DNA from: Nannocystis bainbridge
GTDB lineage: Bacteria > Myxococcota_A > Polyangia > Nannocystales > Nannocystaceae
DNA length: 64,000 nucleotides
Assembly: GCF_028368995.1 (NCBI RefSeq)
Contig: NZ_JAQNDL010000001.1
Coordinates: 2,400,001-2,464,000 of the forward strand
Direction: 5' to 3'
The position numbers were made by a program, and so were the translations under genes. Positions 1 through 64,000 of this stretch are shown one piece after another. The stretch's first letter is position 1; each line of letters begins with the position of its first letter. The notes under the pieces are model-generated. The model ran no database searches and was not told the DNA's origin. It saw nothing but the letters and a program-made list of their open reading frames with translations.

Positions 1-743
1 GCCGTCTCGGCGTCGCCCTGCTTGAGCTCGCAGGCCTTGGCGAGCACCGCCTGGTACTCCTCCTGCGGGACCACGTGGACGCGGCCGACCATGCTCGAGT
101 GCTCGTCACCGCAGTACTCGGTGCACATCAGCGGGTACAGGCCCGCCTTGGTCGCCTCGAACCAGAGCACCGTGTAGCGCCCGGGGACCACGTCCTTCTT
201 CAGGCGGAACGCCGGCAGGTAGAACGAGTGGATGACGTCGACCGAGGTCATGGTCAGGCGCATCGGCTGGCCGACCGGGACGTACAGGTCGTTCGTCAGC
301 GAACAGCCCTTCACCTCGGGGTACTCGATCGTCCACGACCACTTCTGACCCGTCACCCGCACGTCCATCGCGTCCGGCGGCGGGGTCACCTGCTTCATGT
401 ATTCGACCTCGCCCCAGATGAACAGGATGACGAAGAAGACCGTCGGGATGGCGCTCCAGATGAACTCGAGCTTGCCGTTGTGGGTCAGCGGCGAGGTCTT
501 GGCGTGGCCATGGGCGGGCTTCTTGTACTTCCACATGAAGTACGCCTGGACCCCGATCATGCCGACGAAGGCGACGCCGCAGAGGATCCAGAAGAAGATG
601 TAGAGCGTGTCGAGCGCCTCGGCGTTGGCCGAGGCCGCCGGCAAGAGGCTCCACGGGGAGTCCGACATCGGCGGCGTGCCCGGGTTCGAGGGCGGCAACG
701 CTGCTTCCGCGGCGGCAGGGGCGATCAAGAGCGAGAAGAGCAC
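1..743 (-). CDS. coxB: Cytochrome c oxidase subunit II (3' end runs off the window)
   Basis: Translated by hand; not in the ORF track because its stop lies outside the window. GTG start at 743 after GGAGG. Contains LEFIWSAIP, GQKWSW, DVIHSF and the CuA motif CTEYCGDEHSSM. Confidence 0.93.
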   Translation of the reverse strand, partial: MLFSLLIAPAAAEAALPPSNPGTPPMSDSPWSLLPAASANAEALDTLYIFFWILCGVAFVGMIGVQAYFMWKYKKPAHGHAKTSPLTHNGKLEFIWSAIPTVFFVILFIWGEVEYMKQVTPPPDAMDVRVTGQKWSWTIEYPEVKGCSLTNDLYVPVGQPMRLTMTSVDVIHSFYLPAFRLKKDVVPGRYTVLWFEATKAGLYPLMCTEYCGDEHSSMVGRVHVVPQEEYQAVLAKACELKQGDAET

Positions 744-766
744 GGGGTTACCTCCGCAGGACCCTG

Positions 767-1606
767 TCAGGTCGTGGCCCGGCGTTCGCGCCGCCAGTAC
801 ACGAGCAGGGTTGTTCCGATCAATAACACAGTCACGGCGCCCGCGATGCGCATGAGACCGAACGCAAACGGGCCGTAGCGACCGAGGGTCGCATCGTAGT
901 GAAAGCAACTGAGGATGAGCCGGTCGATGGTGGTCCCGACGCGACCCTCGCTCGCCTCGATGAGGCCGAACTTCAGGTCGCTGGGGTTGTACGACAGGCC
1001 GTAGACGTAGCGGGCGATCTTGCCCTCGGGGGACAGGAACGCGATCACCGCCGGGTGCGCGTACTGGTCCTGCTCCGGGTCGTACGTGTACGAAATCCCG
1101 AGCTGGGCCGCGAGCAGGCGGACGTTCAGAGCGTCGCCGGTGAGGAAGGCCCAGTCGGCGTCATCGCCCCGGTTCAGCGAGTTCAGGTGGTTCTGCCGCT
1201 TCGGTGCGGCCAGCTCCGGCGTCTCGCGCGGGTCGATGCTGACGGTGACCACCCGGAAGTGCTCGTCCCCCGGCGTCCAGTCGAGCTTGTGCAGCGCGTC
1301 GGTCAGCTCGTTGAGCTGGACGTTGCAAAGCACCGGACAGCGGAAGTAGTTCATCGTCACCAGCACCGGCCGCTTGCCGTCGAGGTAGTCCCCGAGCGTG
1401 ACCCGCTTGCCGGTGTGGTCGACGAACGCGAGGCCGCGGTCGACGTCGAGGCCGAGGTGCTCGTCGACGTCGATCGCCGTCATCGCCGGCGCCAGCATCT
1501 GGTTGCTGCCCGCCTCGCGCGCCTCACCGGGCGCAGCGCGCACGACCGCGGCCGACCCGAGGGCCAGCGCGGCGGCGAGACATGCTGCGGAGATCCGGCA
1601 AGACAT
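767..1606 (-). CDS. SCO1/SenC family copper chaperone
   Basis: Signal peptide, YFRCPVLC (CxxxC), QYAHP His ligand and a C-terminal TM helix; lies directly upstream of coxB. Confidence 0.9.
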   Translation of the reverse strand: MSCRISAACLAAALALGSAAVVRAAPGEAREAGSNQMLAPAMTAIDVDEHLGLDVDRGLAFVDHTGKRVTLGDYLDGKRPVLVTMNYFRCPVLCNVQLNELTDALHKLDWTPGDEHFRVVTVSIDPRETPELAAPKRQNHLNSLNRGDDADWAFLTGDALNVRLLAAQLGISYTYDPEQDQYAHPAVIAFLSPEGKIARYVYGLSYNPSDLKFGLIEASEGRVGTTIDRLILSCFHYDATLGRYGPFAFGLMRIAGAVTVLLIGTTLLVYWRRERRATT

Positions 1607-1623
1607 GGCGACGACTCGACGAC

Positions 1624-2427
1624 TCAGTGGGCAGGCGCCGGCGCGGGCGTGGTCTTGCCCGGGTCGCTCTTGGCGCCGACCGGCTCGACGGTGCCGCCGG
1701 GCGCAGGCTTGCTGCTCTCGGACTGGCCCTTGTCGGCGTTGATCGGCATGGCCTCGTCCTTGGTGCCCGGGGGCAAGTTGGCGGGGGCGCCCTCGGCCGG
1801 CTTGGCGGCGCCGTCAGCCGGCGCAGCAGCGGCAGCGCCCTCGGCCGGCGCGCCCGCAGGCGCGGTGCCCCCGGCCGGCGCGGTGCCCTCGGCCGGCGCG
1901 GTGCCGTCGGCCGGAGCCGCGGCACCCTCGGCGCCCGGGACCGCGGGCGCGGTGCCGTCGGCCGGCTCACCGGCGGGCGGCGTGCCCGTCGGCGCGGCGG
2001 CCTTCTGCCCGCCCGCGGCGACGTCGTCGGGATGGACCCACCCGGCCGGCGCCGCGAAGGCGCCGATCTTCTCCGGCTTGGCGAGGATCAGGTCGCGCGC
2101 CGAAGCCAGCGGGATGTAGTTGTAGCGAGCGGCGACCTTGCCGTTGGCGTCGGTCAGCACGTCCTCGCCGGCGCCGCGGGTCCGCGCGTCCATGTCCGCC
2201 CGGTACTTGGCGAGCAGGCTCGAGCCCTCTTTGCCGCGCTCGGCGGTGAGGTCGCGGGCCTGGTCGTTGAACAGCTGCACGCAGGTGACCAGCGACAGCA
2301 GCGTCAGCGCGCCGAGGCCCCAGATGATGTTGAACAGCTCGCGCGTCGGCGGCGCGTCGAGCTCGTGGCCGCCGCCGTGGCCGTGGCCGGGGCCGTGTGA
2401 AGTGGAGTCGTGGTGATGCTCGGTCAT
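1624..2427 (-). CDS. Membrane protein in the ActG position of the ACIII operon, with an Ala/Pro/Gly-rich tail
   Basis: His-rich N-terminus, one TM helix and a low-complexity APAxGT-repeat C-terminus; GGAGG RBS; between actF and SCO. Confidence 0.7.
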   Translation of the reverse strand: MTEHHHDSTSHGPGHGHGGGHELDAPPTRELFNIIWGLGALTLLSLVTCVQLFNDQARDLTAERGKEGSSLLAKYRADMDARTRGAGEDVLTDANGKVAARYNYIPLASARDLILAKPEKIGAFAAPAGWVHPDDVAAGGQKAAAPTGTPPAGEPADGTAPAVPGAEGAAAPADGTAPAEGTAPAGGTAPAGAPAEGAAAAAPADGAAKPAEGAPANLPPGTKDEAMPINADKGQSESSKPAPGGTVEPVGAKSDPGKTTPAPAPAH

Positions 2428-2444
2428 GACTGCCTCCGCTCCGC

Positions 2445-3701
2445 TCAGAAGTTCTCGAACTGGATCGACTCCGCGATCCGCGGGTCACCGGTCGGGACCA
2501 GGGCCTTGCGGCCGAGCGCCCAGGTGAAGCCGGCGATGAACACGCCAGCCACGCCGAGCAGCGCCAGGAAATCGACCGGGCCGATGTGCAGGTGCATCAC
2601 GTGGTCCGTGCTCTCCTGGGCGTGGTGGTGCGCCAGGACCGGCTGGACCAGCCAGTACATGTCGACGACCTCCATGAACAGGATCCACACCGCGGCCAGC
2701 GTCAACGGCAAGGCGTTGCGCTTGGAACCGCGGGGCAGCAGGAAGAAGAACGGGATGAAGAAGCGGCCGCCGGCGAGCAGGAAGGTCAGCGGCAGGAAGT
2801 CGTCGGCGATGCGGTAACCGAACCACATCGTCTCTTCCGGGATGTTCGCGTACCAGATCAGGAAGTACTGGCTGAACGCGATGTACGTGTAGAACACCGT
2901 GAAGCCGAACAGGAACTTGCCGAGGTCGTGGAAGTGCTCGGTCGTGACGACGCCGCGCAGGTAGCCCGACTTGTGCAGCAGGATGATCGTCAGCGTGATG
3001 AACGCGAAGATCGAGAGGGCGCTGCCGGCGAAGTAGTAGACGCCGAACATGGTCGAGAACCAGTGCGGGTCGAGCGACATCAGCAGGTCGAACGCCGCGA
3101 AGGTCAGCGACAGCGCGAACAGGAACAGCGCCGGCGCGGCCCAGAACCGCATCGAGTGCGCGGCGCGCATGCCGGCCTCGGGGTTGCCGTCGGAGCCGGT
3201 GCTCTTGCCGTAGAAGAACGCCGAGAGGCCCGTCCAGACCACGAAGTACGTGATCATGCGGTACAGGAAGGACGTCTCGTTGAGGTAGCCCTTCTTCGCG
3301 TTGAGCATGAAGTCATGCTCGACCGCGGCGACGTCCGTCCAGTGATAGAGGTCGTGGGCGCCGAGGAAGATGATCGGCAGGCCGAGGAGGCACATCACCG
3401 GCAGGGTGATCATGGCGTTCTCGGCGATCCGGCGGACCGCGATCGACCAGCCGGCGCGGACCAGGTGCTGGACGATGACGAAGAACAGACCGCCGAGGCC
3501 GATGGCCAGACAGACCATGTAGGCGACCAGGTAGGCGTACCAGAACGCGTGGCTGTCGCCGTGCGAGGTCGCCCAGGCGCCGCCGATGCCGGCGGCCCCG
3601 ATCAGGAGGCCGATGATCGGCATCTTGCGCCACATCGAGCCGGCCGGGATGTGGACCTGATCGGCCGGGATGACGAACGGCTTGTCGTGAGCGTGGCTCA
3701 T
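2445..3701 (-). CDS. actF: Alternative complex III subunit ActF (NrfD-like integral membrane protein)
   Basis: About 10 TM helices; DLLMSLDPHWFSTMFG, HFHDLGK and WYANIPEET motifs; start refined to MSHAHDK. Confidence 0.9.
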   Translation of the reverse strand: MSHAHDKPFVIPADQVHIPAGSMWRKMPIIGLLIGAAGIGGAWATSHGDSHAFWYAYLVAYMVCLAIGLGGLFFVIVQHLVRAGWSIAVRRIAENAMITLPVMCLLGLPIIFLGAHDLYHWTDVAAVEHDFMLNAKKGYLNETSFLYRMITYFVVWTGLSAFFYGKSTGSDGNPEAGMRAAHSMRFWAAPALFLFALSLTFAAFDLLMSLDPHWFSTMFGVYYFAGSALSIFAFITLTIILLHKSGYLRGVVTTEHFHDLGKFLFGFTVFYTYIAFSQYFLIWYANIPEETMWFGYRIADDFLPLTFLLAGGRFFIPFFFLLPRGSKRNALPLTLAAVWILFMEVVDMYWLVQPVLAHHHAQESTDHVMHLHIGPVDFLALLGVAGVFIAGFTWALGRKALVPTGDPRIAESIQFENF

Positions 3702-3703
3702 GG

Positions 3704-4342
3704 CTACTTGGCCTCCTCGGGCGTGCGCGCGACCTGCAGCGTGCGGACCCACACCGAGATCGCCCAGCGGTCTTGCGCCGGGATCTGGGCGGCGTACGGC
3801 ATCATCGTGCCCTTGCCGTTGGTGATGACGTCGAAGAAGTGGCCGAGCGGCATGGCCCGGATCTGCGGGTCGTTGAGGTTCTTCGGAGCGACGCTGAAGC
3901 CGCCGCCGCGCTGAGTCGCCACGCCCTGGCCGCCGCCCGTGTAGTCGTGGCAGGGCTGGCAGTAGATGTTGTAGCGCTCCTCGCCGCGGGCCATCAGCTC
4001 GGTGCTGAGCTTGATCGCCGCCGGGAGACGGTCGAGCAGGCGGCCGTCAGGGCCGCGGCCGCGGTACAGCTCGTCGTCGTCGTGCAGCTGCCCGACGGCC
4101 ACGGTGCCGGCCAACGGCAGGCGCGCCGCCCTACCCTCGCACTGGTTCGGGTTGTGGGCCTTGGCGCAGTCGACGGTCTGGAAGAACTCGTTGACCTCCT
4201 GGGCGTCGAAGCGCTGCTGGAAGTCCATCTGGTTGATCAGGTGGACCGGGGGCAGCTCGGACCGGTTGCCCTGACAGCCCGCGAGGGCGCCGAGCGTACC
4301 GAGGCAGAGGGCGATGGCCTGGATCTGGTTCGTGCGTGCCAT
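3704..4342 (-). CDS. actE: ACIII monoheme cytochrome c lipoprotein ActE
   Basis: Lipobox LAGC, CQPCH heme motif, GKGTMMPYA; operon position. Confidence 0.9.
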   Translation of the reverse strand: MARTNQIQAIALCLGTLGALAGCQGNRSELPPVHLINQMDFQQRFDAQEVNEFFQTVDCAKAHNPNQCEGRAARLPLAGTVAVGQLHDDDELYRGRGPDGRLLDRLPAAIKLSTELMARGEERYNIYCQPCHDYTGGGQGVATQRGGGFSVAPKNLNDPQIRAMPLGHFFDVITNGKGTMMPYAAQIPAQDRWAISVWVRTLQVARTPEEAK

Positions 4343-4343
4343 G

Positions 4344-4889
4344 TCAGTCCTCGACCTCCTCGATGTGCAAGGCGCCGGTGCGCTCGAGCAGCTCGCGGGT
4401 CTTCTGCGGGTCGTACTTGGGGTCGCGCGCCTCGATGGCGATGAAGAACTTGTCGTCCGTGTGGCGCAGGAACCGCTCGCTGTTGAACAGCGAGTGGTAC
4501 CACATGGGCAGCCGGTTCAAGCCCAGCATGCCGAACACCGCGCCGAACGACGCGAACAGCACGCCGAGCTCGAACGTCACCGGCACGAAGGCCTGCCAGC
4601 TGAAGTACGGCTTGCCGGCGATGATGATCGGGTAGTCGACCGTCGAGGTCCACCACTGCAGCAGCATCGCCAGCGAGGCGCCGGTCATGCCCATGGCGAA
4701 CACGATCCACGGCAGCACGCTGGGACCGAGGCCCATGGCCTTGTCGAGGTTGTGCACCGCGAACGGCGTGTGCGAGTCCCACACCTTGTAGCCGGCGTCC
4801 CGGACCTGCTCGCACGCGTGGTAGACGGCGCGGGCCGTGTCGTACTCGGCGAGCAAGCCGTAGGTCTTCTTCTTGATGGGCTTACTCAT
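4344..4889 (-). CDS. actD: ACIII subunit ActD (DUF3341)
   Basis: DSHTPFAVH and IIAGKPYFSWQAFVPVTFELGVL motifs; two TM helices. Confidence 0.9.
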   Translation of the reverse strand: MSKPIKKKTYGLLAEYDTARAVYHACEQVRDAGYKVWDSHTPFAVHNLDKAMGLGPSVLPWIVFAMGMTGASLAMLLQWWTSTVDYPIIIAGKPYFSWQAFVPVTFELGVLFASFGAVFGMLGLNRLPMWYHSLFNSERFLRHTDDKFFIAIEARDPKYDPQKTRELLERTGALHIEEVED

Positions 4890-4891
4890 GG

Positions 4892-6313
4892 CTAGTGCTG
4901 CTCCCCGTGCGAATCACCGTGCGAATCACCGTGGTAGTGCGGGTTTGCGATCGCCATCACGCTCTTGACCTCGCCGATGGCGACGGTCGGGAGGTAGCGG
5001 ACGAACAGGCAGAACAGGGTGAAGAAGAGGCCGAAGCTGCCGACCAGGGTCGACACGTCCCACACCGTCGGCGAGTAGTAGTCCCAGCTCGACGGCAGGA
5101 AGTCGCGGTGGAGCGAGGTCACCGTGATGACGAAGCGCTCGAACCACATGCCGATGTTGACGAAGATCGAGAGGATGAACAGCCACACCACCGAGCGCCG
5201 GATCCGCTTGAACCAGAAGAACTGCGGCGAGATGACGTTGCAGCTGACCATGATCCAGTAGGCCCACCAGTAGTCACCGAACAGGCGGTTCTGGAACGCG
5301 AAGCTCTCGTACGGGTTGCCCGAGTACCAGGCGATGAAGAACTCCATCGCGTACGCGTAGCCGACCATCGTGCCCGTCAGCAGGATGATCTTCGCCATGT
5401 TCTCGAGGTGCTTGACCGTGATGATGTGCTCGAGCTTGAACCAGGCCCGAACCGGCAGCAGCAGGGTGAGCACCATCGCGAAGCCGGAGAAGATGGCGCC
5501 GGCGACGAAGTAGGGCGGGAAGATCGTGGTGTGCCAGCCGGGCAGCTGCGAGGCGGCGAAGTCGAAGGACACGATCGTGTGCACGGAGAGCACCAGCGGG
5601 GTGCTCAGACCGGCGAGGATCATGTAGGCCTTCTCGTAGTTGAGCCAGTGGCGCGTGGACCCGCGCCAGCCGAGCGAGAACAGCCCGTAGGCGAAGCGCC
5701 GGATCGGCGTCTTGGCCCGGTCGCGCATCGTCGCCAGGTCGGGGATGAGGCCGACGTACCAGAACAGCAGCGAGACCGTGAAGTAGGTCGAGACCGCGAA
5801 CACGTCCCAGAGGAGCGGGCTGCGGAAGTTCGGCCACATCTCCATCTGGTTCGGCAGCGGCAGCGGCCAGTAGATGAACCAGGGGCGACCGGTGTGGAAC
5901 GTCGGGAACTGCAGCGCGCAGATGACGGCGAAGATCGTCATCGCCTCCGCGGCGCGGTTGATCGACGTGCGCCACTTCTGGCGGAACAGGAACAGAACCG
6001 CCGAGATGAGCGTCCCGGCGTGGCCGATGCCGACCCAGAACACGAAGTTGACGATCGCCCAACCCCACGCCACCGGGTTGTTGAGGCCCCAGATGCCGGT
6101 GCCCATGTAGAGCAGGTAAGCGATCGAGATGAGGTACACGCCGAGCAACATCACCGACGGGATGAACGCGATCCACCAGCGGCTGCTGGGGACCTCGATC
6201 GGCCGCGCGACGGCCTCCGTCACGTCGTGGAAGGTGACGTGGTCACCCTCGACGAGTTCCATGCGGCCGGTGATCGGGTCGAGTTCGTCTTTGTACTGAG
6301 CCATGTGCGTCAC
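4892..6313 (-). CDS. actC: ACIII quinol-binding subunit ActC (NrfD/PsrC family)
   Basis: [36 protein letters not shown] and [19 protein letters not shown] motifs; the start may be 6304. Confidence 0.95.
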
Positions 6314-6319
6314 CTGGGC

Positions 6320-9300
6320 TTAGTGCGCCGGGGCGTGGTCGGCCTTGTGCTCGGCGGCAGCACCGTGGGGTGCGGCAGCAGCGGGCGCGGCGGCCGGCGC
6401 CGGAGCGGACGGAGCGAGCTCGGTGTTGGGGTTGCGGATCCGGCCGAGATAGGTGGTGCGCGGCCGCGTGTTGAGGTCGGAGAGGACGCCGTAGTGCCGG
6501 ATGTTGGCGCGGAGCTGCGAGACCCGAGTGGTCGGGTCGGCGACATCGCCGAACACGATGGCCTGCGAGGCACACGACTGCTCGCACGCCATGACGATGA
6601 CGCCGTCCTTGACGGTGTCCTCGCCCGCGGTGTGGGCCTGGATCTTGGCCTCTTGGATCCGCTGGACGCAGTACGAGCACTTCTCGATGACGCCGCGGAA
6701 GCGCACCGTGACGTCCGGGTTCTTCTGCATCCACAGCAACTTCTCGTCGTCGCTGTTGATCGGGTCGCGGTTGAAGTTGAAGAAGTTGAACCGCCGGACC
6801 TTGTACGGGCAGTTGTTGGCGCAGTACCGCGTGCCGATGCAGCGGTTGTACGCCATGTCGTTCAGGCCCTCGGGGCTGTGCGCGGTGGCGGCCACCGGGC
6901 ACACGTTCTCGCACGGGGCGGTCTCACAGTGCTGGCACAGCATCGGCTGGACGACCGCGGCCGGGTCCTCCTTGGCGCCGCTGTAGTAGCGGTCCAGGCG
7001 GATCCAGTGCATCTCGCGGCCGTTGGCGACCTGGGCCCGGCCGACGACCGGGATGTTGTTCTCGGCCTGACAGGCGACGACGCAGGCGCTGCAGCCGTTG
7101 CACTTGTTGAGGTCGATGACCATGCCCCACTGCTGCTTGCCGACCATCGCCGGCGCGCCGAAGTCGGGGTGGGTGTTGTGATCCCACAGCGAGACCAGCT
7201 TGTCGGCCGCCATGAGGTCGCCCTTGATGGCGAACTCGCGGCCGGTGGCCTTGAAGTGGTCGACGGTGGTCTCGCGCACGATCGGGCGCTCGGGGTAGCC
7301 GCGGCCCGGATTCAGCAGCTTGGGGTCGTGGTCGTCGCGCGTCGACGCGGTGTCGATCGCTGGCGACAGCGAGCCCCAGTCCTGCGTCGAGTAGATCTTG
7401 CGCTGACCGCCGGCCTTGCTGACGTCGCCGCCCTGGACGAACCAGAGGTTGGCGGCCGACTGCAGGGGGTAGACATCGATGCCCGAGCCGTTGGCGGCGA
7501 GGCCGATGTTCTCGCGGCCGTAGCCGAGCGCGAGCGAGACGGTGTCGTCGGCCTGGCCCGGGGCGATCCAGATCGGGATCTGGATCGAGCGGCCGCCGAC
7601 GCTGACGGTCACGAGGTCGCAGTTCTCGACGCCGAGCTTGCGCGCGGTGTCGATGCTGACGTAGGCCGCGTTGTCCCAGGTCAGCTTCGTCATCGGGTGC
7701 GGCAGCTCCTGCAGCCACCCGACGTTGGCGAACCGACCATCGGCGACCTTGGGGTCGATGTGGAAGTTGATCTCGAACTTGCTGGCGGTGAAGTCGGCCG
7801 CCTTGATCGCCTCGGCGACCTTGGCGTACTCGCGCGGGATCGGGTTCTGGCCCGAGCGCGGGACGCCGTGGACGACGCCGTCGTGCAGCCAGCGGCGCCA
7901 GACCTTGTCGGACCACATGGCGCCGAGGGCCTTCCGCCAGTAGCCCTGGACCAGGCTGTAGCCGTCGACCTGAGCGTCGCTGGCGATCCAGGACAGCAGC
8001 TCGAGCGCGCTCTTGCTCTGGTGGAGCGGAGCGATCAGCGGCTGGACGATCGAGATGGTGGCGTCGGCCGCCTCGAGGTCGCCCCACGCCTCGAAGTAGG
8101 TGGTCGCGGGCAGGTGCCACGCGGCCAGCTTGCCGGTCTCGTCGTTGTAGAGGCCGTGGTGGATGAGCGTGACGCCCTTGAGCTTGCCGGCCAGGTCGAG
8201 CTCGCCCGGGGTCTCGTAGACCGGGTTGCACTCGACGACCAGCACGGTGTCGATGCCGGCGCCGAGCGCCGCCGCGAGCGCGGTGACCGGCTCGGCCACC
8301 ACCGCGGTGTCGTCGTGGCGCAGGCGGACGCTGCTGCCGACGTTGCCGAGCATGACGTTGATGAGCAGGCCGAGCGCGTGGACCCACGCGGGCTGGCGCT
8401 CGCCGACGATCACGAGGCTGTGCGCGTCGCGGGCGTCCTTGGCCGCCAGCAGGTCCTTGGCCAGGACCTTGACGAACTGCTGCTCGGCGTCGGTGAGGGT
8501 GACGGCCGGCAGGCTGCCCAGCACCGCCTCGGCGCCGCTCGGCGCCTTGGTGCTGCCCTTGATCTCGTTCATCAGCGCGACGAGGACCGCGCCGACCTGG
8601 CTGGCGCGCATGCGCAGGCGGTGGTCGGCCTGGGCGCCGGTGATGCTGAAGTGCGGCTCGACGACGTAGAGCCGGTTCATGCTGGCGGCGTCGTCCTGCG
8701 AGTGGACGTCGCGGCCGGCGGCGAACTCCCGCTGGAGGCGGACGCTGTCTTGCTCGCCGCACAGGAAGTCGGAGTCGGCCGAGAAGATGACGCGCGTGCC
8801 GGCGGGGGTGACCTGGCCGCCCGCGCTGCCCTTGCCCTGGATGTGCGAGGTGAAGCGGGTGCCCGCGCCACACAGCATCTCGGCGCCGGCGTCGGCGTTC
8901 TGCGAGCCGACGACGTCGCCGTTGTAGAGCTTGGCCTTGGGGAAGTTGGTGGTGAAGGTCTTGACGGCCTCACGCAGCGACGGCGACAGCACCGTCGGCA
9001 GCACGACCGCGAGCCCCTGGCCGCCCTTGCCGCGCAGCGCCTTGAAGGTCGCGCCGAGCTCCTCGGTGGCGGTGTCCCAGTCGGTCGCCTCCTGCACGTC
9101 GCCGTTGCGCTTCAGCGGGGTCCGCGAGCGCGCCGGGTCGTACAGGACCATGACGCTGGCCTGGGCCCACGAGTCGGTCGCGCCGAGCGAGCCGCTGTGG
9201 CGCGGGTTACCCTCGACCTTGGTCGGGCGCCCGTCCTGCGACTCGACCAGCAGGCCCTGCACGGTGCCGCCGACCTGGTACGCGGTGGCGTAGAAGACCG

Positions 9301-9583
9301 CCTGGCCGGGGATGGTGTCCTCGGGCCGCTTGCTCAGCGGGACGATGTGCTCGACCGGCTTGCGCACGCACCCGGCCGAGACCAGCGCCGTCGAGGCGCC
9401 GACGAGGCCCATGAACTTGCGCCGCGCCAGCGAGGTCGCGGGCACGAAGCTGGTGCCGCCGCCGCTCTGCTGCGCGCTCGCGTCCTTGAGGCCCGGGAAC
9501 TCGTCGTGCTGCGGGGCCAGCGTGCCGTCGTGATCCGCGAGGCTGCGCCAGTATGCCTTGAGGTTGTCGGTGGACTTGGTCAT
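6320..9583 (-). CDS. actB: ACIII subunit ActB (molybdopterin-oxidoreductase-like plus Fe-S ferredoxin domains)
   Basis: YWRSL leader, Tat motif RRKFMG with lipid Cys, GRPTKVEGNP; Fe-S motifs CNGCSACVVAC, CQHCETAPCENVC, CIGTRYCANNC and CSYC. Confidence 0.95.
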   Translation of the reverse strand: MTKSTDNLKAYWRSLADHDGTLAPQHDEFPGLKDASAQQSGGGTSFVPATSLARRKFMGLVGASTALVSAGCVRKPVEHIVPLSKRPEDTIPGQAVFYATAYQVGGTVQGLLVESQDGRPTKVEGNPRHSGSLGATDSWAQASVMVLYDPARSRTPLKRNGDVQEATDWDTATEELGATFKALRGKGGQGLAVVLPTVLSPSLREAVKTFTTNFPKAKLYNGDVVGSQNADAGAEMLCGAGTRFTSHIQGKGSAGGQVTPAGTRVIFSADSDFLCGEQDSVRLQREFAAGRDVHSQDDAASMNRLYVVEPHFSITGAQADHRLRMRASQVGAVLVALMNEIKGSTKAPSGAEAVLGSLPAVTLTDAEQQFVKVLAKDLLAAKDARDAHSLVIVGERQPAWVHALGLLINVMLGNVGSSVRLRHDDTAVVAEPVTALAAALGAGIDTVLVVECNPVYETPGELDLAGKLKGVTLIHHGLYNDETGKLAAWHLPATTYFEAWGDLEAADATISIVQPLIAPLHQSKSALELLSWIASDAQVDGYSLVQGYWRKALGAMWSDKVWRRWLHDGVVHGVPRSGQNPIPREYAKVAEAIKAADFTASKFEINFHIDPKVADGRFANVGWLQELPHPMTKLTWDNAAYVSIDTARKLGVENCDLVTVSVGGRSIQIPIWIAPGQADDTVSLALGYGRENIGLAANGSGIDVYPLQSAANLWFVQGGDVSKAGGQRKIYSTQDWGSLSPAIDTASTRDDHDPKLLNPGRGYPERPIVRETTVDHFKATGREFAIKGDLMAADKLVSLWDHNTHPDFGAPAMVGKQQWGMVIDLNKCNGCSACVVACQAENNIPVVGRAQVANGREMHWIRLDRYYSGAKEDPAAVVQPMLCQHCETAPCENVCPVAATAHSPEGLNDMAYNRCIGTRYCANNCPYKVRRFNFFNFNRDPINSDDEKLLWMQKNPDVTVRFRGVIEKCSYCVQRIQEAKIQAHTAGEDTVKDGVIVMACEQSCASQAIVFGDVADPTTRVSQLRANIRHYGVLSDLNTRPRTTYLGRIRNPNTELAPSAPAPAAAPAAAAPHGAAAEHKADHAPAH

Positions 9584-9607
9584 GCGAAAAACCTGTCTGG
9601 CGGCGGG

Positions 9608-10261
9608 TTAGCGGTGGCACCCCGAGCAATGCTCCGGCGGGTTGACGTCGCGCTTGCGCTTCGGATCCTTGGCGGCGTCGTACGCCTTGCCGTCCGTGGC
9701 GGGGTCCCACGCCATGTTGGTGATCTGATCGACGGGCCGGAGGTTCGGCTCCGGGTTGCGGTGACACTCGAGGCACCAACCCATCGACAGCGGCTGGTCC
9801 ATCTCGACGATCGTCATCTGATCGATGCGACCGTGGCAGGACGAGCAGCCGACGCCCGCCGCGAGGTGCGGGCGGTGATCGAAGAACGCGAAGTCCGGCA
9901 GCTGGTGGACGCGCACCCACGGGATGGTCTCGCCCGTCTCGAAGCTGTCGCGCACGAGCTTGAGCCGCGGGCTGTCGGTCTTGACCAGCGAGTGGCAGTT
10001 CATGCAGGTCGCCGCCGGGGGCACGGCCGCGACGGCGGCGCGCTCGACCGTGTTGTGGCAGTAGCGACAGTCCATGCCCATGTCACCCGCGTGCAGCTTG
10101 TGGCTGAACGGCACCGGCTGGATCGGGCGGTAGCCGACGTCCGTGTACTTCGGCGAGAAGTAGTACCAGACGAAGCCGACGAGGCCGGCGAGCGCGAAGG
10201 GGCCGAGCACAGCGACGGCGAGCGGGATGTTGTTGGTCCAGCGGGGAAAGATGGCCGGCAC
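9608..10261 (-). CDS. actA: ACIII multiheme cytochrome c ActA (cytochrome c3 family)
   Basis: N-terminal TM helix, QPVPFSHKLH, and five CxxCH motifs (CRYCH, CMNCH, CSSCH, CLECH, CSGCH). Confidence 0.95.
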   Translation of the reverse strand: MPAIFPRWTNNIPLAVAVLGPFALAGLVGFVWYYFSPKYTDVGYRPIQPVPFSHKLHAGDMGMDCRYCHNTVERAAVAAVPPAATCMNCHSLVKTDSPRLKLVRDSFETGETIPWVRVHQLPDFAFFDHRPHLAAGVGCSSCHGRIDQMTIVEMDQPLSMGWCLECHRNPEPNLRPVDQITNMAWDPATDGKAYDAAKDPKRKRDVNPPEHCSGCHR

Positions 10262-10708
10262 TTCAGTTCACCCTCTTCTTAAAAGGTCCAGGGAGGCCGC
10301 AGGGACCCCCCGTGCTGGGACGTGTTCGTGGCGCGACATGAAAGCAGCGAGAAACGACCAGGACCCTTGTTTCGCGGCGCACCCTAACAGCACCGCGGGC
10401 GCCAGTGCAACAGTCGTGAGCGGGCCCGAGGTCGAATGCGCCGGCAAGTTTCGCGGCATTTCGTATGGATTGTGAATGACGGGCTCGGCGCCGCCGACCG
10501 GTGCGACCGCGGGTCTCAGTCCGGGCGGTCGAGCGCGGCGCTGCGGCGCGTACAGGTGTTCGCAAATCGCAGATCCGAGGCGCGGCCCGGGCGACATGTG
10601 CGGAGGCACAAGAGACCCGAAGTGCGATCTCTCGAAGGCCGCTGAGGCGGCTTTTCGGCTCGCCGTATGCGTCTGCGTCGCGAGACCGGGACAGCGGCGA
10701 TTCGTCGC

Positions 10709-11191
10709 TCACGGCGCCGTCGCTGCGGGCGCGCTGGCCTGCTCGCGCCAACGCGGAGAGAAGGTTTTGATGTAACTCACCACTGCGCGCACGTCGTCGT
10801 CGCGCAGACCACCCCACGCAGGCATGCCCTTGTCGACCTTGCCGCGCTTGATGGTATTGGCGAGGTCGCCATCGGTCGGCAGTTCGTCGCCCGGTGTCGA
10901 CTTATAAAGGAAGTGCGCCGCCCGAAAGTCCCGTGCTTCGAGGTTGCGCGCCGCCGGGCCGTTGCCGCCGCCGTCGTAGCCGTGACACGAGGCGCAGTAG
11001 CGGTTGAAGAGCTTCTGCCCGTGATTGAGGGTTTCGGCCGGGATGTCGACGCCGCCCAGCCGCTGCGCCTCGGCAAACGGCGGAGGCCCCGCTTCGCAGG
11101 CCAGCAGCAGGCAGGACGCGACGAAGAGGAATCGCCGGACCGGCAATCCAGCGACCACAATCGCCGTGTTGAATTTGATGTTCAATGTCAT
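10709..11191 (-). CDS. Monoheme c-type cytochrome (lipoprotein-like)
   Basis: LLACE lipobox-like segment, CASCH, GMPAW axial Met; the true start may be slightly downstream. Confidence 0.85.
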   Translation of the reverse strand: MTLNIKFNTAIVVAGLPVRRFLFVASCLLLACEAGPPPFAEAQRLGGVDIPAETLNHGQKLFNRYCASCHGYDGGGNGPAARNLEARDFRAAHFLYKSTPGDELPTDGDLANTIKRGKVDKGMPAWGGLRDDDVRAVVSYIKTFSPRWREQASAPAATAP

Positions 11192-11210
11192 GAGTCGGAA
11201 TTGAACACCG

Positions 11211-11921
11211 TCACGGAGACCGGTTGCAGCCCCCGGACCGCTGGCGCATCTCCCGGAGGACGTGCTGCGAGCGATGGAACACCTCGTCGAGGCCCAGCTC
11301 GTCGTCGCTGCTGTAGTAGCCGCGGATGTTGCCGTCGCCGTCGATGAGCACGAGCTTGGTGGTGTGCGCGATGTCGATCATGCCCGACGGCCCCGTCCGC
11401 TTGTCCATCGCGGTGGCGAACCCGCCGACGACGAGCTTCTCCATGGCCTCGTAGGGCCCGGTGACGAAGCGCCAGCGGCTCTCGTCGGCGCCGAGGTGGC
11501 CGGCGTAGGTCTTGAGCACCGCCGGCGTGTCGGTCTCGGGGTCGACCGAGAAGCTGATCAGCTTGACGGCGTCGATGCCGTGCTGGACGTAGCGCTCCTG
11601 CAGGCCCAGCATGGCCCGCGAGATCTTCGGGCACGTGCTCGGGCACGAGGTGAAGATCAGGCCGGCCACCCACACCTGCCCGCGCATCGACTCGGGCGTG
11701 AACGGCTGGCCGTCCTGGTCGACCAGCTCGAACGCCGGCAGCTGCGACAGCACCGGCGGCGGCTCGGGCACGTGGCGGGTGCACGGGCGCATGGCGGTGA
11801 CCAGCACGAAGCCGGCCACGGTGGCGAAGTGCCACGGGTACTGCATGAACTTGCGGCGCAGCCAGCCGCCCTCGACCATGCCAGGCAGCTCGGGCTCGCG
11901 GGGCTCGGGGCCGTCGCTCAT
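11211..11921 (-). CDS. Second SCO/SenC family protein
   Basis: FTSCPSTCP, SFSVDPETDT and IAHT motifs; the ATG at 11921 overlaps the ctaB stop. Confidence 0.9.
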   Translation of the reverse strand: MSDGPEPREPELPGMVEGGWLRRKFMQYPWHFATVAGFVLVTAMRPCTRHVPEPPPVLSQLPAFELVDQDGQPFTPESMRGQVWVAGLIFTSCPSTCPKISRAMLGLQERYVQHGIDAVKLISFSVDPETDTPAVLKTYAGHLGADESRWRFVTGPYEAMEKLVVGGFATAMDKRTGPSGMIDIAHTTKLVLIDGDGNIRGYYSSDDELGLDEVFHRSQHVLREMRQRSGGCNRSP

Positions 11922-12904
11922 CGCAGCACCACGTCGAGCACGAGGCCCACGATCAGCGCCGGCAGGTAGATCAGCGAGGCGAAGAAGAACTGCCGCGCCC
12001 ACCGCATCTCGCTGGCGCGGTCGCCGAAGGCGCGCAGGCCGGTGCAGGCCCAGCCGAGGAAGCCGAGGCTGAGCAGCAGGGCGAGCGCGCAGTAGAGCGG
12101 ACCGGTGAGGCCGATCACGCTCGGCAGGATCGAGATCGGCAGCAGCAGCATCGACCACAAGAACGCCTGCACGCGCGCGGCCGACTCGCCGCGGACCACG
12201 GACACGCAGCGGATGCCGGCGCGCGCGTACTCCTGGCGGCGGAACAGCATGATCGCCAGGAAGTGCGGCATCTGCCACACCAGCAGGATCAGGAACAGGG
12301 CGATGCCGCCGAGGTCGAGCCGGCCGGTCACCGCGGTCCAGCCGAGCAGCGGCGGCGCGGCCCCCGGGAACGCGCCGATCAGCAGCGCCAGCGGCGTGCG
12401 GTACTTGAGCGGGGTGTACACCAGCACGTAGCCGACGGTGGCCCACAGCGTGAGCAGCAGGGTCAGCGGGTTGGTGAACAGCGACAGGGTCGCGACCGAG
12501 GCCAGCAGCAGCGCGGCGGCGAAGCCGAGGCCGGTCGCGGAGGACATGCGGCGGGCGGCCAGCGGGCGGTCCTTGGTGCGGGCCATCAGCGGGTCCCTCG
12601 CCCGCTCGAGCCACATGTTGAAGGCGCTGGCGGCCGCGACCGCGAGGCTGGCCCCGACCACGCCGGCGAACCCGGCGGCGAAGCCCGGCGAGCACCAGCC
12701 GTCGGCCACGGTCTCGGCCGGGAACGGCGCGTCGTCCGACTGCAGCGCCAGCCAGGCGGCGCCGGCGGCCGTCATGGCGCACATGCGGGTGACGCCGGGC
12801 TTGGTCAGCTCCCACAGGTCGCGGCCCGGGGTGTGGCGCTTGCGCTTCGGCGCGGGGATGTCCGAAGGGACATGTTCCGAAGGACTGGCGGTGTCGTGGC
12901 TCAC
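11918..12904 (-). CDS. ctaB: Protoheme IX farnesyltransferase (heme O synthase)
   Basis: ELTKP, D-x-LMARTKDRPL, YTPLK, GAFPGAAPPLLGW and WQMPHF motifs; GTG start in a GTGA overlap with the upstream stop. Confidence 0.93.
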   Translation of the reverse strand: MSHDTASPSEHVPSDIPAPKRKRHTPGRDLWELTKPGVTRMCAMTAAGAAWLALQSDDAPFPAETVADGWCSPGFAAGFAGVVGASLAVAAASAFNMWLERARDPLMARTKDRPLAARRMSSATGLGFAAALLLASVATLSLFTNPLTLLLTLWATVGYVLVYTPLKYRTPLALLIGAFPGAAPPLLGWTAVTGRLDLGGIALFLILLVWQMPHFLAIMLFRRQEYARAGIRCVSVVRGESAARVQAFLWSMLLLPISILPSVIGLTGPLYCALALLLSLGFLGWACTGLRAFGDRASEMRWARQFFFASLIYLPALIVGLVLDVVLR

Positions 12905-13389
12905 AGTTGCACCGCCTTGCCCTCGTTGCGGCAGAAGCTGTCGAACGCGCGGTAGGCGTCGGCGCAGGCGCAGTCCTTGGTCCGCTTGCACTGGGTGCCG
13001 CGCTCCTTGCAGGTGAGGAACACCCACTTGCCGTCCATGCTCTCGCTGGCGGGCAGCTTGGCGCAGCCCTCCTTGCGGTCCTGGCTCTTGAGACAGTGGA
13101 AGATGGCCTGCTTGACGCCGTGGTTGCACATCACCGCGGTCGCGTCGCACTGCTTGTGCCAGGCGATGACGGCGTCGATGCAGCCCTCGGCGTCGAGCGA
13201 CTTGCCCTTCTCTTCCATCACCGGGAACACCGCCTGGACCACGCGCTCGCCGTGCACGTAGGCCCGGTGCATCTGCCAGGTCATCAGGCCGCCGAGCGCG
13301 AAGATGCCGATCATCACGGTGCGCAGGCTGAGGCCTCGCGACTGCGTCTCCGGCCGCGGAGGACCGGCAGAAGGGTCAGGGCTTGTCAC
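12901..13389 (-). CDS. Hypothetical single-TM protein with 10 Cys in the soluble domain
   Basis: Good GC3 codon pattern; stop overlaps the ctaB start; start (GTG 13389) uncertain. Confidence 0.7.
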   Translation of the reverse strand: MTSPDPSAGPPRPETQSRGLSLRTVMIGIFALGGLMTWQMHRAYVHGERVVQAVFPVMEEKGKSLDAEGCIDAVIAWHKQCDATAVMCNHGVKQAIFHCLKSQDRKEGCAKLPASESMDGKWVFLTCKERGTQCKRTKDCACADAYRAFDSFCRNEGKAVQL

Positions 13390-13501
13390 GGGCGCGACGC
13401 TAGCCGCCGAGGCCGGGGCGGTCAACGGCGCGGCGACCGGCGGTCGCACCCTCCGGGCACGCCGTCCGGCGCCCGTGTGGATCCTCCTATGTCCCCGTGC
13501 T

Positions 13502-14446
13502 ATGCGGCGTGGCGCGATGCTCGGACATTTCTGGACGATCGGGCCCAACCTGCGACACCGCCTGCTGCCCCACGCGGCGCCGGCGGCGACGCCGTGGTCC
13601 ACGACCTTGCAGGACCGTCGGGTCGGCGAGGTGCGCCTCACCGGGGCGCTCGCCCGCCTGCCCGGCGCGCAGGAGCTGGTGGTCCTGGTCCACGGGCTCG
13701 GCGGGGCGATCGACAGTTCGTACGTCATCAAGGCGGCGCGGGCGGCCGCGGCGGTCGGGCTCGACAGCCTGCGCCTGTCGCTCCGCGGCGCCGACCGCAG
13801 CGGCGAGGACTTCTATCACGCGGGCCTCGTCGACGACCTCACCGCGGCGCTGCAGAGCCCTGCGCTCGCCGACTACGCCCGCGTGTACGTGATCGGCTTC
13901 TCGCTCGGCGGACACATGACCTTGCGCTGGGCGATGACACCGAGCGACCCGCGCGTGCGGGCGGTCGCCAGCGTGTGCGCCCCGCTCGACCTGGCGGCCG
14001 GCTGCGCCGCGATCGACCACCCACGCGCCGCCCTGTACCGCGGCCACGTGCTGGCCGGCCTGCGCGAGATCTACGCCGCCGTCGCCGCCCGCAGGCCGGT
14101 GCCGACGCCGCTGCCGCTGATCCACACGATAAAGACCATCCGCGCGTGGGACCGCCTCGCGGTCGTGCCGCGCCACGGCTTCTGCAGCGTCGACGACTAC
14201 TACGCCAGCGAGAGCGCCGGCCCGCGGCTGCGCGCCCTCGCGCTGCCCACCCTCATCGTCGCCGCGCACGGCGACCCGATGATCCCCGCGGCCACGGTCG
14301 CGCCCCACCTCCACGACCTCCCCGAGCACGTCAGCGCGCGGTGGGTCCCCGGCGGCCACGTCGGCTTCCGCGCCGGCCTCGATCTCGGCATGGGCGACGC
14401 GCCGGGCCTGGAGCCGCAAGTCCTGGCCTGGTTGCGCCGCCAGTGA
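13502..14446 (+). CDS. YheT-like alpha/beta hydrolase
   Basis: LVHGLGG, FYHAG, GFSLGG nucleophile elbow, DPMIP and GGHVGF; start at 13502 or 13517. Confidence 0.88.
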   Translation: MRRGAMLGHFWTIGPNLRHRLLPHAAPAATPWSTTLQDRRVGEVRLTGALARLPGAQELVVLVHGLGGAIDSSYVIKAARAAAAVGLDSLRLSLRGADRSGEDFYHAGLVDDLTAALQSPALADYARVYVIGFSLGGHMTLRWAMTPSDPRVRAVASVCAPLDLAAGCAAIDHPRAALYRGHVLAGLREIYAAVAARRPVPTPLPLIHTIKTIRAWDRLAVVPRHGFCSVDDYYASESAGPRLRALALPTLIVAAHGDPMIPAATVAPHLHDLPEHVSARWVPGGHVGFRAGLDLGMGDAPGLEPQVLAWLRRQ

Positions 14447-14452
14447 GCGACT

Positions 14453-16153
14453 ATGCTGCGGGCCGCCGTGCCGCCCGCCCCGCCGCATCCTGGCCCGTCT
14501 GGAGCCCGATCCGCCGGGGCAGCGGGGCCGCTCGAAGCCGCTTCGAACATGCCCCTCGGGACAGGTCCTGAGGGCCAGGCAGGACCGTCCGGGGCGACTT
14601 CCTCACCCATGTCCCTCGGGACAGGTCCCGGAGGACAGGCCGGTCCGCCCGCGAACATGTCCCTCAGAGCAGGTCCTCGAGGACAGGCCGGTTCGGCCTC
14701 GTCTTCCAACCTGTCTTTCAGGGCAGGTCCAAGAGAGTCGAGGCTCGCCCCTTCCGCCTCGGCCTCCAACATGTCTCTCGGGGCAGGTTCCAGCGCTCGC
14801 GCCCCGCGCCCGCCCGACCTGCTCGCCCCGCACCTGCCGCGCGAGACCGAGCCCGCGGGGCCGCCCGACCTGCTCGCCCCGCACCTGCCGCCGGTGACCC
14901 GCCAGCTGAGCCTGCGCCCGCCCGACCTGCTGCCGCCGGGCGCCGGTCCCGGGCCCGTGCCGCCGGCCGCCCCGCTGTCGGCGCAGTGCCCGGCCTGCAG
15001 CCTGCACGCGCTGGTCGCGGTCCACCTGCGCCGGGCCGCGGGCGGGCGCTGGCGGCAGCTCGGCGCCCGCGAGCGACCTGTCCCCGAGGACCTGACCCTC
15101 GATACATGTCCGGTGTGCTTCGGGGTGTGGCTCGACCACGGCGAGCTCGACCAGCTCGGCGACGCCGAGGTCGACCCTGCCTTCCTCAAGACCGTGGTCG
15201 GTCGCTCGGCCGGCCGCATGTGCCCGCGCGGCCACGGCTTCATGAACGAGCACCTGCTCCCGGGCATGCTCCGGACCCCCGTCGACCGCTGCCCGCGCTG
15301 CCGCGGGATCTGGCTCGACGGCGACGAGCGCCACGCCCTCGCCCGCTCGACCACCCCGTCCGGCCAGGAGGACCCCAAGGTCCTGCTGGCCAAGCGCGGC
15401 GTCCAGTGGGCCGCCCAGGTCCTGACCCAGCTGCCGATCGAGGTCGACAACCCGCGGCGAGGGATCCCCTGGGTCGTGCTCGGCCTCGGCGCCCTGCTGC
15501 TCGGCTGCTACGTCGCCTCGGTGCTCGGCCTCGTCTACGCCCGCGAGTACGCGCTGGTGGCCGGCAAGGTGCTCGCCGAGCCGGCGCGCATCTACACCGT
15601 CCTCACGCACACGCTGTTCCACGCCGACTGGTTCCACCTGCTGTTCAACCTCTACTTCCTGTACGTGTTCGGCAGGAACGTCGAGCACGTGTTCGGCCGC
15701 CGGCGCTTCCTCATCCTGTACTTCGGGGCAGGTGTGTTCGGCGGGCTGCTGCAGCTGGTCCTGACCCGCGCCACCGGCACGCCGGTGATCGGCGCCTCGG
15801 GGGCGATCGCCGGGGTGTGCGGCGCCTACCTGGTGACCTTCCCGCGCGCGCGGCTGCTGCATACGCTGCCGCTCGTGTACGTGCCGCTGAAGATCCCGGC
15901 GTGGATCTACCTCGGGGCGTGGATCGGCTTCCAGGCGGCGATGGCGGCCCTGTCCGACGCGCAGGAGTTCGCGTGGTCCTCCCACCTCGGCGGCTTCGCG
16001 CTCGGGGCCGCGCTCGCGCTGCCGGTGCTGCGCAGCGTCCGGCGCGAGGTCGGCGAGGCGGTGCGGGTCAAGTCGGCGGCGGCGATCTTCGGCAAGGTGC
16101 CGCGCCGGCGCGGGCCGCCGATCGTGGTCCAGCCGGTCCGGAGGTCGCCGTGA
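14453..16153 (+). CDS. Rhomboid intramembrane serine protease with TFIIB-type Zn-ribbon domains and a repeat-derived N-terminal extension
   Basis: CPAC..CPVCFGVWLDHGEL and CPRG..CPRCRGIWLD Zn ribbons; rhomboid motifs HADWFHLLFN, GASGA and HLGG. The true start is uncertain. Confidence 0.85.
   Translation: MLRAAVPPAPPHPGPSGARSAGAAGPLEAASNMPLGTGPEGQAGPSGATSSPMSLGTGPGGQAGPPANMSLRAGPRGQAGSASSSNLSFRAGPRESRLAPSASASNMSLGAGSSARAPRPPDLLAPHLPRETEPAGPPDLLAPHLPPVTRQLSLRPPDLLPPGAGPGPVPPAAPLSAQCPACSLHALVAVHLRRAAGGRWRQLGARERPVPEDLTLDTCPVCFGVWLDHGELDQLGDAEVDPAFLKTVVGRSAGRMCPRGHGFMNEHLLPGMLRTPVDRCPRCRGIWLDGDERHALARSTTPSGQEDPKVLLAKRGVQWAAQVLTQLPIEVDNPRRGIPWVVLGLGALLLGCYVASVLGLVYAREYALVAGKVLAEPARIYTVLTHTLFHADWFHLLFNLYFLYVFGRNVEHVFGRRRFLILYFGAGVFGGLLQLVLTRATGTPVIGASGAIAGVCGAYLVTFPRARLLHTLPLVYVPLKIPAWIYLGAWIGFQAAMAALSDAQEFAWSSHLGGFALGAALALPVLRSVRREVGEAVRVKSAAAIFGKVPRRRGPPIVVQPVRRSP
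14545..14792. repeat. Five degenerate copies of a 48-60 bp unit made of 14-bp-phased CATG/CAGG decamers, encoding (N/P)MSLG(T/A)GP.GQAG
   Basis: Cores at 14548/14562/14576, 14608/14622/14636, 14656/14670/14684, 14710/14724 and 14770/14784. Confidence 0.85.
14810..14937 (+). repeat. Direct repeat CCGCCCGACCTGCTCGCCCCGCACCTGCCG (PPDLLAPHLP) x2 plus a partial third copy
   Basis: Copies start at 14810, 14861 and 14918 (partial). Confidence 0.85.
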
Positions 16154-19100
16154 GCGAGACCTCGAGCCAGGACGAGGCGCCGACCCGGCTCGCGGTCACC
16201 GTCGCCGGCGAAGTCGACGAGCAGACCGCGTCCTCGTCGCCGGCCGAGCACGAGGCGCGACGGCTGCTCGCCGCCATGCCCGCGCGGCTCGGCCGCTACC
16301 GCCTGCTCGAGCGGCTCGGCAGCGGGGCGATGGGGGTGGTCTACGCGGCCCGCGACGAGGCGCTGGCGCGCAAGGTCGCGCTCAAGGTGCTGCTGCGCGG
16401 GAGCACGGCCGACCCGCACGCGCTCCACCGCTTGACCCGCGAGGCCCAGGCGATGGCCCGCATCGCCCACCCCAATGTGGTCGTGGTCCACGAGGTCGGC
16501 GAGAGCGACGGCCTGCTGTTCGTCGCCATGGAGATGGTCGACGGGGTCACGCTCGACCAGTGGTGCCGCCCGCTCGGCGGTCCGCGGCCGGACTGGCGGG
16601 CCCGCCTCGACATGTTCCTTCAGGCAGGTCGGGGCCTGGCCGCCGCCCATGAGGTCGGCCTGGTCCACCGCGACTTCAAGCCCAGCAACGTGCTCGTCGA
16701 CGCCCGCGGGCGCGCGCGCGTGCTCGACTTCGGGCTCGCGCGCATCGACGGCGAGCGGGTCGAGGCCGGGGCCTCGATCGTCGCCCGCGGCTCGTTCGAC
16801 GTCGAGCTGACGCGCAGCGGCACCATGCTCGGCACGCCGGCCTACATGCCGCCGGAGCAGTTCGAGGGCCGCCCGGCGACCGCGGTGAGCGACCAGTTCA
16901 GCTTCTGCGTCGCGCTCTACGAGACGCTCGCCGGGGTGCGACCGTTCGCCGGGCGCACCCCGTACGCGCTGCTGCAGACCATCCGCAGCGGCCAGGTCCG
17001 CCCGCCCCCGCGCGATGTCGAGGCGCACGCGGCGTTGTTCACGATCCTCCGCCGCGGCCTCGCCGTCGACCCGGCCCGCCGCTGGCCCGACATGCCGTCG
17101 CTGCTGCACGCGCTCGAGCGGGTGGTGCGGCCGCGGCAGGTGCGACGGGCCACGGTCGCGCTCGGCGTCGCCGCGGCGCTGGCCGGCGGGTTCGGCATCG
17201 CGGCGCTGTCGCTGCGCGGCGAGGCGCCGTGCGCCGCGATCCCGGAGCGCATGGTCGGGGTCGCCGACCCGGGCCGGCGCGCCGAGGTCCACGCGGCGCT
17301 GCTGGCCTCGGGCAAGCCCTACGCGGGTGCTCTGGCCGCCAGCGTCGACGCGGCGCTGACCGACTACGCCGCGGCGTGGACGCGGGTCGCGGTCGAGAAC
17401 TGCGAAGCGACCCGGGTCGTCGGGGACCAGAGCGAGCCGATGCTCGACCTGCGCGCCGCCTGCCTCGACCGTCGGCTCGCCGGCCTCGGCAACGCCGTCG
17501 AGCAATTGCTCGTGCCAGGTCCGCAGGCCTCGCAGCGGGCCCTCGACCTCGTCGACGGCCTCGAGCCGCTAGCCCCCTGCTCCGACCGCGAGCGCCTCGG
17601 CGCCGTCCCGCCGCCGACCGACCCCGAGGCCCGCGCCCGCCTGGCCGCCGTCGAGCGCGACCGCGCCAGCGCAGCGACGCTGCGGGCCGCCGGGCGCGAC
17701 AAGGAGGCGCTGGTGGTCGCCGAGGCCAGCCGCGCCGCCGCAGCGGACCTCGGCTTCGCGCCGGCGCTGGCCGAGGCGGCGCTGGCCGTGTCGCGCCTCG
17801 AGCTCGAGCTCGGCCAGCACGAGAACGCCGCCGCGCACCTGGCCGAGGCGACCACCGCGGCCGCGATCGCCGGCCGCGACGACCTGCTGGTCGACGCCTG
17901 GCTGGCGGCGATCTGGCAGCACAGCGTGCGCGGCGCCTCGCCCGACGTCACCGCGACGCTGATCCGCACCGCCGAGGTCGCGCTGGCCCGCGCGCGCGAG
18001 ACCCCGCGGCTGGCGGTGCTGTTCCACAGCACGGTCGCCCACGCCTACCAGCGGCTGTCGATGCCCGACCGCGCGAGCGCCCACTACGAGGCCGCGCTGG
18101 CCCTGCTCGACGCGCCGGAGATCAGCGAGATCCAGCGCCTGCGGGTCCGCCTCAACCGCGCCACCCACCTGGTCGAGACCGACGGCGGCGAGCTGGCCGA
18201 GAGCACCCTGCAGGCCGTGCTCGCCGACTTCGAGCGCCTGCTCGGGGTCGGCCACCCGCTGACCTCGAACGTGATCTACACCCTCGCCAACCTGGCCGAA
18301 AAGCAAGGTCACATCGAGCGCGCGCTGGCCGAGTTCGAGAGGGCGCGCGCGATCAAGCTGGCCGAGCACGGCCCCGACCACCCGGGCACGATGCTGGCCG
18401 ACGAGCGGATCGCGTCGGTGCTCGAGCAGCTCGGGCGCGAGGACGAGGCGCTGCGGATCTACGACGACCTGCTGGTCCGCACCCGCGCGCGCGACGGCGA
18501 CCGCAGCACCACCGTCGCCCGCCTGCTCAACAACTCGGTCACCCTGCTGGTCACGCGCGGCGCCCTCGACCTCGCCCACGCGCGCGCCAGCGAGGCGCTG
18601 GCGATCGACAGCGCCTTGCTCGGGGACGACCACGCCGACGTGGCGATCAAGCGGGTCAACCTCGCCGAGGTGCTGTCGACCCGCGGCGAGCACGACGAGG
18701 CCGTGGCCCAGCTCGAGCGGGCGCGCGTGGTGTTCTCGCGCACCCTCGGGCCGGCGCACGAGTTCGTGGCGATCACCTGGAGCGCCGCCGGCATGTCGCT
18801 GTCGGCGCTCGGCCGCCACGCGGACGCCCTCACCGCCTTCACCAAGGCCCGCGCGCTGCTGGTCGACAAGTTCGGCGCCGACTACCCCGACCTGCCGACC
18901 CTCGACCTCGCGTTCGGCGAGGCGCTGATCGCCGCCGGGCAATTCGACGAGGGTCTGCAGCGGGTCCGCGACGGCGCCGAGCGGATCGGCGCGCTCCTGG
19001 GGCCGACCAGCGCCGCGGCCCTGCTCGCCCGCGGCCAGCTCGGCAATTGCTTCCTGCGGGCCCGCCGGCTCGATCGCGCCGTCGCCACGCTCGAGGCCGC

Positions 19101-19299
19101 CGTGCGCGACGCCGAGGCCGCCGAGCTCGACGCCCACGATCTCGCCGTGCTGCGCCTCGGCCTGGCGGAGGCGCTCGCGGCTCGTGGCGACCGCGAGCGC
19201 GTGCGGGCTCTCGCCGGGCCCCTCGCGACCTCGCTGGCCGCCGACGACCCGCTGCGCGCCGCGGCCGAGCGCCTGCTCGCCGGCCCGCGCCCGCGCTGA
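16150..19299 (+). CDS. Hanks-type Ser/Thr kinase with TM segment and C-terminal TPR repeats
   Basis: LGSGAMG, VALK, HRDFKPSN, DFG and GTPAYMPPE; kinesin-light-chain-like TPRs (HP..A...NLA); GTG 16150 overlaps the rhomboid stop. Confidence 0.92.
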   Translation: MSETSSQDEAPTRLAVTVAGEVDEQTASSSPAEHEARRLLAAMPARLGRYRLLERLGSGAMGVVYAARDEALARKVALKVLLRGSTADPHALHRLTREAQAMARIAHPNVVVVHEVGESDGLLFVAMEMVDGVTLDQWCRPLGGPRPDWRARLDMFLQAGRGLAAAHEVGLVHRDFKPSNVLVDARGRARVLDFGLARIDGERVEAGASIVARGSFDVELTRSGTMLGTPAYMPPEQFEGRPATAVSDQFSFCVALYETLAGVRPFAGRTPYALLQTIRSGQVRPPPRDVEAHAALFTILRRGLAVDPARRWPDMPSLLHALERVVRPRQVRRATVALGVAAALAGGFGIAALSLRGEAPCAAIPERMVGVADPGRRAEVHAALLASGKPYAGALAASVDAALTDYAAAWTRVAVENCEATRVVGDQSEPMLDLRAACLDRRLAGLGNAVEQLLVPGPQASQRALDLVDGLEPLAPCSDRERLGAVPPPTDPEARARLAAVERDRASAATLRAAGRDKEALVVAEASRAAAADLGFAPALAEAALAVSRLELELGQHENAAAHLAEATTAAAIAGRDDLLVDAWLAAIWQHSVRGASPDVTATLIRTAEVALARARETPRLAVLFHSTVAHAYQRLSMPDRASAHYEAALALLDAPEISEIQRLRVRLNRATHLVETDGGELAESTLQAVLADFERLLGVGHPLTSNVIYTLANLAEKQGHIERALAEFERARAIKLAEHGPDHPGTMLADERIASVLEQLGREDEALRIYDDLLVRTRARDGDRSTTVARLLNNSVTLLVTRGALDLAHARASEALAIDSALLGDDHADVAIKRVNLAEVLSTRGEHDEAVAQLERARVVFSRTLGPAHEFVAITWSAAGMSLSALGRHADALTAFTKARALLVDKFGADYPDLPTLDLAFGEALIAAGQFDEGLQRVRDGAERIGALLGPTSAAALLARGQLGNCFLRARRLDRAVATLEAAVRDAEAAELDAHDLAVLRLGLAEALAARGDRERVRALAGPLATSLAADDPLRAAAERLLAGPRPR

Positions 19300-19472
19300 G
19301 CCGGCGGAACACTGTCATGCGCCCGCGAGGTCGGCGAGCGACATGTCCCCTGTGACATGTCCAAAGAGTCATGAACTCTCGCGGCGCCCGTGTCTCGCCT
19401 GGAGCCGGCGCCGGCCCGCTTCTGGCGCTCCGGCCCAACCCGTGCGACCCTGCCACCGTGAACAATAGACTT

Positions 19473-21218
19473 ATGTGGAAGCGGACCTCGATCCTCGCGG
19501 CCGCTGCCGGTGCCGCCCTCACCTTCGCGCACGCGCGCCCGGCCGACGCTTGCGGGGTCAACGGCTGCGACGGCGGCGTGCCCGGGCCGATGCCGGTCAA
19601 CCAGGACGGCGAGAACGTGCTGTTCGTCCTCAACCCCGGCGAGGTCGAGGTCCACATCCAGATCAGCATCGACCCTGACACCAACGCGCAGAAGTTCGCC
19701 TGGCTGATCCCGATCGCCCAGATCCCCGAGTTCGAGGTCGGCTCGCAGCCGCTGTTCGACGCGCTCCTGCAGGCCTCCGTGCCGCAGTACGGCCTGACCC
19801 AGACCTTCGAGCAGTGCGGCGAGGAGGGCATCTCGGCCGGCCTCACCTCGCCGAACGGCGGCGGCACCGACAGCGGCGGCGGCTCCACTGGCGACGCCGC
19901 GACCACCGGGGCGACCGGCGGCGACCCGGTGCTGCTCAAGACCACCGCCGGCGCGTTCGAGATCGTCGTCCTGCAGGACAAGACCGTCGCGCCGATCAAA
20001 GAGTGGCTGCTCGACAACGATTTCCTGTGGATCGACGGCGCCGACGAGACCTTCCAGCAGTACCTCGACGCCGGCCAGGTGATCGTCGCGCTCAAGCTGA
20101 CCGGCGGGGCCGACGAGGGTGACGTGCACCCGATCGTGCTGCGCTACCCGTCCGACGAGAACTGCTTTCCGCTGCGGCTGACCCGCTTCTCGTCGGTCCA
20201 GGACATGGACATCCGCGTGTTCCTGCTGGCCAACGGCCGCGCCGCGCCGACCAACTACCGCCACGTCCTCGTCAACCCGCTCAAGATCGACTGGCTCAAC
20301 TTCGCCGCCAACTACAAAGAAGTCATCGGCAAGGCGGTCGACGAGCTCGAGGCCGACGGCCTGGCCTTCGTCACCGAGTACGCGGGCGCCACCAGCATCA
20401 CCGCGCCGTTCGCCTTCAACGTCTACAGCCCCAACTGGAACGAGGCGCCGTTCGCCGGCCTCGCGCCCGAGCAGGTCATCGAGCGCCTCAACGAGCAGGG
20501 CCTGACGAACTGCTACGAGCCGGGCTTCTGCTTCTACAACCACCCGCTGGTCGAGGGCCTGCTGCGCGAGTACCTGCCGGCCCCGGACGGCCTGTCCGAC
20601 GAGGAGTTCTACGGCGGCCTGGCCAGCTACGTCGACCAGATCGACGCGATGAAGTGGGGCGACGGCAGCGGCTTCGCCACCGGCCTGGCCGAACGCATCA
20701 TCACCCCCGGCCTGCACGCACAGGACCTGCTCGACACCTTCCCGTACCTCACCCGCATGTACACCGTCATCTCGCCGAACGAGATGATCGCGGACCCGAC
20801 CTTCCACATCAACCCGGACCTCGAAGACGTCGACAACGTCCGCGTCGCCACCAACTACAACCTGTGCGACGGCAACAGCGTCGTCACCCTCCCGGACGAG
20901 CGCGAGATCTTCGTGCCCGACGCCGGCCCGTGGCCCGAATTCATCGGCGAGATGTTCTGGGCCGAGGAGATCAGCCAGATCGCCCTCAAGGGCAAGCCGA
21001 TGCACCTCGTCAACAACACCGCCGCGATCAACACCAAGATCGAGGCGTGGAACACCCGCCACGGCTGGCCTCGCAACGCCGCCTCCGGCACCGCCGGCAA
21101 CGACGGCGGCGGCGAGTCCGGCTGCGGCTGCGCCAGCGACCCGGCGCCCAACGGCGCGGCCCTGCTCGGGCTTACGGGGCTCGGCCTGCTGGCGCTGCGC
21201 CGGCGCCGGCGGGCGTGA
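19473..21218 (+). CDS. DUF2330-like secreted protein with MYXO-CTERM sorting signal
   Basis: Signal ..ADAC, FAWLIPI, FPLRL and LTRMYT.ISP.EM..DP.F motifs; C-terminal GCGC...LGLLALRRRRRA. Confidence 0.8.
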   Translation: MWKRTSILAAAAGAALTFAHARPADACGVNGCDGGVPGPMPVNQDGENVLFVLNPGEVEVHIQISIDPDTNAQKFAWLIPIAQIPEFEVGSQPLFDALLQASVPQYGLTQTFEQCGEEGISAGLTSPNGGGTDSGGGSTGDAATTGATGGDPVLLKTTAGAFEIVVLQDKTVAPIKEWLLDNDFLWIDGADETFQQYLDAGQVIVALKLTGGADEGDVHPIVLRYPSDENCFPLRLTRFSSVQDMDIRVFLLANGRAAPTNYRHVLVNPLKIDWLNFAANYKEVIGKAVDELEADGLAFVTEYAGATSITAPFAFNVYSPNWNEAPFAGLAPEQVIERLNEQGLTNCYEPGFCFYNHPLVEGLLREYLPAPDGLSDEEFYGGLASYVDQIDAMKWGDGSGFATGLAERIITPGLHAQDLLDTFPYLTRMYTVISPNEMIADPTFHINPDLEDVDNVRVATNYNLCDGNSVVTLPDEREIFVPDAGPWPEFIGEMFWAEEISQIALKGKPMHLVNNTAAINTKIEAWNTRHGWPRNAASGTAGNDGGGESGCGCASDPAPNGAALLGLTGLGLLALRRRRRA

Positions 21219-21239
21219 AGCTCCGGGGGTGTCCGATCG

Positions 21240-21556
21240 GGCATGTCTGAAGGGACATGCTCGTTCGAGCATGTCCTTCGGCGCGATGCTCGGACGCACA
21301 TGTCCCTTCGGGCATGCCTGAAGCGACATGTCGCTTCGGGCATGCCAATCGCTGGCATTCACGAAGAAAATTGTCCAACGGGCATGCCCGGAGCGACATG
21401 CCCCTTCAGGCATGCCCCTCGATGGCATTCAGCAAGAGACTTGTGCAACGGGCATGCCTGGAGAGACGCGCCTGTTCGGGCATGTCCCTCGATGGCATTC
21501 ACGAAGAGACTTGTCGGACGGGCACGCCTGAAGCGACATGCCCCTTCGGGCATGCC
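21240..21556. repeat. Intergenic tandem array with a 70-bp unit (36-bp palindrome plus conserved 34-bp linker), REP/BIME-like
   Basis: GGCATGCC-TGAAGCGACATGTCGCTTCG-GGCATGCC-type palindromes start at 21311, 21381, 21451 and 21521 (exact 70-bp period), with a degenerate copy at about 21241; lies between convergent genes. Confidence 0.92.
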
Positions 21557-21571
21557 GCTCGTCTCGGGGCC

Positions 21572-22255
21572 TCACGGCTGCGCCGGTTGGGCGCCGCCGG
21601 CGGGGGCCGCCTGCACGGCGCCTGCGGGTCCGGGCGCGGGCGCGGGCGCCTCGGCGATCGCGGGCGTCACCGGCGCGGCCGGGGGCGCGGCGACCTGGGT
21701 CGGCGGGGCCGAGGGCACCACCGCCGGCGGGGTGGCGACCACCACCGGCGCGACCGGGGCCGCGTTCACCTGCGGCACGGCCGGCAGCGGGCGCGCCGTG
21801 GTCGAGGCCGCGCCGCCCATGACGCCGTCGTAATGCCCGAGATAGCTCCACTCGGGGTCGAACAGCATCGTCGCCACCACGAACTCGCCGGTCTTGGGCC
21901 GCACGCGGATCTCGAACGCGTGCCCGTCCTTGGCCGCGCGATCGGCGACGGTCAGCGGGTCGGGCTGGGCGTCCTTGTCGAGGTCGATGTGGCTGAACTG
22001 CCCCGGCTGCTTGTTCAGCGCCTCCTGCAGCTTGTCGGCCGTCTTCAGGCGGTTGAAGCTCACGAGCATCGACACCGGCTCGACCGCGAGGTCGGCGGAC
22101 AGCGGGCGATCGACGCCGGTCGGCGCCGGGGCCCCGGCCATCGACGCCCGGGTGAAGGTGGCGTCCTCGTCTCCGGATGGGTCGACCGGCTTGCCGCACG
22201 CGACGGCGAGGACGGCGAGGACCAGGGCTGCGCTCCGAGCTGTACTTTCGAACAT
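21572..22255 (-). CDS. Hypothetical lipoprotein with Pro/Ala-rich tail
   Basis: GGAGG RBS, lipobox LAVAC and a DLDKDAQPD Ca-binding-like loop. Confidence 0.75.
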   Translation of the reverse strand: MFESTARSAALVLAVLAVACGKPVDPSGDEDATFTRASMAGAPAPTGVDRPLSADLAVEPVSMLVSFNRLKTADKLQEALNKQPGQFSHIDLDKDAQPDPLTVADRAAKDGHAFEIRVRPKTGEFVVATMLFDPEWSYLGHYDGVMGGAASTTARPLPAVPQVNAAPVAPVVVATPPAVVPSAPPTQVAAPPAAPVTPAIAEAPAPAPGPAGAVQAAPAGGAQPAQP

Positions 22256-22424
22256 GTTGCCTCCGCGAGGGCTCACGCCCCGAGAGCGAGGAGAGCGCGG
22301 CCCGGACGGCGCCGCGGGGCCGGTCGCACGGCGAGGGGCCCGCCCGGCAGTATAACGAGGCCGCGACCGCACGGCAGCCGGCGCGCACGCGACCCGGTAA
22401 ACGGCCTATACTGCCGCGGCCGCC

Positions 22425-23933
<1,509 letters not shown>

Positions 23934-24020
23934 CGCCGGTCGCGCGCGACCGCGAGTGCGCGTGCAGGCGACCTCGGAGGTCGCCCCTGGTCGCGGTCGA
24001 GCGATCCGCCCGTCCCGCCG

Positions 24021-24668
24021 CTACCGGGCCAGCATCGACTCGACGCAGTTGTGCGCCGCCGGGCGGCCCCAGTCGCGGACGTTGACGTACGCGTGGACCA
24101 GCTGGCCCGCGGCGTCGACGAAGTACGTGTCGGGCAGCTTCTCGCTGCCGTAGGCCGTGTGCAGCTTGCCGGTCGGGTCCCACAGCACGCGCACGCCGGT
24201 CTGCTCGAGGCCCATGCGGGCCAGGAACGGCGCCACCAGGGTCTGGTCCTGGTCGACGCTGACCGCCACGATCACCACGTCGTCGCGGTGCTCCAGGCGC
24301 TCGGCCAGGCGGTCGAGCTGCGGCCACTCGCGGATGCACGGCTCGCACCACGTGGCCCAGAAGTTGAGGACCACGAACTTGCCGCTCAGGTCGGCCAGGC
24401 TGACCGGCTGGCCGGCGCGGTCTTGCAGCGTGAAGTCGGGCGCCGGGCCCTCGCGCAGCTCGGGCTCGAGCGCGCGGCAGGCCGCCTCGGCCTGGGCCTT
24501 GGCGGCCGGGCCGAGCGAGGCGGCGAACCAGAACATCCACAGCGAGCCGATGGCGATGAACACCACGTAGGCGAGCGGGCCCAGCAGGCCGCGGCGCTCT
24601 TCCCCGTCCTCGAGGACAGGTGCTCTCAAGCCCGCGGGCTCGCCCGCCGGAGGCCGCGTGTCCGTCAC
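24021..24668 (-). CDS. TlpA/ResA-family thiol-disulfide oxidoreductase
   Basis: TM anchor, APDFTL, NFWATWCEPC and LPDTYFVD. Confidence 0.92.
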   Translation of the reverse strand: MTDTRPPAGEPAGLRAPVLEDGEERRGLLGPLAYVVFIAIGSLWMFWFAASLGPAAKAQAEAACRALEPELREGPAPDFTLQDRAGQPVSLADLSGKFVVLNFWATWCEPCIREWPQLDRLAERLEHRDDVVIVAVSVDQDQTLVAPFLARMGLEQTGVRVLWDPTGKLHTAYGSEKLPDTYFVDAAGQLVHAYVNVRDWGRPAAHNCVESMLAR

Positions 24669-26083
24669 TTGCCGGGCTTCTCCTCGGCGTCGGCCATGAT
24701 CTTGTCATAGACCTGGCCGCGCGGCGTGCCCTCGTCGACCAGCTTCTGCGCCTTGGCCTTCTCCTCCTCGATGAGGGTCTTGAAGCCTTCGTAGGGCTGG
24801 GCGCCGGACAGGAAGCGGCCGTTGACGAAGAACGACGGGGTGCCGCCGCTCTTCAGCCGGTTGGCCACCGCCTCGTCGTCCTTGACCATCTGCTCGGTCT
24901 CGGCGGCGGCGAGGTCGAGCTCGAACATCGCCACGTCGAGGCCGAGCTCCTGGGCGTGCTTCTTGACTGTCTCTTCGGACATGTCCGAAGGGCTCTGGAA
25001 CAGGCGGTCGTGCATCTCCCACGCCTTGCCCTGGCGGTGGGCCGCCAGCATCGCCCGGGCGCCGACGCGCGCCTGCGGGTGCATCGCCAGCGGGCGCTGA
25101 CGGAACACGATGCGCACGTCATTGGGGTAGTTCTGCTTGACGTCGGCCAGGGCCGCGTTGACGCGCTTGCAGAACGGGCACTGGAAATCGCTGAACTCGA
25201 CGATCGTGACGAGCGCGTCGTCGGGACCGAACTGCGGGCGGGCGTCGAGCGGCACGCGGTAGGTCTTGCTCGGATCGGGGCCGTCGTCGCGCTGGCTCGG
25301 GGCCTTGCCGGGCCCGCCGCCGCCGCGCTGGGCCTTGGCGTCCTTCATCATCGCGCCGTAGACCTCGGCGCGCGCGGTGCCCTGGCTCTCGAGCTGGCGG
25401 GCCTGCTCGCGCTCGTACTCGAAGATCTCGCGCCACTGCTTGGCCGGCAGCGAGCCCGAGTAGGGGCGGCCGTTGACCAGGAAGTACGGCGTACCGGTCG
25501 CGCCGGCCTTGCCGCCGGACACGTAGTCGCTGTCGATCGCGGCCTTGGCGGCGTCGCTGGTGCGGTCGGCGTTGAACTTGGCGAGGTCGAGGCCGAGCTG
25601 CTGCGCGTGGGCCTCGAAGGTCTTGTCGTCGAGCTTCTTCTGGTTGCCGAACAGGAGGTCGTGCATCTCCCAGAACTTGCCCTGCTGGTGCGCAGCCCAC
25701 GCCGCCTGCGACGCGGGCGGCGCCAGGTTGTGGCCCGGCAGCGGGTAGTGCTTGAAGATCAGGCGCACGTCGCCCTCGTAGGTGCCCATCGCGTCCTTCA
25801 GCGGGTCGGTGACCTTGGCGCAGAACGGGCACTGGAAGTCGGAGTACTCGATCACGGTGACGAGCGCGTCGTTCGGGCCCAGCTGCGGCTCGTCGCCGCG
25901 CAGATCGGCGCGGTAGCGGTCGCCCTGCTCGAGCTTGGCCGAGGGCACGAAGAAGCGGTCGCGGACCCACTGCCCGGCGTAGAAGCCGACCCCGATGGTC
26001 GCCGCGAACCCGAGGACCGCGACCAGGATCGAGGTGGTGGATCGCTTGTTGGGGGTGGGTGCAGGCGTCGTGGCGTCGGACAT
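24665..26083 (-). CDS. DsbA-like protein with two thioredoxin domains
   Basis: TM anchor; two SDFQCPFC motifs, each with GTPxFxVNGR cis-Pro loop. Confidence 0.9.
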   Translation of the reverse strand: MSDATTPAPTPNKRSTTSILVAVLGFAATIGVGFYAGQWVRDRFFVPSAKLEQGDRYRADLRGDEPQLGPNDALVTVIEYSDFQCPFCAKVTDPLKDAMGTYEGDVRLIFKHYPLPGHNLAPPASQAAWAAHQQGKFWEMHDLLFGNQKKLDDKTFEAHAQQLGLDLAKFNADRTSDAAKAAIDSDYVSGGKAGATGTPYFLVNGRPYSGSLPAKQWREIFEYEREQARQLESQGTARAEVYGAMMKDAKAQRGGGGPGKAPSQRDDGPDPSKTYRVPLDARPQFGPDDALVTIVEFSDFQCPFCKRVNAALADVKQNYPNDVRIVFRQRPLAMHPQARVGARAMLAAHRQGKAWEMHDRLFQSPSDMSEETVKKHAQELGLDVAMFELDLAAAETEQMVKDDEAVANRLKSGGTPSFFVNGRFLSGAQPYEGFKTLIEEEKAKAQKLVDEGTPRGQVYDKIMADAEEKPGK

Positions 26084-26203
26084 CGTCGACCTCGTGGGTA
26101 CCCAATAGTAGCGCGCGATGCAAACCGGGAGGGGACGCCCGGCCCCGTCGCGCACGGGGCCGGGCGGGTCAGGACCAGGCGATGCCTGGCCCGGAGACCA
26201 GGC

Positions 26204-28312
26204 TCACTTGGCCGGAGCCGGAGCCGGGGCCGGGGCCGGGGTCGGCGCCTTGGCCGGCGCGCCGCCCTTGGCCGCGGCGTCCTTCTCCTTCTTCTGCGTC
26301 GCCTCGAAGCCGCCGTTCAGCTCCTCCTCGAGCACGCTCTTGAAGCGCTCGATCGGCTGCGCGCCGCTCATGAGGCGGCCGTTGATGAGGAAGCCGGGCG
26401 CGCCGCGGACCTCCATCTTGCCGCACTCCGCCATGTCGTCCTTGACGCGCTGGGCGGTCCCGGCGTCGTTGTAGTCGCGCTCGAACTTGACCAGGTCGAG
26501 CCCCAGCTGGGTCGCGAACGCCTTGAAGTCCTCGTCGGACCGCTTGGTCTTGTCGGCGAACAGCAGGTCGTGCATCTCCCAGAACTTGCCCTGGTTCTGC
26601 GCGGCGACGCCGGCGCGGTGGGCCGGCTCGGCCATCTTGTGCATCGGCAGCGGGTAGTTGCGGAAGTAGATCGCAACCTTGTCGCCGTAGTCCTTGACGA
26701 TCTGCGCCACGGTGTCGGCGCCGCGCTTGCAGAACGGGCAGTCGAAGTCCGAGCACTCGACGATCGTGATCTTCGGGTTCTTGAGGTTGCCCTTGCCGGC
26801 GAGGCCCTTGGTCGCGACCTCGCGGCGCTTGAAGTCGGCCGGCGGCGGCGCCGGCGGGATCTTCAGCTCGGTCTCGAAGCCCTTGATCATCTCCTCGTAC
26901 AGCTTGTCCTTGGCCGGCTTCTTCTCGGCCAGGAACTTCTCGGCCTTGACCTTCTCCTCGTCGATCAGCTTCTGGAACGCCTCGAACGGCTGCGCGCCCG
27001 AGAGGTGGCGGCCGTTGACGTAGAACGCCGGCGTGCCGTTCGAGCCGAACTTCTGCGCGGTCTGCTCGTCCTCCTTGATCATCTGCTCGAGCTTCGGGTC
27101 GGCCAGGTCCTTCTTCCACTGGTCGAAGTTGAGGCCGGCGATCTGGCGCGCGTAGCCCTCGAAGTCGGCGTCGCTGAGCGCCTTCTGGTTGGCGAACAGG
27201 AGGTCGTGCATCTCCCAGAACTTGCCCTGCTGGCCGGCGGCCAGCGAGGCCTTGGCGGCCGGGCGGGCGCGGTCGTGGAAGCCGAGCGGCAGCTGGCGGA
27301 ACACGACGCGCACGTCGTTGGGGTACTTCTCCTTGATCTGCTTGAGCGTCGGCGTGACGCGGTTGCAGAACGGGCACTGGAAGTCGCTGAACTCGATCAC
27401 CGTGACCAGCGCGTCGGCCGGGCCGAACGCCGGGCGGTTGTCGGCCGGCACCGCGTAGTTGGCGGCCGGGTCGGGCTCGCCGACCTTGGGCTTGTTCTCG
27501 GGCGGCGGCTCCTTCCGCTCGTCCTTGGCGGCCTTCATGATGCGCGCGTAGATCTCGCTGCGCTTGCTGCCGTCCTTGACCAGCTGCTCGGCCGCGGCCT
27601 TCTCCTCGTCGACCAGCTTCTTCAGGCCGTCGATCGTGCGCGGCGCGCCGCGCTGCCACTTGCCGTTGATGAAGAAGCTCGGGGTGCCGCGCACGCCGAA
27701 CTTCTTGCCGAGCGCCAGATCCTCGTTGACCTGCGCCTGGTAGGTCTTGGCGTCGAGCGTGGCCTTGAACTTGGCCATGTCGAGCTTCAGCTCCTCGGCG
27801 TACTTCTCGACGTCGGCGCGCGTCATCGCCTTCTGGTTCTTGAAGAGGATGTCGTGCATCTCCCAGAACTTGCCCTGCTCACCGGCCGCCAGCGCCGCCT
27901 CCGAGCCCATCGCCGCGTCCTTGTGCATCGGCAGCGGGTACTGCTTGAACACCACGCGCACGTCGTTGGCGTACGCGGGGTCCTTGATCAGCTCGTTCAG
28001 CATGTCCGTGAACTTCGAGCAGAACGGGCACTGGAAGTCGCTGAACTCGATGATCGTGACCAGCGGGTCGGCGGCGCCCTTGACCTGGTCCTTGTCGCCG
28101 TAGGTGACGCGGAACCGCTCGCCCTGGATCTTGGCGTTCAGCGAGTCGTCGACCTGGTCCATGGTGACCAGCCCGCCGGAGGCGGCGGCGGCCGGACCGG
28201 CGGCCGCGGCTTCTTCCTTCTTGCCGCCGCGGTTGCCGGTGCAACCAGTGAGAGGAGAAGCGGCCAGGGCGAGCGCCGAGACCAGGAACACGGGGAGGCT
28301 GATGCGTTTCAT
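26204..28312 (-). CDS. DsbA-like lipoprotein with three thioredoxin domains
   Basis: Lipobox LTGC; three SDF(Q/D)CPFC motifs with GTP/GAP loops; start MKRISLP. Confidence 0.9.
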   Translation of the reverse strand: MKRISLPVFLVSALALAASPLTGCTGNRGGKKEEAAAAGPAAAASGGLVTMDQVDDSLNAKIQGERFRVTYGDKDQVKGAADPLVTIIEFSDFQCPFCSKFTDMLNELIKDPAYANDVRVVFKQYPLPMHKDAAMGSEAALAAGEQGKFWEMHDILFKNQKAMTRADVEKYAEELKLDMAKFKATLDAKTYQAQVNEDLALGKKFGVRGTPSFFINGKWQRGAPRTIDGLKKLVDEEKAAAEQLVKDGSKRSEIYARIMKAAKDERKEPPPENKPKVGEPDPAANYAVPADNRPAFGPADALVTVIEFSDFQCPFCNRVTPTLKQIKEKYPNDVRVVFRQLPLGFHDRARPAAKASLAAGQQGKFWEMHDLLFANQKALSDADFEGYARQIAGLNFDQWKKDLADPKLEQMIKEDEQTAQKFGSNGTPAFYVNGRHLSGAQPFEAFQKLIDEEKVKAEKFLAEKKPAKDKLYEEMIKGFETELKIPPAPPPADFKRREVATKGLAGKGNLKNPKITIVECSDFDCPFCKRGADTVAQIVKDYGDKVAIYFRNYPLPMHKMAEPAHRAGVAAQNQGKFWEMHDLLFADKTKRSDEDFKAFATQLGLDLVKFERDYNDAGTAQRVKDDMAECGKMEVRGAPGFLINGRLMSGAQPIERFKSVLEEELNGGFEATQKKEKDAAAKGGAPAKAPTPAPAPAPAPAK

Positions 28313-28393
28313 GGGGCTCTGTGTCTGTAGTTTGCTGGGTGGTTGAAAGAACATGTCACAAAAACCATGTCCAAAAGGACATGTGGGGAGTCG

Positions 28394-29830
28394 TCACTGG
28401 TGGAGATCGGCGCTCGGGAACTGGTTGGGAGGGATCGCCTCCGCTTCCAGGATCGTGCGCACGACGGTCTCGCGGGCGGCGCCGGCGGCGATCCGCTCCT
28501 GGGCGTGCGCGAGCTCGGTCGCGACGTCGGCGGCGAGCGCCTCGGCGCCGCGAAAGCCGTCGACATAGCGACCGTTGAGGAAGATCGCCGGGGTGGCGTC
28601 GAGCCCGAGCCTGCGGGCGTATACGAGGTCGTCGCGGACGACCTGGGCGACCTCGGCGCTGTCGAGGTCGGCGAGGAAGCGGGCCTCGTCGAGGCCGAGC
28701 TCGCGGGCGATCGCCGCGTAGGTGCGGCGGCCGAGCCGGGGCGCGGTGAACAGCTTGTCGGCGAAGTCCCAGAAGCGGTTCTGGCGGTCGGCGGCGACCA
28801 CCGCCCGGGCGGCGCTGTCGGCCCCGGGGTGGATCGGCAGCGGCAGCTGGCGGTAGGCGATCCGGACGTCGTCCGGATAGCGCCGCCGCAGCTCGGCGAT
28901 GCCCTCGGTCGCGGCCTTGCGACAATACGGGCACTCGAAGTCCATGAACGCGACCAGCAGCACCGGCGCGTCGGCGGGCCCGAGCGTCGGCGCGACGCCG
29001 GCGTCGACGGCATAGCGCTTGCCCGCCTCGGCCCGCTGCGGAGGCGGCGCCTCGGCGGCCTTGAACCGCTCGGCGAGCAGCCGCCGCTGCTGCGCCGTGG
29101 CGTCGTCGACCGCCAGCGGAGCGGTCACCGCCGCGTCCATGACGGCGCCATAGAGGTCGGCGCGGGCGGTGCCCTCGCGCAGGCGCGCCTGGGCGGCGAC
29201 GATCTCCTCGTCGATCAGCGCGTGCCAGGCCGCCTCGTCGCGGAAGCCGATCAGCGGCCGGCCGTTCACCAGCGCCACCGGGCTGAAGTAAATCCCGAGC
29301 TCCACCGCCTGGCGGCGATGGCGGATCCGCGTGCCCGAATAGACCCCCGCGTCGAGGTCGTCGAGGAAGCGCGGCACGTCGAGCCCGAGCGCCTCGGCGT
29401 CCGCCTTGAGCGCCGCGCGGTCGAACTTCAGCGTGTCGTAGAGCCGGCGGTGCATCGGCCAGAACTGGCCCTGCGCCCCGGCGGCCAGCGCGGCCTCGGC
29501 GGCCCGCTCGCCGTCGGCGAAGCCGGGCAAGGTCTGGCTGCGGAACACCACCCGCAAGTCGTCGCCGTAGTCCTCGACCAGGTGATCGAGGACCTTCCAC
29601 GTGCGCGCGCACGGCGGGCAGGCGTAGTCGGAGAAGACGACGATCGTGACGAGCGGCTCGGCGCCGCCGAGCGCGTGCTCGTCAGGGTCGAGGTCGACGC
29701 GGTAGCGCTGCGACGGCGCGGCGACCGGCGCGGCGGATGATTCAGGAGCGCTCGGGGAGCACTCGCAGGCTGCGTTGCTCAGCGCCAGGCCGAAGGCGAC
29801 CTGACCGAGCCAGAGATGTGGGACACGCAT
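28394..29830 (-). CDS. DsbA-like protein with two divergent thioredoxin domains
   Basis: SDYACPPC and MDFECPYC active sites; FSPVALVNGR and ATPAIFLNGR loops. Confidence 0.87.
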   Translation of the reverse strand: MRVPHLWLGQVAFGLALSNAACECSPSAPESSAAPVAAPSQRYRVDLDPDEHALGGAEPLVTIVVFSDYACPPCARTWKVLDHLVEDYGDDLRVVFRSQTLPGFADGERAAEAALAAGAQGQFWPMHRRLYDTLKFDRAALKADAEALGLDVPRFLDDLDAGVYSGTRIRHRRQAVELGIYFSPVALVNGRPLIGFRDEAAWHALIDEEIVAAQARLREGTARADLYGAVMDAAVTAPLAVDDATAQQRRLLAERFKAAEAPPPQRAEAGKRYAVDAGVAPTLGPADAPVLLVAFMDFECPYCRKAATEGIAELRRRYPDDVRIAYRQLPLPIHPGADSAARAVVAADRQNRFWDFADKLFTAPRLGRRTYAAIARELGLDEARFLADLDSAEVAQVVRDDLVYARRLGLDATPAIFLNGRYVDGFRGAEALAADVATELAHAQERIAAGAARETVVRTILEAEAIPPNQFPSADLHQ

Positions 29831-29956
29831 GAGGGGACCGTCTCGAACACCCGGAGGGCGCCGCCGAGGCGCGCAGCGCCGGCTCCCGCGTGCAGGTGCA
29901 CGAGGCACCTGCAGCCTCTCGGGCGCGACCCAAAGCCTCCGGCCGACCCGAGCGGA

Positions 29957-30490
29957 CTACACGGGCGCGACGCGAGGCGGGGGTGCTTCGGGACAGGTCG
30001 TTCGGGACAGCAGCGGCGGGTCGTCGCGCGGGCGCGCGGCCGTGAGCGCCACGCGCTGCGGCGACCACTCGTCGCGCAGGAGCGCGGCGACCGCGGCACT
30101 CGAGGGCCCGAGCAGGTCGGGCGGGGCCCGCGGCGGCAGACCGCCGCGCTGGAGCTTGCCGCAGGTCTCGTCGGTCGGGTCGCACACGGCCCGCTTGAAC
30201 AGCACCTCGAGCAGGCGCGAACAGGAGCCGCGCGACAGCTTGAGGACCGACGGGTCGACGACCAGGTCGGCCAGGAGATCGCCGCCGCACAGGACCTCGG
30301 CGTCCGGGTCGTCCTCGTCGCCGCAGAATTCCGCGGCGCCGAGCAGCTCGACCAGCCGCAGGTGAATGTCGCTGCGCAGGTCGGGGGTGCCCGGAACCGC
30401 GGCCTCCGCGCTCGATGCGGCCACGGCCGCGCCCAGCCAAAGGCTGAGCACGACGAGGCAGCGCAAGAAGCTGGCGAACACGGCAGGCAC
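29957..30490 (-). CDS. Hypothetical secreted Cys-containing protein
   Basis: Signal-peptide-like N-terminus and GC3-biased codons; start uncertain. Confidence 0.55.
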   Translation of the reverse strand: MPAVFASFLRCLVVLSLWLGAAVAASSAEAAVPGTPDLRSDIHLRLVELLGAAEFCGDEDDPDAEVLCGGDLLADLVVDPSVLKLSRGSCSRLLEVLFKRAVCDPTDETCGKLQRGGLPPRAPPDLLGPSSAAVAALLRDEWSPQRVALTAARPRDDPPLLSRTTCPEAPPPRVAPV

Positions 30491-30632
30491 GGAGGGCGGC
30501 GAAACGTTAGGCGGGTTTTGTAAACTGCGCAAGCCGCCATCCATTCCCGCCCGTGCGCCCGACCACGAACAGCGGTCGCCAGGGGCCGCTGGCCTGGTGG
30601 CGCCCCCGCGGACCGGCGTCGGACCCAAAGCA

Positions 30633-30665
30633 CGAAGCCCTGTCACCGGGGGTGACAGGGCTTCG
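30633..30665 (-). terminator. Hairpin downstream of tRNA-Gly
   Basis: CGAAGCCCTGTCACC-ggg-GGTGACAGGGCTTCG, a perfect 15-bp stem. Confidence 0.8.
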
Positions 30666-30673
30666 ATTTTCTG

Positions 30674-30746
<73 letters not shown>

Positions 30747-30829
30747 AGGATCGTGCAGAACAACGTCCGAAGACGGAACCCTGCCGGTTGGTTCAGGTTT
30801 TTGCCCCGCGCCGTGACGAGGGGAGGCGG

Positions 30830-30857
30830 AGAATATACGAGCCCCATGGAGTGTCAA
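30830..30857 (-). promoter_or_regulatory. Probable sigma70-type promoter for tRNA-Gly
   Basis: Minus strand reads TTGACA-N16-TATTCT upstream of the tRNA. Confidence 0.6.
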
Positions 30858-30996
30858 GCCCCCTTCGACACGTTCGCGCAAAACCTTGCAGAGGCGCCTG
30901 GACCGCTCGTGCGCGCGAGATCTGGGGGTTCGGGGGTCCGCGGCAGGGGGCGCGCCGTGTTCGTGCAGGAGCTCACAAGTGCGCGGGTGATGCAGC

Positions 30997-31026
30997 TTGA
31001 CGCCGTCCCGAGGGATCGAGTACACA
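30997..31026 (+). promoter_or_regulatory. Possible sigma70-type promoter for tRNA-Asn
   Basis: TTGACG-N18-TACACA about 30 bp upstream of the tRNA. Confidence 0.4.
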
Positions 31027-31057
31027 CGCTCGCCCCGGGCCCCCAAGTCCGGGTCAT

Positions 31058-31130
31058 TCCGACATAGCTCAGTCGGTAGAGCAGCGGACTGTTAATCCGC
31101 GGGTCGTAGGTTCGAGTCCTACTGTCGGAG
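31058..31130 (+). tRNA. tRNA-Asn(GTT), CCA not encoded
   Basis: TCCGACATAGCTCAGTCGGTAGAGCAGCGGACTGTTAATCCGCGGGTCGTAGGTTCGAGTCCTACTGTCGGAG; anticodon GTT. Confidence 0.97.
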
Positions 31131-31136
31131 CCCAGC

Positions 31137-31175
31137 AAAACCCCTCCAGCGCGCGCGCCGGAGGGGTTTTTCCTT
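31137..31175 (+). terminator. Rho-independent terminator, probably bidirectional
   Basis: AAAACCCCTCC...GGAGGGGTTTT followed by a T-rich tail; between tRNA-Asn and a convergent CDS. Confidence 0.88.
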
Positions 31176-31195
31176 TGGGTCGCGCGGGCGACGGG

Positions 31196-32500
31196 TCAGC
31201 GCCGGCGCCGGCGCGCGAGCCCGAGGAGGCCGACCAGCGACATGGCCCACAGGCCAGGCCCGCCCTGCCCCGCCGCGCAGGCGCAGCCCTCGGCCGCGCC
31301 CTCGTCACCGCCGACCGCGGGCAACGCCTCGTCCGGGGTCGCGGTGACGACCTTGTCGTGGACCCGCGGGTTGCCGAACGCGTCGTAGGCGACGAGCACG
31401 AAGTTGTAGGTCTTGCCGTTCTCGAGCCCCGCGATGGCCACGCTTTCGCTGCTGAACGGGATGTGATCGCTGCACACGTGGTCCCAGTCGAGCGCGTGCA
31501 GGCCGGCGCTGACCCGCAGCCCGCAGCCCGCGTCGCACAGGCCCGCGGGGCCGTTGTCGTCGCCGTCGTCGCAGGCCTCGCCGGCCTCGACCACGCCGTT
31601 GCCGCAGACGCCCGGGTCCTCGACGCCCTGCCCGGCGATCTTCACGGTCGAGAACGGCTCGGCGCCGCACAGGTTGCCGGCGGTGAAGTAGTGGGTGCCG
31701 CTCGGGAGATCGAGCAGGTCGGGCGTCGCCTTGTCGAGGCCGAGCGAGGCGCCGCTGTCCGCCTCCTCGCACAGGACGCGGAAGCCCGCGATGTCGCCGG
31801 CGCCCGGCACTTCCCAGTGGAGCTCGACGCCGCCGCTGCCCGGCTCGGCGGTGAGGCCTGTGACCTTCATCAGCGGCGGCGAGAAGTCGTACGCCAGCGT
31901 CGGAATGTCGGACAGCTTGGAGAGCGCGTTGTCCGGCCCGTAGAAGAAGTCCTGCGCTTGGCACCCCGCGATGGCGTTCTCGTTGGGCGAGCACAGCCAC
32001 AGCCCGGCCTCGCCCTGGACGTCGCCGCAACCTTCGCCGAGGATCGTCTCGGGCGCGCCGACATCACGCGTCGGCGCCGCCGGATCGACGCCGAACGGCA
32101 AAAAGGCCGGGTGGAACGCGCCGGAAATGCCCTTGATGTATTCCGCGCCGAGCAGCTGGGCCAGCACGCCGCAGCGGAGGAATTGACCGGCGAGGCTGGT
32201 CTCGGCGGTCGGGCATTGCGTGCCGATGTAGGCCTGGATCCGGCTGGCGGTGTCGAGCATCGCGTTCGCCTTGGCCTTGACCTCGATACCGACGCGTTGC
32301 CCGCACTCGCAGCGGGCGCGGTTGCTGAAGTACCTGAAGTCGCGCTCGACCATCGGCCGCACGAACTCGCCGCTCTCGTCGGTCACATAGTACGTCACCG
32401 AGAAATCGCCCGGATCGGGCAACGCGGCGCGGGCAGTCCCGGCGAAGCCGAAGGTCGCAAGCAGCGCAGCATAGACATAGCGTGTCGAGATATCGGGCAT
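31196..32500 (-). CDS. Secreted Cys-rich surface protein with myxobacterial Cys-rich (DUF4215-type) repeat, FnIII-like segment and MYXO-CTERM
   Basis: Signal peptide, CGNGVVEAGEACDDG, GLENGKTYNFVLVAYD and C-terminal GCAC...LLGLARRRRR. Confidence 0.8.
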   Translation of the reverse strand: MPDISTRYVYAALLATFGFAGTARAALPDPGDFSVTYYVTDESGEFVRPMVERDFRYFSNRARCECGQRVGIEVKAKANAMLDTASRIQAYIGTQCPTAETSLAGQFLRCGVLAQLLGAEYIKGISGAFHPAFLPFGVDPAAPTRDVGAPETILGEGCGDVQGEAGLWLCSPNENAIAGCQAQDFFYGPDNALSKLSDIPTLAYDFSPPLMKVTGLTAEPGSGGVELHWEVPGAGDIAGFRVLCEEADSGASLGLDKATPDLLDLPSGTHYFTAGNLCGAEPFSTVKIAGQGVEDPGVCGNGVVEAGEACDDGDDNGPAGLCDAGCGLRVSAGLHALDWDHVCSDHIPFSSESVAIAGLENGKTYNFVLVAYDAFGNPRVHDKVVTATPDEALPAVGGDEGAAEGCACAAGQGGPGLWAMSLVGLLGLARRRRR

Positions 32501-32645
32501 GTCGATCGAACCTGGCTCGCGTCGAGGTTGTTCCGCCGATGATCACGGCGTCAAGGGCATCACCATCCCGGTATAGCGCCAATCCGCCGCGAGCCTCTCG
32601 ATCTGTGAAGGGCGCGACCTGTTCAATTGCCAGGCGCCGAGAAAT

Positions 32646-33116
32646 TCATGAGCAGGCCGATCCACGAGGGCCCTCGGCCCGCGGCAGCTGGACCACCCGC
32701 GTCCCCCCGGCGAACGCGTCGTGATTGCCCTGGCGCTGCGGGCTGCGGGCGATCGCCCTGGCGATCACGATCCACGCGGCGAGCGCGAGCAGCGGGCCGA
32801 CGAACGGGACCGAGCCGACCAGCGTGAACGCCTCGCGCCACAGCGACTGGCGCAACGTCGGCCGCCCGCCGGCGGGCCCGAGCACGCGCAGCCGCAGCGC
32901 CAGCTTGCCGGGTGTCGCGCCCAGCCCGGCGTCGAACAGGCTGAAGTAGAAGAACACGAAAGCCGAGCCGACCAGCAACCAGTCGAAGCCGTAGCCCATC
33001 ACCTGCCCGAGGCCGACTTCGACGGCGGCGAGGATCAGGACATCGAGCCCGCGGGCCAGCAGGCGCACCGGGAACTCGGCGGGGGTCGGAGCAGAAGTGG
33101 ACGATGCGACGGTCAT
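32646..33116 (-). CDS. RDD family membrane protein
   Basis: RLLARGLD, TPGKLALRLRV and RQGNHDAFAGGTRVV motifs; GGAGG RBS. Confidence 0.88.
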   Translation of the reverse strand: MTVASSTSAPTPAEFPVRLLARGLDVLILAAVEVGLGQVMGYGFDWLLVGSAFVFFYFSLFDAGLGATPGKLALRLRVLGPAGGRPTLRQSLWREAFTLVGSVPFVGPLLALAAWIVIARAIARSPQRQGNHDAFAGGTRVVQLPRAEGPRGSACS

Positions 33117-33182
33117 GGCAGAGCCTCCGCGTGATGGACCGCGGCGGCCGGCGCGACTCATCGGTCGCCACGGCAAAAATCG

Positions 33183-34415
33183 TCACTCGAAAGGCGCCAC
33201 CGCCCGCACCTCGAAGTCGGCGTCGATCCGGACCGCGAACTCGCAGCGGGCCTCCGACTCGCGCAGGATCACGATCGCGTGCTCGCCTCGCGCGTGGGCC
33301 GTGAACGACCACAGCCCGTCCGGCAGGTCGACCAGCGCCCGCTCCTCCGCGCGGCCGAGCTCGACCAGCGGGGCCAGGCGCGCCGTCAGGCCCGACTCCG
33401 CCAGTGACAGCGCGAGCACGCGGTCCCCCAGCGGCAGCACCGTGAAGTCGAGGTAGTCGCTGGCCGGCAGCGGCGGGTGCCGCTCGACCCGCGCCGTGCC
33501 CTCGGGGCGGGTCGTCAGCTCGACGATGTCGCGCGAACCTGTCCCCGAGAACATGTTGTCGTCCTTCCACAGCACGCGGCCGGCCCCGCGGGAGAAGGCG
33601 ACACGCGTGTCGAGGCTGTCGAGGTTGTGCAGCGCCAGCGGCGACCACTGACCGGCGCGGCAGAACGCGGTCGCCACCTGCGGCGTCTCGGGCCCGTGGG
33701 AGATCTCGATCGCCAGGAACGACGCCTCGCCGTGCGTGCGCAGGTGGAACTGACACGGATACACGCCGGGCGAAGTCGCCGGCACCAGGCCGAGCTCGAC
33801 GCGCGGGCCGACCCCCGCGGCGCCGACCCGACGGGCGAACATCCGCAGCACCGTGGCCTCGGCGATGGCGCCGAACAACCACCCGCCGCGGATCGTGCCG
33901 GTCTCGGCCAGCGCGCGCCGCTCCACCCGCCCGCTCGGGTGTGCGATCACCAGCTGCGACGCGTTGCGCCAGCTCTCGGTCTCGAGCGCCAGCACCGCCC
34001 CATCGGCGAGCGCGTAGCCGGTGACCGTGCGACCGAGCGCCCACGGCATGCGCCGCTGACCCGACAGCGGCATCAGCCGCGTCGATCGCCCCAGCGGCTC
34101 GCGGATCCGCAGCCACAGCGGGCTGTTCGGCTCGCCCGCCAGGATCTCCGCCTCCTCGGCCAGACCGGCGCTGTGCAGCGCATCGGCCTCGTCGGCCTCG
34201 GCGAAGCCGACCTCGGGGACCACCGTCACGCGCACACGGGGCTCGCCGGCGGCGCTCCCGGCGAACTCACACAACAGCTGACGGTCCGGGTCGAAGCACA
34301 CCAGCTCGGCCGCCGGCTCGTGGTTGCGCAGCCACGCCGGCTCGCAATCGCGGACGAACGGCACGACGACCGCGCCGGTGCCAGCGACGCGGGGGCAGTC
34401 GGCTGGCGCGCGCAT
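33183..34415 (-). CDS. Hypothetical protein
   Basis: Long ORF filling the gap with plausible codon usage; no recognised motif; start uncertain. Confidence 0.5.
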   Translation of the reverse strand: MRAPADCPRVAGTGAVVVPFVRDCEPAWLRNHEPAAELVCFDPDRQLLCEFAGSAAGEPRVRVTVVPEVGFAEADEADALHSAGLAEEAEILAGEPNSPLWLRIREPLGRSTRLMPLSGQRRMPWALGRTVTGYALADGAVLALETESWRNASQLVIAHPSGRVERRALAETGTIRGGWLFGAIAEATVLRMFARRVGAAGVGPRVELGLVPATSPGVYPCQFHLRTHGEASFLAIEISHGPETPQVATAFCRAGQWSPLALHNLDSLDTRVAFSRGAGRVLWKDDNMFSGTGSRDIVELTTRPEGTARVERHPPLPASDYLDFTVLPLGDRVLALSLAESGLTARLAPLVELGRAEERALVDLPDGLWSFTAHARGEHAIVILRESEARCEFAVRIDADFEVRAVAPFE

Positions 34416-34554
34416 CTGGGCTGACGCTAGCGCGAGCCTCCCGCTCTCGTCGAGGGTTCGTGGATTGTCGACAGCAGCGCAACAATACGTTGCTCCGGCC
34501 CCGGCTTGTCCGGGCCCGCGCGGGGTAACATACCAGGCGGTCAGGAGCCCCTGC

Positions 34555-35334
34555 ATGCCCACCACGCCCGTCCTGTTCGTCGGCCACGGTTCACCGATGA
34601 ACGTCATCCTCGACAATGCCTGGACGCGGTCGTTCAAGGATCTCGGAGCGGCGTTGCCGACGCCGCGGGCCATCCTCGCCATCTCGGCGCACTGGTACAC
34701 GCGCGGCACCTTCGTGACCGCCGGCGGCGACCCGCCGACGATCCACGACTTCGGCAATTTCCCCCGCCGGCTGTTCGAGATCCAGTACCCGGCCCGCGGC
34801 CACGACGAGCTCGCGCGCCGGGTCTGCGAGCTGCTGGTCGGCGACAAGGCCGCGCCGCGCAGCGACTGGGGCCTCGATCACGGGACCTGGTCCGTCCTGC
34901 ACCACATGTACCCGCGCGCCGACGTGCCGGTGGTGCAGCTCAGCATCGACCACCGGCGGCCGCCGGCCGAGCACCTGGCGATCGGTCGCGCGCTCGCGCC
35001 CCTGCGCGAGGAGGGCGTCCTGATCCTCGCCAGCGGCAACATCACGCACAACCTGCGCGCCGCCATGCAGTGGGCGCAGAGCGGCGACGGCACGCAGCAG
35101 GAGTGGGCCCTGCAATTCGACGCCGACGTGGCCCGGGCGGTCGAGCAGCATGACCACGAGTTCCTCGCCCGCGCCCCCGAGAGCCCGCTCGGGCGCCAGA
35201 ACCACCCGAGCCTCGACCACTACTTGCCGCTGCTCTACGCCGTCGGGGCCGCGCACGAGACCGAGGCCCCGCGGTTCTTCAACCCCGGCTTCGACCTCGG
35301 CTCGATCTCGATGCGCGGCGCCGTGTTCGGCTAG
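34555..35334 (+). CDS. ygiD: 4,5-DOPA extradiol dioxygenase (LigB/YgiD family)
   Basis: LFVGHGSPMN, ISAHW, TIHDFG, WGLDHGTW, ASGNITHNL and HP..DHYLPL motifs. Confidence 0.92.
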   Translation: MPTTPVLFVGHGSPMNVILDNAWTRSFKDLGAALPTPRAILAISAHWYTRGTFVTAGGDPPTIHDFGNFPRRLFEIQYPARGHDELARRVCELLVGDKAAPRSDWGLDHGTWSVLHHMYPRADVPVVQLSIDHRRPPAEHLAIGRALAPLREEGVLILASGNITHNLRAAMQWAQSGDGTQQEWALQFDADVARAVEQHDHEFLARAPESPLGRQNHPSLDHYLPLLYAVGAAHETEAPRFFNPGFDLGSISMRGAVFG

Positions 35335-37277
35335 TCGACCCGCGCCACCTCGAGGCAGGCCGCCCGCGCGCGCTCGCGGCTGACCACGCGCTCGCGGATC
35401 GACGCCTCCACCATCGCCGCGATCCGGGTCCGCTGGGCTGGGTCGCGCGGCAGCGGCAGCACCAGCTCGCCGACGCGGTCGCCGAGCGAGTCGATGATGT
35501 CCTGCGTGAACCGCTTGGCCTCGATCTGCTTGCGCACCGGCTCCGAGCCGAGCATCGCCAGCAGCAGGTACGGCGACAGCAGCTCGGGCCGGCGCACGCG
35601 CAGCTTCAGCAGGTGGCTCTGGAACACGATGCGCGTGTCGTGCTCGGTGATGAACGCACACGTGCCGATCAGGTACGTGCCGTCGCGGACCATCAGGATG
35701 TCGCCCGCGCGCACGTCCTGCTTGGCGCGCAGCGACTCGTAGACCGCCTCGCCGACGCAGTGCTTGGGGTCGAGCTTGAGCTCCCAGTTGGAGAGATCGG
35801 AGGTGCGCACGAACGGCACGTCGCCGCCGCCGTACGCCAGCTTGCCGACCTCGTGCCCGCTGGTGATGCCGAGGATCCCGTCGTCGATCAGCTGCTGAAT
35901 CGACACCAGCTCGTGCGTGCGCTGCAGCCGGGCCAGGGTGGCCGCGACCCGCGGGTCGTAGTAGCGCGGGGCCAGCACGTTGCCGCGCACGGCCTCGGGC
36001 GCGACCGCGTGGCCGAGGCGGCTGGCCGCGGGCGGGCTGCCGGCCTCGTGCTGGCGGAACCGGTCGCCGATCTCCGGCAGCTCGTCGCGGGCGATGCTGC
36101 GGCCGCGGCTGTCCTTGCCGCACCACGCCGCCTCGGCCATGAAGATCGCCGGCCGCTCGCTCGCCGGCGCCGGCTCGCGGCGGGTCAGCAGCACCAGGCA
36201 CACCTTGGTGTGCGTGCCGCCCTTGCCCGACGTCTTGAACAGCTCCTCGGGCATGCCGATGACCGCCCGCAGATCTGCCTGTTCGAACATGTACTGAACG
36301 ACATGTCGATACGACTTGCCGGAGATCAGGCTCTCGGGCAGCACCAGGCCGACGCGGCCGCCGGGGCGGGCCAGCGCCAGCAGACGCTCGACGAACAGCA
36401 CCTGCGGCGAGACCCCGCGCTGCAGCCGGGGCGTGCGCTCCCAGCGATCGTCGGCGCCGCGCCGCCACGCGTGGCCGAGCGCGAACGTCTGCTGGACCTC
36501 GGTCGACGCCGCCACGATCTTGGCCCCGAACGGCGGGTTGGCGAGCACGACGTCGAACCCGCGCTGCTCGCACGCGATAGGTCCGCCGTCTTCGCCCTGC
36601 CAGGCCAGCGTGTCGCCGCAGTAGACCCGCGCCGGCGCCATCGTCACCAGCCCGACGTGCGCGCGCGCCAGCCCGGCCAGGTAGCGGTCCTTGTCGATCC
36701 CGACCACGCTGCGCGCCACCTCGGCCGGCGCGCCGCCGCGGGCCACCAGCCGCCGCGCCGTGTGGCTGAGGAACCCGCCGGCGCCGCAGGCCGGGTCGAT
36801 CACCCGCTCGCCGGGGCGCGGATCGACCAGGTCGACCAGCATGCGCACCGCCGTCTGCGGGGTGAAGAACTGGCCCTCGACCCCGCGCGTCGCCGACGCG
36901 GTGAACACCTCGTAGGCGTCGCCGATCGGGTCGCAGCGCGGGTCGTCGAGGTCGAGCCCGCGCAGCTCGCGGTCGACCTCGTGCAGCGTCGCCGCGTCGA
37001 GCCCGATCTGCGCGTCGGCGGCGAACACCTCGGGCATGAGCGCCTGCAGCCGCGCGAGCTGGGCCCGGTAGAACCCCAGCAGCGCGCCCGCCTCGCCCGG
37101 CGCCGCGTCGCCGCTGCGGACCGTCAGCGTCCGGCAGAACACGCAGCGCAGCACCTCGTCGAGCAGCGCCGCGTCGCGGGTCGCGCCGACCAACCGGCCG
37201 GCCAGGAAGTTGCGCAGCCGGCCGAACATGGCCCTGGTCTCAGGGACCTGCGTCGAAGGACATGTCTCTTCAAACAT
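35331..37277 (-). CDS. N6-adenine DNA methyltransferase (HsdM-like) fused to one HsdS-like target-recognition domain; no restriction subunit nearby
   Basis: GQFFTP, DPACGAGGF (SAM binding) and NPPF (catalytic); C-terminal VPFVRTSDL...GDILM.RDGT..IG...LVLPLP is TRD-like; start at 37277 or 37229. Confidence 0.85.
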   Translation of the reverse strand: MFEETCPSTQVPETRAMFGRLRNFLAGRLVGATRDAALLDEVLRCVFCRTLTVRSGDAAPGEAGALLGFYRAQLARLQALMPEVFAADAQIGLDAATLHEVDRELRGLDLDDPRCDPIGDAYEVFTASATRGVEGQFFTPQTAVRMLVDLVDPRPGERVIDPACGAGGFLSHTARRLVARGGAPAEVARSVVGIDKDRYLAGLARAHVGLVTMAPARVYCGDTLAWQGEDGGPIACEQRGFDVVLANPPFGAKIVAASTEVQQTFALGHAWRRGADDRWERTPRLQRGVSPQVLFVERLLALARPGGRVGLVLPESLISGKSYRHVVQYMFEQADLRAVIGMPEELFKTSGKGGTHTKVCLVLLTRREPAPASERPAIFMAEAAWCGKDSRGRSIARDELPEIGDRFRQHEAGSPPAASRLGHAVAPEAVRGNVLAPRYYDPRVAATLARLQRTHELVSIQQLIDDGILGITSGHEVGKLAYGGGDVPFVRTSDLSNWELKLDPKHCVGEAVYESLRAKQDVRAGDILMVRDGTYLIGTCAFITEHDTRIVFQSHLLKLRVRRPELLSPYLLLAMLGSEPVRKQIEAKRFTQDIIDSLGDRVGELVLPLPRDPAQRTRIAAMVEASIRERVVSRERARAACLEVARVD

Positions 37278-37445
37278 GTGCTTTCAGTCATCCCCGCCGC
37301 AGCAGCTCGAACCCGACCTCGCGCCCCTGCCCGCCGAGGAGCCGGCGGCGACCAGGCGGCGGGCGATGGCAGAATCGTGCGACGACATGGCGCGCAGCCT
37401 ACCGCGAAAGCATCGGCCGCGCGAGTCCCGCAGCCGGGCCCGAAC

Positions 37446-38285
37446 CTACTGACAGGTCAGCGGCGCGCCGTCGAAGACCGTCATGGTGCAGGTCGAGTCG
37501 GCCGCGCAGCCGCAGATCCCCGCGTAACAGGTGTCCACATTCTGTCCGCCCGCGCAGTCGCTGTCGACCGCGCAGCCGCAGCGGCCGGCCACGCACTGCA
37601 CATACCCGGGCAGCCCCGAATCGACGCAGTCCTGATCGATCTGGCACACGCACGCGCCCGACGGCACGTCGCACGCCGGGTGCCCCGTCTGCGGCACGCA
37701 GCCCTCGTCGCCCGTGCACGGGCTCTGGCACGCCCCCGCCTCGCAGCTGGCCGCCGCCTGCCCGCACACCAGCACCTCGCGCTCGCCCGCGAACAGCGGC
37801 AACATCTGCTCGACCAGCCCGAAATCGGCGCACGCGAAGGTGCCCGGGGTCAGCGCGCAGCGGCCCGCGTCGGCCACCAGCACGCACGCCTCCTCGGGCG
37901 CGCACTCGCCCGGGCCCGCGCACGGCGTCTTCCACCCCGACAGCTCGGCCAGGCACTGCGCGTCGCTGGTGCACGGCGGGAACAGGCACAGCCCGTCGAT
38001 GCAGCGGAACCCGAGGTCGCTGCCGCCGATCCGGCAGTCACGATCGCTCTCGCACTGCGACTGGCAGCGCTTGGCCTCGGGCCCCGCAGTGGTCGGCTCG
38101 CCCGTGCTGCCGGTCGTCGTCGCGCTCGTCGTCGAAGTGCTCGTCGCCGGCTCGCCGGTGGTCGGCGTCGCCGTCGACGACGACGTGGTCTGCGGCTCGC
38201 TGGCCGTCCCGGCGCCTGTCGGCGGGCACGCGGACAGGAGCCCCGCCGCGAGCCCCAGAGTTCGGATCTTGCCAGTCAACACCAT
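37446..38285 (-). CDS. Cys-rich lipoprotein with a Thr/Ser linker and repeated C-x-x-D-x-D-C modules
   Basis: Lipobox LSAC, Thr-rich spacer, and modules CESDRDC, CTSDAQC, CTGDEGC, CQIDQDC, CAVDSDC and CAADSTC. Confidence 0.8.
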   Translation of the reverse strand: MVLTGKIRTLGLAAGLLSACPPTGAGTASEPQTTSSSTATPTTGEPATSTSTTSATTTGSTGEPTTAGPEAKRCQSQCESDRDCRIGGSDLGFRCIDGLCLFPPCTSDAQCLAELSGWKTPCAGPGECAPEEACVLVADAGRCALTPGTFACADFGLVEQMLPLFAGEREVLVCGQAAASCEAGACQSPCTGDEGCVPQTGHPACDVPSGACVCQIDQDCVDSGLPGYVQCVAGRCGCAVDSDCAGGQNVDTCYAGICGCAADSTCTMTVFDGAPLTCQ

Positions 38286-38367
38286 GCTGCGCGACGGTAG
38301 CGCATTTTCGCCCGTGGGCGAAGAATCCCGCGCATGCGGACCGCGAGAAGTGGCACCATCGGCCGCG

Positions 38368-39015
38368 ATGGAGCGCGGTGGCCAGGTCTCGTGCCCGCAG
38401 TGCGGGGCTCCGGCCCCGTTTCGCGGCACGGCCGTCTCGCTGGTGTGCGAGCACTGCGGCAGCACCGTCGTCCGCACCGGCGTCGACGTGCGCCTGCTCG
38501 GCCGCGTCTCCTCCGTGATCGACGACGGCAGCCCGCTGCTGCTCGGCGGCAAGGGCAGCTTCGCCGGCCGCGGCTTCGAGATCGTCGGCCGCCTGCAGCT
38601 CCGCTACGCCCGCGGCGCCTGGAGCGAGTGGTACCTGCAGTTCGCCGACGGCGTCGGCTGGCTGGCCGACTTCCAGGGCAACTTCGCCATCACCGTGCCC
38701 GCCGCCGGCGCCGATTTCCCTGGCTTTTACGACATGTCCGTGGGGACATGGCATGAAGTACATGGCGCGAAGTACATGCTCGTCGACCGCCGGGCCGCCC
38801 GCTACCAGGGCGCCGAGGGCTGCCTGCCGTTCGTCGCCGAGCCCGGCCTGACCTTCTTCGCCCTCGACCTCGCCGGCCCCGACGATCAGTTCGTCAGCCT
38901 CGACTACGGCGTCGACCCCCACAACAAGCGCCCCGCCGTTTACCTCGGCCGCGCCGTCCTGCTGGCCGAGCTCGGGCTCGACCGCCTGCGCCGCTTCGAG
39001 GGCTGGCATGACTGA
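38368..39015 (+). CDS. DUF4178 protein with N-terminal Zn ribbon
   Basis: CPQCGA..CEHCGS, G.WSEWYL and GAEG.LPF motifs. Confidence 0.8.
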   Translation: MERGGQVSCPQCGAPAPFRGTAVSLVCEHCGSTVVRTGVDVRLLGRVSSVIDDGSPLLLGGKGSFAGRGFEIVGRLQLRYARGAWSEWYLQFADGVGWLADFQGNFAITVPAAGADFPGFYDMSVGTWHEVHGAKYMLVDRRAARYQGAEGCLPFVAEPGLTFFALDLAGPDDQFVSLDYGVDPHNKRPAVYLGRAVLLAELGLDRLRRFEGWHD

Positions 39016-40393
39016 AGCGACCCCCGACGTCACCCCGCGGCGCGCCGAGGCCACTCCGCAGCGGCTGTTCCGCGACGAGGCCCGCACCGAGGCCGTGCAG
39101 TGCGTGGCCTGCGGCGGCCCGCTCGCGCTGCGCGGCTTCGGGGCGATCCAGCGGGTCGTCTGCCCCGCCTGCGGCAGCACCCTGCGACCCGAGGACAGCG
39201 GCGCGCTGGCGCTGATCGACCGGGCCGCCCGCGCCCACCAGCCGTCGACGCTGCCGCTGCACGCCCGCGGCCGGCTCGACGGCGCCACCTGGGAGATCGT
39301 CGGCATCTGCTGGCGCACCGTCCTCAGCCCGCCGTGGCCGTGGCAGGAGTTCCTGCTCTACAACCCCTACCGCGGCTACCGCTACCTGGCCTGGTCGGAG
39401 CGCGACGGCCACTGGTCTTTGGGACAGGTCATCCCCGGCGCGCCGCAGATCGTCGGCGGCAAGCGCCACGTCATCGCCTACCGCGGCCGCCGCTACCGCC
39501 ACTTCGCCGGCGCCGACGCCCACGTGACCTACGCCGAGGGCGAGTTCCCGTGGCAGGTCCAGGTCGGCGACGCCGCCCACGTCGACGACTTCGTGGCCCC
39601 GCCGCACGGCATCTCGATCGAGGAGGTCGTGGCCGCCGACGGCGTCGAGCTGACCCGCACGGCCACGCGTCACCTCGACGCCGACGCGGTCTGGCGCGCC
39701 TTCGACCGCCCGGGCAAGCCGCCCAAACCGAAGGGCGTCGGCATGCTCGCGCCCAACCGCTGGCGCGAGCAGGCGCGCTCGCTGTGGCTGTCGTGCCTGG
39801 TCTTCGCGCTCGCCTGGTACGCCGCGGTCCAGCTGGTGGCCGGCCGCGCCAGCGAGCGCGAGGTGTTCCTCGCCACCGACCTGGGGTTCGACGCCGTGCT
39901 CTCGCAGGAGATCACGATCGGCGAGCCGGGCGGCCACACCACCGTCGAGGTCTCGTTCTCCGCCTACCCGCTCGACAACTCGTGGGCGTTCGCCGAGGTG
40001 GTGCTGATCCCGCTCGAGAGCGAGGAGGCGATCGGCCTCGGCCTCGAGGTCAGCAGCTACAGCGGCTTCGAGGACGGCGAGTCGTGGACCGAGAGCGAGC
40101 GCCAGGCCGACCAGGTCCTCGGCCGCGTGCCCGGCGGCCGCTACCTGCTGCAGGTCACCCCCGAGCGCGACACCAGCGCGCTGACCGGCAGCGACCCGCT
40201 CGGCATCCACCTCGGCGGCCCGTTCGGGGTCCGCAGCCCCGACACCTGGGCCCTCCGCGTGCGCGAGGACGTGTTCCTGACCCGCTACGCCGTGCTCCCG
40301 CTCCCCATCATCCTCGGCTTCCCGCTGCTCGCCTGGCTGCTCGGGCGCCGGCGCGAGCGCAAGCGCTGGGCCAACAGCGACTACCCGCTCTGA
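39008..40393 (+). CDS. DUF4178 membrane protein with Zn ribbon
   Basis: CVACGG..CPACGS, WQEFLLYNPYRGYRYL and YAEGEFPWQV; two TM helices; ends ERKRWANSDY. Confidence 0.82.
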   Translation: MTEATPDVTPRRAEATPQRLFRDEARTEAVQCVACGGPLALRGFGAIQRVVCPACGSTLRPEDSGALALIDRAARAHQPSTLPLHARGRLDGATWEIVGICWRTVLSPPWPWQEFLLYNPYRGYRYLAWSERDGHWSLGQVIPGAPQIVGGKRHVIAYRGRRYRHFAGADAHVTYAEGEFPWQVQVGDAAHVDDFVAPPHGISIEEVVAADGVELTRTATRHLDADAVWRAFDRPGKPPKPKGVGMLAPNRWREQARSLWLSCLVFALAWYAAVQLVAGRASEREVFLATDLGFDAVLSQEITIGEPGGHTTVEVSFSAYPLDNSWAFAEVVLIPLESEEAIGLGLEVSSYSGFEDGESWTESERQADQVLGRVPGGRYLLQVTPERDTSALTGSDPLGIHLGGPFGVRSPDTWALRVREDVFLTRYAVLPLPIILGFPLLAWLLGRRRERKRWANSDYPL

Positions 40394-40493
40394 GCCGCTC
40401 TCGCGCCGCCCGCATCATCCACTGACTCTTCGGACATGTCTTATCGAACATGACCTCTCCGACATGCCCTGATCGCCCTCCCCTGCCCTGACC

Positions 40494-40679
40494 ATGTTCC
40501 GCAAGATCTACTGGACCTGCTCCGTCGCCGCCCTGCTGCTCCTGCTGCTCGGGGCGCGTTCGGGCTTCTTGCTGGCCGGCACGCCCGAGCGCGGCAAGGT
40601 CGAGCGCGACCCTGACGGCACCGTGCGCGGGCGGGCCGCCTTCGTCTGGCTCGGCGGCGGCTACCACGGCGGCAAGTGA
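40494..40679 (+). CDS. Small membrane protein ending GGGYHGGK
   Basis: 61 aa with one TM helix; abuts the spermidine-synthase start, and similar small genes occur in such clusters (recalled, not searched). Confidence 0.7.
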   Translation: MFRKIYWTCSVAALLLLLLGARSGFLLAGTPERGKVERDPDGTVRGRAAFVWLGGGYHGGK

Positions 40680-40680
40680 C

Positions 40681-42219
40681 ATGTCGGCCGCGCCCGGGAC
40701 CCGCCTGCTGCTCGCCTCGGTGCTGGTGGTCGCCACCTGCGGCCTCGTCTACGAGCTGATCGCCGCGACCATGGCGAGCTACCTGCTGGGCGACAGCGTC
40801 ACCCAGTGGAGCCTCGTCATCGGCGTCTACCTCAGCGCCATGGGCCTCGGCTCGTGGCTCAGCAAGTTCGTCGTCAGGGACCTGCACGCCCGCTTCATCG
40901 CCGTCCAGCTGGTGATCGCCGTGGTCGGCGGCCTGTCGGCGGTCGCGCTGTTCTACGGCTACGCCTACCTCGCCAGCGTGCGCCCGCTGCTGTTCTCGAT
41001 CCTGGTGATCGTCGGTACCATGGTCGGGCTCGAGATCCCGCTGTTGATACGGATCGTCGGCGCCGGCGAGGAGCTGAAGGACACGGTCGCGCGGGTGCTC
41101 GCGTTCGACTACGTCGGCGCGCTGCTGGCCAGCCTGCTGTTCCCGCTGGCGCTGCTGCCCCACCTCGGCCTGGTGCGCACCAGCATGCTGTGCGGCCTGT
41201 TCAACGCCGCGGTCGCGCTGGCCTGCACCTGGGTGTTCCGCGCCCACCTGCCGCGCCCGCGCGCCGCCCTGGTCCAGGCCGCCCTGGTCTGCGCCGCGCT
41301 CGCGGCCGGCCTCGCCGTCGGCGGCCGGCTCGAGCGCCTGGCCGAGCGCGAGCTCTACGACGCCCCCGTCATCTTCTCCGAGAAGACCGCCTACCAGCGG
41401 CTCTCGATCACCCGCAGCGGCGACGACATCCGCCTCTACATCGACGGCAACCTGCAGTTCGCCAGCAGCGACGAGCACCGCTACCACGAGGCCCTGGTCC
41501 ATCCCGCCCTCGCCGGCGTCGCCCCGCGCCGGGCCCTCGTGCTCGGCGGCGGCGACGGCCTGGCCGTGCGCGAGCTGCTCAAGTACCCGGGCCTGGAGCG
41601 CATCGACCTCGTCGACCTCGATCCCGGCATGACCCGCCTGTTCGGCCGCGACCCGCTGCTGGTCCGCATCAACCGCGGCAGCCTGACCGACCCGCGCGTC
41701 CACGTGCACAACGCCGACGCCATGCGCTGGCTCGAAGGACATGTCCGCACGAACAGCGAGGTCTACGACGTCGCGGTCGTCGACCTGCCCGACCCCAACA
41801 ACTTCTCGCTCGGCAAGCTCTACACCGGCTCGTTCTACCGCCTGCTGCGCCGGGTCCTCTCGCCCGCCGGGGTCGGGGTGGTCCAGGCGACCTCGCCGTA
41901 CCTGGCGCCGCGCTCGTTCTGGTGCGTGGTCAAGACGCTCGCCGCCGCCGAGCTGCACCCGCGCCCCTACCACGCCCACGTGCCGTCGTTCGGCGACTGG
42001 GGCTTCGTGCTGGTGTCGCCGGCCCCGCGCCCCGAGCCGACCCACCTGGCCGACGTGCCGCTGCGGTTCCTCGACGACGCCCTGCTGCCGACCCTGTTCG
42101 TGTTCCCGCGCGACCAGCAGCCGCCCGACGTCGAGGCCAACCGCCTCAACGATCAGCTGCTCGTCCACTACTACGAGGAGGACCTGCGGGCCCTGCCCGG
42201 CCGCGGAGGCCGCGGATGA
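40681..42219 (+). CDS. speE: Membrane-bound polyamine aminopropyltransferase (spermidine synthase-like)
   Basis: Seven-TM N-terminus (CGLVYEL, GLEIPL, DYVGAL); LQFASSDEHRYHEALVHP, LGGGDGLA, DLPDP and VPSFGDWGF. Confidence 0.9.
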   Translation: MSAAPGTRLLLASVLVVATCGLVYELIAATMASYLLGDSVTQWSLVIGVYLSAMGLGSWLSKFVVRDLHARFIAVQLVIAVVGGLSAVALFYGYAYLASVRPLLFSILVIVGTMVGLEIPLLIRIVGAGEELKDTVARVLAFDYVGALLASLLFPLALLPHLGLVRTSMLCGLFNAAVALACTWVFRAHLPRPRAALVQAALVCAALAAGLAVGGRLERLAERELYDAPVIFSEKTAYQRLSITRSGDDIRLYIDGNLQFASSDEHRYHEALVHPALAGVAPRRALVLGGGDGLAVRELLKYPGLERIDLVDLDPGMTRLFGRDPLLVRINRGSLTDPRVHVHNADAMRWLEGHVRTNSEVYDVAVVDLPDPNNFSLGKLYTGSFYRLLRRVLSPAGVGVVQATSPYLAPRSFWCVVKTLAAAELHPRPYHAHVPSFGDWGFVLVSPAPRPEPTHLADVPLRFLDDALLPTLFVFPRDQQPPDVEANRLNDQLLVHYYEEDLRALPGRGGRG

Positions 42220-42391
42220 GCGCTCGGGACATGTCCTTCCGTTGCTGTCGCATGGGACATGTCCTTTATGACATGCGATCGCGGCCGCGGCGTCGCAAGT
42301 GCGCCACTACCCTGCTCGTTCGTACATGTCCCCGGAGACAGACGACCGGCCCGCGCGCTCCCGTCTCCTCGCGTCGCCCCGGGGCCCGCGC

Positions 42392-44023
42392 GTGAAGCGG
42401 CGCGGCTTCCTCGGCGCCACCGCCGGCACCCTGGCGACGGCCGCCTGCGGCCCAAGCACGCCGCCTCCGCCGGCGATCGCGTTCGTCGGCCCCGACCCCG
42501 AGCGCAGCCATCACCTGCGCGAAGGGACATGGCGCGAAGGACCTGTCCATGAGACCATTCACACCGACGTCGCCATCGTCGGCGGCGGCGTGGCCGGCAG
42601 CGCCGCCGCCTGGCGCCTGCGCCGGGCCGGCCTCGCCGATCTCCACCTGTTCGAGCTCGAGGACGAGGTCGGCGGCACCGCGCGCGGCGGCGAGCTGCCG
42701 CGCTCGCGCCACCCGCTCGGCGCCCACTACCTGCCGACCCCGCCGCCGGACTGCCCCGCGCTCGAGCGCCTGCTGACCGACCTCGGCGTCATCCTCGGCC
42801 GCGACGCGCACGGCCGACCCGAGTACGCCCCCTCGGCGATCGCCGCCGCCCCGCTCGAGCGGCATTTCGGCCGCGGCCGCTGGTACGAGGGCCTCTACCC
42901 TGCCGCCGGCGAGACCGCCGAAGAGGCCGCCCAGTGGGCCCGCTGGCACGCCCACCTGCGCGCGCTCGACGGCCGGCGCGGCGGCGACGGCAAGCCGCTG
43001 TTCGCCATCCCCGTCGCCCGCAGCAGCGCCGAGCTGCGCCACCTCGACGCCGTCTCGTTCGCGCAGCACCTCGACGAGCTCGAGCTCCGCAGCGAGCGCC
43101 TGCGCTGGGCCCTCGACTACGCCTGCCGCGACGACTACGGCTGCACCCTCGCCCAGACCTCGGCCTTCGCCGGCCTGCATCATTTCCTCGCGCGCGGCCT
43201 CGAGGAGACCCGCGGCGGCTTCCTCCTCACCTGGCCCGAGGGCAACGCGCGGCTCGTGCGCGGCATGCTCGAGCGCGCCGACCTCGGCGCTCGCCTCCAC
43301 CGCGGCGCGGCGGTCGTCGCCGTCGACCCGCACGCCGGCGAGCTCCGCGTGCACTGCCCCGGCGACGGCCGCCGCCTGCGCGTCCACGCCCGATCGATCT
43401 TGTGGGCCGCCCCCCGCTTCGTCCTCGGCCGCCTGCTCGTCGGCCCCGATCCGCTGCCTGTCGGCGCGCTGACCTACGCCCCCTGGCTGGTCGCCAGCGT
43501 CGAGGTCCGCAACGCCCCGCGAGGCGTCGGCGCTCGCCTCGCGTGGGACAACGTCCCGCTGGCCGGCTCCAGCCTCGGCTACGTCGTCGCCACCCACGGT
43601 GAGACCGCCGACGAGCGCCAGCCCGGCGCCGTGCTCACCTACTACGAGCCGCTGTGCGGCGACGGCCCCGCCGAACTCGCCGCCCAGCGTCAGCGCCTAC
43701 TCGCCGGCGATCGTTCACACTGGGCCGACCACGTCATCAGCGCGCTCGCGGCCATGCACCCCGGTATCGCCAGCGAGATCTCCGAGGTCGCCATCACGCG
43801 CTGGGGACACGCCATGATCCGCCCCGTCCCCGGCCTGCTGTTCGGCGAGAACCTCGCCCTCGCCAGCGCCCCGATCGGCCGCCTGCGCCCGTGCGCGGCC
43901 GACGTCGCCGGCCTGCCGCTGTTCGAGGAGGCCTTTTACAAGGGGAGCCGCGCCGCGCTGGCGGCCCTCGCCGACCTCGGCCGCGCCGCCCCCGACGCCC
44001 TCGCCGACGAGATTTTTATATGA
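42392..44023 (+). CDS. Tat-exported FAD-dependent amine-oxidase-like oxidoreductase
   Basis: KRRGFLG twin-arginine motif plus LATAAC; IVGGGVAG Rossmann; GAHYLP, YACRDDYG, WGHAMIRP and LFEEA. Confidence 0.85.
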   Translation: MKRRGFLGATAGTLATAACGPSTPPPPAIAFVGPDPERSHHLREGTWREGPVHETIHTDVAIVGGGVAGSAAAWRLRRAGLADLHLFELEDEVGGTARGGELPRSRHPLGAHYLPTPPPDCPALERLLTDLGVILGRDAHGRPEYAPSAIAAAPLERHFGRGRWYEGLYPAAGETAEEAAQWARWHAHLRALDGRRGGDGKPLFAIPVARSSAELRHLDAVSFAQHLDELELRSERLRWALDYACRDDYGCTLAQTSAFAGLHHFLARGLEETRGGFLLTWPEGNARLVRGMLERADLGARLHRGAAVVAVDPHAGELRVHCPGDGRRLRVHARSILWAAPRFVLGRLLVGPDPLPVGALTYAPWLVASVEVRNAPRGVGARLAWDNVPLAGSSLGYVVATHGETADERQPGAVLTYYEPLCGDGPAELAAQRQRLLAGDRSHWADHVISALAAMHPGIASEISEVAITRWGHAMIRPVPGLLFGENLALASAPIGRLRPCAADVAGLPLFEEAFYKGSRAALAALADLGRAAPDALADEIFI

Positions 44024-44548
44024 CTCTTCGGACATGTCCATGAGGGCATGTCCGAAAGCCCACCCTGCACGTGACCATTTTAACCCTCGCCTTCGGGCGT
44101 GGGCCGTCGCGGCGCAGGCGGCCGCGGAGCTGACGTTTTGGTCGGCGACAAGCAGCGGCGTCCTCTCCGAGTTCCGGACCGCAAGCCAGGCTCTCACGCG
44201 CGCTGGCCCTTCAGACCCACCGCCGGTCGGCGCTCCCGCCGAAGCGCGTCATCCCGGCGGAGCTCCGCGCCAGCCGCCCGCCTCTCGGCTTCGTGCCACC
44301 GCCGCGGTCGAGCCGAGCTCCCATGTCTCTTCGGACATCCCCGCGATCGCCTCGCCGCGCTGCCGCCCGCCCGCTCTGCGAAACTATTTTGAGAAAAACA
44401 TGTCCCGAGGGACATGTTCTGCGCCGGGACCGCTGCCCTGGGCACAAACGGCCGCAGCGCGCGCCCCCCGTCCGCGTCTGTCGATCCCGACAGCTCCTGA
44501 GCGGTCTTGCCCGTCCCTGCGCGCCCGCGGCCGCGCTATCCTCCTCGT

Positions 44549-45130
44549 GTGCCGCTGTCGCTCGCGCAGCTCGAGGCGCTCTCGCAACAGGCCTTCCCGA
44601 CCCAGGCCGTCGCGCGGCGTGACCCTGATGGTTACGCCGCCCTCCACGCCGCGATCGCCGAGGCTATCCTTCCGGTCGCGCGCGCGCTCGAGTTCGACAT
44701 GGACGACTTCGTCGCTCGCAGTCAGGACGAGCTGCTCGCCCTCCCGCCGCACATCCTGTTCGTGTGGTGCGACGAGGCCGACCTCATGGCCTCGTTCTAC
44801 GCCCTGCCCGAGGCCGACATCGCCGCCAACGTCGCCCAGGCCCTGCACGCCGTCGCCGGCCTGCGCTTCGGCGACCCCGCCCAGCTGCCCTCCGAGCAGC
44901 GCGGCGCGGTCCTCCGGATCATGGCCGCGATCGGCACTCCGCTGGCCCGCGACGCCGACGACTTCTTCGCCGCCTACGTCGACGGCGCCGCCCACGACCC
45001 CGAGCTCCCGGTCCGCGCCGAGGTCGAGGCCCTGTTCGACCAGTTCGCCCCCTGCTTCGTGCCCGACGCCGACGGCCTCGATCGCCGCTTCACCCGCGTG
45101 ATCGCCGTCCACCGCCACATCGACGCCTAG
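44549..45130 (+). CDS. Hypothetical protein
   Basis: Acidic globular ORF with strong GC3 bias; GTG start inferred. Confidence 0.65.
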   Translation: MPLSLAQLEALSQQAFPTQAVARRDPDGYAALHAAIAEAILPVARALEFDMDDFVARSQDELLALPPHILFVWCDEADLMASFYALPEADIAANVAQALHAVAGLRFGDPAQLPSEQRGAVLRIMAAIGTPLARDADDFFAAYVDGAAHDPELPVRAEVEALFDQFAPCFVPDADGLDRRFTRVIAVHRHIDA

Positions 45131-45242
45131 CATGTCTCCGAGGACATTTTTCTAGGGGCATGTCCCAAAGGACAGCCAGGATCGATCATCGGACTGCCGG
45201 CGCCAGCACCCCACCTGCACTTCGGGCCAGGTGGAGCTCCGC

Positions 45243-46142
45243 TCAGCCCGCGCGCCCCACCACCTCGCGGATCGCCGCCACCAACGCCTCGGGCACCTCC
45301 TCCTGTAAAAAGTGCCCGGCCGCGGTTCGCCGCACGCTCGCGCCCGGGAACGCCCGCTCGTGGCGGGCCAGCGCGCGACCGAGGATCGGGTCGCGCTCGC
45401 CCCATACCAGCGCCAGCGGCCCTCCGGCGGCCGTGAAACCGCGCAGCCACGCTTCACCGCGCCGCAGCGGCGGGACGCTCGGGTGCTCCAGACCATCCGG
45501 GACCATGCGCGCCAGCGCCAGAGGACCTGCCCTTTCGGACAGATTCCGCAGCGGCCAGCGGTAGGCCCGGGCCACTGGCCCCCAGATCGATCGCCGATCG
45601 CCCTGCGCCACCCAGAGCGTCGACTGCGGGAACCCGAGGCCGCGAAACACCAGATCGCTGATCACCGGCACCCGCGCGAACCGGTGAAACCACGTCCCGC
45701 GCGGCCGCGACGGCAGCACCACCGACGTGTTGCCCAGCACCACGCCGGCCACGCGCTCGGGCATGTGAGCGGCCAGCGCCACTCCCAGCGCGCCGCCCCA
45801 GTCCTGACCGACCAGCACGAAGCGGCGCAGCCCCAGCGTCTCCACCAGCTCCGTCAGCGCCGCCACGTGTCGCTCGACCGAGTGCTCGTGCAGCGCGATC
45901 CGGCTCGAGAGGCCGAACCCGAGCAGGTCGGGCGCGACGCAGCGCAGCCCCGAGAGCCCCGCGATCACGTCGCGCCACAGGAAGCTCCAGGTCGGGTTGC
46001 CGTGGAGCAGGAGCACCACCGGCGCTGCGGGGTCGCCGTGGTCGATGCGGTGGATCCGGCACCCGTCTCGCAGCGCGCTCACGCTCCGCCGCAGCGGCAA
46101 CAGGGCAGCGAGCCACGCCGGCAACTCGGGGACGTCGAACAT
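45243..46142 (-). CDS. Haloalkane dehalogenase / OleB-like alpha/beta hydrolase
   Basis: LLHGNPTWSFLW, APDLLGFGLS, GQDWGG nucleophile Asp and AGHFLQEE. Confidence 0.88.
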   Translation of the reverse strand: MFDVPELPAWLAALLPLRRSVSALRDGCRIHRIDHGDPAAPVVLLLHGNPTWSFLWRDVIAGLSGLRCVAPDLLGFGLSSRIALHEHSVERHVAALTELVETLGLRRFVLVGQDWGGALGVALAAHMPERVAGVVLGNTSVVLPSRPRGTWFHRFARVPVISDLVFRGLGFPQSTLWVAQGDRRSIWGPVARAYRWPLRNLSERAGPLALARMVPDGLEHPSVPPLRRGEAWLRGFTAAGGPLALVWGERDPILGRALARHERAFPGASVRRTAAGHFLQEEVPEALVAAIREVVGRAG

Positions 46143-46194
46143 CGCCCGACGGCAACACAGCCGCCGGACGATGTAAAGCGCGCCGCGTCAGCGC

Positions 46195-47424
46195 TCAGTG
46201 GCCGCCGTGGCCGTGGCCGTGCCCATGGCCGTGCCCGTGCCCGTTCCCGTGGCCGTGCCCGCCCCAGCCGCCGTCGTCGTCGTCGTCATCGTCGTCGTCG
46301 TCGTCGCCGTTCGGCAGGCCCTCGCCGTACTTGTCGAACGAGCTGACGAGCAGCGCGCGGTGATCGTCGAGCGAGCCGCAGTCCTTGGGCGCCTTGACGG
46401 GCTTGCCCTTCTTGTCCAGGAAGCACTTGGGGTAGAGCCCCTGCTCCTTGTACTCTTGGTGGCGGATGTCACGGAGGCAGGTGGCCCCGTCCGGGGTCCA
46501 CTCGGCCTCGATGAACCAGTTGGTCGCGCGGGCCTCGACCTGCGGCGACATGTGGTCCCACAGGTCGATCGGCGTCCCGTTGACCGTCCACGGCTCACCG
46601 TTGCCGCAGTAGTCGGCGCGAGCCATGCGCGTGCAAGCCTGGTGATGATCTCGCAGCGAGATCGTCTTGCAGTTCTTGCCCTTCTTCCAGTCCTTGCAGC
46701 GCTTGGTGGTCGCCCACGGGCGATAGCCCCACATCACGCACTTGGCGATGACGGCGTTCGTGCAGGCCCAAACGAACACGTTGGGGTCGTCGACGCGGTC
46801 GCCGGTCTCGAGGTTCCAGTAGTTGGCCACCGGGATCGCCGGCACCATGCCGCCCTGACCGTCCTGACACAGCGGCTTCCACTGGTTCGAATTCTTGGCC
46901 CGGTGGACCACGTCGTACAGGTACACGTCGTCCTGGTCCGGCGACTTGGTGATGTCGTCGATGCGCAGGACGTAGTCCTCGTAGACTTCCTTGCCGTTGA
47001 CGACCTGCCCGACGGTCAGCTGCCACTCGGAGCCGATGAAGTCCTTGCCCTTCGCGGGCACCTTCTTGCCGTTCTTGATCACCTTGGCGCTGAACTCCGA
47101 CCCGTTCAGCACCGGCCCGTTCAGCACCGGACCGTTGAGCACCGGCCCGTTCAGGTTCACGCCGTTCAGCACCGGCCCCTGCATCAGTGGGCCCTCGAGC
47201 ACGTTGCCGTTCAGCACCGGCCCGTTCAGCACCGGCCCCAGGATGATGCCCTGCAGCACGGGCCCGTTCAGCACCGGGCCTTGCAGCACGGGGCTGTTCA
47301 GCTCGACTGCGTTGAATTCTTCGTCACGGGTCGAGACGACATCGGAGGGTGCATCCGCCCCCACGTAGCACCCTGCGCTGAGACCCAGCAGCGACACGAC
47401 AAGCGCCACACGACGCACGGCCAT
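46195..47424 (-). CDS. ADYC-domain lipoprotein with GPVLN pentapeptide repeats and an Asp/His-Gly tail
   Basis: Lipobox SAGC; about 12 (G)PVL(N/Q) units; AKCVMWGYRPW and HQACTRMARADYCGNG; tail D11-GGWGG-(HG)n. Confidence 0.88.
   Translation of the reverse strand: MAVRRVALVVSLLGLSAGCYVGADAPSDVVSTRDEEFNAVELNSPVLQGPVLNGPVLQGIILGPVLNGPVLNGNVLEGPLMQGPVLNGVNLNGPVLNGPVLNGPVLNGSEFSAKVIKNGKKVPAKGKDFIGSEWQLTVGQVVNGKEVYEDYVLRIDDITKSPDQDDVYLYDVVHRAKNSNQWKPLCQDGQGGMVPAIPVANYWNLETGDRVDDPNVFVWACTNAVIAKCVMWGYRPWATTKRCKDWKKGKNCKTISLRDHHQACTRMARADYCGNGEPWTVNGTPIDLWDHMSPQVEARATNWFIEAEWTPDGATCLRDIRHQEYKEQGLYPKCFLDKKGKPVKAPKDCGSLDDHRALLVSSFDKYGEGLPNGDDDDDDDDDDDGGWGGHGHGNGHGHGHGHGHGHGGH
47098..47300 (-). repeat. 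15-bp coding tandem repeat GGGCCGGTGCTGAAC (GPVLN)
   Basis: Plus strand shows repeated GTTCAGCACCGGCCC. Confidence 0.9.
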
Positions 47425-47497
47425 AACCACCCCCCATCGACTCCCCGTACTGTAGCACAGTCCGCGGACATATGAAAGGACATCTGTCCGAGCGAGC

Positions 47498-50400
47498 TCA
47501 CTTTTGGGCGCGCGTCAGCGGCCATGTCGCACACACGCGCAACCCGACCGTACTATGCCGAAAACTCGTAGGGATCTCGAAGCGGTTGGAGACTCGCCCG
47601 GCGAATTCATTATAGTAGAACCCACCGCCGCGCGCATTCAATTGCTTGTGGTCGTACGGCGACACCGTGAATTCGTAGGCGTTGCCGATCGTGTCATAGA
47701 GGCCGTAGGGGCTCACCGATTGGGGATACGAGCCCACCGGGTCGGGGCCGAACGCCGATCCCAGCAGGCCGTACGTCCTGTCGATATTGGCCTCGCTGGC
47801 CTCGAGGCGCTGGCCGATGGAGAATCGTCGGTCGTCGGCGCCGCGGGCTGCACGCTCCCATTCGTGTTCATCACAGAAACGGGCGCCTGGGACTCGCCCC
47901 GAGGAATCGAGCCACGCGAAATACGCTATCGCCTCCTCGACCCCGATTCCCGTCACTGGCAGACGTTCCCATTCGACGCGGGCCCGCTGCGTCCTGCCCT
48001 CGTAGACCAGGGGCTCGCCGGTCCGCGCGGTGTACACACGCTCCGTCTGATGCAGCTCGAGCTGCCAGCCGCCCTGGGCCAGCTCGGTGAGGCGGGCGCT
48101 GTCGGACAGCACCCGCGCGGCGTTGATCGCCAGGATCGCCGCGCGTTCGCCGGGCGGCAGCGCCGACAGGAACTCGATGTAGTCGGCCCACGTCACCTCA
48201 TGCCGACCGATGACGTAGGCCCCGGTCTGCACGCTGTGCAGCGGCTCGGCGCTCATCGACACGCGCAGGTCGACGATGTCGCCGGTGCCGTACAGGAAGC
48301 GGCCGGCGGGCACGTAGACGAAGCCCGCGGGGATGGTGTCGGTCGGCGGGAGCACGACCGAGAAGTCGGCGACCTCCTCGCGCGCCAGCGCGATCGGCAG
48401 GGTCACCGGCGCGTAGCCCTCGAGCTCGAAGCGCAGGCGATACGACCCACGATCGAGCGGACGCGCCGGCACCGGCGTGACCCCCAGCGTCTCGGTCGCG
48501 TCGATGCGGGCCCGCGACGCGTCGTAGCGCTCGAGCTGGACCCGCGCCCCCGGCGGCTCGCTCGTCACCGAGAACTGGGCCGGCGCGTTCCACCGCCCGA
48601 TCCGCGCCCCGTCCTCGTCGTAGAGCTTCAGGCGCTCGAGCAGGTCCTGGATCACGAACTCGCCGTGACCCGCCTGTTCGGCCAGCAGCGCGCGCTCGAG
48701 CAGCACCTCGCCGAGGCGGTCGCGGACATCGTCGCGCCGGCCGTCGAGGCTCAGCGCCGTCTCGAGCTTCTGCGCCGAGCGGGCCAGCCGCAGCTCCGCC
48801 TCCGGCAGCGTCGCCTCGTAGCGGGTCCACAGCCCGTCGGCGTGGGTCTGCTTGCCGGCGTCGTAGGCCGCCAGCGCTTGCGTCCGCAGCGCCTCGGCGT
48901 CGGCCCGCGCCTTGCCGGCGACCGCCCGCTCCTGCTCGGCCGCGGTCACCTGCGCGTCGACCTTGAGCCGCAGGTCGCGCTGGCCCTTGAGCCACATCGC
49001 CGCGTACATCGAGATCGCGACCGCCGGCACCAGCACGATCGCCCCGCGTCGCAGCGCCCGCACCCGCGCCGCCGCCGTCTTGCACGCGGCGATGAAGTCG
49101 CGCTCCTTCGGCCGCAGCGACGCCGGGTCGAGCGCCACCACCTCTTGCAGCGGCGCCCCGCTCCACAGCGCGTCGCGGCCGCGGCCGAGCCGCTCCCACT
49201 CGGTGACCGCGAGCTCGAGCCGGTGCCGCACCGCCCGGCCGTCGCGCTCCTCCTCGAGCCAGGTGCTGAGCGTCGACCACCCGCCGAGCAGCGCCTCGTG
49301 GGCGATCTCGAAGACCGCGTCGTCGTTGACCTCGCGGGCCACCACCAGGCGCCCGCGCACCAAAGCCTTGAGCGCCTCGGCGGCCGCGGGCGAGTCGGAG
49401 GTCAGCTCGTCTTCGGTCCGCACCGCGCGGGTGTCGTCGACCGTCACGAGGCGCATCAAGATCCGCCGCGCCGCCGCGCGCTGGGCCGGGATCAGCTCGG
49501 CGAGCACCGCGTCGCCGTGCCGCGCCAGCGCCCCGGTCACGCCGCCGACTTTGCGCAGGTCGGCCGGCGAGATGATGTTGGTCGCCTGGTCGCGCAGCTC
49601 CCACAGCTCGGCCAGCGCGAACTGCAGCAGCGGCAGGCTGCCGCGCGCGCCGGCCTCGACCAGCTCGTCGACCAGCGTCGACGGCTCGAAGCGCACGCCC
49701 TTGACCTTGGCCGGGCCGACGATCGCCTCGCGCGCGCCCTCGGGCGACAGCGGCCGGAGGATGTAGATCGCCCGCGACAGCTCGTCGCCGATGCCCGGCA
49801 CCTGGACCACGCGCGTCAAGAAATCGCCGCGCACCGTCGCCATCACCCGCAGCCCCGGCAACCCGGATGCCAGACGCGCCAGCAGCGGGCCGACCACCGC
49901 GACCTCCTGCGTCGCGCTCAGCGTCACCAGCTCCTCGAACTGATCGATCACCAGCAGCCGCCCGCGCGCCTCGCCGAGCTGCTTGCGCAGCGACCGGACC
50001 AGCTCGCCCGGGCTCTCGGCGATCAGCGCGGAGAGTGTCTCTTCGGACATGTCGAAGAGGACAGCCAGCGTCGACACCAGCGTCTGCAGCGGGTAGCGGC
50101 CCGGGGTCATCGCCGCCGAGGCCCACTGGCGGTGGTGGTCGAGGTTGCCCTCCTCGACCATCGGCACCACGCCGGCCTTGACGAGCGACGACTTGCCGAC
50201 GCCCGAGTCGCCGGCGACGACCACCAGCGCGTCGGCGCGGAGGCGCTCGAGCACGGCGCGGATCTCGACGCCGCGGCCGAAGAACACCGCGCGGTGCTTC
50301 GACTCGAACGCCTGCAGGCCGCGGTACGGGTTGCCCTCGGGGATCACCAGCTCGCGGCCGCTCGGCTGCAGCGACTCGAGCGCGGCCAACAGATCGTCGG

Positions 50401-51505
50401 CCGAGCCGAACCGCATGAACGGGTCGCGCCGCAGGCAGCGGTCGATGAGCCCCGCCAGGCGCGGGTCGCAGCGCGGCGCTCGCTCGAGCAGCGGCCGCGG
50501 CTCGAGCTCTTGCAGCCGCTCGGCCAGCTCGAGCGGCGTGCTCGCCTCGGTCGGCGGCCGGCCCGAGGCGAGGATGTACATCAACACCCCGAGCGCGTAG
50601 ACATCGGAGCGGCGCGACGCCGGCTCGGCGCGCCACAGCTCGGGCGCCATGTAGTGCGGCGTGCCGAGCAGCGTGCCGGCCTGCGTCAGCGACTCCGCGG
50701 TCACCGGGATGTCGGCGGCCGACAGCGCCGCCGCCGACAGGCCCGCGCTCGAGCGCCCGGCCCCCGAGTCGCCGTGGGCGCGGGGCAGCGCCGCGCTGGC
50801 GCTGGCGTCGCGCAGCTTGATCGTCTCGGCCGCGCGGTCGATGCGGCCGCCGTCGTTGCTGCGCATCACCGCCGACGCCGCCGCCTCGATCGCCTCGTCC
50901 TTGGGCGGCTCGGGCCGCACCGGGTCGAGCGACGCCGGGTCCATGAGCTTGGCCAGGCTGAAGTCGAGCAGCTTGATCTCGCCGGCCTCGGCCAGCATCG
51001 CGTTGGCGAGCTTGATGTCGCGGTGGAGCACGCCGTGGCGGTGCGCCGCCGCCAGCCCGCGGCACAGGCCAATCGCCAGCTCGAGCACCTTGCGCGACGG
51101 CAGCGGGACCTGGATCTCGTTGAGGCTCTTGCCCCGGATGTACTCGGTGATGAGGTACGGGTGACCCTCGAGCTGACCGACGCGGTAGATCGTCACCACG
51201 TTGGGGTGCTGGATGCGGGCGACCGCGCGGCCCTCGACCTGGAAGCGCTCGCGGTCGTCGGCGTCGGGCGCCACGTGGCCGACGAACTTCACCGCCACCG
51301 GCCGGTCGAGCACCGTGTCGTGGGCCAGGTAGACCCGACCCATGCTGCCCTTGCCGAGCAGGCGGACCAGCTTGTACTCGTCGAAGGTGGCCGGCGGCTC
51401 CCACTCCACGAGCGGCGTCTCGACGATCTTCGGCACCGGCCGCATCGAGCGGCCGTGCTGCGACGCCGAGGGTACCTGGCCTTTGGGACCTGGCCTCGGA
51501 TCCAT
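47498..51505 (-). CDS. Ser/Thr kinase - STAND (nSTAND1-type) NTPase - TM - PEGA - FGE-sulfatase/C-lectin-fold protein
   Basis: HRDIKLAN, DFS and GTPHYMAPE; NPYRGLQAF, GDSGVGKSS and IDQFEEL; VTSEPPGA (PEGA); HEVT, EWERAARG, GNAYE, RGG and VGLR (FGE). Start uncertain (51445-51547). Confidence 0.9.
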   Translation of the reverse strand: MDPRPGPKGQVPSASQHGRSMRPVPKIVETPLVEWEPPATFDEYKLVRLLGKGSMGRVYLAHDTVLDRPVAVKFVGHVAPDADDRERFQVEGRAVARIQHPNVVTIYRVGQLEGHPYLITEYIRGKSLNEIQVPLPSRKVLELAIGLCRGLAAAHRHGVLHRDIKLANAMLAEAGEIKLLDFSLAKLMDPASLDPVRPEPPKDEAIEAAASAVMRSNDGGRIDRAAETIKLRDASASAALPRAHGDSGAGRSSAGLSAAALSAADIPVTAESLTQAGTLLGTPHYMAPELWRAEPASRRSDVYALGVLMYILASGRPPTEASTPLELAERLQELEPRPLLERAPRCDPRLAGLIDRCLRRDPFMRFGSADDLLAALESLQPSGRELVIPEGNPYRGLQAFESKHRAVFFGRGVEIRAVLERLRADALVVVAGDSGVGKSSLVKAGVVPMVEEGNLDHHRQWASAAMTPGRYPLQTLVSTLAVLFDMSEETLSALIAESPGELVRSLRKQLGEARGRLLVIDQFEELVTLSATQEVAVVGPLLARLASGLPGLRVMATVRGDFLTRVVQVPGIGDELSRAIYILRPLSPEGAREAIVGPAKVKGVRFEPSTLVDELVEAGARGSLPLLQFALAELWELRDQATNIISPADLRKVGGVTGALARHGDAVLAELIPAQRAAARRILMRLVTVDDTRAVRTEDELTSDSPAAAEALKALVRGRLVVAREVNDDAVFEIAHEALLGGWSTLSTWLEEERDGRAVRHRLELAVTEWERLGRGRDALWSGAPLQEVVALDPASLRPKERDFIAACKTAAARVRALRRGAIVLVPAVAISMYAAMWLKGQRDLRLKVDAQVTAAEQERAVAGKARADAEALRTQALAAYDAGKQTHADGLWTRYEATLPEAELRLARSAQKLETALSLDGRRDDVRDRLGEVLLERALLAEQAGHGEFVIQDLLERLKLYDEDGARIGRWNAPAQFSVTSEPPGARVQLERYDASRARIDATETLGVTPVPARPLDRGSYRLRFELEGYAPVTLPIALAREEVADFSVVLPPTDTIPAGFVYVPAGRFLYGTGDIVDLRVSMSAEPLHSVQTGAYVIGRHEVTWADYIEFLSALPPGERAAILAINAARVLSDSARLTELAQGGWQLELHQTERVYTARTGEPLVYEGRTQRARVEWERLPVTGIGVEEAIAYFAWLDSSGRVPGARFCDEHEWERAARGADDRRFSIGQRLEASEANIDRTYGLLGSAFGPDPVGSYPQSVSPYGLYDTIGNAYEFTVSPYDHKQLNARGGGFYYNEFAGRVSNRFEIPTSFRHSTVGLRVCATWPLTRAQK

Positions 51506-51769
51506 GTTCGGAATCGCGCCGGACGCGCCTGCGTCGTGATCGCTCACCGAAAGTCCTCGGGGTTCCGGGACATCAACACCAGCGTCGCACGGCCAGCGGG
51601 GGGCCGGCAAGTCCGTGCGTATCCCACTTGGGACCGGCACAGGCCGGCTCGCGACAGTGTGTTTGCGGGGTGCAGTTTTCTGCACCCCGCAGACCCGTCA
51701 ATTCGCTTCACGGTCCGAACCCCGATCACCTCGCGGTCGAGACCCTGACCGCGACCGATCGCGCCGGCC

Positions 51770-54100
51770 TCAGGGCGCCGAGAAATCGATGCTCTGCAGC
51801 GAGTCTTCGAGCTCGATCTTCTTCTCGAGCCGCTTCGACTGCAGCTCGACGATCGTGCGCGCGAGCTTGTCGGCGTCGCGCGTGAATTCGTCGAGGCGCT
51901 TGTTCAACTTGCCGCGCAGATCGCCGGCCGCGCCGTCCTTTTTGATCGCCTCGAGGTTCTGTCGGGTCTCGTTCGCGCGCTGATCGAGCTCGGCTTTTTG
52001 GCGGGTGAGCCCGTCGATCTCGGTGTCGATGCGGCCGATCTCCTGGCGCAGGCGGCCCAGCGGCTCGAGCTTCTTGCGCGCGTTCGCGTCGAGGTTCGGC
52101 ACCCGCAGCAGCGATTCGAACAGCTGCGGCACGCGCGTGTCCCAGATCGAGATCGTCGTCTGCGACGGCGTCTGCTCGACCACCTCGACCTTGCCCTCGA
52201 CCGCGTTGCCGGTGACCTTGACCGGCACGAGGTAGGCGTCGGGCAGCTCCTCGAGCCCCTCGATCTTCGACTTGAGCGCGTAGGGCCCGCCCTGCTTCGG
52301 GTGGCGGATCAGCACCGAGTAGCCCTTCGGGTCCGGCTGGCCCTTCACCGTCCACGTCGTCGCCACCCGCTGGAAGTTCTCGACCGAGATCAGCCCGCGC
52401 ACGATCTTGACGATGCGCAGCTCGTCGCCGGTGTACTGCGCCTGCGACGACACCAGCAGCGACGGCTCGACCGCGAACGGGATCGTCGTGCTCGTCTGCG
52501 TCCCGACCGCCTCCGACAGGCCCTCGCCGACGAAGCTGCCGCCGGCGTAGATCGCGATCGGCCCCGGCTCGAGCACGAACGGGGTGGTGTTCTTGAAGCG
52601 GACCACGCGGTACGGGTTCTGCTCGTAGCCGGTGCCGGCGCCGCCCGGACGGAACAGGAACGTCTGCTCGGCCGCCACGTCCTGGTTGACGATCGCCACC
52701 ATCGTCGAGCTGCCGTCGGGCACCGTCACGCGGTCGCGCAGGTCGAAGCGCGTCAGCCCGCTGACGCTCTTGGCCCGCGCGCTCGCCTGCGTGCTGCGGC
52801 GCAGCGACTCGAGGTCCATCGCCGGCGCCTCGGCCTTCTCGACCTCGTCGTAGGCGACGTCGGGGGCCGGCTCGAAGTCGTAGCTGGGGCCGCTCGCGGC
52901 GCGGCCGCCTCCGCCGATGCTGTTCGGCCGCTGCTCCGCGCGCTTCGCCGATTTCTTGAGGTCGTCCGCCTTCTCTCGCATCGCGGGCGCCGGCGGCGGG
53001 GCCGGAGGCGGCAGGCTGCGGGCCGGGACGGCGTCGGGGCAGCCGTCCTCGTCGGTGTAGCCGTTGAACGTCTCCGGGCTGTCGGGGCACTTGTCGAGCC
53101 CGTCGGGGATCGCGTCGCCGTCGCGATCACTTCCGGCGTCGTACGAGGTCTCGCCCATCGCCACCGCGGCCCGCTTCTGCACCCCCGCCTCGGTGAGGTC
53201 GGTGCGGCCCACGGTGCGCGGCGTGTGCAGGTCGTAGCGGAACGCGATCGGTGCGCCCGAGGTCAGGCTCATCGACACCTTGCCCCAATCCTCGCCGCTG
53301 GTGTTGTCGACCACCGCCCACGCCTGCAGCAGCGCCGGGCCCTTCTCGCCCGGCTCGGGCAGGACCACCCGGTAGGTCGGCTTCCACATCGGCGCCGCCA
53401 CCACGTAGCTGACCAGCAGGTCGTGGCTGCTCGCGCCCGCGAGGCGGATCTCGACCGCGACCTGCTGGAACATCCCCTCGCCCGCGGTGGCGTCGAGCGT
53501 GCGGTGGAACTGCAGCGCCAGGTCGCCGTCCTGCAGCGTCACCCCGCGCACCTTCGACAGCCGCACCACCTGCAGCTGCTTGCCGTCGAGCAGCGAGACC
53601 TTGAAGTCGCGCGCCCCGCCCTGCGGCGCCGGCACCCGCTCCGACGACGGCGGCGGCGTCGGGTCCGGCTCGTCGATCACCGCCTCGACCAGGACGATGC
53701 GCCCGCGCAGCTTGCCCTGCGTGGTCTTCAGCGTCACGTAGGTGCCGCGCAGCGCGTCGAGCACCTGCGCCAGCGAACCTTGCCCCGGGGCCAGGGTCGA
53801 CAGCGCGGCGTTGGCCCACGACTCGGGGTCGAGCGGCATCGACACGCTGACTGCCTGCCCGCTCTTGCGGTCGACCACGGTCAGGCTCTTGAGCAGGTCG
53901 TTGATCTGGTCCTTGCGGACCTTGATCACCAGCGCCTCGCCCTTGACCTCGCCGCGGCGCTCGAAATAACCGATGCCGTTGCGATAGAGCACCACGCGGT
54001 CGAGCCCCAGCGAGCTCTCGGTGGCGGCGTAAGGGTTGCGGCCGTGGGCGCAACCGATGAAGAGGAGGGCGACGAGGGCGGACGGGGCGAGCCTGGGCAC
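51770..54100 (-). CDS. DUF4139/DUF4140-like lipoprotein with an inserted TSP3-type Ca-binding repeat
   Basis: Lipobox FIGC; RVVLYRNGIGYFER, WKPTYR and AVVDNTSGEDW; DRDGDAIPDGLDKCPDSPETFNGYTDEDGCPD; C-terminal coiled coil; GGAG RBS before GTG 54100. Confidence 0.8.
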   Translation of the reverse strand: MPRLAPSALVALLFIGCAHGRNPYAATESSLGLDRVVLYRNGIGYFERRGEVKGEALVIKVRKDQINDLLKSLTVVDRKSGQAVSVSMPLDPESWANAALSTLAPGQGSLAQVLDALRGTYVTLKTTQGKLRGRIVLVEAVIDEPDPTPPPSSERVPAPQGGARDFKVSLLDGKQLQVVRLSKVRGVTLQDGDLALQFHRTLDATAGEGMFQQVAVEIRLAGASSHDLLVSYVVAAPMWKPTYRVVLPEPGEKGPALLQAWAVVDNTSGEDWGKVSMSLTSGAPIAFRYDLHTPRTVGRTDLTEAGVQKRAAVAMGETSYDAGSDRDGDAIPDGLDKCPDSPETFNGYTDEDGCPDAVPARSLPPPAPPPAPAMREKADDLKKSAKRAEQRPNSIGGGGRAASGPSYDFEPAPDVAYDEVEKAEAPAMDLESLRRSTQASARAKSVSGLTRFDLRDRVTVPDGSSTMVAIVNQDVAAEQTFLFRPGGAGTGYEQNPYRVVRFKNTTPFVLEPGPIAIYAGGSFVGEGLSEAVGTQTSTTIPFAVEPSLLVSSQAQYTGDELRIVKIVRGLISVENFQRVATTWTVKGQPDPKGYSVLIRHPKQGGPYALKSKIEGLEELPDAYLVPVKVTGNAVEGKVEVVEQTPSQTTISIWDTRVPQLFESLLRVPNLDANARKKLEPLGRLRQEIGRIDTEIDGLTRQKAELDQRANETRQNLEAIKKDGAAGDLRGKLNKRLDEFTRDADKLARTIVELQSKRLEKKIELEDSLQSIDFSAP

Positions 54101-54276
54101 GTGCGAGGGATCTCCTGCGAGGTCGACTGTAACGCCGCGAGCCCACGCCCTCTTACTCGCACGCGCGCCCGCCAAACCCCGCCGGAGGCGCGTCTTCGGC
54201 CGCTGCGCGGTTTTGCCCGCGCGGGCCGCCCCAAATGCCGCCAGGCGGTCGCACGCGGCGCCTATGGACGCCTTGA

Positions 54277-55266
<990 letters not shown>

Positions 55267-55304
55267 CCTTTCCGACCTGTCCTCAAGCACCTGGTCTTTC
55301 CGCC

Positions 55305-56297
55305 ATGACCGTTCGACCCGCTCACTCCGCGCCGCACCGCCAGGACCCGCTGTCGGGCCTGTACCCGCCGATCGACCCGTTCCACTTCGGCCGGCTGCAG
55401 GTCCCGGGCGGGCACGACCTCTACTTCGAGCAGTCGGGCAACCGCGCCGGCAAGCCGGTGGTGTTCCTGCACGGCGGGCCCGGCGGCGGCACCGACCCCA
55501 AGCACCGGCGCTTCTTCGACCCGGCGCGCTACCGCATCATCCTGTTCGACCAGCGCGGCTGCGGCCAGAGCGAGCCGTTCGCCTCGCTCGAGGACAACAC
55601 CACCTGGGACCTGGTCGACGACATCGAGCGCCTGCGCGAGCACCTCGGCGTCGACCGCTGGCAGGTGTTCGGCGGCTCGTGGGGCAGCACGCTCGGGGTC
55701 GCCTACGCCGAGGCCCACCCGCACCGCGTCACCGAGCTGGTCCTGCGCGGGATCTTCATGTTCACCCGCCGCGAGTCCGATTGGTTCTACGGCCGCGGCA
55801 CCCGCAACCTGTTCCCCGACGCCTGGGAGGCCTTCGTCGCCCCGATCCCCGAGGCCGAGCGCGCCGACCTGATCGCCGCCTACTACCGCCGCCTCACCTC
55901 GAACGACCCGCGCGTCCGCGTCGAGGCCGCGCGCGCGTGGAGCCTGTGGGAGAGCCGCGTCGCCGCCCTGCACCCCGACCCCGACGTCGAGATGCACTGC
56001 GACAACACCGACTTCACCCTCGCCTTCTCGCGCATCGAGTGCCACTACTTCGTCAACAAGGGTTTTCTGAACAGCGAGACCCAGCTGCTGGACGACGCGC
56101 CGAAGATCCAGCACATCCCGACGACGATCGTGCACGGCCGCTACGACGTGATCTGCCCGCTCGAGAACGCGTGGCACCTGCACAAGCGGCTGCCCCGCTC
56201 GGAGCTGGTGATCGTGCCCGACGCCGGCCACTCGGCCTTCGAGCCCGGCATCGCCCTCAGCCTGCGTCGCGCCACCGACCGCTACTCCCAGCTGTGA
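55305..56297 (+). CDS. pip: Prolyl aminopeptidase, copy 2
   Basis: Same motif set ([25 protein letters not shown]); start MTVRP. Confidence 0.93.
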   Translation: MTVRPAHSAPHRQDPLSGLYPPIDPFHFGRLQVPGGHDLYFEQSGNRAGKPVVFLHGGPGGGTDPKHRRFFDPARYRIILFDQRGCGQSEPFASLEDNTTWDLVDDIERLREHLGVDRWQVFGGSWGSTLGVAYAEAHPHRVTELVLRGIFMFTRRESDWFYGRGTRNLFPDAWEAFVAPIPEAERADLIAAYYRRLTSNDPRVRVEAARAWSLWESRVAALHPDPDVEMHCDNTDFTLAFSRIECHYFVNKGFLNSETQLLDDAPKIQHIPTTIVHGRYDVICPLENAWHLHKRLPRSELVIVPDAGHSAFEPGIALSLRRATDRYSQL

Positions 56298-56319
56298 GGC
56301 CGGGCCGGGGCGGTGCGTC

Positions 56320-56396
56320 CCTCATGTCCGAGAGGACATGCCCCGTGCGCCATGCCCTTGGGGGCATGCCCCTTCGGTCATGTCCTCCGGGTCACA
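56320..56396. repeat. Tandem array of 14-bp units with a CATG(T/C)CC core
   Basis: CATG at 56323, 56337, 56351, 56365 and 56379 (exact 14-bp period), between convergent genes. Confidence 0.9.
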
Positions 56397-57606
56397 TCGC
56401 CGAAAGGTCGCCGCCGGCCGCCGCGGCCGCCAGCGTCAGGCGGTCGGCGCCCCAATACAGCTGCGGGCCGCGCTCGCGGGTCTGCACCACGAACGTCGGC
56501 ACCCCGAACACCCCGGCCGCCTCGGCCGCCGCGGTGCTCGTCGTCAGCGCTTGCTTGATCTCCGGCGCCGCCGCCCGGGCCACCAGCGCCGACCCGTCGA
56601 GCCCGACCGCGTCGGCGATCGCCGCGACCACGGCGGGATCGCTGATGTCGCGGTCCTCCGCCCACAGCGCCGTCGCCAGCGCGCGCACCAGCGGCGGCGG
56701 CGTGCCGGCGGCCAGCGTCACCCGCAGCGGCAGCACCGTGCGGATCGGGAACCGCTGCGGGAATTTGAACGGCAGCCCCGCGCGCGCCGCCTGGCGATCG
56801 AGGTCCTGCAGCGTGTGGCGCCGCTTCTCCGGGCTCTGCTCGAACAGCGGCACGTCGGGCGTGCCGAGGCTGCGAAACAGCCCCCCGAGCAGGATCGGTC
56901 GCCACGTCACCTGCGGGCCCAGCTCGCCCGCGCGACCGATCGCCAGGTACGCGAACGGGCTCGAGTAGTCGAAGAAGAGCTCGACCGGCGCCGTCGGCGA
57001 CGGCACGGGCATCGGCGGCGTCCCGCCGAGCGCCGCCTCGACCATGTCCGCCCGGTCCTGCCCCCAGAACAATTGGTCGCCGACGAAGTAGGTCGGCACG
57101 CCGAACACCCCGCGCGCGATCGCCTCGTCGGTGCGGCGGCGCAGCGCGTCCTTGATCTCCGGCGACTCGGCGCGGGCCAGGATCGCCGCGGCGTCGAGCC
57201 CGACCTCGGCGATCGCCCGCGCCAGCACCTCGCGGTCGGCGATGTCGGCGTTCTCGTCCCAGTACGCGCGGTAGATGCGGTGGATCAGCGGCAGTGACAG
57301 CTCCGCCGCCAGCACGCAGCGCAGCGCCTCGACCGTGCGCATCGGGTGACTCGCCGGCATGCGCAGCGGCACGCCGGCGCGCTGGGCCTGGCGGCGCATG
57401 TCGTCGAAGTTGTGGCGCGCCTTGGCCGGGTTCAGCGTCGCCGCCAGGTTCTGCGGCGTGCCGCGGGCCTTGAACACCCCGCCGAGCAGCATCGGTCGCA
57501 GGTCGAGCTCGGCGCCTGCCCTTCGGGCCAGCTGTTCGACCTGCGTCGACGCCACGTAGGCGTACGGGCACGAGAAATCGAACCAGAACTCGAGCCGCGC
57601 CCCCAT
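56392..57606 (-). CDS. Two-domain 2-hydroxychromene-2-carboxylate isomerase / GST-kappa (DsbA-fold) protein
   Basis: FDFSCPYAY..GVFGVPT..FWGQDR followed by FDYSSPFAY..GVFGVPT..YWGADR. Confidence 0.88.
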   Translation of the reverse strand: MGARLEFWFDFSCPYAYVASTQVEQLARRAGAELDLRPMLLGGVFKARGTPQNLAATLNPAKARHNFDDMRRQAQRAGVPLRMPASHPMRTVEALRCVLAAELSLPLIHRIYRAYWDENADIADREVLARAIAEVGLDAAAILARAESPEIKDALRRRTDEAIARGVFGVPTYFVGDQLFWGQDRADMVEAALGGTPPMPVPSPTAPVELFFDYSSPFAYLAIGRAGELGPQVTWRPILLGGLFRSLGTPDVPLFEQSPEKRRHTLQDLDRQAARAGLPFKFPQRFPIRTVLPLRVTLAAGTPPPLVRALATALWAEDRDISDPAVVAAIADAVGLDGSALVARAAAPEIKQALTTSTAAAEAAGVFGVPTFVVQTRERGPQLYWGADRLTLAAAAAGGDLSAM

Positions 57607-57608
57607 CC

Positions 57609-58619
57609 CTACTTCCGCGTCCCCGTCAGCCACTCCGCCGCCTGGCGCGCGAAGTAGGTCAAGATCACGTCGGCGCCGGCGCGGCGGATGCCGAGCAGGC
57701 TCTCGAGCACCACCCGCTTCTCGTCGAGCCAGCCGCGCTCGCTCGCCGCCTTGAGCATCGCGTACTCGCCGCTGACCTGGTAGGCCGCGAGCGGCAGGCT
57801 GGTCGCGCGGCGCAGCTCGGCGAGGATGTCGAGGTACGGCCCGGCCGGCTTGACCATCAGCATGTCGGCGCCCTCGACCTCGTCGAGCTCCGCCTCGCGC
57901 AGCGCCTCGCGGGCGTTGGCGGGGTCCATCTGATACGTCTTCTTGTCGCCGCTCTTGGGCGCCGAGTCGAGCGCGTCGCGGAACGGCCCGTAGAACGCCG
58001 AGGCGTACTTGGCCGTGTAGGCGAGGATCGACACGTCGATGAAGTCCTCGCCGTCGAGCGCCTCGCGCAGCGCCTGCACGCGGCCGTCCATCATGTCCGA
58101 CGGCGCGACGATGTCCGCGCCGGCGCGGGCCTGGCACAGCGCCTGCTCGCACAGCGCCGCCACCGTCTCGTCGTTGAGGATGCGCCCGTCGGGCGCGACG
58201 ATCCCGTCGTGGCCGTCGCTGTTGTACGGGTCGAGCGCGACGTCGGTGACGATCACCAGGTCGGGCCAGCGGTCCTTCAGCGCCTTGATCGTCTCCGGGA
58301 TGAGGCCGTTCGGGTTCCACGCCTCGCGGCCGTCGGAGGTCTTGAGCGACTCCACCACCGCCGGGAACAGGGCGATGAGGTTGACCCCGACCGCGCGCGC
58401 CGCCTCGACCTCGGCCAGCAGCCCGCGGCGCGACAGCCGGGCGCACCCGGGCATCGACGCGATCGGCACGTCGTCGGCGCCGGCGTGGATGAACAGCGGG
58501 TAGATGAAGTGCTCCGGCCCCAGCGTGGTCTCGCGCAGGAACGCCCGGATCGCCGGGTGCTTGCGGTTGCGTCGCGGGCGCTGCAGCAGGTTGAGCGGGT
58601 CTCGGCGGCCTAACGTCAT
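57609..58619 (-). CDS. hemB: Porphobilinogen synthase (ALA dehydratase), Asp-rich non-Zn type
   Basis: RPRR, DVALDPYNSDGHDG, APSDMMDGR, AKYASAFYGPFRDA, MVKP and YQVSGEYAM. Confidence 0.96.
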   Translation of the reverse strand: MTLGRRDPLNLLQRPRRNRKHPAIRAFLRETTLGPEHFIYPLFIHAGADDVPIASMPGCARLSRRGLLAEVEAARAVGVNLIALFPAVVESLKTSDGREAWNPNGLIPETIKALKDRWPDLVIVTDVALDPYNSDGHDGIVAPDGRILNDETVAALCEQALCQARAGADIVAPSDMMDGRVQALREALDGEDFIDVSILAYTAKYASAFYGPFRDALDSAPKSGDKKTYQMDPANAREALREAELDEVEGADMLMVKPAGPYLDILAELRRATSLPLAAYQVSGEYAMLKAASERGWLDEKRVVLESLLGIRRAGADVILTYFARQAAEWLTGTRK

Positions 58620-58644
58620 CACATCTGTCCTTCGTGACATGTCC

Positions 58645-59076
58645 TTAGAGACACCAGTCGCCCGCGCCCTCGGGCGCCAGCTTGGCGAGCGCCTGGCGCA
58701 GCTTGTCGGCCGCCTCGTCGAGCGTGGCCGCGCTGGCGCGGGTGTCGGCGTTGGCGAAGTCGAGGTCGTGCGGCCCGTCGATCGGGACCACGTGGAGGTG
58801 CACGTGCGGCACCTCGAGCCCGGCGATCATCAAGCCCACGCGGGCCGGCGCGAACGCCAGCATCTGACCGCGGCCGATCGCCTGCGCGACCGTCGTCAGG
58901 TGGGCGGCGAGCTCGGCGTCGAGGTCGAGCCAGTGGTCGACCTCCTGCTTCGGCACCACCAGCGTGTGGCCGGGGCGCAGCGGCGCGATCGACAGGAATG
59001 CGGCGCAGCGGTCGTCCTGATAGACGAAGCGACCGGGCAGCTCGCCGTTGATGATCCGGGTGAACACGGACGGCAT
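58645..59076 (-). CDS. HIT family nucleotide hydrolase
   Basis: GHTLVVPK and the histidine triad VPHVHLHV. Confidence 0.93.
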   Translation of the reverse strand: MPSVFTRIINGELPGRFVYQDDRCAAFLSIAPLRPGHTLVVPKQEVDHWLDLDAELAAHLTTVAQAIGRGQMLAFAPARVGLMIAGLEVPHVHLHVVPIDGPHDLDFANADTRASAATLDEAADKLRQALAKLAPEGAGDWCL

Positions 59077-59086
59077 GGCCGGGACT

Positions 59087-59695
59087 CTACACCGGGCGGA
59101 GGCCCTTCGGCGCGCTGACCCACTTCGACCCGGCCACGGCCAGGCGCCACGGCGCGTCGCGGTCGGCCGGCGCCGCGAAATCGATGCCGACGCGCGGCCC
59201 TGCGAGGATCTCGCCGACCGGCGGGGCGTCGAGCGCCTCGAGCCCGCCGGGCTCGGTGACGGGGTGATGCGACCAAGAAGTGTCGAGCTGCAGCGCCTGC
59301 CCGACCTTGCCCGGCCCGGTCAGCAGCGTCGGCCCCGCCGTCGTCGCCCCGCGGCGGCGCTGGATCTCCGTCAGCCCCAGCACCGGCTCCGCCGAGCGGA
59401 TCAGCACCGCCGCGCCCTCGCCCTCTTCATTGGTCGAGAGGTTGAGCATGTTGTGGATCCCGTAGCAGAGGTACACGTACGCGCGCCCCGGCGGGCCCCA
59501 CATCGCCGCGTTGCGCTCGGTCAGGCCGAAGCGACAGTGGTTGGCGCTGTCGTTCGGGTGGCGGTAGGCCTCGACCTCGGTGATGCGCACGATCACGCCG
59601 TCGCGTCGCAGCAGCTTGCCCAGCAGATCGCGCGCGACCACCAGCGCGTCGCGAGCGAAAAAAGAACGCGGCAAGATTCCTGTGTCGTCGGCCAT
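59087..59695 (-). CDS. mpg: 3-methyladenine DNA glycosylase (AAG/MPG family)
   Basis: VARDLLGK, ITEVEAY, AYVYLCYGIH, AVLIRS, GPGK and PRVGI. Confidence 0.92.
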   Translation of the reverse strand: MADDTGILPRSFFARDALVVARDLLGKLLRRDGVIVRITEVEAYRHPNDSANHCRFGLTERNAAMWGPPGRAYVYLCYGIHNMLNLSTNEEGEGAAVLIRSAEPVLGLTEIQRRRGATTAGPTLLTGPGKVGQALQLDTSWSHHPVTEPGGLEALDAPPVGEILAGPRVGIDFAAPADRDAPWRLAVAGSKWVSAPKGLRPV

Positions 59696-59850
59696 GTGGC
59701 TCCAGCGAAGGTGGTGATCGAGTTCAGCGTAGCGTCGAACGGGCCCCGCGCGTACGACGTATTCGCGGCCTGTCGCGCCCCTGGTCGGTGTACAGCGCTT
59801 ATGGCGCGCATGGGCCGTCCGGACGTGGCATACTGTTCACCCCTCACGCG

Positions 59851-60420
59851 ATGCTGATCTATCTGTACCTGTTCGCATTCGGGCTCGGCGGCGTCCTTCT
59901 TCTCGGCTCGATCTTCATCGGCGACAAGGACGGCGGCGACAGCGACGCGAGCACGGCCGAGCACTTCGACCACGGCGTCGACGACAGCCACGGCACGCTG
60001 GCCGGGCTGTTCACCGCCTTCTTCTCGCTGCGCTTCTGGATGTTCTTCCTCGCCTTCTTCGGGCTCACCGGCCTCGTGCTCGACGGCCTCGACCTCGTCG
60101 ACAGCCCGACCGCCGCCCTCGTCGCCGCGCTGGGCATGGGCCTCCTGACCGGCCTGGGCACCGTCGCCGTGTTCCGCAACCTCTCGCACAGCGAGACCAG
60201 CACCGCCGCCAGCGCCGCCGACTACATCGGCCGCAGCGGGCGGGTGATGGTCGGCTTCGCCGCCGGCGACCTCGGCAAGGTGCGGCTCACGCTCAAGGGC
60301 ACCACCGTCGACGTCCTGGCCAGCACCGAGGAGGAGCGCGGCTTCGTCGTCGGCGACGAGGCCCTGGTCATCGCCATGAACGACACCACCGCCGTCGTCG
60401 CCCGCGTCTCGGGCGGCTGA
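59851..60420 (+). CDS. NfeD-like (YqiJ/YuaF-type) membrane protein
   Basis: Three TM helices plus a C-terminal OB-like domain (IGRSGRV..GKVRL); immediately upstream of two flotillins. Confidence 0.8.
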   Translation: MLIYLYLFAFGLGGVLLLGSIFIGDKDGGDSDASTAEHFDHGVDDSHGTLAGLFTAFFSLRFWMFFLAFFGLTGLVLDGLDLVDSPTAALVAALGMGLLTGLGTVAVFRNLSHSETSTAASAADYIGRSGRVMVGFAAGDLGKVRLTLKGTTVDVLASTEEERGFVVGDEALVIAMNDTTAVVARVSGG

Positions 60421-60449
60421 CCGCGGCCAACCTGCCACCGGAGGACCGA

Positions 60450-61819
60450 GTGAACCTGCCTCTCACCTACCTGGCCTTCGCGCCAGCTGTGGATTCCGTA
60501 TTTGAAGCATTGACCCAAAACGTCGCCGGCCTGGCGATCGTCGGCTCGCTCACCATCGGCCTGGGGGTGCTGCTCCTGCTGATGCTGGTCAAGAACTTCC
60601 TCTACCTCTGTCACCCGAACGAGGCGCTGATCTTCACCGGCCGCAAGCGCGTCAAGGACGGCGTCGACCTCGGCCCGCTGGTGATCCTCGGCCGCGGCGT
60701 CGTCGGTCAACCGCCCGAGCACCACGGCTGCGGCAAGGGCCGCGCCTGGCGGATCCCCGTGCTCGAGCTCGTCGACCGCCTCGACATGTCGGCGATGTCG
60801 ATCGACGTCTACGTGCAAAACGCCTACTCGTCCGGCAACATCCCGCTCAAGATCCACGCGATCGCCAACGTCAAGATCAGCCCCCACCCGCGGCTGATCC
60901 GCAACGCGATCGAGCGCTTCCTCGGCCGCTCCACCTCGGAGATCCAGCAGGTCGCGCGCCAGACCCTCGAGGGCGCGCTGCGCGAGGTGTTGGCGCAGAT
61001 GACCCCCGAGGCCGTCAACCACGACCGGCTCGAGTTCGCCAACAACCTGGCCAAGAGCGCCCAGGACGACCTCGACAAGCTCGGCTTGCAGCTCGACACC
61101 CTCAAGATCCAGCACGTCGCCGACGAGACCGGCTACCTCGACTCGCTGGGCCGGCCGCAGATCGCCGCGGTCCTGCGCGACGCCGAGAAGGCCGAGAGCC
61201 AGGCCCAGCAGGAGGTCACCGAGGCCCAGGCCCAGGCCAACCAGCGCGCCGAGGTGGCCAAGGCCGCGGCCGAGACCGCGATCCTGGTCAAGCGCAACGA
61301 GCTCACCAAGATCCGCGCCGAGCTCGAGGGCCGCGCCGGCGCCGTCGAGCGCGAGGCCGAGGCCGCCGCCAAGACGGCGCGCGCCGAGGCCGAGCAGGAG
61401 CTGCAGACCGTGCGCAGCCAGCTCGAGCAGAAGCGGCTCATGGCCGAGGTCATCATCCCCGCCGAGGTCGACCGGGCCGCGCGGCTGCTGCTGGCCAAGG
61501 GCGACGCCGCGCCGACGATCGAGAACGGCGCCGCGGTGGCCGAGGTCCTGCGCCTCACCAGCGAGGCCTGGCTGACCATGGGCCCGCAGGCCCGCGAGAT
61601 CTACGTCATCCAGCACCTCGAGGAGCTGCTGGCCGCGGTCCTCCAGCCGATCGAGAAGCTCAAGATCCGCGAGGTCGCCGCGCTCGACCCGGGCGACGGC
61701 AGCGCGATCGCCAGCTACGCCGCCTCTTACCCGCGCGCCGTCGCGGCGGTGCTCAGCGCCCTGCGCGAGACCACCGGCGTCGACGTCCCCGCGATCCTGG
61801 CCGGAAAGACAGGTGCCCA

Positions 61820-61823
<4 letters not shown>
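60450..61823 (+). CDS. Flotillin/SPFH domain protein 1
   Basis: PNEALIFTG, NAIERFLG and TLEGALREVLAQMTPE; AEA coiled coils; the start may be later. Confidence 0.9.
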
Positions 61824-63103
<1,280 letters not shown>

Positions 63104-63122
63104 ACTTCGATTCAAGTCCGTG

Positions 63123-63168
63123 AACCCGCGCTTCAGCTCGGCTTTGCAGCGAGCTGGCGCGGGTTTTT
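63123..63168 (+). terminator. Rho-independent terminator after the flotillin operon
   Basis: AACCCGCGC..CAGCTCG loop CGAGCTG GCGCGGGTT followed by TTT. Confidence 0.75.
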
Positions 63169-63227
63169 CGTGCCAGGAGATAAGCCTGCGAAACTGGCCG
63201 GACTTCCCGATCGATACCGAACTCACC

Positions 63228-63256
63228 TTGACATGAATCTCGGTTCACGCCAATGA
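63228..63256 (+). promoter_or_regulatory. TTGACA -35 box overlapped by a TGAA-N6-TTCA inverted repeat (candidate TetR operator)
   Basis: TTGACATGAATCTCGGTTCA immediately upstream of the TetR gene. Confidence 0.5.
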
Positions 63257-63933
63257 ACCCCCCGGTGACGCGCAGGGTCGATGGGCGGGACGACGCGCCG
63301 CGCAGCTCGCGTGGCGCGCGAGTTCGCGAGGTGGTACGGACGGAGACGCGCGCCGCATACCGCGAGGCGATCCTCGACGCGGCGACGCGGGTGTTCGGGC
63401 GGCTCGGGTTTCAGGACGCGAAGATGGCCGACATCGCCGCCGAAGCCGGCGTGGCCGCCGGCACCGTCTACAACTACTTCAAGAACAAAGAAGAGGTGTT
63501 CCGCTCGATCCTCCAGCGGACGCACGAGCTGGTCTACCAGCGCATCATGGTCCACCAGGTGCTCGAGGACCCGATCGAGCGCATGCGGGCCTCGACCCGC
63601 GAGGCCTTCACCTTCCTCGAAGAGCACGGCGCGCTGTTCCTGCTCTACGTCTCGATCGGCGGCGGCTTCGACTGGGCCCAGAAGCGGGTCGAGCAGGCCC
63701 TGATCGACGAGAACAGCGCCCGCTACTTCGCCCTCAGCGAGGCCACCCTGCGCGACGCCGCGGCGCGCGGGCAGATCCGCGGCGACCTCCCGCTCGAGCG
63801 GCTGACCGTGTTCCTCAGCGGCCTGACCGACGCGACGATCTTCTCCTGGGTGCGCTCCGGCTGCCCGCCGGGCCTGCGCACGCAAGCCGACCCCTTGATC
63901 GACTTCTTCCTCCACGGCGCGAGAGCCCCATGA
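63253..63933 (+). CDS. TetR/AcrR family transcriptional regulator
   Basis: AILDAA..F...G...DIAAEAGVAAGTVYNYFKNKEE HTH; the start may be ~63331. Confidence 0.93.
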   Translation: MNPPVTRRVDGRDDAPRSSRGARVREVVRTETRAAYREAILDAATRVFGRLGFQDAKMADIAAEAGVAAGTVYNYFKNKEEVFRSILQRTHELVYQRIMVHQVLEDPIERMRASTREAFTFLEEHGALFLLYVSIGGGFDWAQKRVEQALIDENSARYFALSEATLRDAAARGQIRGDLPLERLTVFLSGLTDATIFSWVRSGCPPGLRTQADPLIDFFLHGARAP

Positions 63934-64000
63934 CCGCACGCCTCACCATCGTCCCCCTCGTCCTCGCCGGCCTCCTCGTCGCCGCGTGTGACGGCAAAGA
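63930..64000 (+). CDS. Start of a lipoprotein (truncated by the window edge)
   Basis: ATGA overlap with the TetR stop; MTARLTIVPLVLAGLLVAAC lipobox. Confidence 0.6.
   Translation, partial: MTARLTIVPLVLAGLLVAACDGK

Follow-up and report, generated by a model that had tools for sequence, protein, structure and literature searches.

REPs have been proposed, in the accessible part of bioRxiv 10.64898/2026.03.23.713779, to act as read-through attenuators or partial terminators and as stabilizers of mRNA. In Escherichia coli and its relatives, the REP/BIME elements are short extragenic palindromes at the 3' ends of genes, in operons, and between convergent genes, where they are often clustered in tandem with alternating orientation. 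DNA uptake sequences of Neisseria are short, genus-specific, protein-read motifs that likewise lie at gene ends, and inverted pairs of them in terminators form hairpins; they differ from the elements described below in that they are not themselves palindromic and are not known to form phased multiunit arrays. Among conserved 8-bp palindromes that extend across a lineage, the closest parallel is HIP1 of cyanobacteria (GCGATCGC), which has known cognate methyltransferases. In the accessible portions of PMC5861425 and PMC4390886, HIP1 is over-represented, its function is unsettled, and it is scattered within and between ORFs with a 10- to 90-kb periodicity, rather than being described as phased gene-end arrays.

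Here, we describe an array of palindromes in Nannocystis bainbridge and the dispersed family to which it belongs. The analyzed stretch of DNA, 64,000 nucleotides long, is referred to as the window. The array (21237 to 21559, about 320 bases) consists of 23 units of 14 bp, most of them with the core GRCATGYC, and it fills the 353-bp spacer separating two convergent genes. It comprises one older five-unit block and a 70-bp repeat of five units that is present about 3.6 times. The parts of the locus are as follows.

19371 to 21218, plus strand: upstream convergent gene, encoding a DUF2330 protein with a MYXO-CTERM sorting tail.
21237 to 21307, unstranded: older five-unit block, 71 bp including a 1-bp insertion, with cores GGCATGTC, GACATGCT, AGCATGTC, one decayed core, and CACATGTC.
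21309 to 21378, unstranded: 70-bp copy 1, the A-B-A palindrome at 21311 to 21346 plus a linker with two decayed units.
21379 to 21448, unstranded: 70-bp copy 2, the palindrome at 21381 to 21416 plus the linker.
21449 to 21518, unstranded: 70-bp copy 3, the palindrome at 21451 to 21486 plus the linker, with the middle core changed from CATG to CGCG.
21519 to 21561, unstranded: partial copy 4, the palindrome at 21521 to 21556 only, with the first core changed to CACG.
21572 to 22372, minus strand: downstream convergent gene, encoding a predicted lipoprotein with no family match; its true start is likely near 22255.

The four 36-bp palindromes start where the original prediction had placed them (21311, 21381, 21451, and 21521), and the arms of the first are 94% complementary, with zero gap between them. 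We resolved the 70-mer into five 14-bp units of a dispersed element, as had been proposed: unit A (GGCATGCC), unit B (GACATGYC), unit A again, and then two decayed units, GGCATTCA and GACTTGTC, which recur in each linker. The spacing through the linker is 15+14+13 = 42 bp, and thus the 14-bp register is kept. All 14 CATG sites of the intergenic spacer (21242, 21256, 21270, 21299, 21313, 21327, 21341, 21383, 21397, 21411, 21453, 21481, 21537, and 21551) share one 14-bp lattice, which is offset by 1 bp at a single place, near 21284 to 21298. The near-identical linkers and convergent flanking genes noted earlier are both present: the 70-mers are 79 to 88% identical to each other, intervals included, and the genes are on the plus and minus strands.

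Tandem Repeats Finder reported a period of 70 with 3.6 copies at 21309 to 21561 (80% matches, 0% indels, score 338) and, nested upstream, a period of 28 at 21270 to 21346 and a period of 14 at 21230 to 21276. The repeat search returned a 113-nt repeat present three times in the array (spacing 70/70, identity 81 to 82%) and a five-copy family from 21238 with spacings of 71, 70, 70, and 70. The period of 70 is 5 × 14, a multiunit block repeated head to tail, which makes the array a higher-order tandem repeat and upholds the suggestion of satellite-like tandem amplification. As in satellite-type higher-order repeats, the 70-bp blocks are more alike than their units. The array differs from such repeats in having only about four copies at a single locus and in that its basic unit is a dispersed element that is under selection. 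Two decayed units are common to all three linker-bearing copies; thus, an already decayed five-unit array was duplicated locally. Decay continued after the duplication, from CATG to CGCG in copy 3 and from CATG to CACG in copy 4.

We found the unit of the array throughout the window. The spaced pair CATG-N10-CATG occurs 26 times against 0.58 expected, a count that 0 of 100 shuffles reached, and GRCATGYC occurs 36 times against 5.64 expected. The dyad TGTC-N6-GACA is present 20 times against 0.6 expected, with no occurrence at the N5 spacing and one at N7. An array finder that required cores matching at least 7 of 8 positions at a step of 14±1 identified 20 arrays in the window, compared with about 1 array per 64 kb under second-order Markov nulls. 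Twelve of the 20 have two units, six have three, one has four, and the remaining one is the 23-unit array. In DNA that had not been selected by the pattern (the window minus the array, plus the locus flanks), CATG-CATG distances fell at 14 for 53 pairs, at 13 for 2, and at 15 for 9, and there were further peaks at 28 and 42. The family unit is a core, (G)GRCATGYC(C), with about 4 free bases, repeated at an exact 14-bp step, with 2 to 7 units per array. Across the Nannocystis loci the core is conserved and the spacers between cores all differ, and the four central spacer positions are near-uniform in composition. There is about one array with at least three units per 8 to 16 kb in the DNA examined, and in the window about 1 core per 1.8 kb. 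The members of the family in the window, apart from the 23-unit array, include the following.

19337 to 19378, unstranded: three phased cores between the stop of a kinase gene (19299) and the start codon of the DUF2330 gene.
28347 to 28388, unstranded: three units, 8 nt past the stop of the minus-strand gene at 28394 to 29557.
40430 to 40471, unstranded: three units, 39 nt past the stop at 40393.
42225 to 42280, unstranded: phased cores from 6 nt past the stop at 42219.
44028 to 44055, unstranded: two units directly past the stop at 44023, with more dyads at 44324, 44401, and 44479.
45126 to 45174, unstranded: three units over the TAG stop at 45128 to 45130, between convergent genes.
56318 to 56387, unstranded: five cores between convergent genes; the orthologue in N. 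pusilla Na p29 (L034) has five cores in the same register.
58619 to 58660, unstranded: two TGTC-N6-GACA dyads at the HIT/hemB junction.

To determine the wider distribution of the element, we scanned 185,579 species genomes for three perfect cores in register and obtained at least 89 matching stretches; the Nannocystis loci used throughout were chosen for their three perfect cores. Among the 89 matches listed, 68 were from Nannocystis or Nannocystaceae: N. exedens, N. pusilla, N. punicea, N. radixulma, N. sp. RBIL2, one Nannocystis metagenome-assembled genome (MAG), and one Nannocystaceae MAG. The other 21 of the matches listed were, by reading, mostly plain tandem repeats with identical 14-mers. 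In seven of the listed matches from outside Nannocystis, GACATGTC cores likewise recur every 14 bp with spacers that vary: L028, L031, L041, and L068, from Rhodobacteraceae/Roseovarius MAGs, and L043, L065, and L067, three mutually homologous loci from Mycobacteriaceae/Actinomycetota. These may be unrelated operator arrays.

The original prediction suggested that the 23-unit array could be a master copy of the dispersed element. The relationships among the arrays speak against this. Other arrays have only an 8- to 10-nt core in common with it, and its dominant core, GGCATGCC, is rare elsewhere, accounting for 23 of the 283 cores that belong to the four standard types. Neither the 34-bp linker nor the whole 70-mer has a match elsewhere in the window or in the 247 kb of Nannocystis loci, 311 kb in all. 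Among 200 spacers of other arrays, the commonest 6-mer occurred only 6 times. The 23-unit array is thus an ordinary family member that has been locally expanded, rather than a master copy. Its size is exceptional: the arrays of the 68 loci have 2 to 7 units, and none has 8 or more. That size most likely arose by slippage or by unequal exchange among units in register, and not for the sake of a separate function. Smaller local duplications are present in other arrays, for example those of L027, L032, L055, L072, and L079. Within arrays, spacers at lag 1 were identical at 5/6 positions or more in 8 of 114 pairs; the figure was 5 of 54 pairs at lag 2 and 2 of 24 pairs at lag 3, and random pairs gave 2.4%.

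We then compared orthologous arrays between species. The N. pusilla Na p29 locus aligns with window positions 54399 to 58388 at 93 to 95% identity, which marks the source of the window as closely related to N. pusilla. Together with five further pairs (L042/L060, L010/L073, L015/L024, L064/L081, and L015/L085), window/L034 gave six comparisons with flanks 79 to 97% identical; they are not fully independent, as L015 was used twice. The CATG cores shared in register in the six comparisons were 5/5, 4/4, 5/5, 7/7-8, 3/4, and 7/7-8. The outer G and the outer C of the cores were each identical at 21 of 25 positions, the R and Y positions at 14 of 25 and 15 of 25, and the central spacer bases at 30 of 100. 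There were no indels within the orthologous arrays, while the surrounding spacer DNA failed to align. These alignments indicate purifying selection on the cores, on their register, and on unit number, with the spacers free to change. Such a pattern argues against a fast-turnover selfish element and against a recent copy-and-paste origin.

The arrays lie at the ends of genes. We took a census of the 82 arrays with at least three units from 60 loci of at least 3 kb and the window, using rough gene calls from our own third-position-GC (GC3) ORF caller. By this count, 37 arrays were in convergent spacers and 32 in co-directional spacers, compared with only 1 in a divergent spacer; of the rest, 10 fell within called ORFs and 2 at the edges of loci. 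In the window itself, none of the 7 divergent spacers contained a dyad or perfect core, compared with 3 of the 6 convergent spacers and 9 of the 35 co-directional ones. This is the genomic placement of REP/BIME elements, which are likewise scarce in promoter-only spacers and with which the family also shares its clustering, and to this extent the array can be called BIME-like, as was predicted. This does not make it a member of REP/BIME proper. In that family conservation would extend over the whole element of 20 to 40 nt, whereas nonorthologous Nannocystis arrays align over only about 14 to 46 nt, driven by the cores; they have an 8- to 10-nt core in common, unrelated spacers, and an exact 14-bp step.

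The position relative to the stop codon is narrow. Family arrays start about 0 to 20 nt past stop codons. In co-directional spacers, the upstream stop was at a median distance of 13.5 nt and the next start at 205.5 nt, and in 31 of the 37 convergent arrays (a count from our table) the nearer stop was at most 21 nt away. The mode of the distance from stop to first core was 7 nt, found at 13 of 75 junctions; 12 of these 13 stops were TGA, and 9 were TGACC. Thus, at this distance the stop codon serves as the first half-site of a TGYCC-N4-GGRCA dyad. On the plus-strand side of the 23-unit array, the first core of the older block is 21 nt (7+14) past the TGA stop at 21216 to 21218; at the other end, the last core of partial copy 4 ends 15 nt short of the stop codon of the minus-strand gene. 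Some convergent spacers carry two separate arrays, one per gene (L010, L011, and L047).

About a quarter of the co-directional arrays are in junctions too short for a promoter, and therefore these arrays cannot be complete terminators. Nor do the arrays look like canonical intrinsic terminators, in which a G+C-rich hairpin is followed directly by a T-tract: T made up only 16% of the 20 nt downstream of co-directional arrays, and hairpin-plus-T sites in the 16 kb around the 23-unit array were at expectation (4 sites against 4.6). Canonical promoter sites showed no enrichment around the array either. Only one of the four terminator-like sites is a family unit, 28366 to 28383 on the minus strand (CATGTCCTTTTGGACATG), which is followed by a T-rich tail and scores as terminator-like just past the stop of the gene at 28394 to 29557. 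Other candidate identities for the array were also rejected. The linker sequence TGGCAT... recalls a sigma-54 promoter, for which the rule is GG-N10-GC, and by eye it did not fit this rule. Operators with a related appearance are known for PadR (ATGT-N8-ACAT) and MrpC (GTGTC-N8-GACAC); the placement at gene ends argues against promoter operators, and the spacing of MrpC differs, so that we keep these proteins as leads only. An RNA sponge for CsrA, with GGA motifs, was dropped because the orientation of the motifs relative to the genes is inconsistent.

Solely from placement and conservation, we infer that the family probably marks the ends of transcripts and that it probably acts through hairpins, through a core-specific protein, or through both. 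We tentatively propose that the family, of which the 23-unit array is a local amplification, is a selected, orientation-independent gene-end element that would work like REP/BIME elements, and we give this reading a little less than an even chance. In the proposed mechanism, the family would be transcribed into 3' or intercistronic RNA, where neighboring palindromic cores would pair to form stacked tetraloop hairpins of 5 to 7 bp, the first of them often including the TGA stop. As the palindromic cores are identical, each core could pair with its neighbor on either strand. The hairpins would attenuate read-through and block 3'-to-5' decay, and would do so from either direction. The potential for stacked hairpins named in the original prediction was supported by our folding check, in which both strands of the array folded far better than shuffles (z = −9.8 and −10.0). 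A core-specific protein would probably also read the repeat, since conservation extends to the sequence itself and to the exact step of 14 nt, beyond what mere pairing would require.

Such a protein may read the core either on double-stranded DNA or on RNA. In co-directional arrays, the sense-strand comparison of U·G with C·A gave an initial p of 0.0095. After one member of each orthologous pair was dropped, the counts were 24 to 11 (p = 0.04), and with oriented convergent arrays added they were 32 to 21 (p = 0.17), at which point the asymmetry vanished. Watson-Crick pairs made up 63% in convergent arrays and 51% in co-directional arrays (p = 0.15). These skews are weak trends in the direction that the RNA model predicts. 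We found no covariation between Y7 of one unit and R2 of the next (odds ratio 1.58, p = 0.16), nor at positions 5 to 10, where there were 76 Watson-Crick pairs against 83.6 expected. An exact 14-bp step with a palindromic constraint would suit a dimer that binds double-stranded DNA at least as well.

A stronger form of the gene-end proposal, which we consider rather unlikely, is that Nannocystis has a dedicated sequence-specific system that marks the ends of a large share of its transcription units. A protein-bound 14-bp GRCATGYC lattice, often starting on the TGA stop itself, would then be a programmed two-way terminator or insulator. If true, the system would be neither a hairpin-plus-U terminator nor a selfish REP; it would be the bacterial equivalent of gene-end elements that are bound by a factor, and the 23-unit array would be a super-site within it.

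Part of the same evidence fits a protein lattice on double-stranded DNA for which RNA structure is irrelevant, an alternative that we regard as possible though somewhat unlikely. Here, a genus-specific dimer would sit on each core or on the TGYCC-N4-GGRCA dyad. The 14-bp step would place neighboring dimers 120 degrees apart, with every third site (42 bp, four turns) on the same face, and at gene ends the lattice would be a roadblock to transcription or an insulator, an entry site for topoisomerase, or an anchor for the nucleoid. The conserved motif is palindromic and shows no covariation, its R and Y bases flip freely between orthologues, and the strand asymmetry is not robust. The geometry points the same way: the step is exactly 14 bp, the 15+14+13 spacing of the linker preserves the 42-bp register, and orthologous arrays are free of indels even though the flanking spacer DNA cannot be aligned. 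However, the binding protein is hypothetical, and the arrays are tied tightly to the stop of the upstream gene and not to the spacer as a whole. Together with the convergent spacers that have one array for each gene, this suggests a role linked to the transcript, and the arrays in tight co-directional junctions are necessarily transcribed through. A quite different reading, and one we judge decidedly unlikely, is that the core is a palindromic genome signature comparable to HIP1 or to uptake sequences, favored genome-wide by a cognate methyltransferase, a repair bias, or DNA uptake and tolerated after stops. HIP1 is, in the accessible part of PMC5861425, likewise a conserved and hyperabundant 8-bp palindrome of unsettled function. 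In Nannocystis, GACATGTC is about 10-fold over-represented even in filtered ORFs (15 occurrences in 204.5 kb, where codon shuffles predict 1.5), ACATGT occurs 36 times in the window against 3.6 expected, cores are as frequent as noted above, and the window contains an N6-adenine methyltransferase gene (35331 to 37277). Yet most of the GACATGTC cases within ORFs are phased arrays, and several are in parts of ORFs that were probably miscalled. A strict 14-bp register with a conserved number of units would be unexpected for a signature, and the near-empty divergent spacers (1 of 82 arrays) go beyond what tolerance predicts. CATG itself is neither enriched nor avoided (240 against 184 to 194 expected), which also disposes of restriction-site avoidance.

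The two remaining explanations concern the repeats as such. A selfish REP/REPIN-type element spread by a RAYT transposase, with the 23-unit array as a BIME-like cluster of no function to the host, would account for palindromes that lie outside genes, at 3' ends and in convergent spacers, and that occur in clusters. We think this very improbable: only 8 to 10 nt are common to the copies, the most frequent 12-mers of the window and of the Nannocystis loci include none from the arrays, and orthologous sites are kept with their unit number between species. A Y1 transposase was likewise absent from the 47 proteins scanned, which for 64 kb is weak evidence. For a CRISPR array or its remnant we see next to no chance. 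A 36-bp palindromic repeat with a 34-bp interval, recurring about every 70 bp, does have the geometry of CRISPR. The intervals, however, are copies of each other and not unique spacers, as the identity of the 70-bp copies makes plain; repeat and interval both resolve into the shared 14-bp unit, which recurs at many gene ends; and a Pfam scan of 47 window proteins, in which a few short ORFs were left out, found no Cas family. The original prediction had set CRISPR aside on the same grounds, near-identical spacers and no cas genes.

We rate the family as extragenic palindromic gene-end elements, a kind already known, in a 14-bp Nannocystis form that is undescribed in the literature searched. In the openly accessible texts and abstracts that our search covered, no description of a phased 14-bp GRCATGYC element was found, and the N. 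exedens genome note (PMC5658511) does not speak of palindromes, repeats, intergenic elements, or terminators. The family follows simple rules and is conserved across the genus: the core is an 8-mer, the step is exactly 14 bp, and the position is just past the stop. To our knowledge, the ending of transcripts in very G+C-rich bacteria with large genomes is poorly understood. The family is a directly testable candidate for a gene-end signal in such a genome and a lead to the factor that would read it. The arrays might also be used as compact two-way insulators in the engineering of myxobacterial gene clusters. In annotation, the family accounts for false-positive CRISPR-like calls in Nannocystis and for ORFs that extend across spacers.

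Several other features of the window are related to the family or lie near its members. Against Rfam 15, the only matches above the gathering score in the window are two divergently oriented tRNA genes, at 30674 to 30746 (minus strand) and 31058 to 31130 (plus strand); the array itself gave only subthreshold look-alikes of microRNA hairpins and matched no known RNA family. The methyltransferase gene at 35331 to 37277 is on the minus strand, matches Pfam N6_Mtase/Eco57I, and has a subthreshold likeness to MAD2 of MADS. Over its start region, at 37256 to 37290, there are two to three phased cores, the sole array-like site of the window in a divergent spacer. Four phased cores at 38728 to 38783 lie inside a DUF4178 ORF (37714 to 39015), within its Pfam match, and use rare A/T-ending codons; they are either an in-frame insertion of the 42-bp type or a miscalled gene junction. 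Elements of two to three half-sites (TGTCTCTTCGGACATGTC...) are present in long ORFs at 24961 to 24990 (DsbA-like) and 50029 to 50062 (kinase/STAND). The 11-mer CTCTTCGGACA occurs five times in the window, compared with twice in 247 kb of other Nannocystis loci. Finally, the window contains a second higher-order array, at 14548 to 14800, downstream of the stop of a hydrolase gene at 14446. It consists of about five copies, 48 to 60 bp apart, of CATGTCC-N4-GGACAGGTCC-N4-GGACAGG, and its unit is a variant with the core ACAGGT in place of ACATGT.
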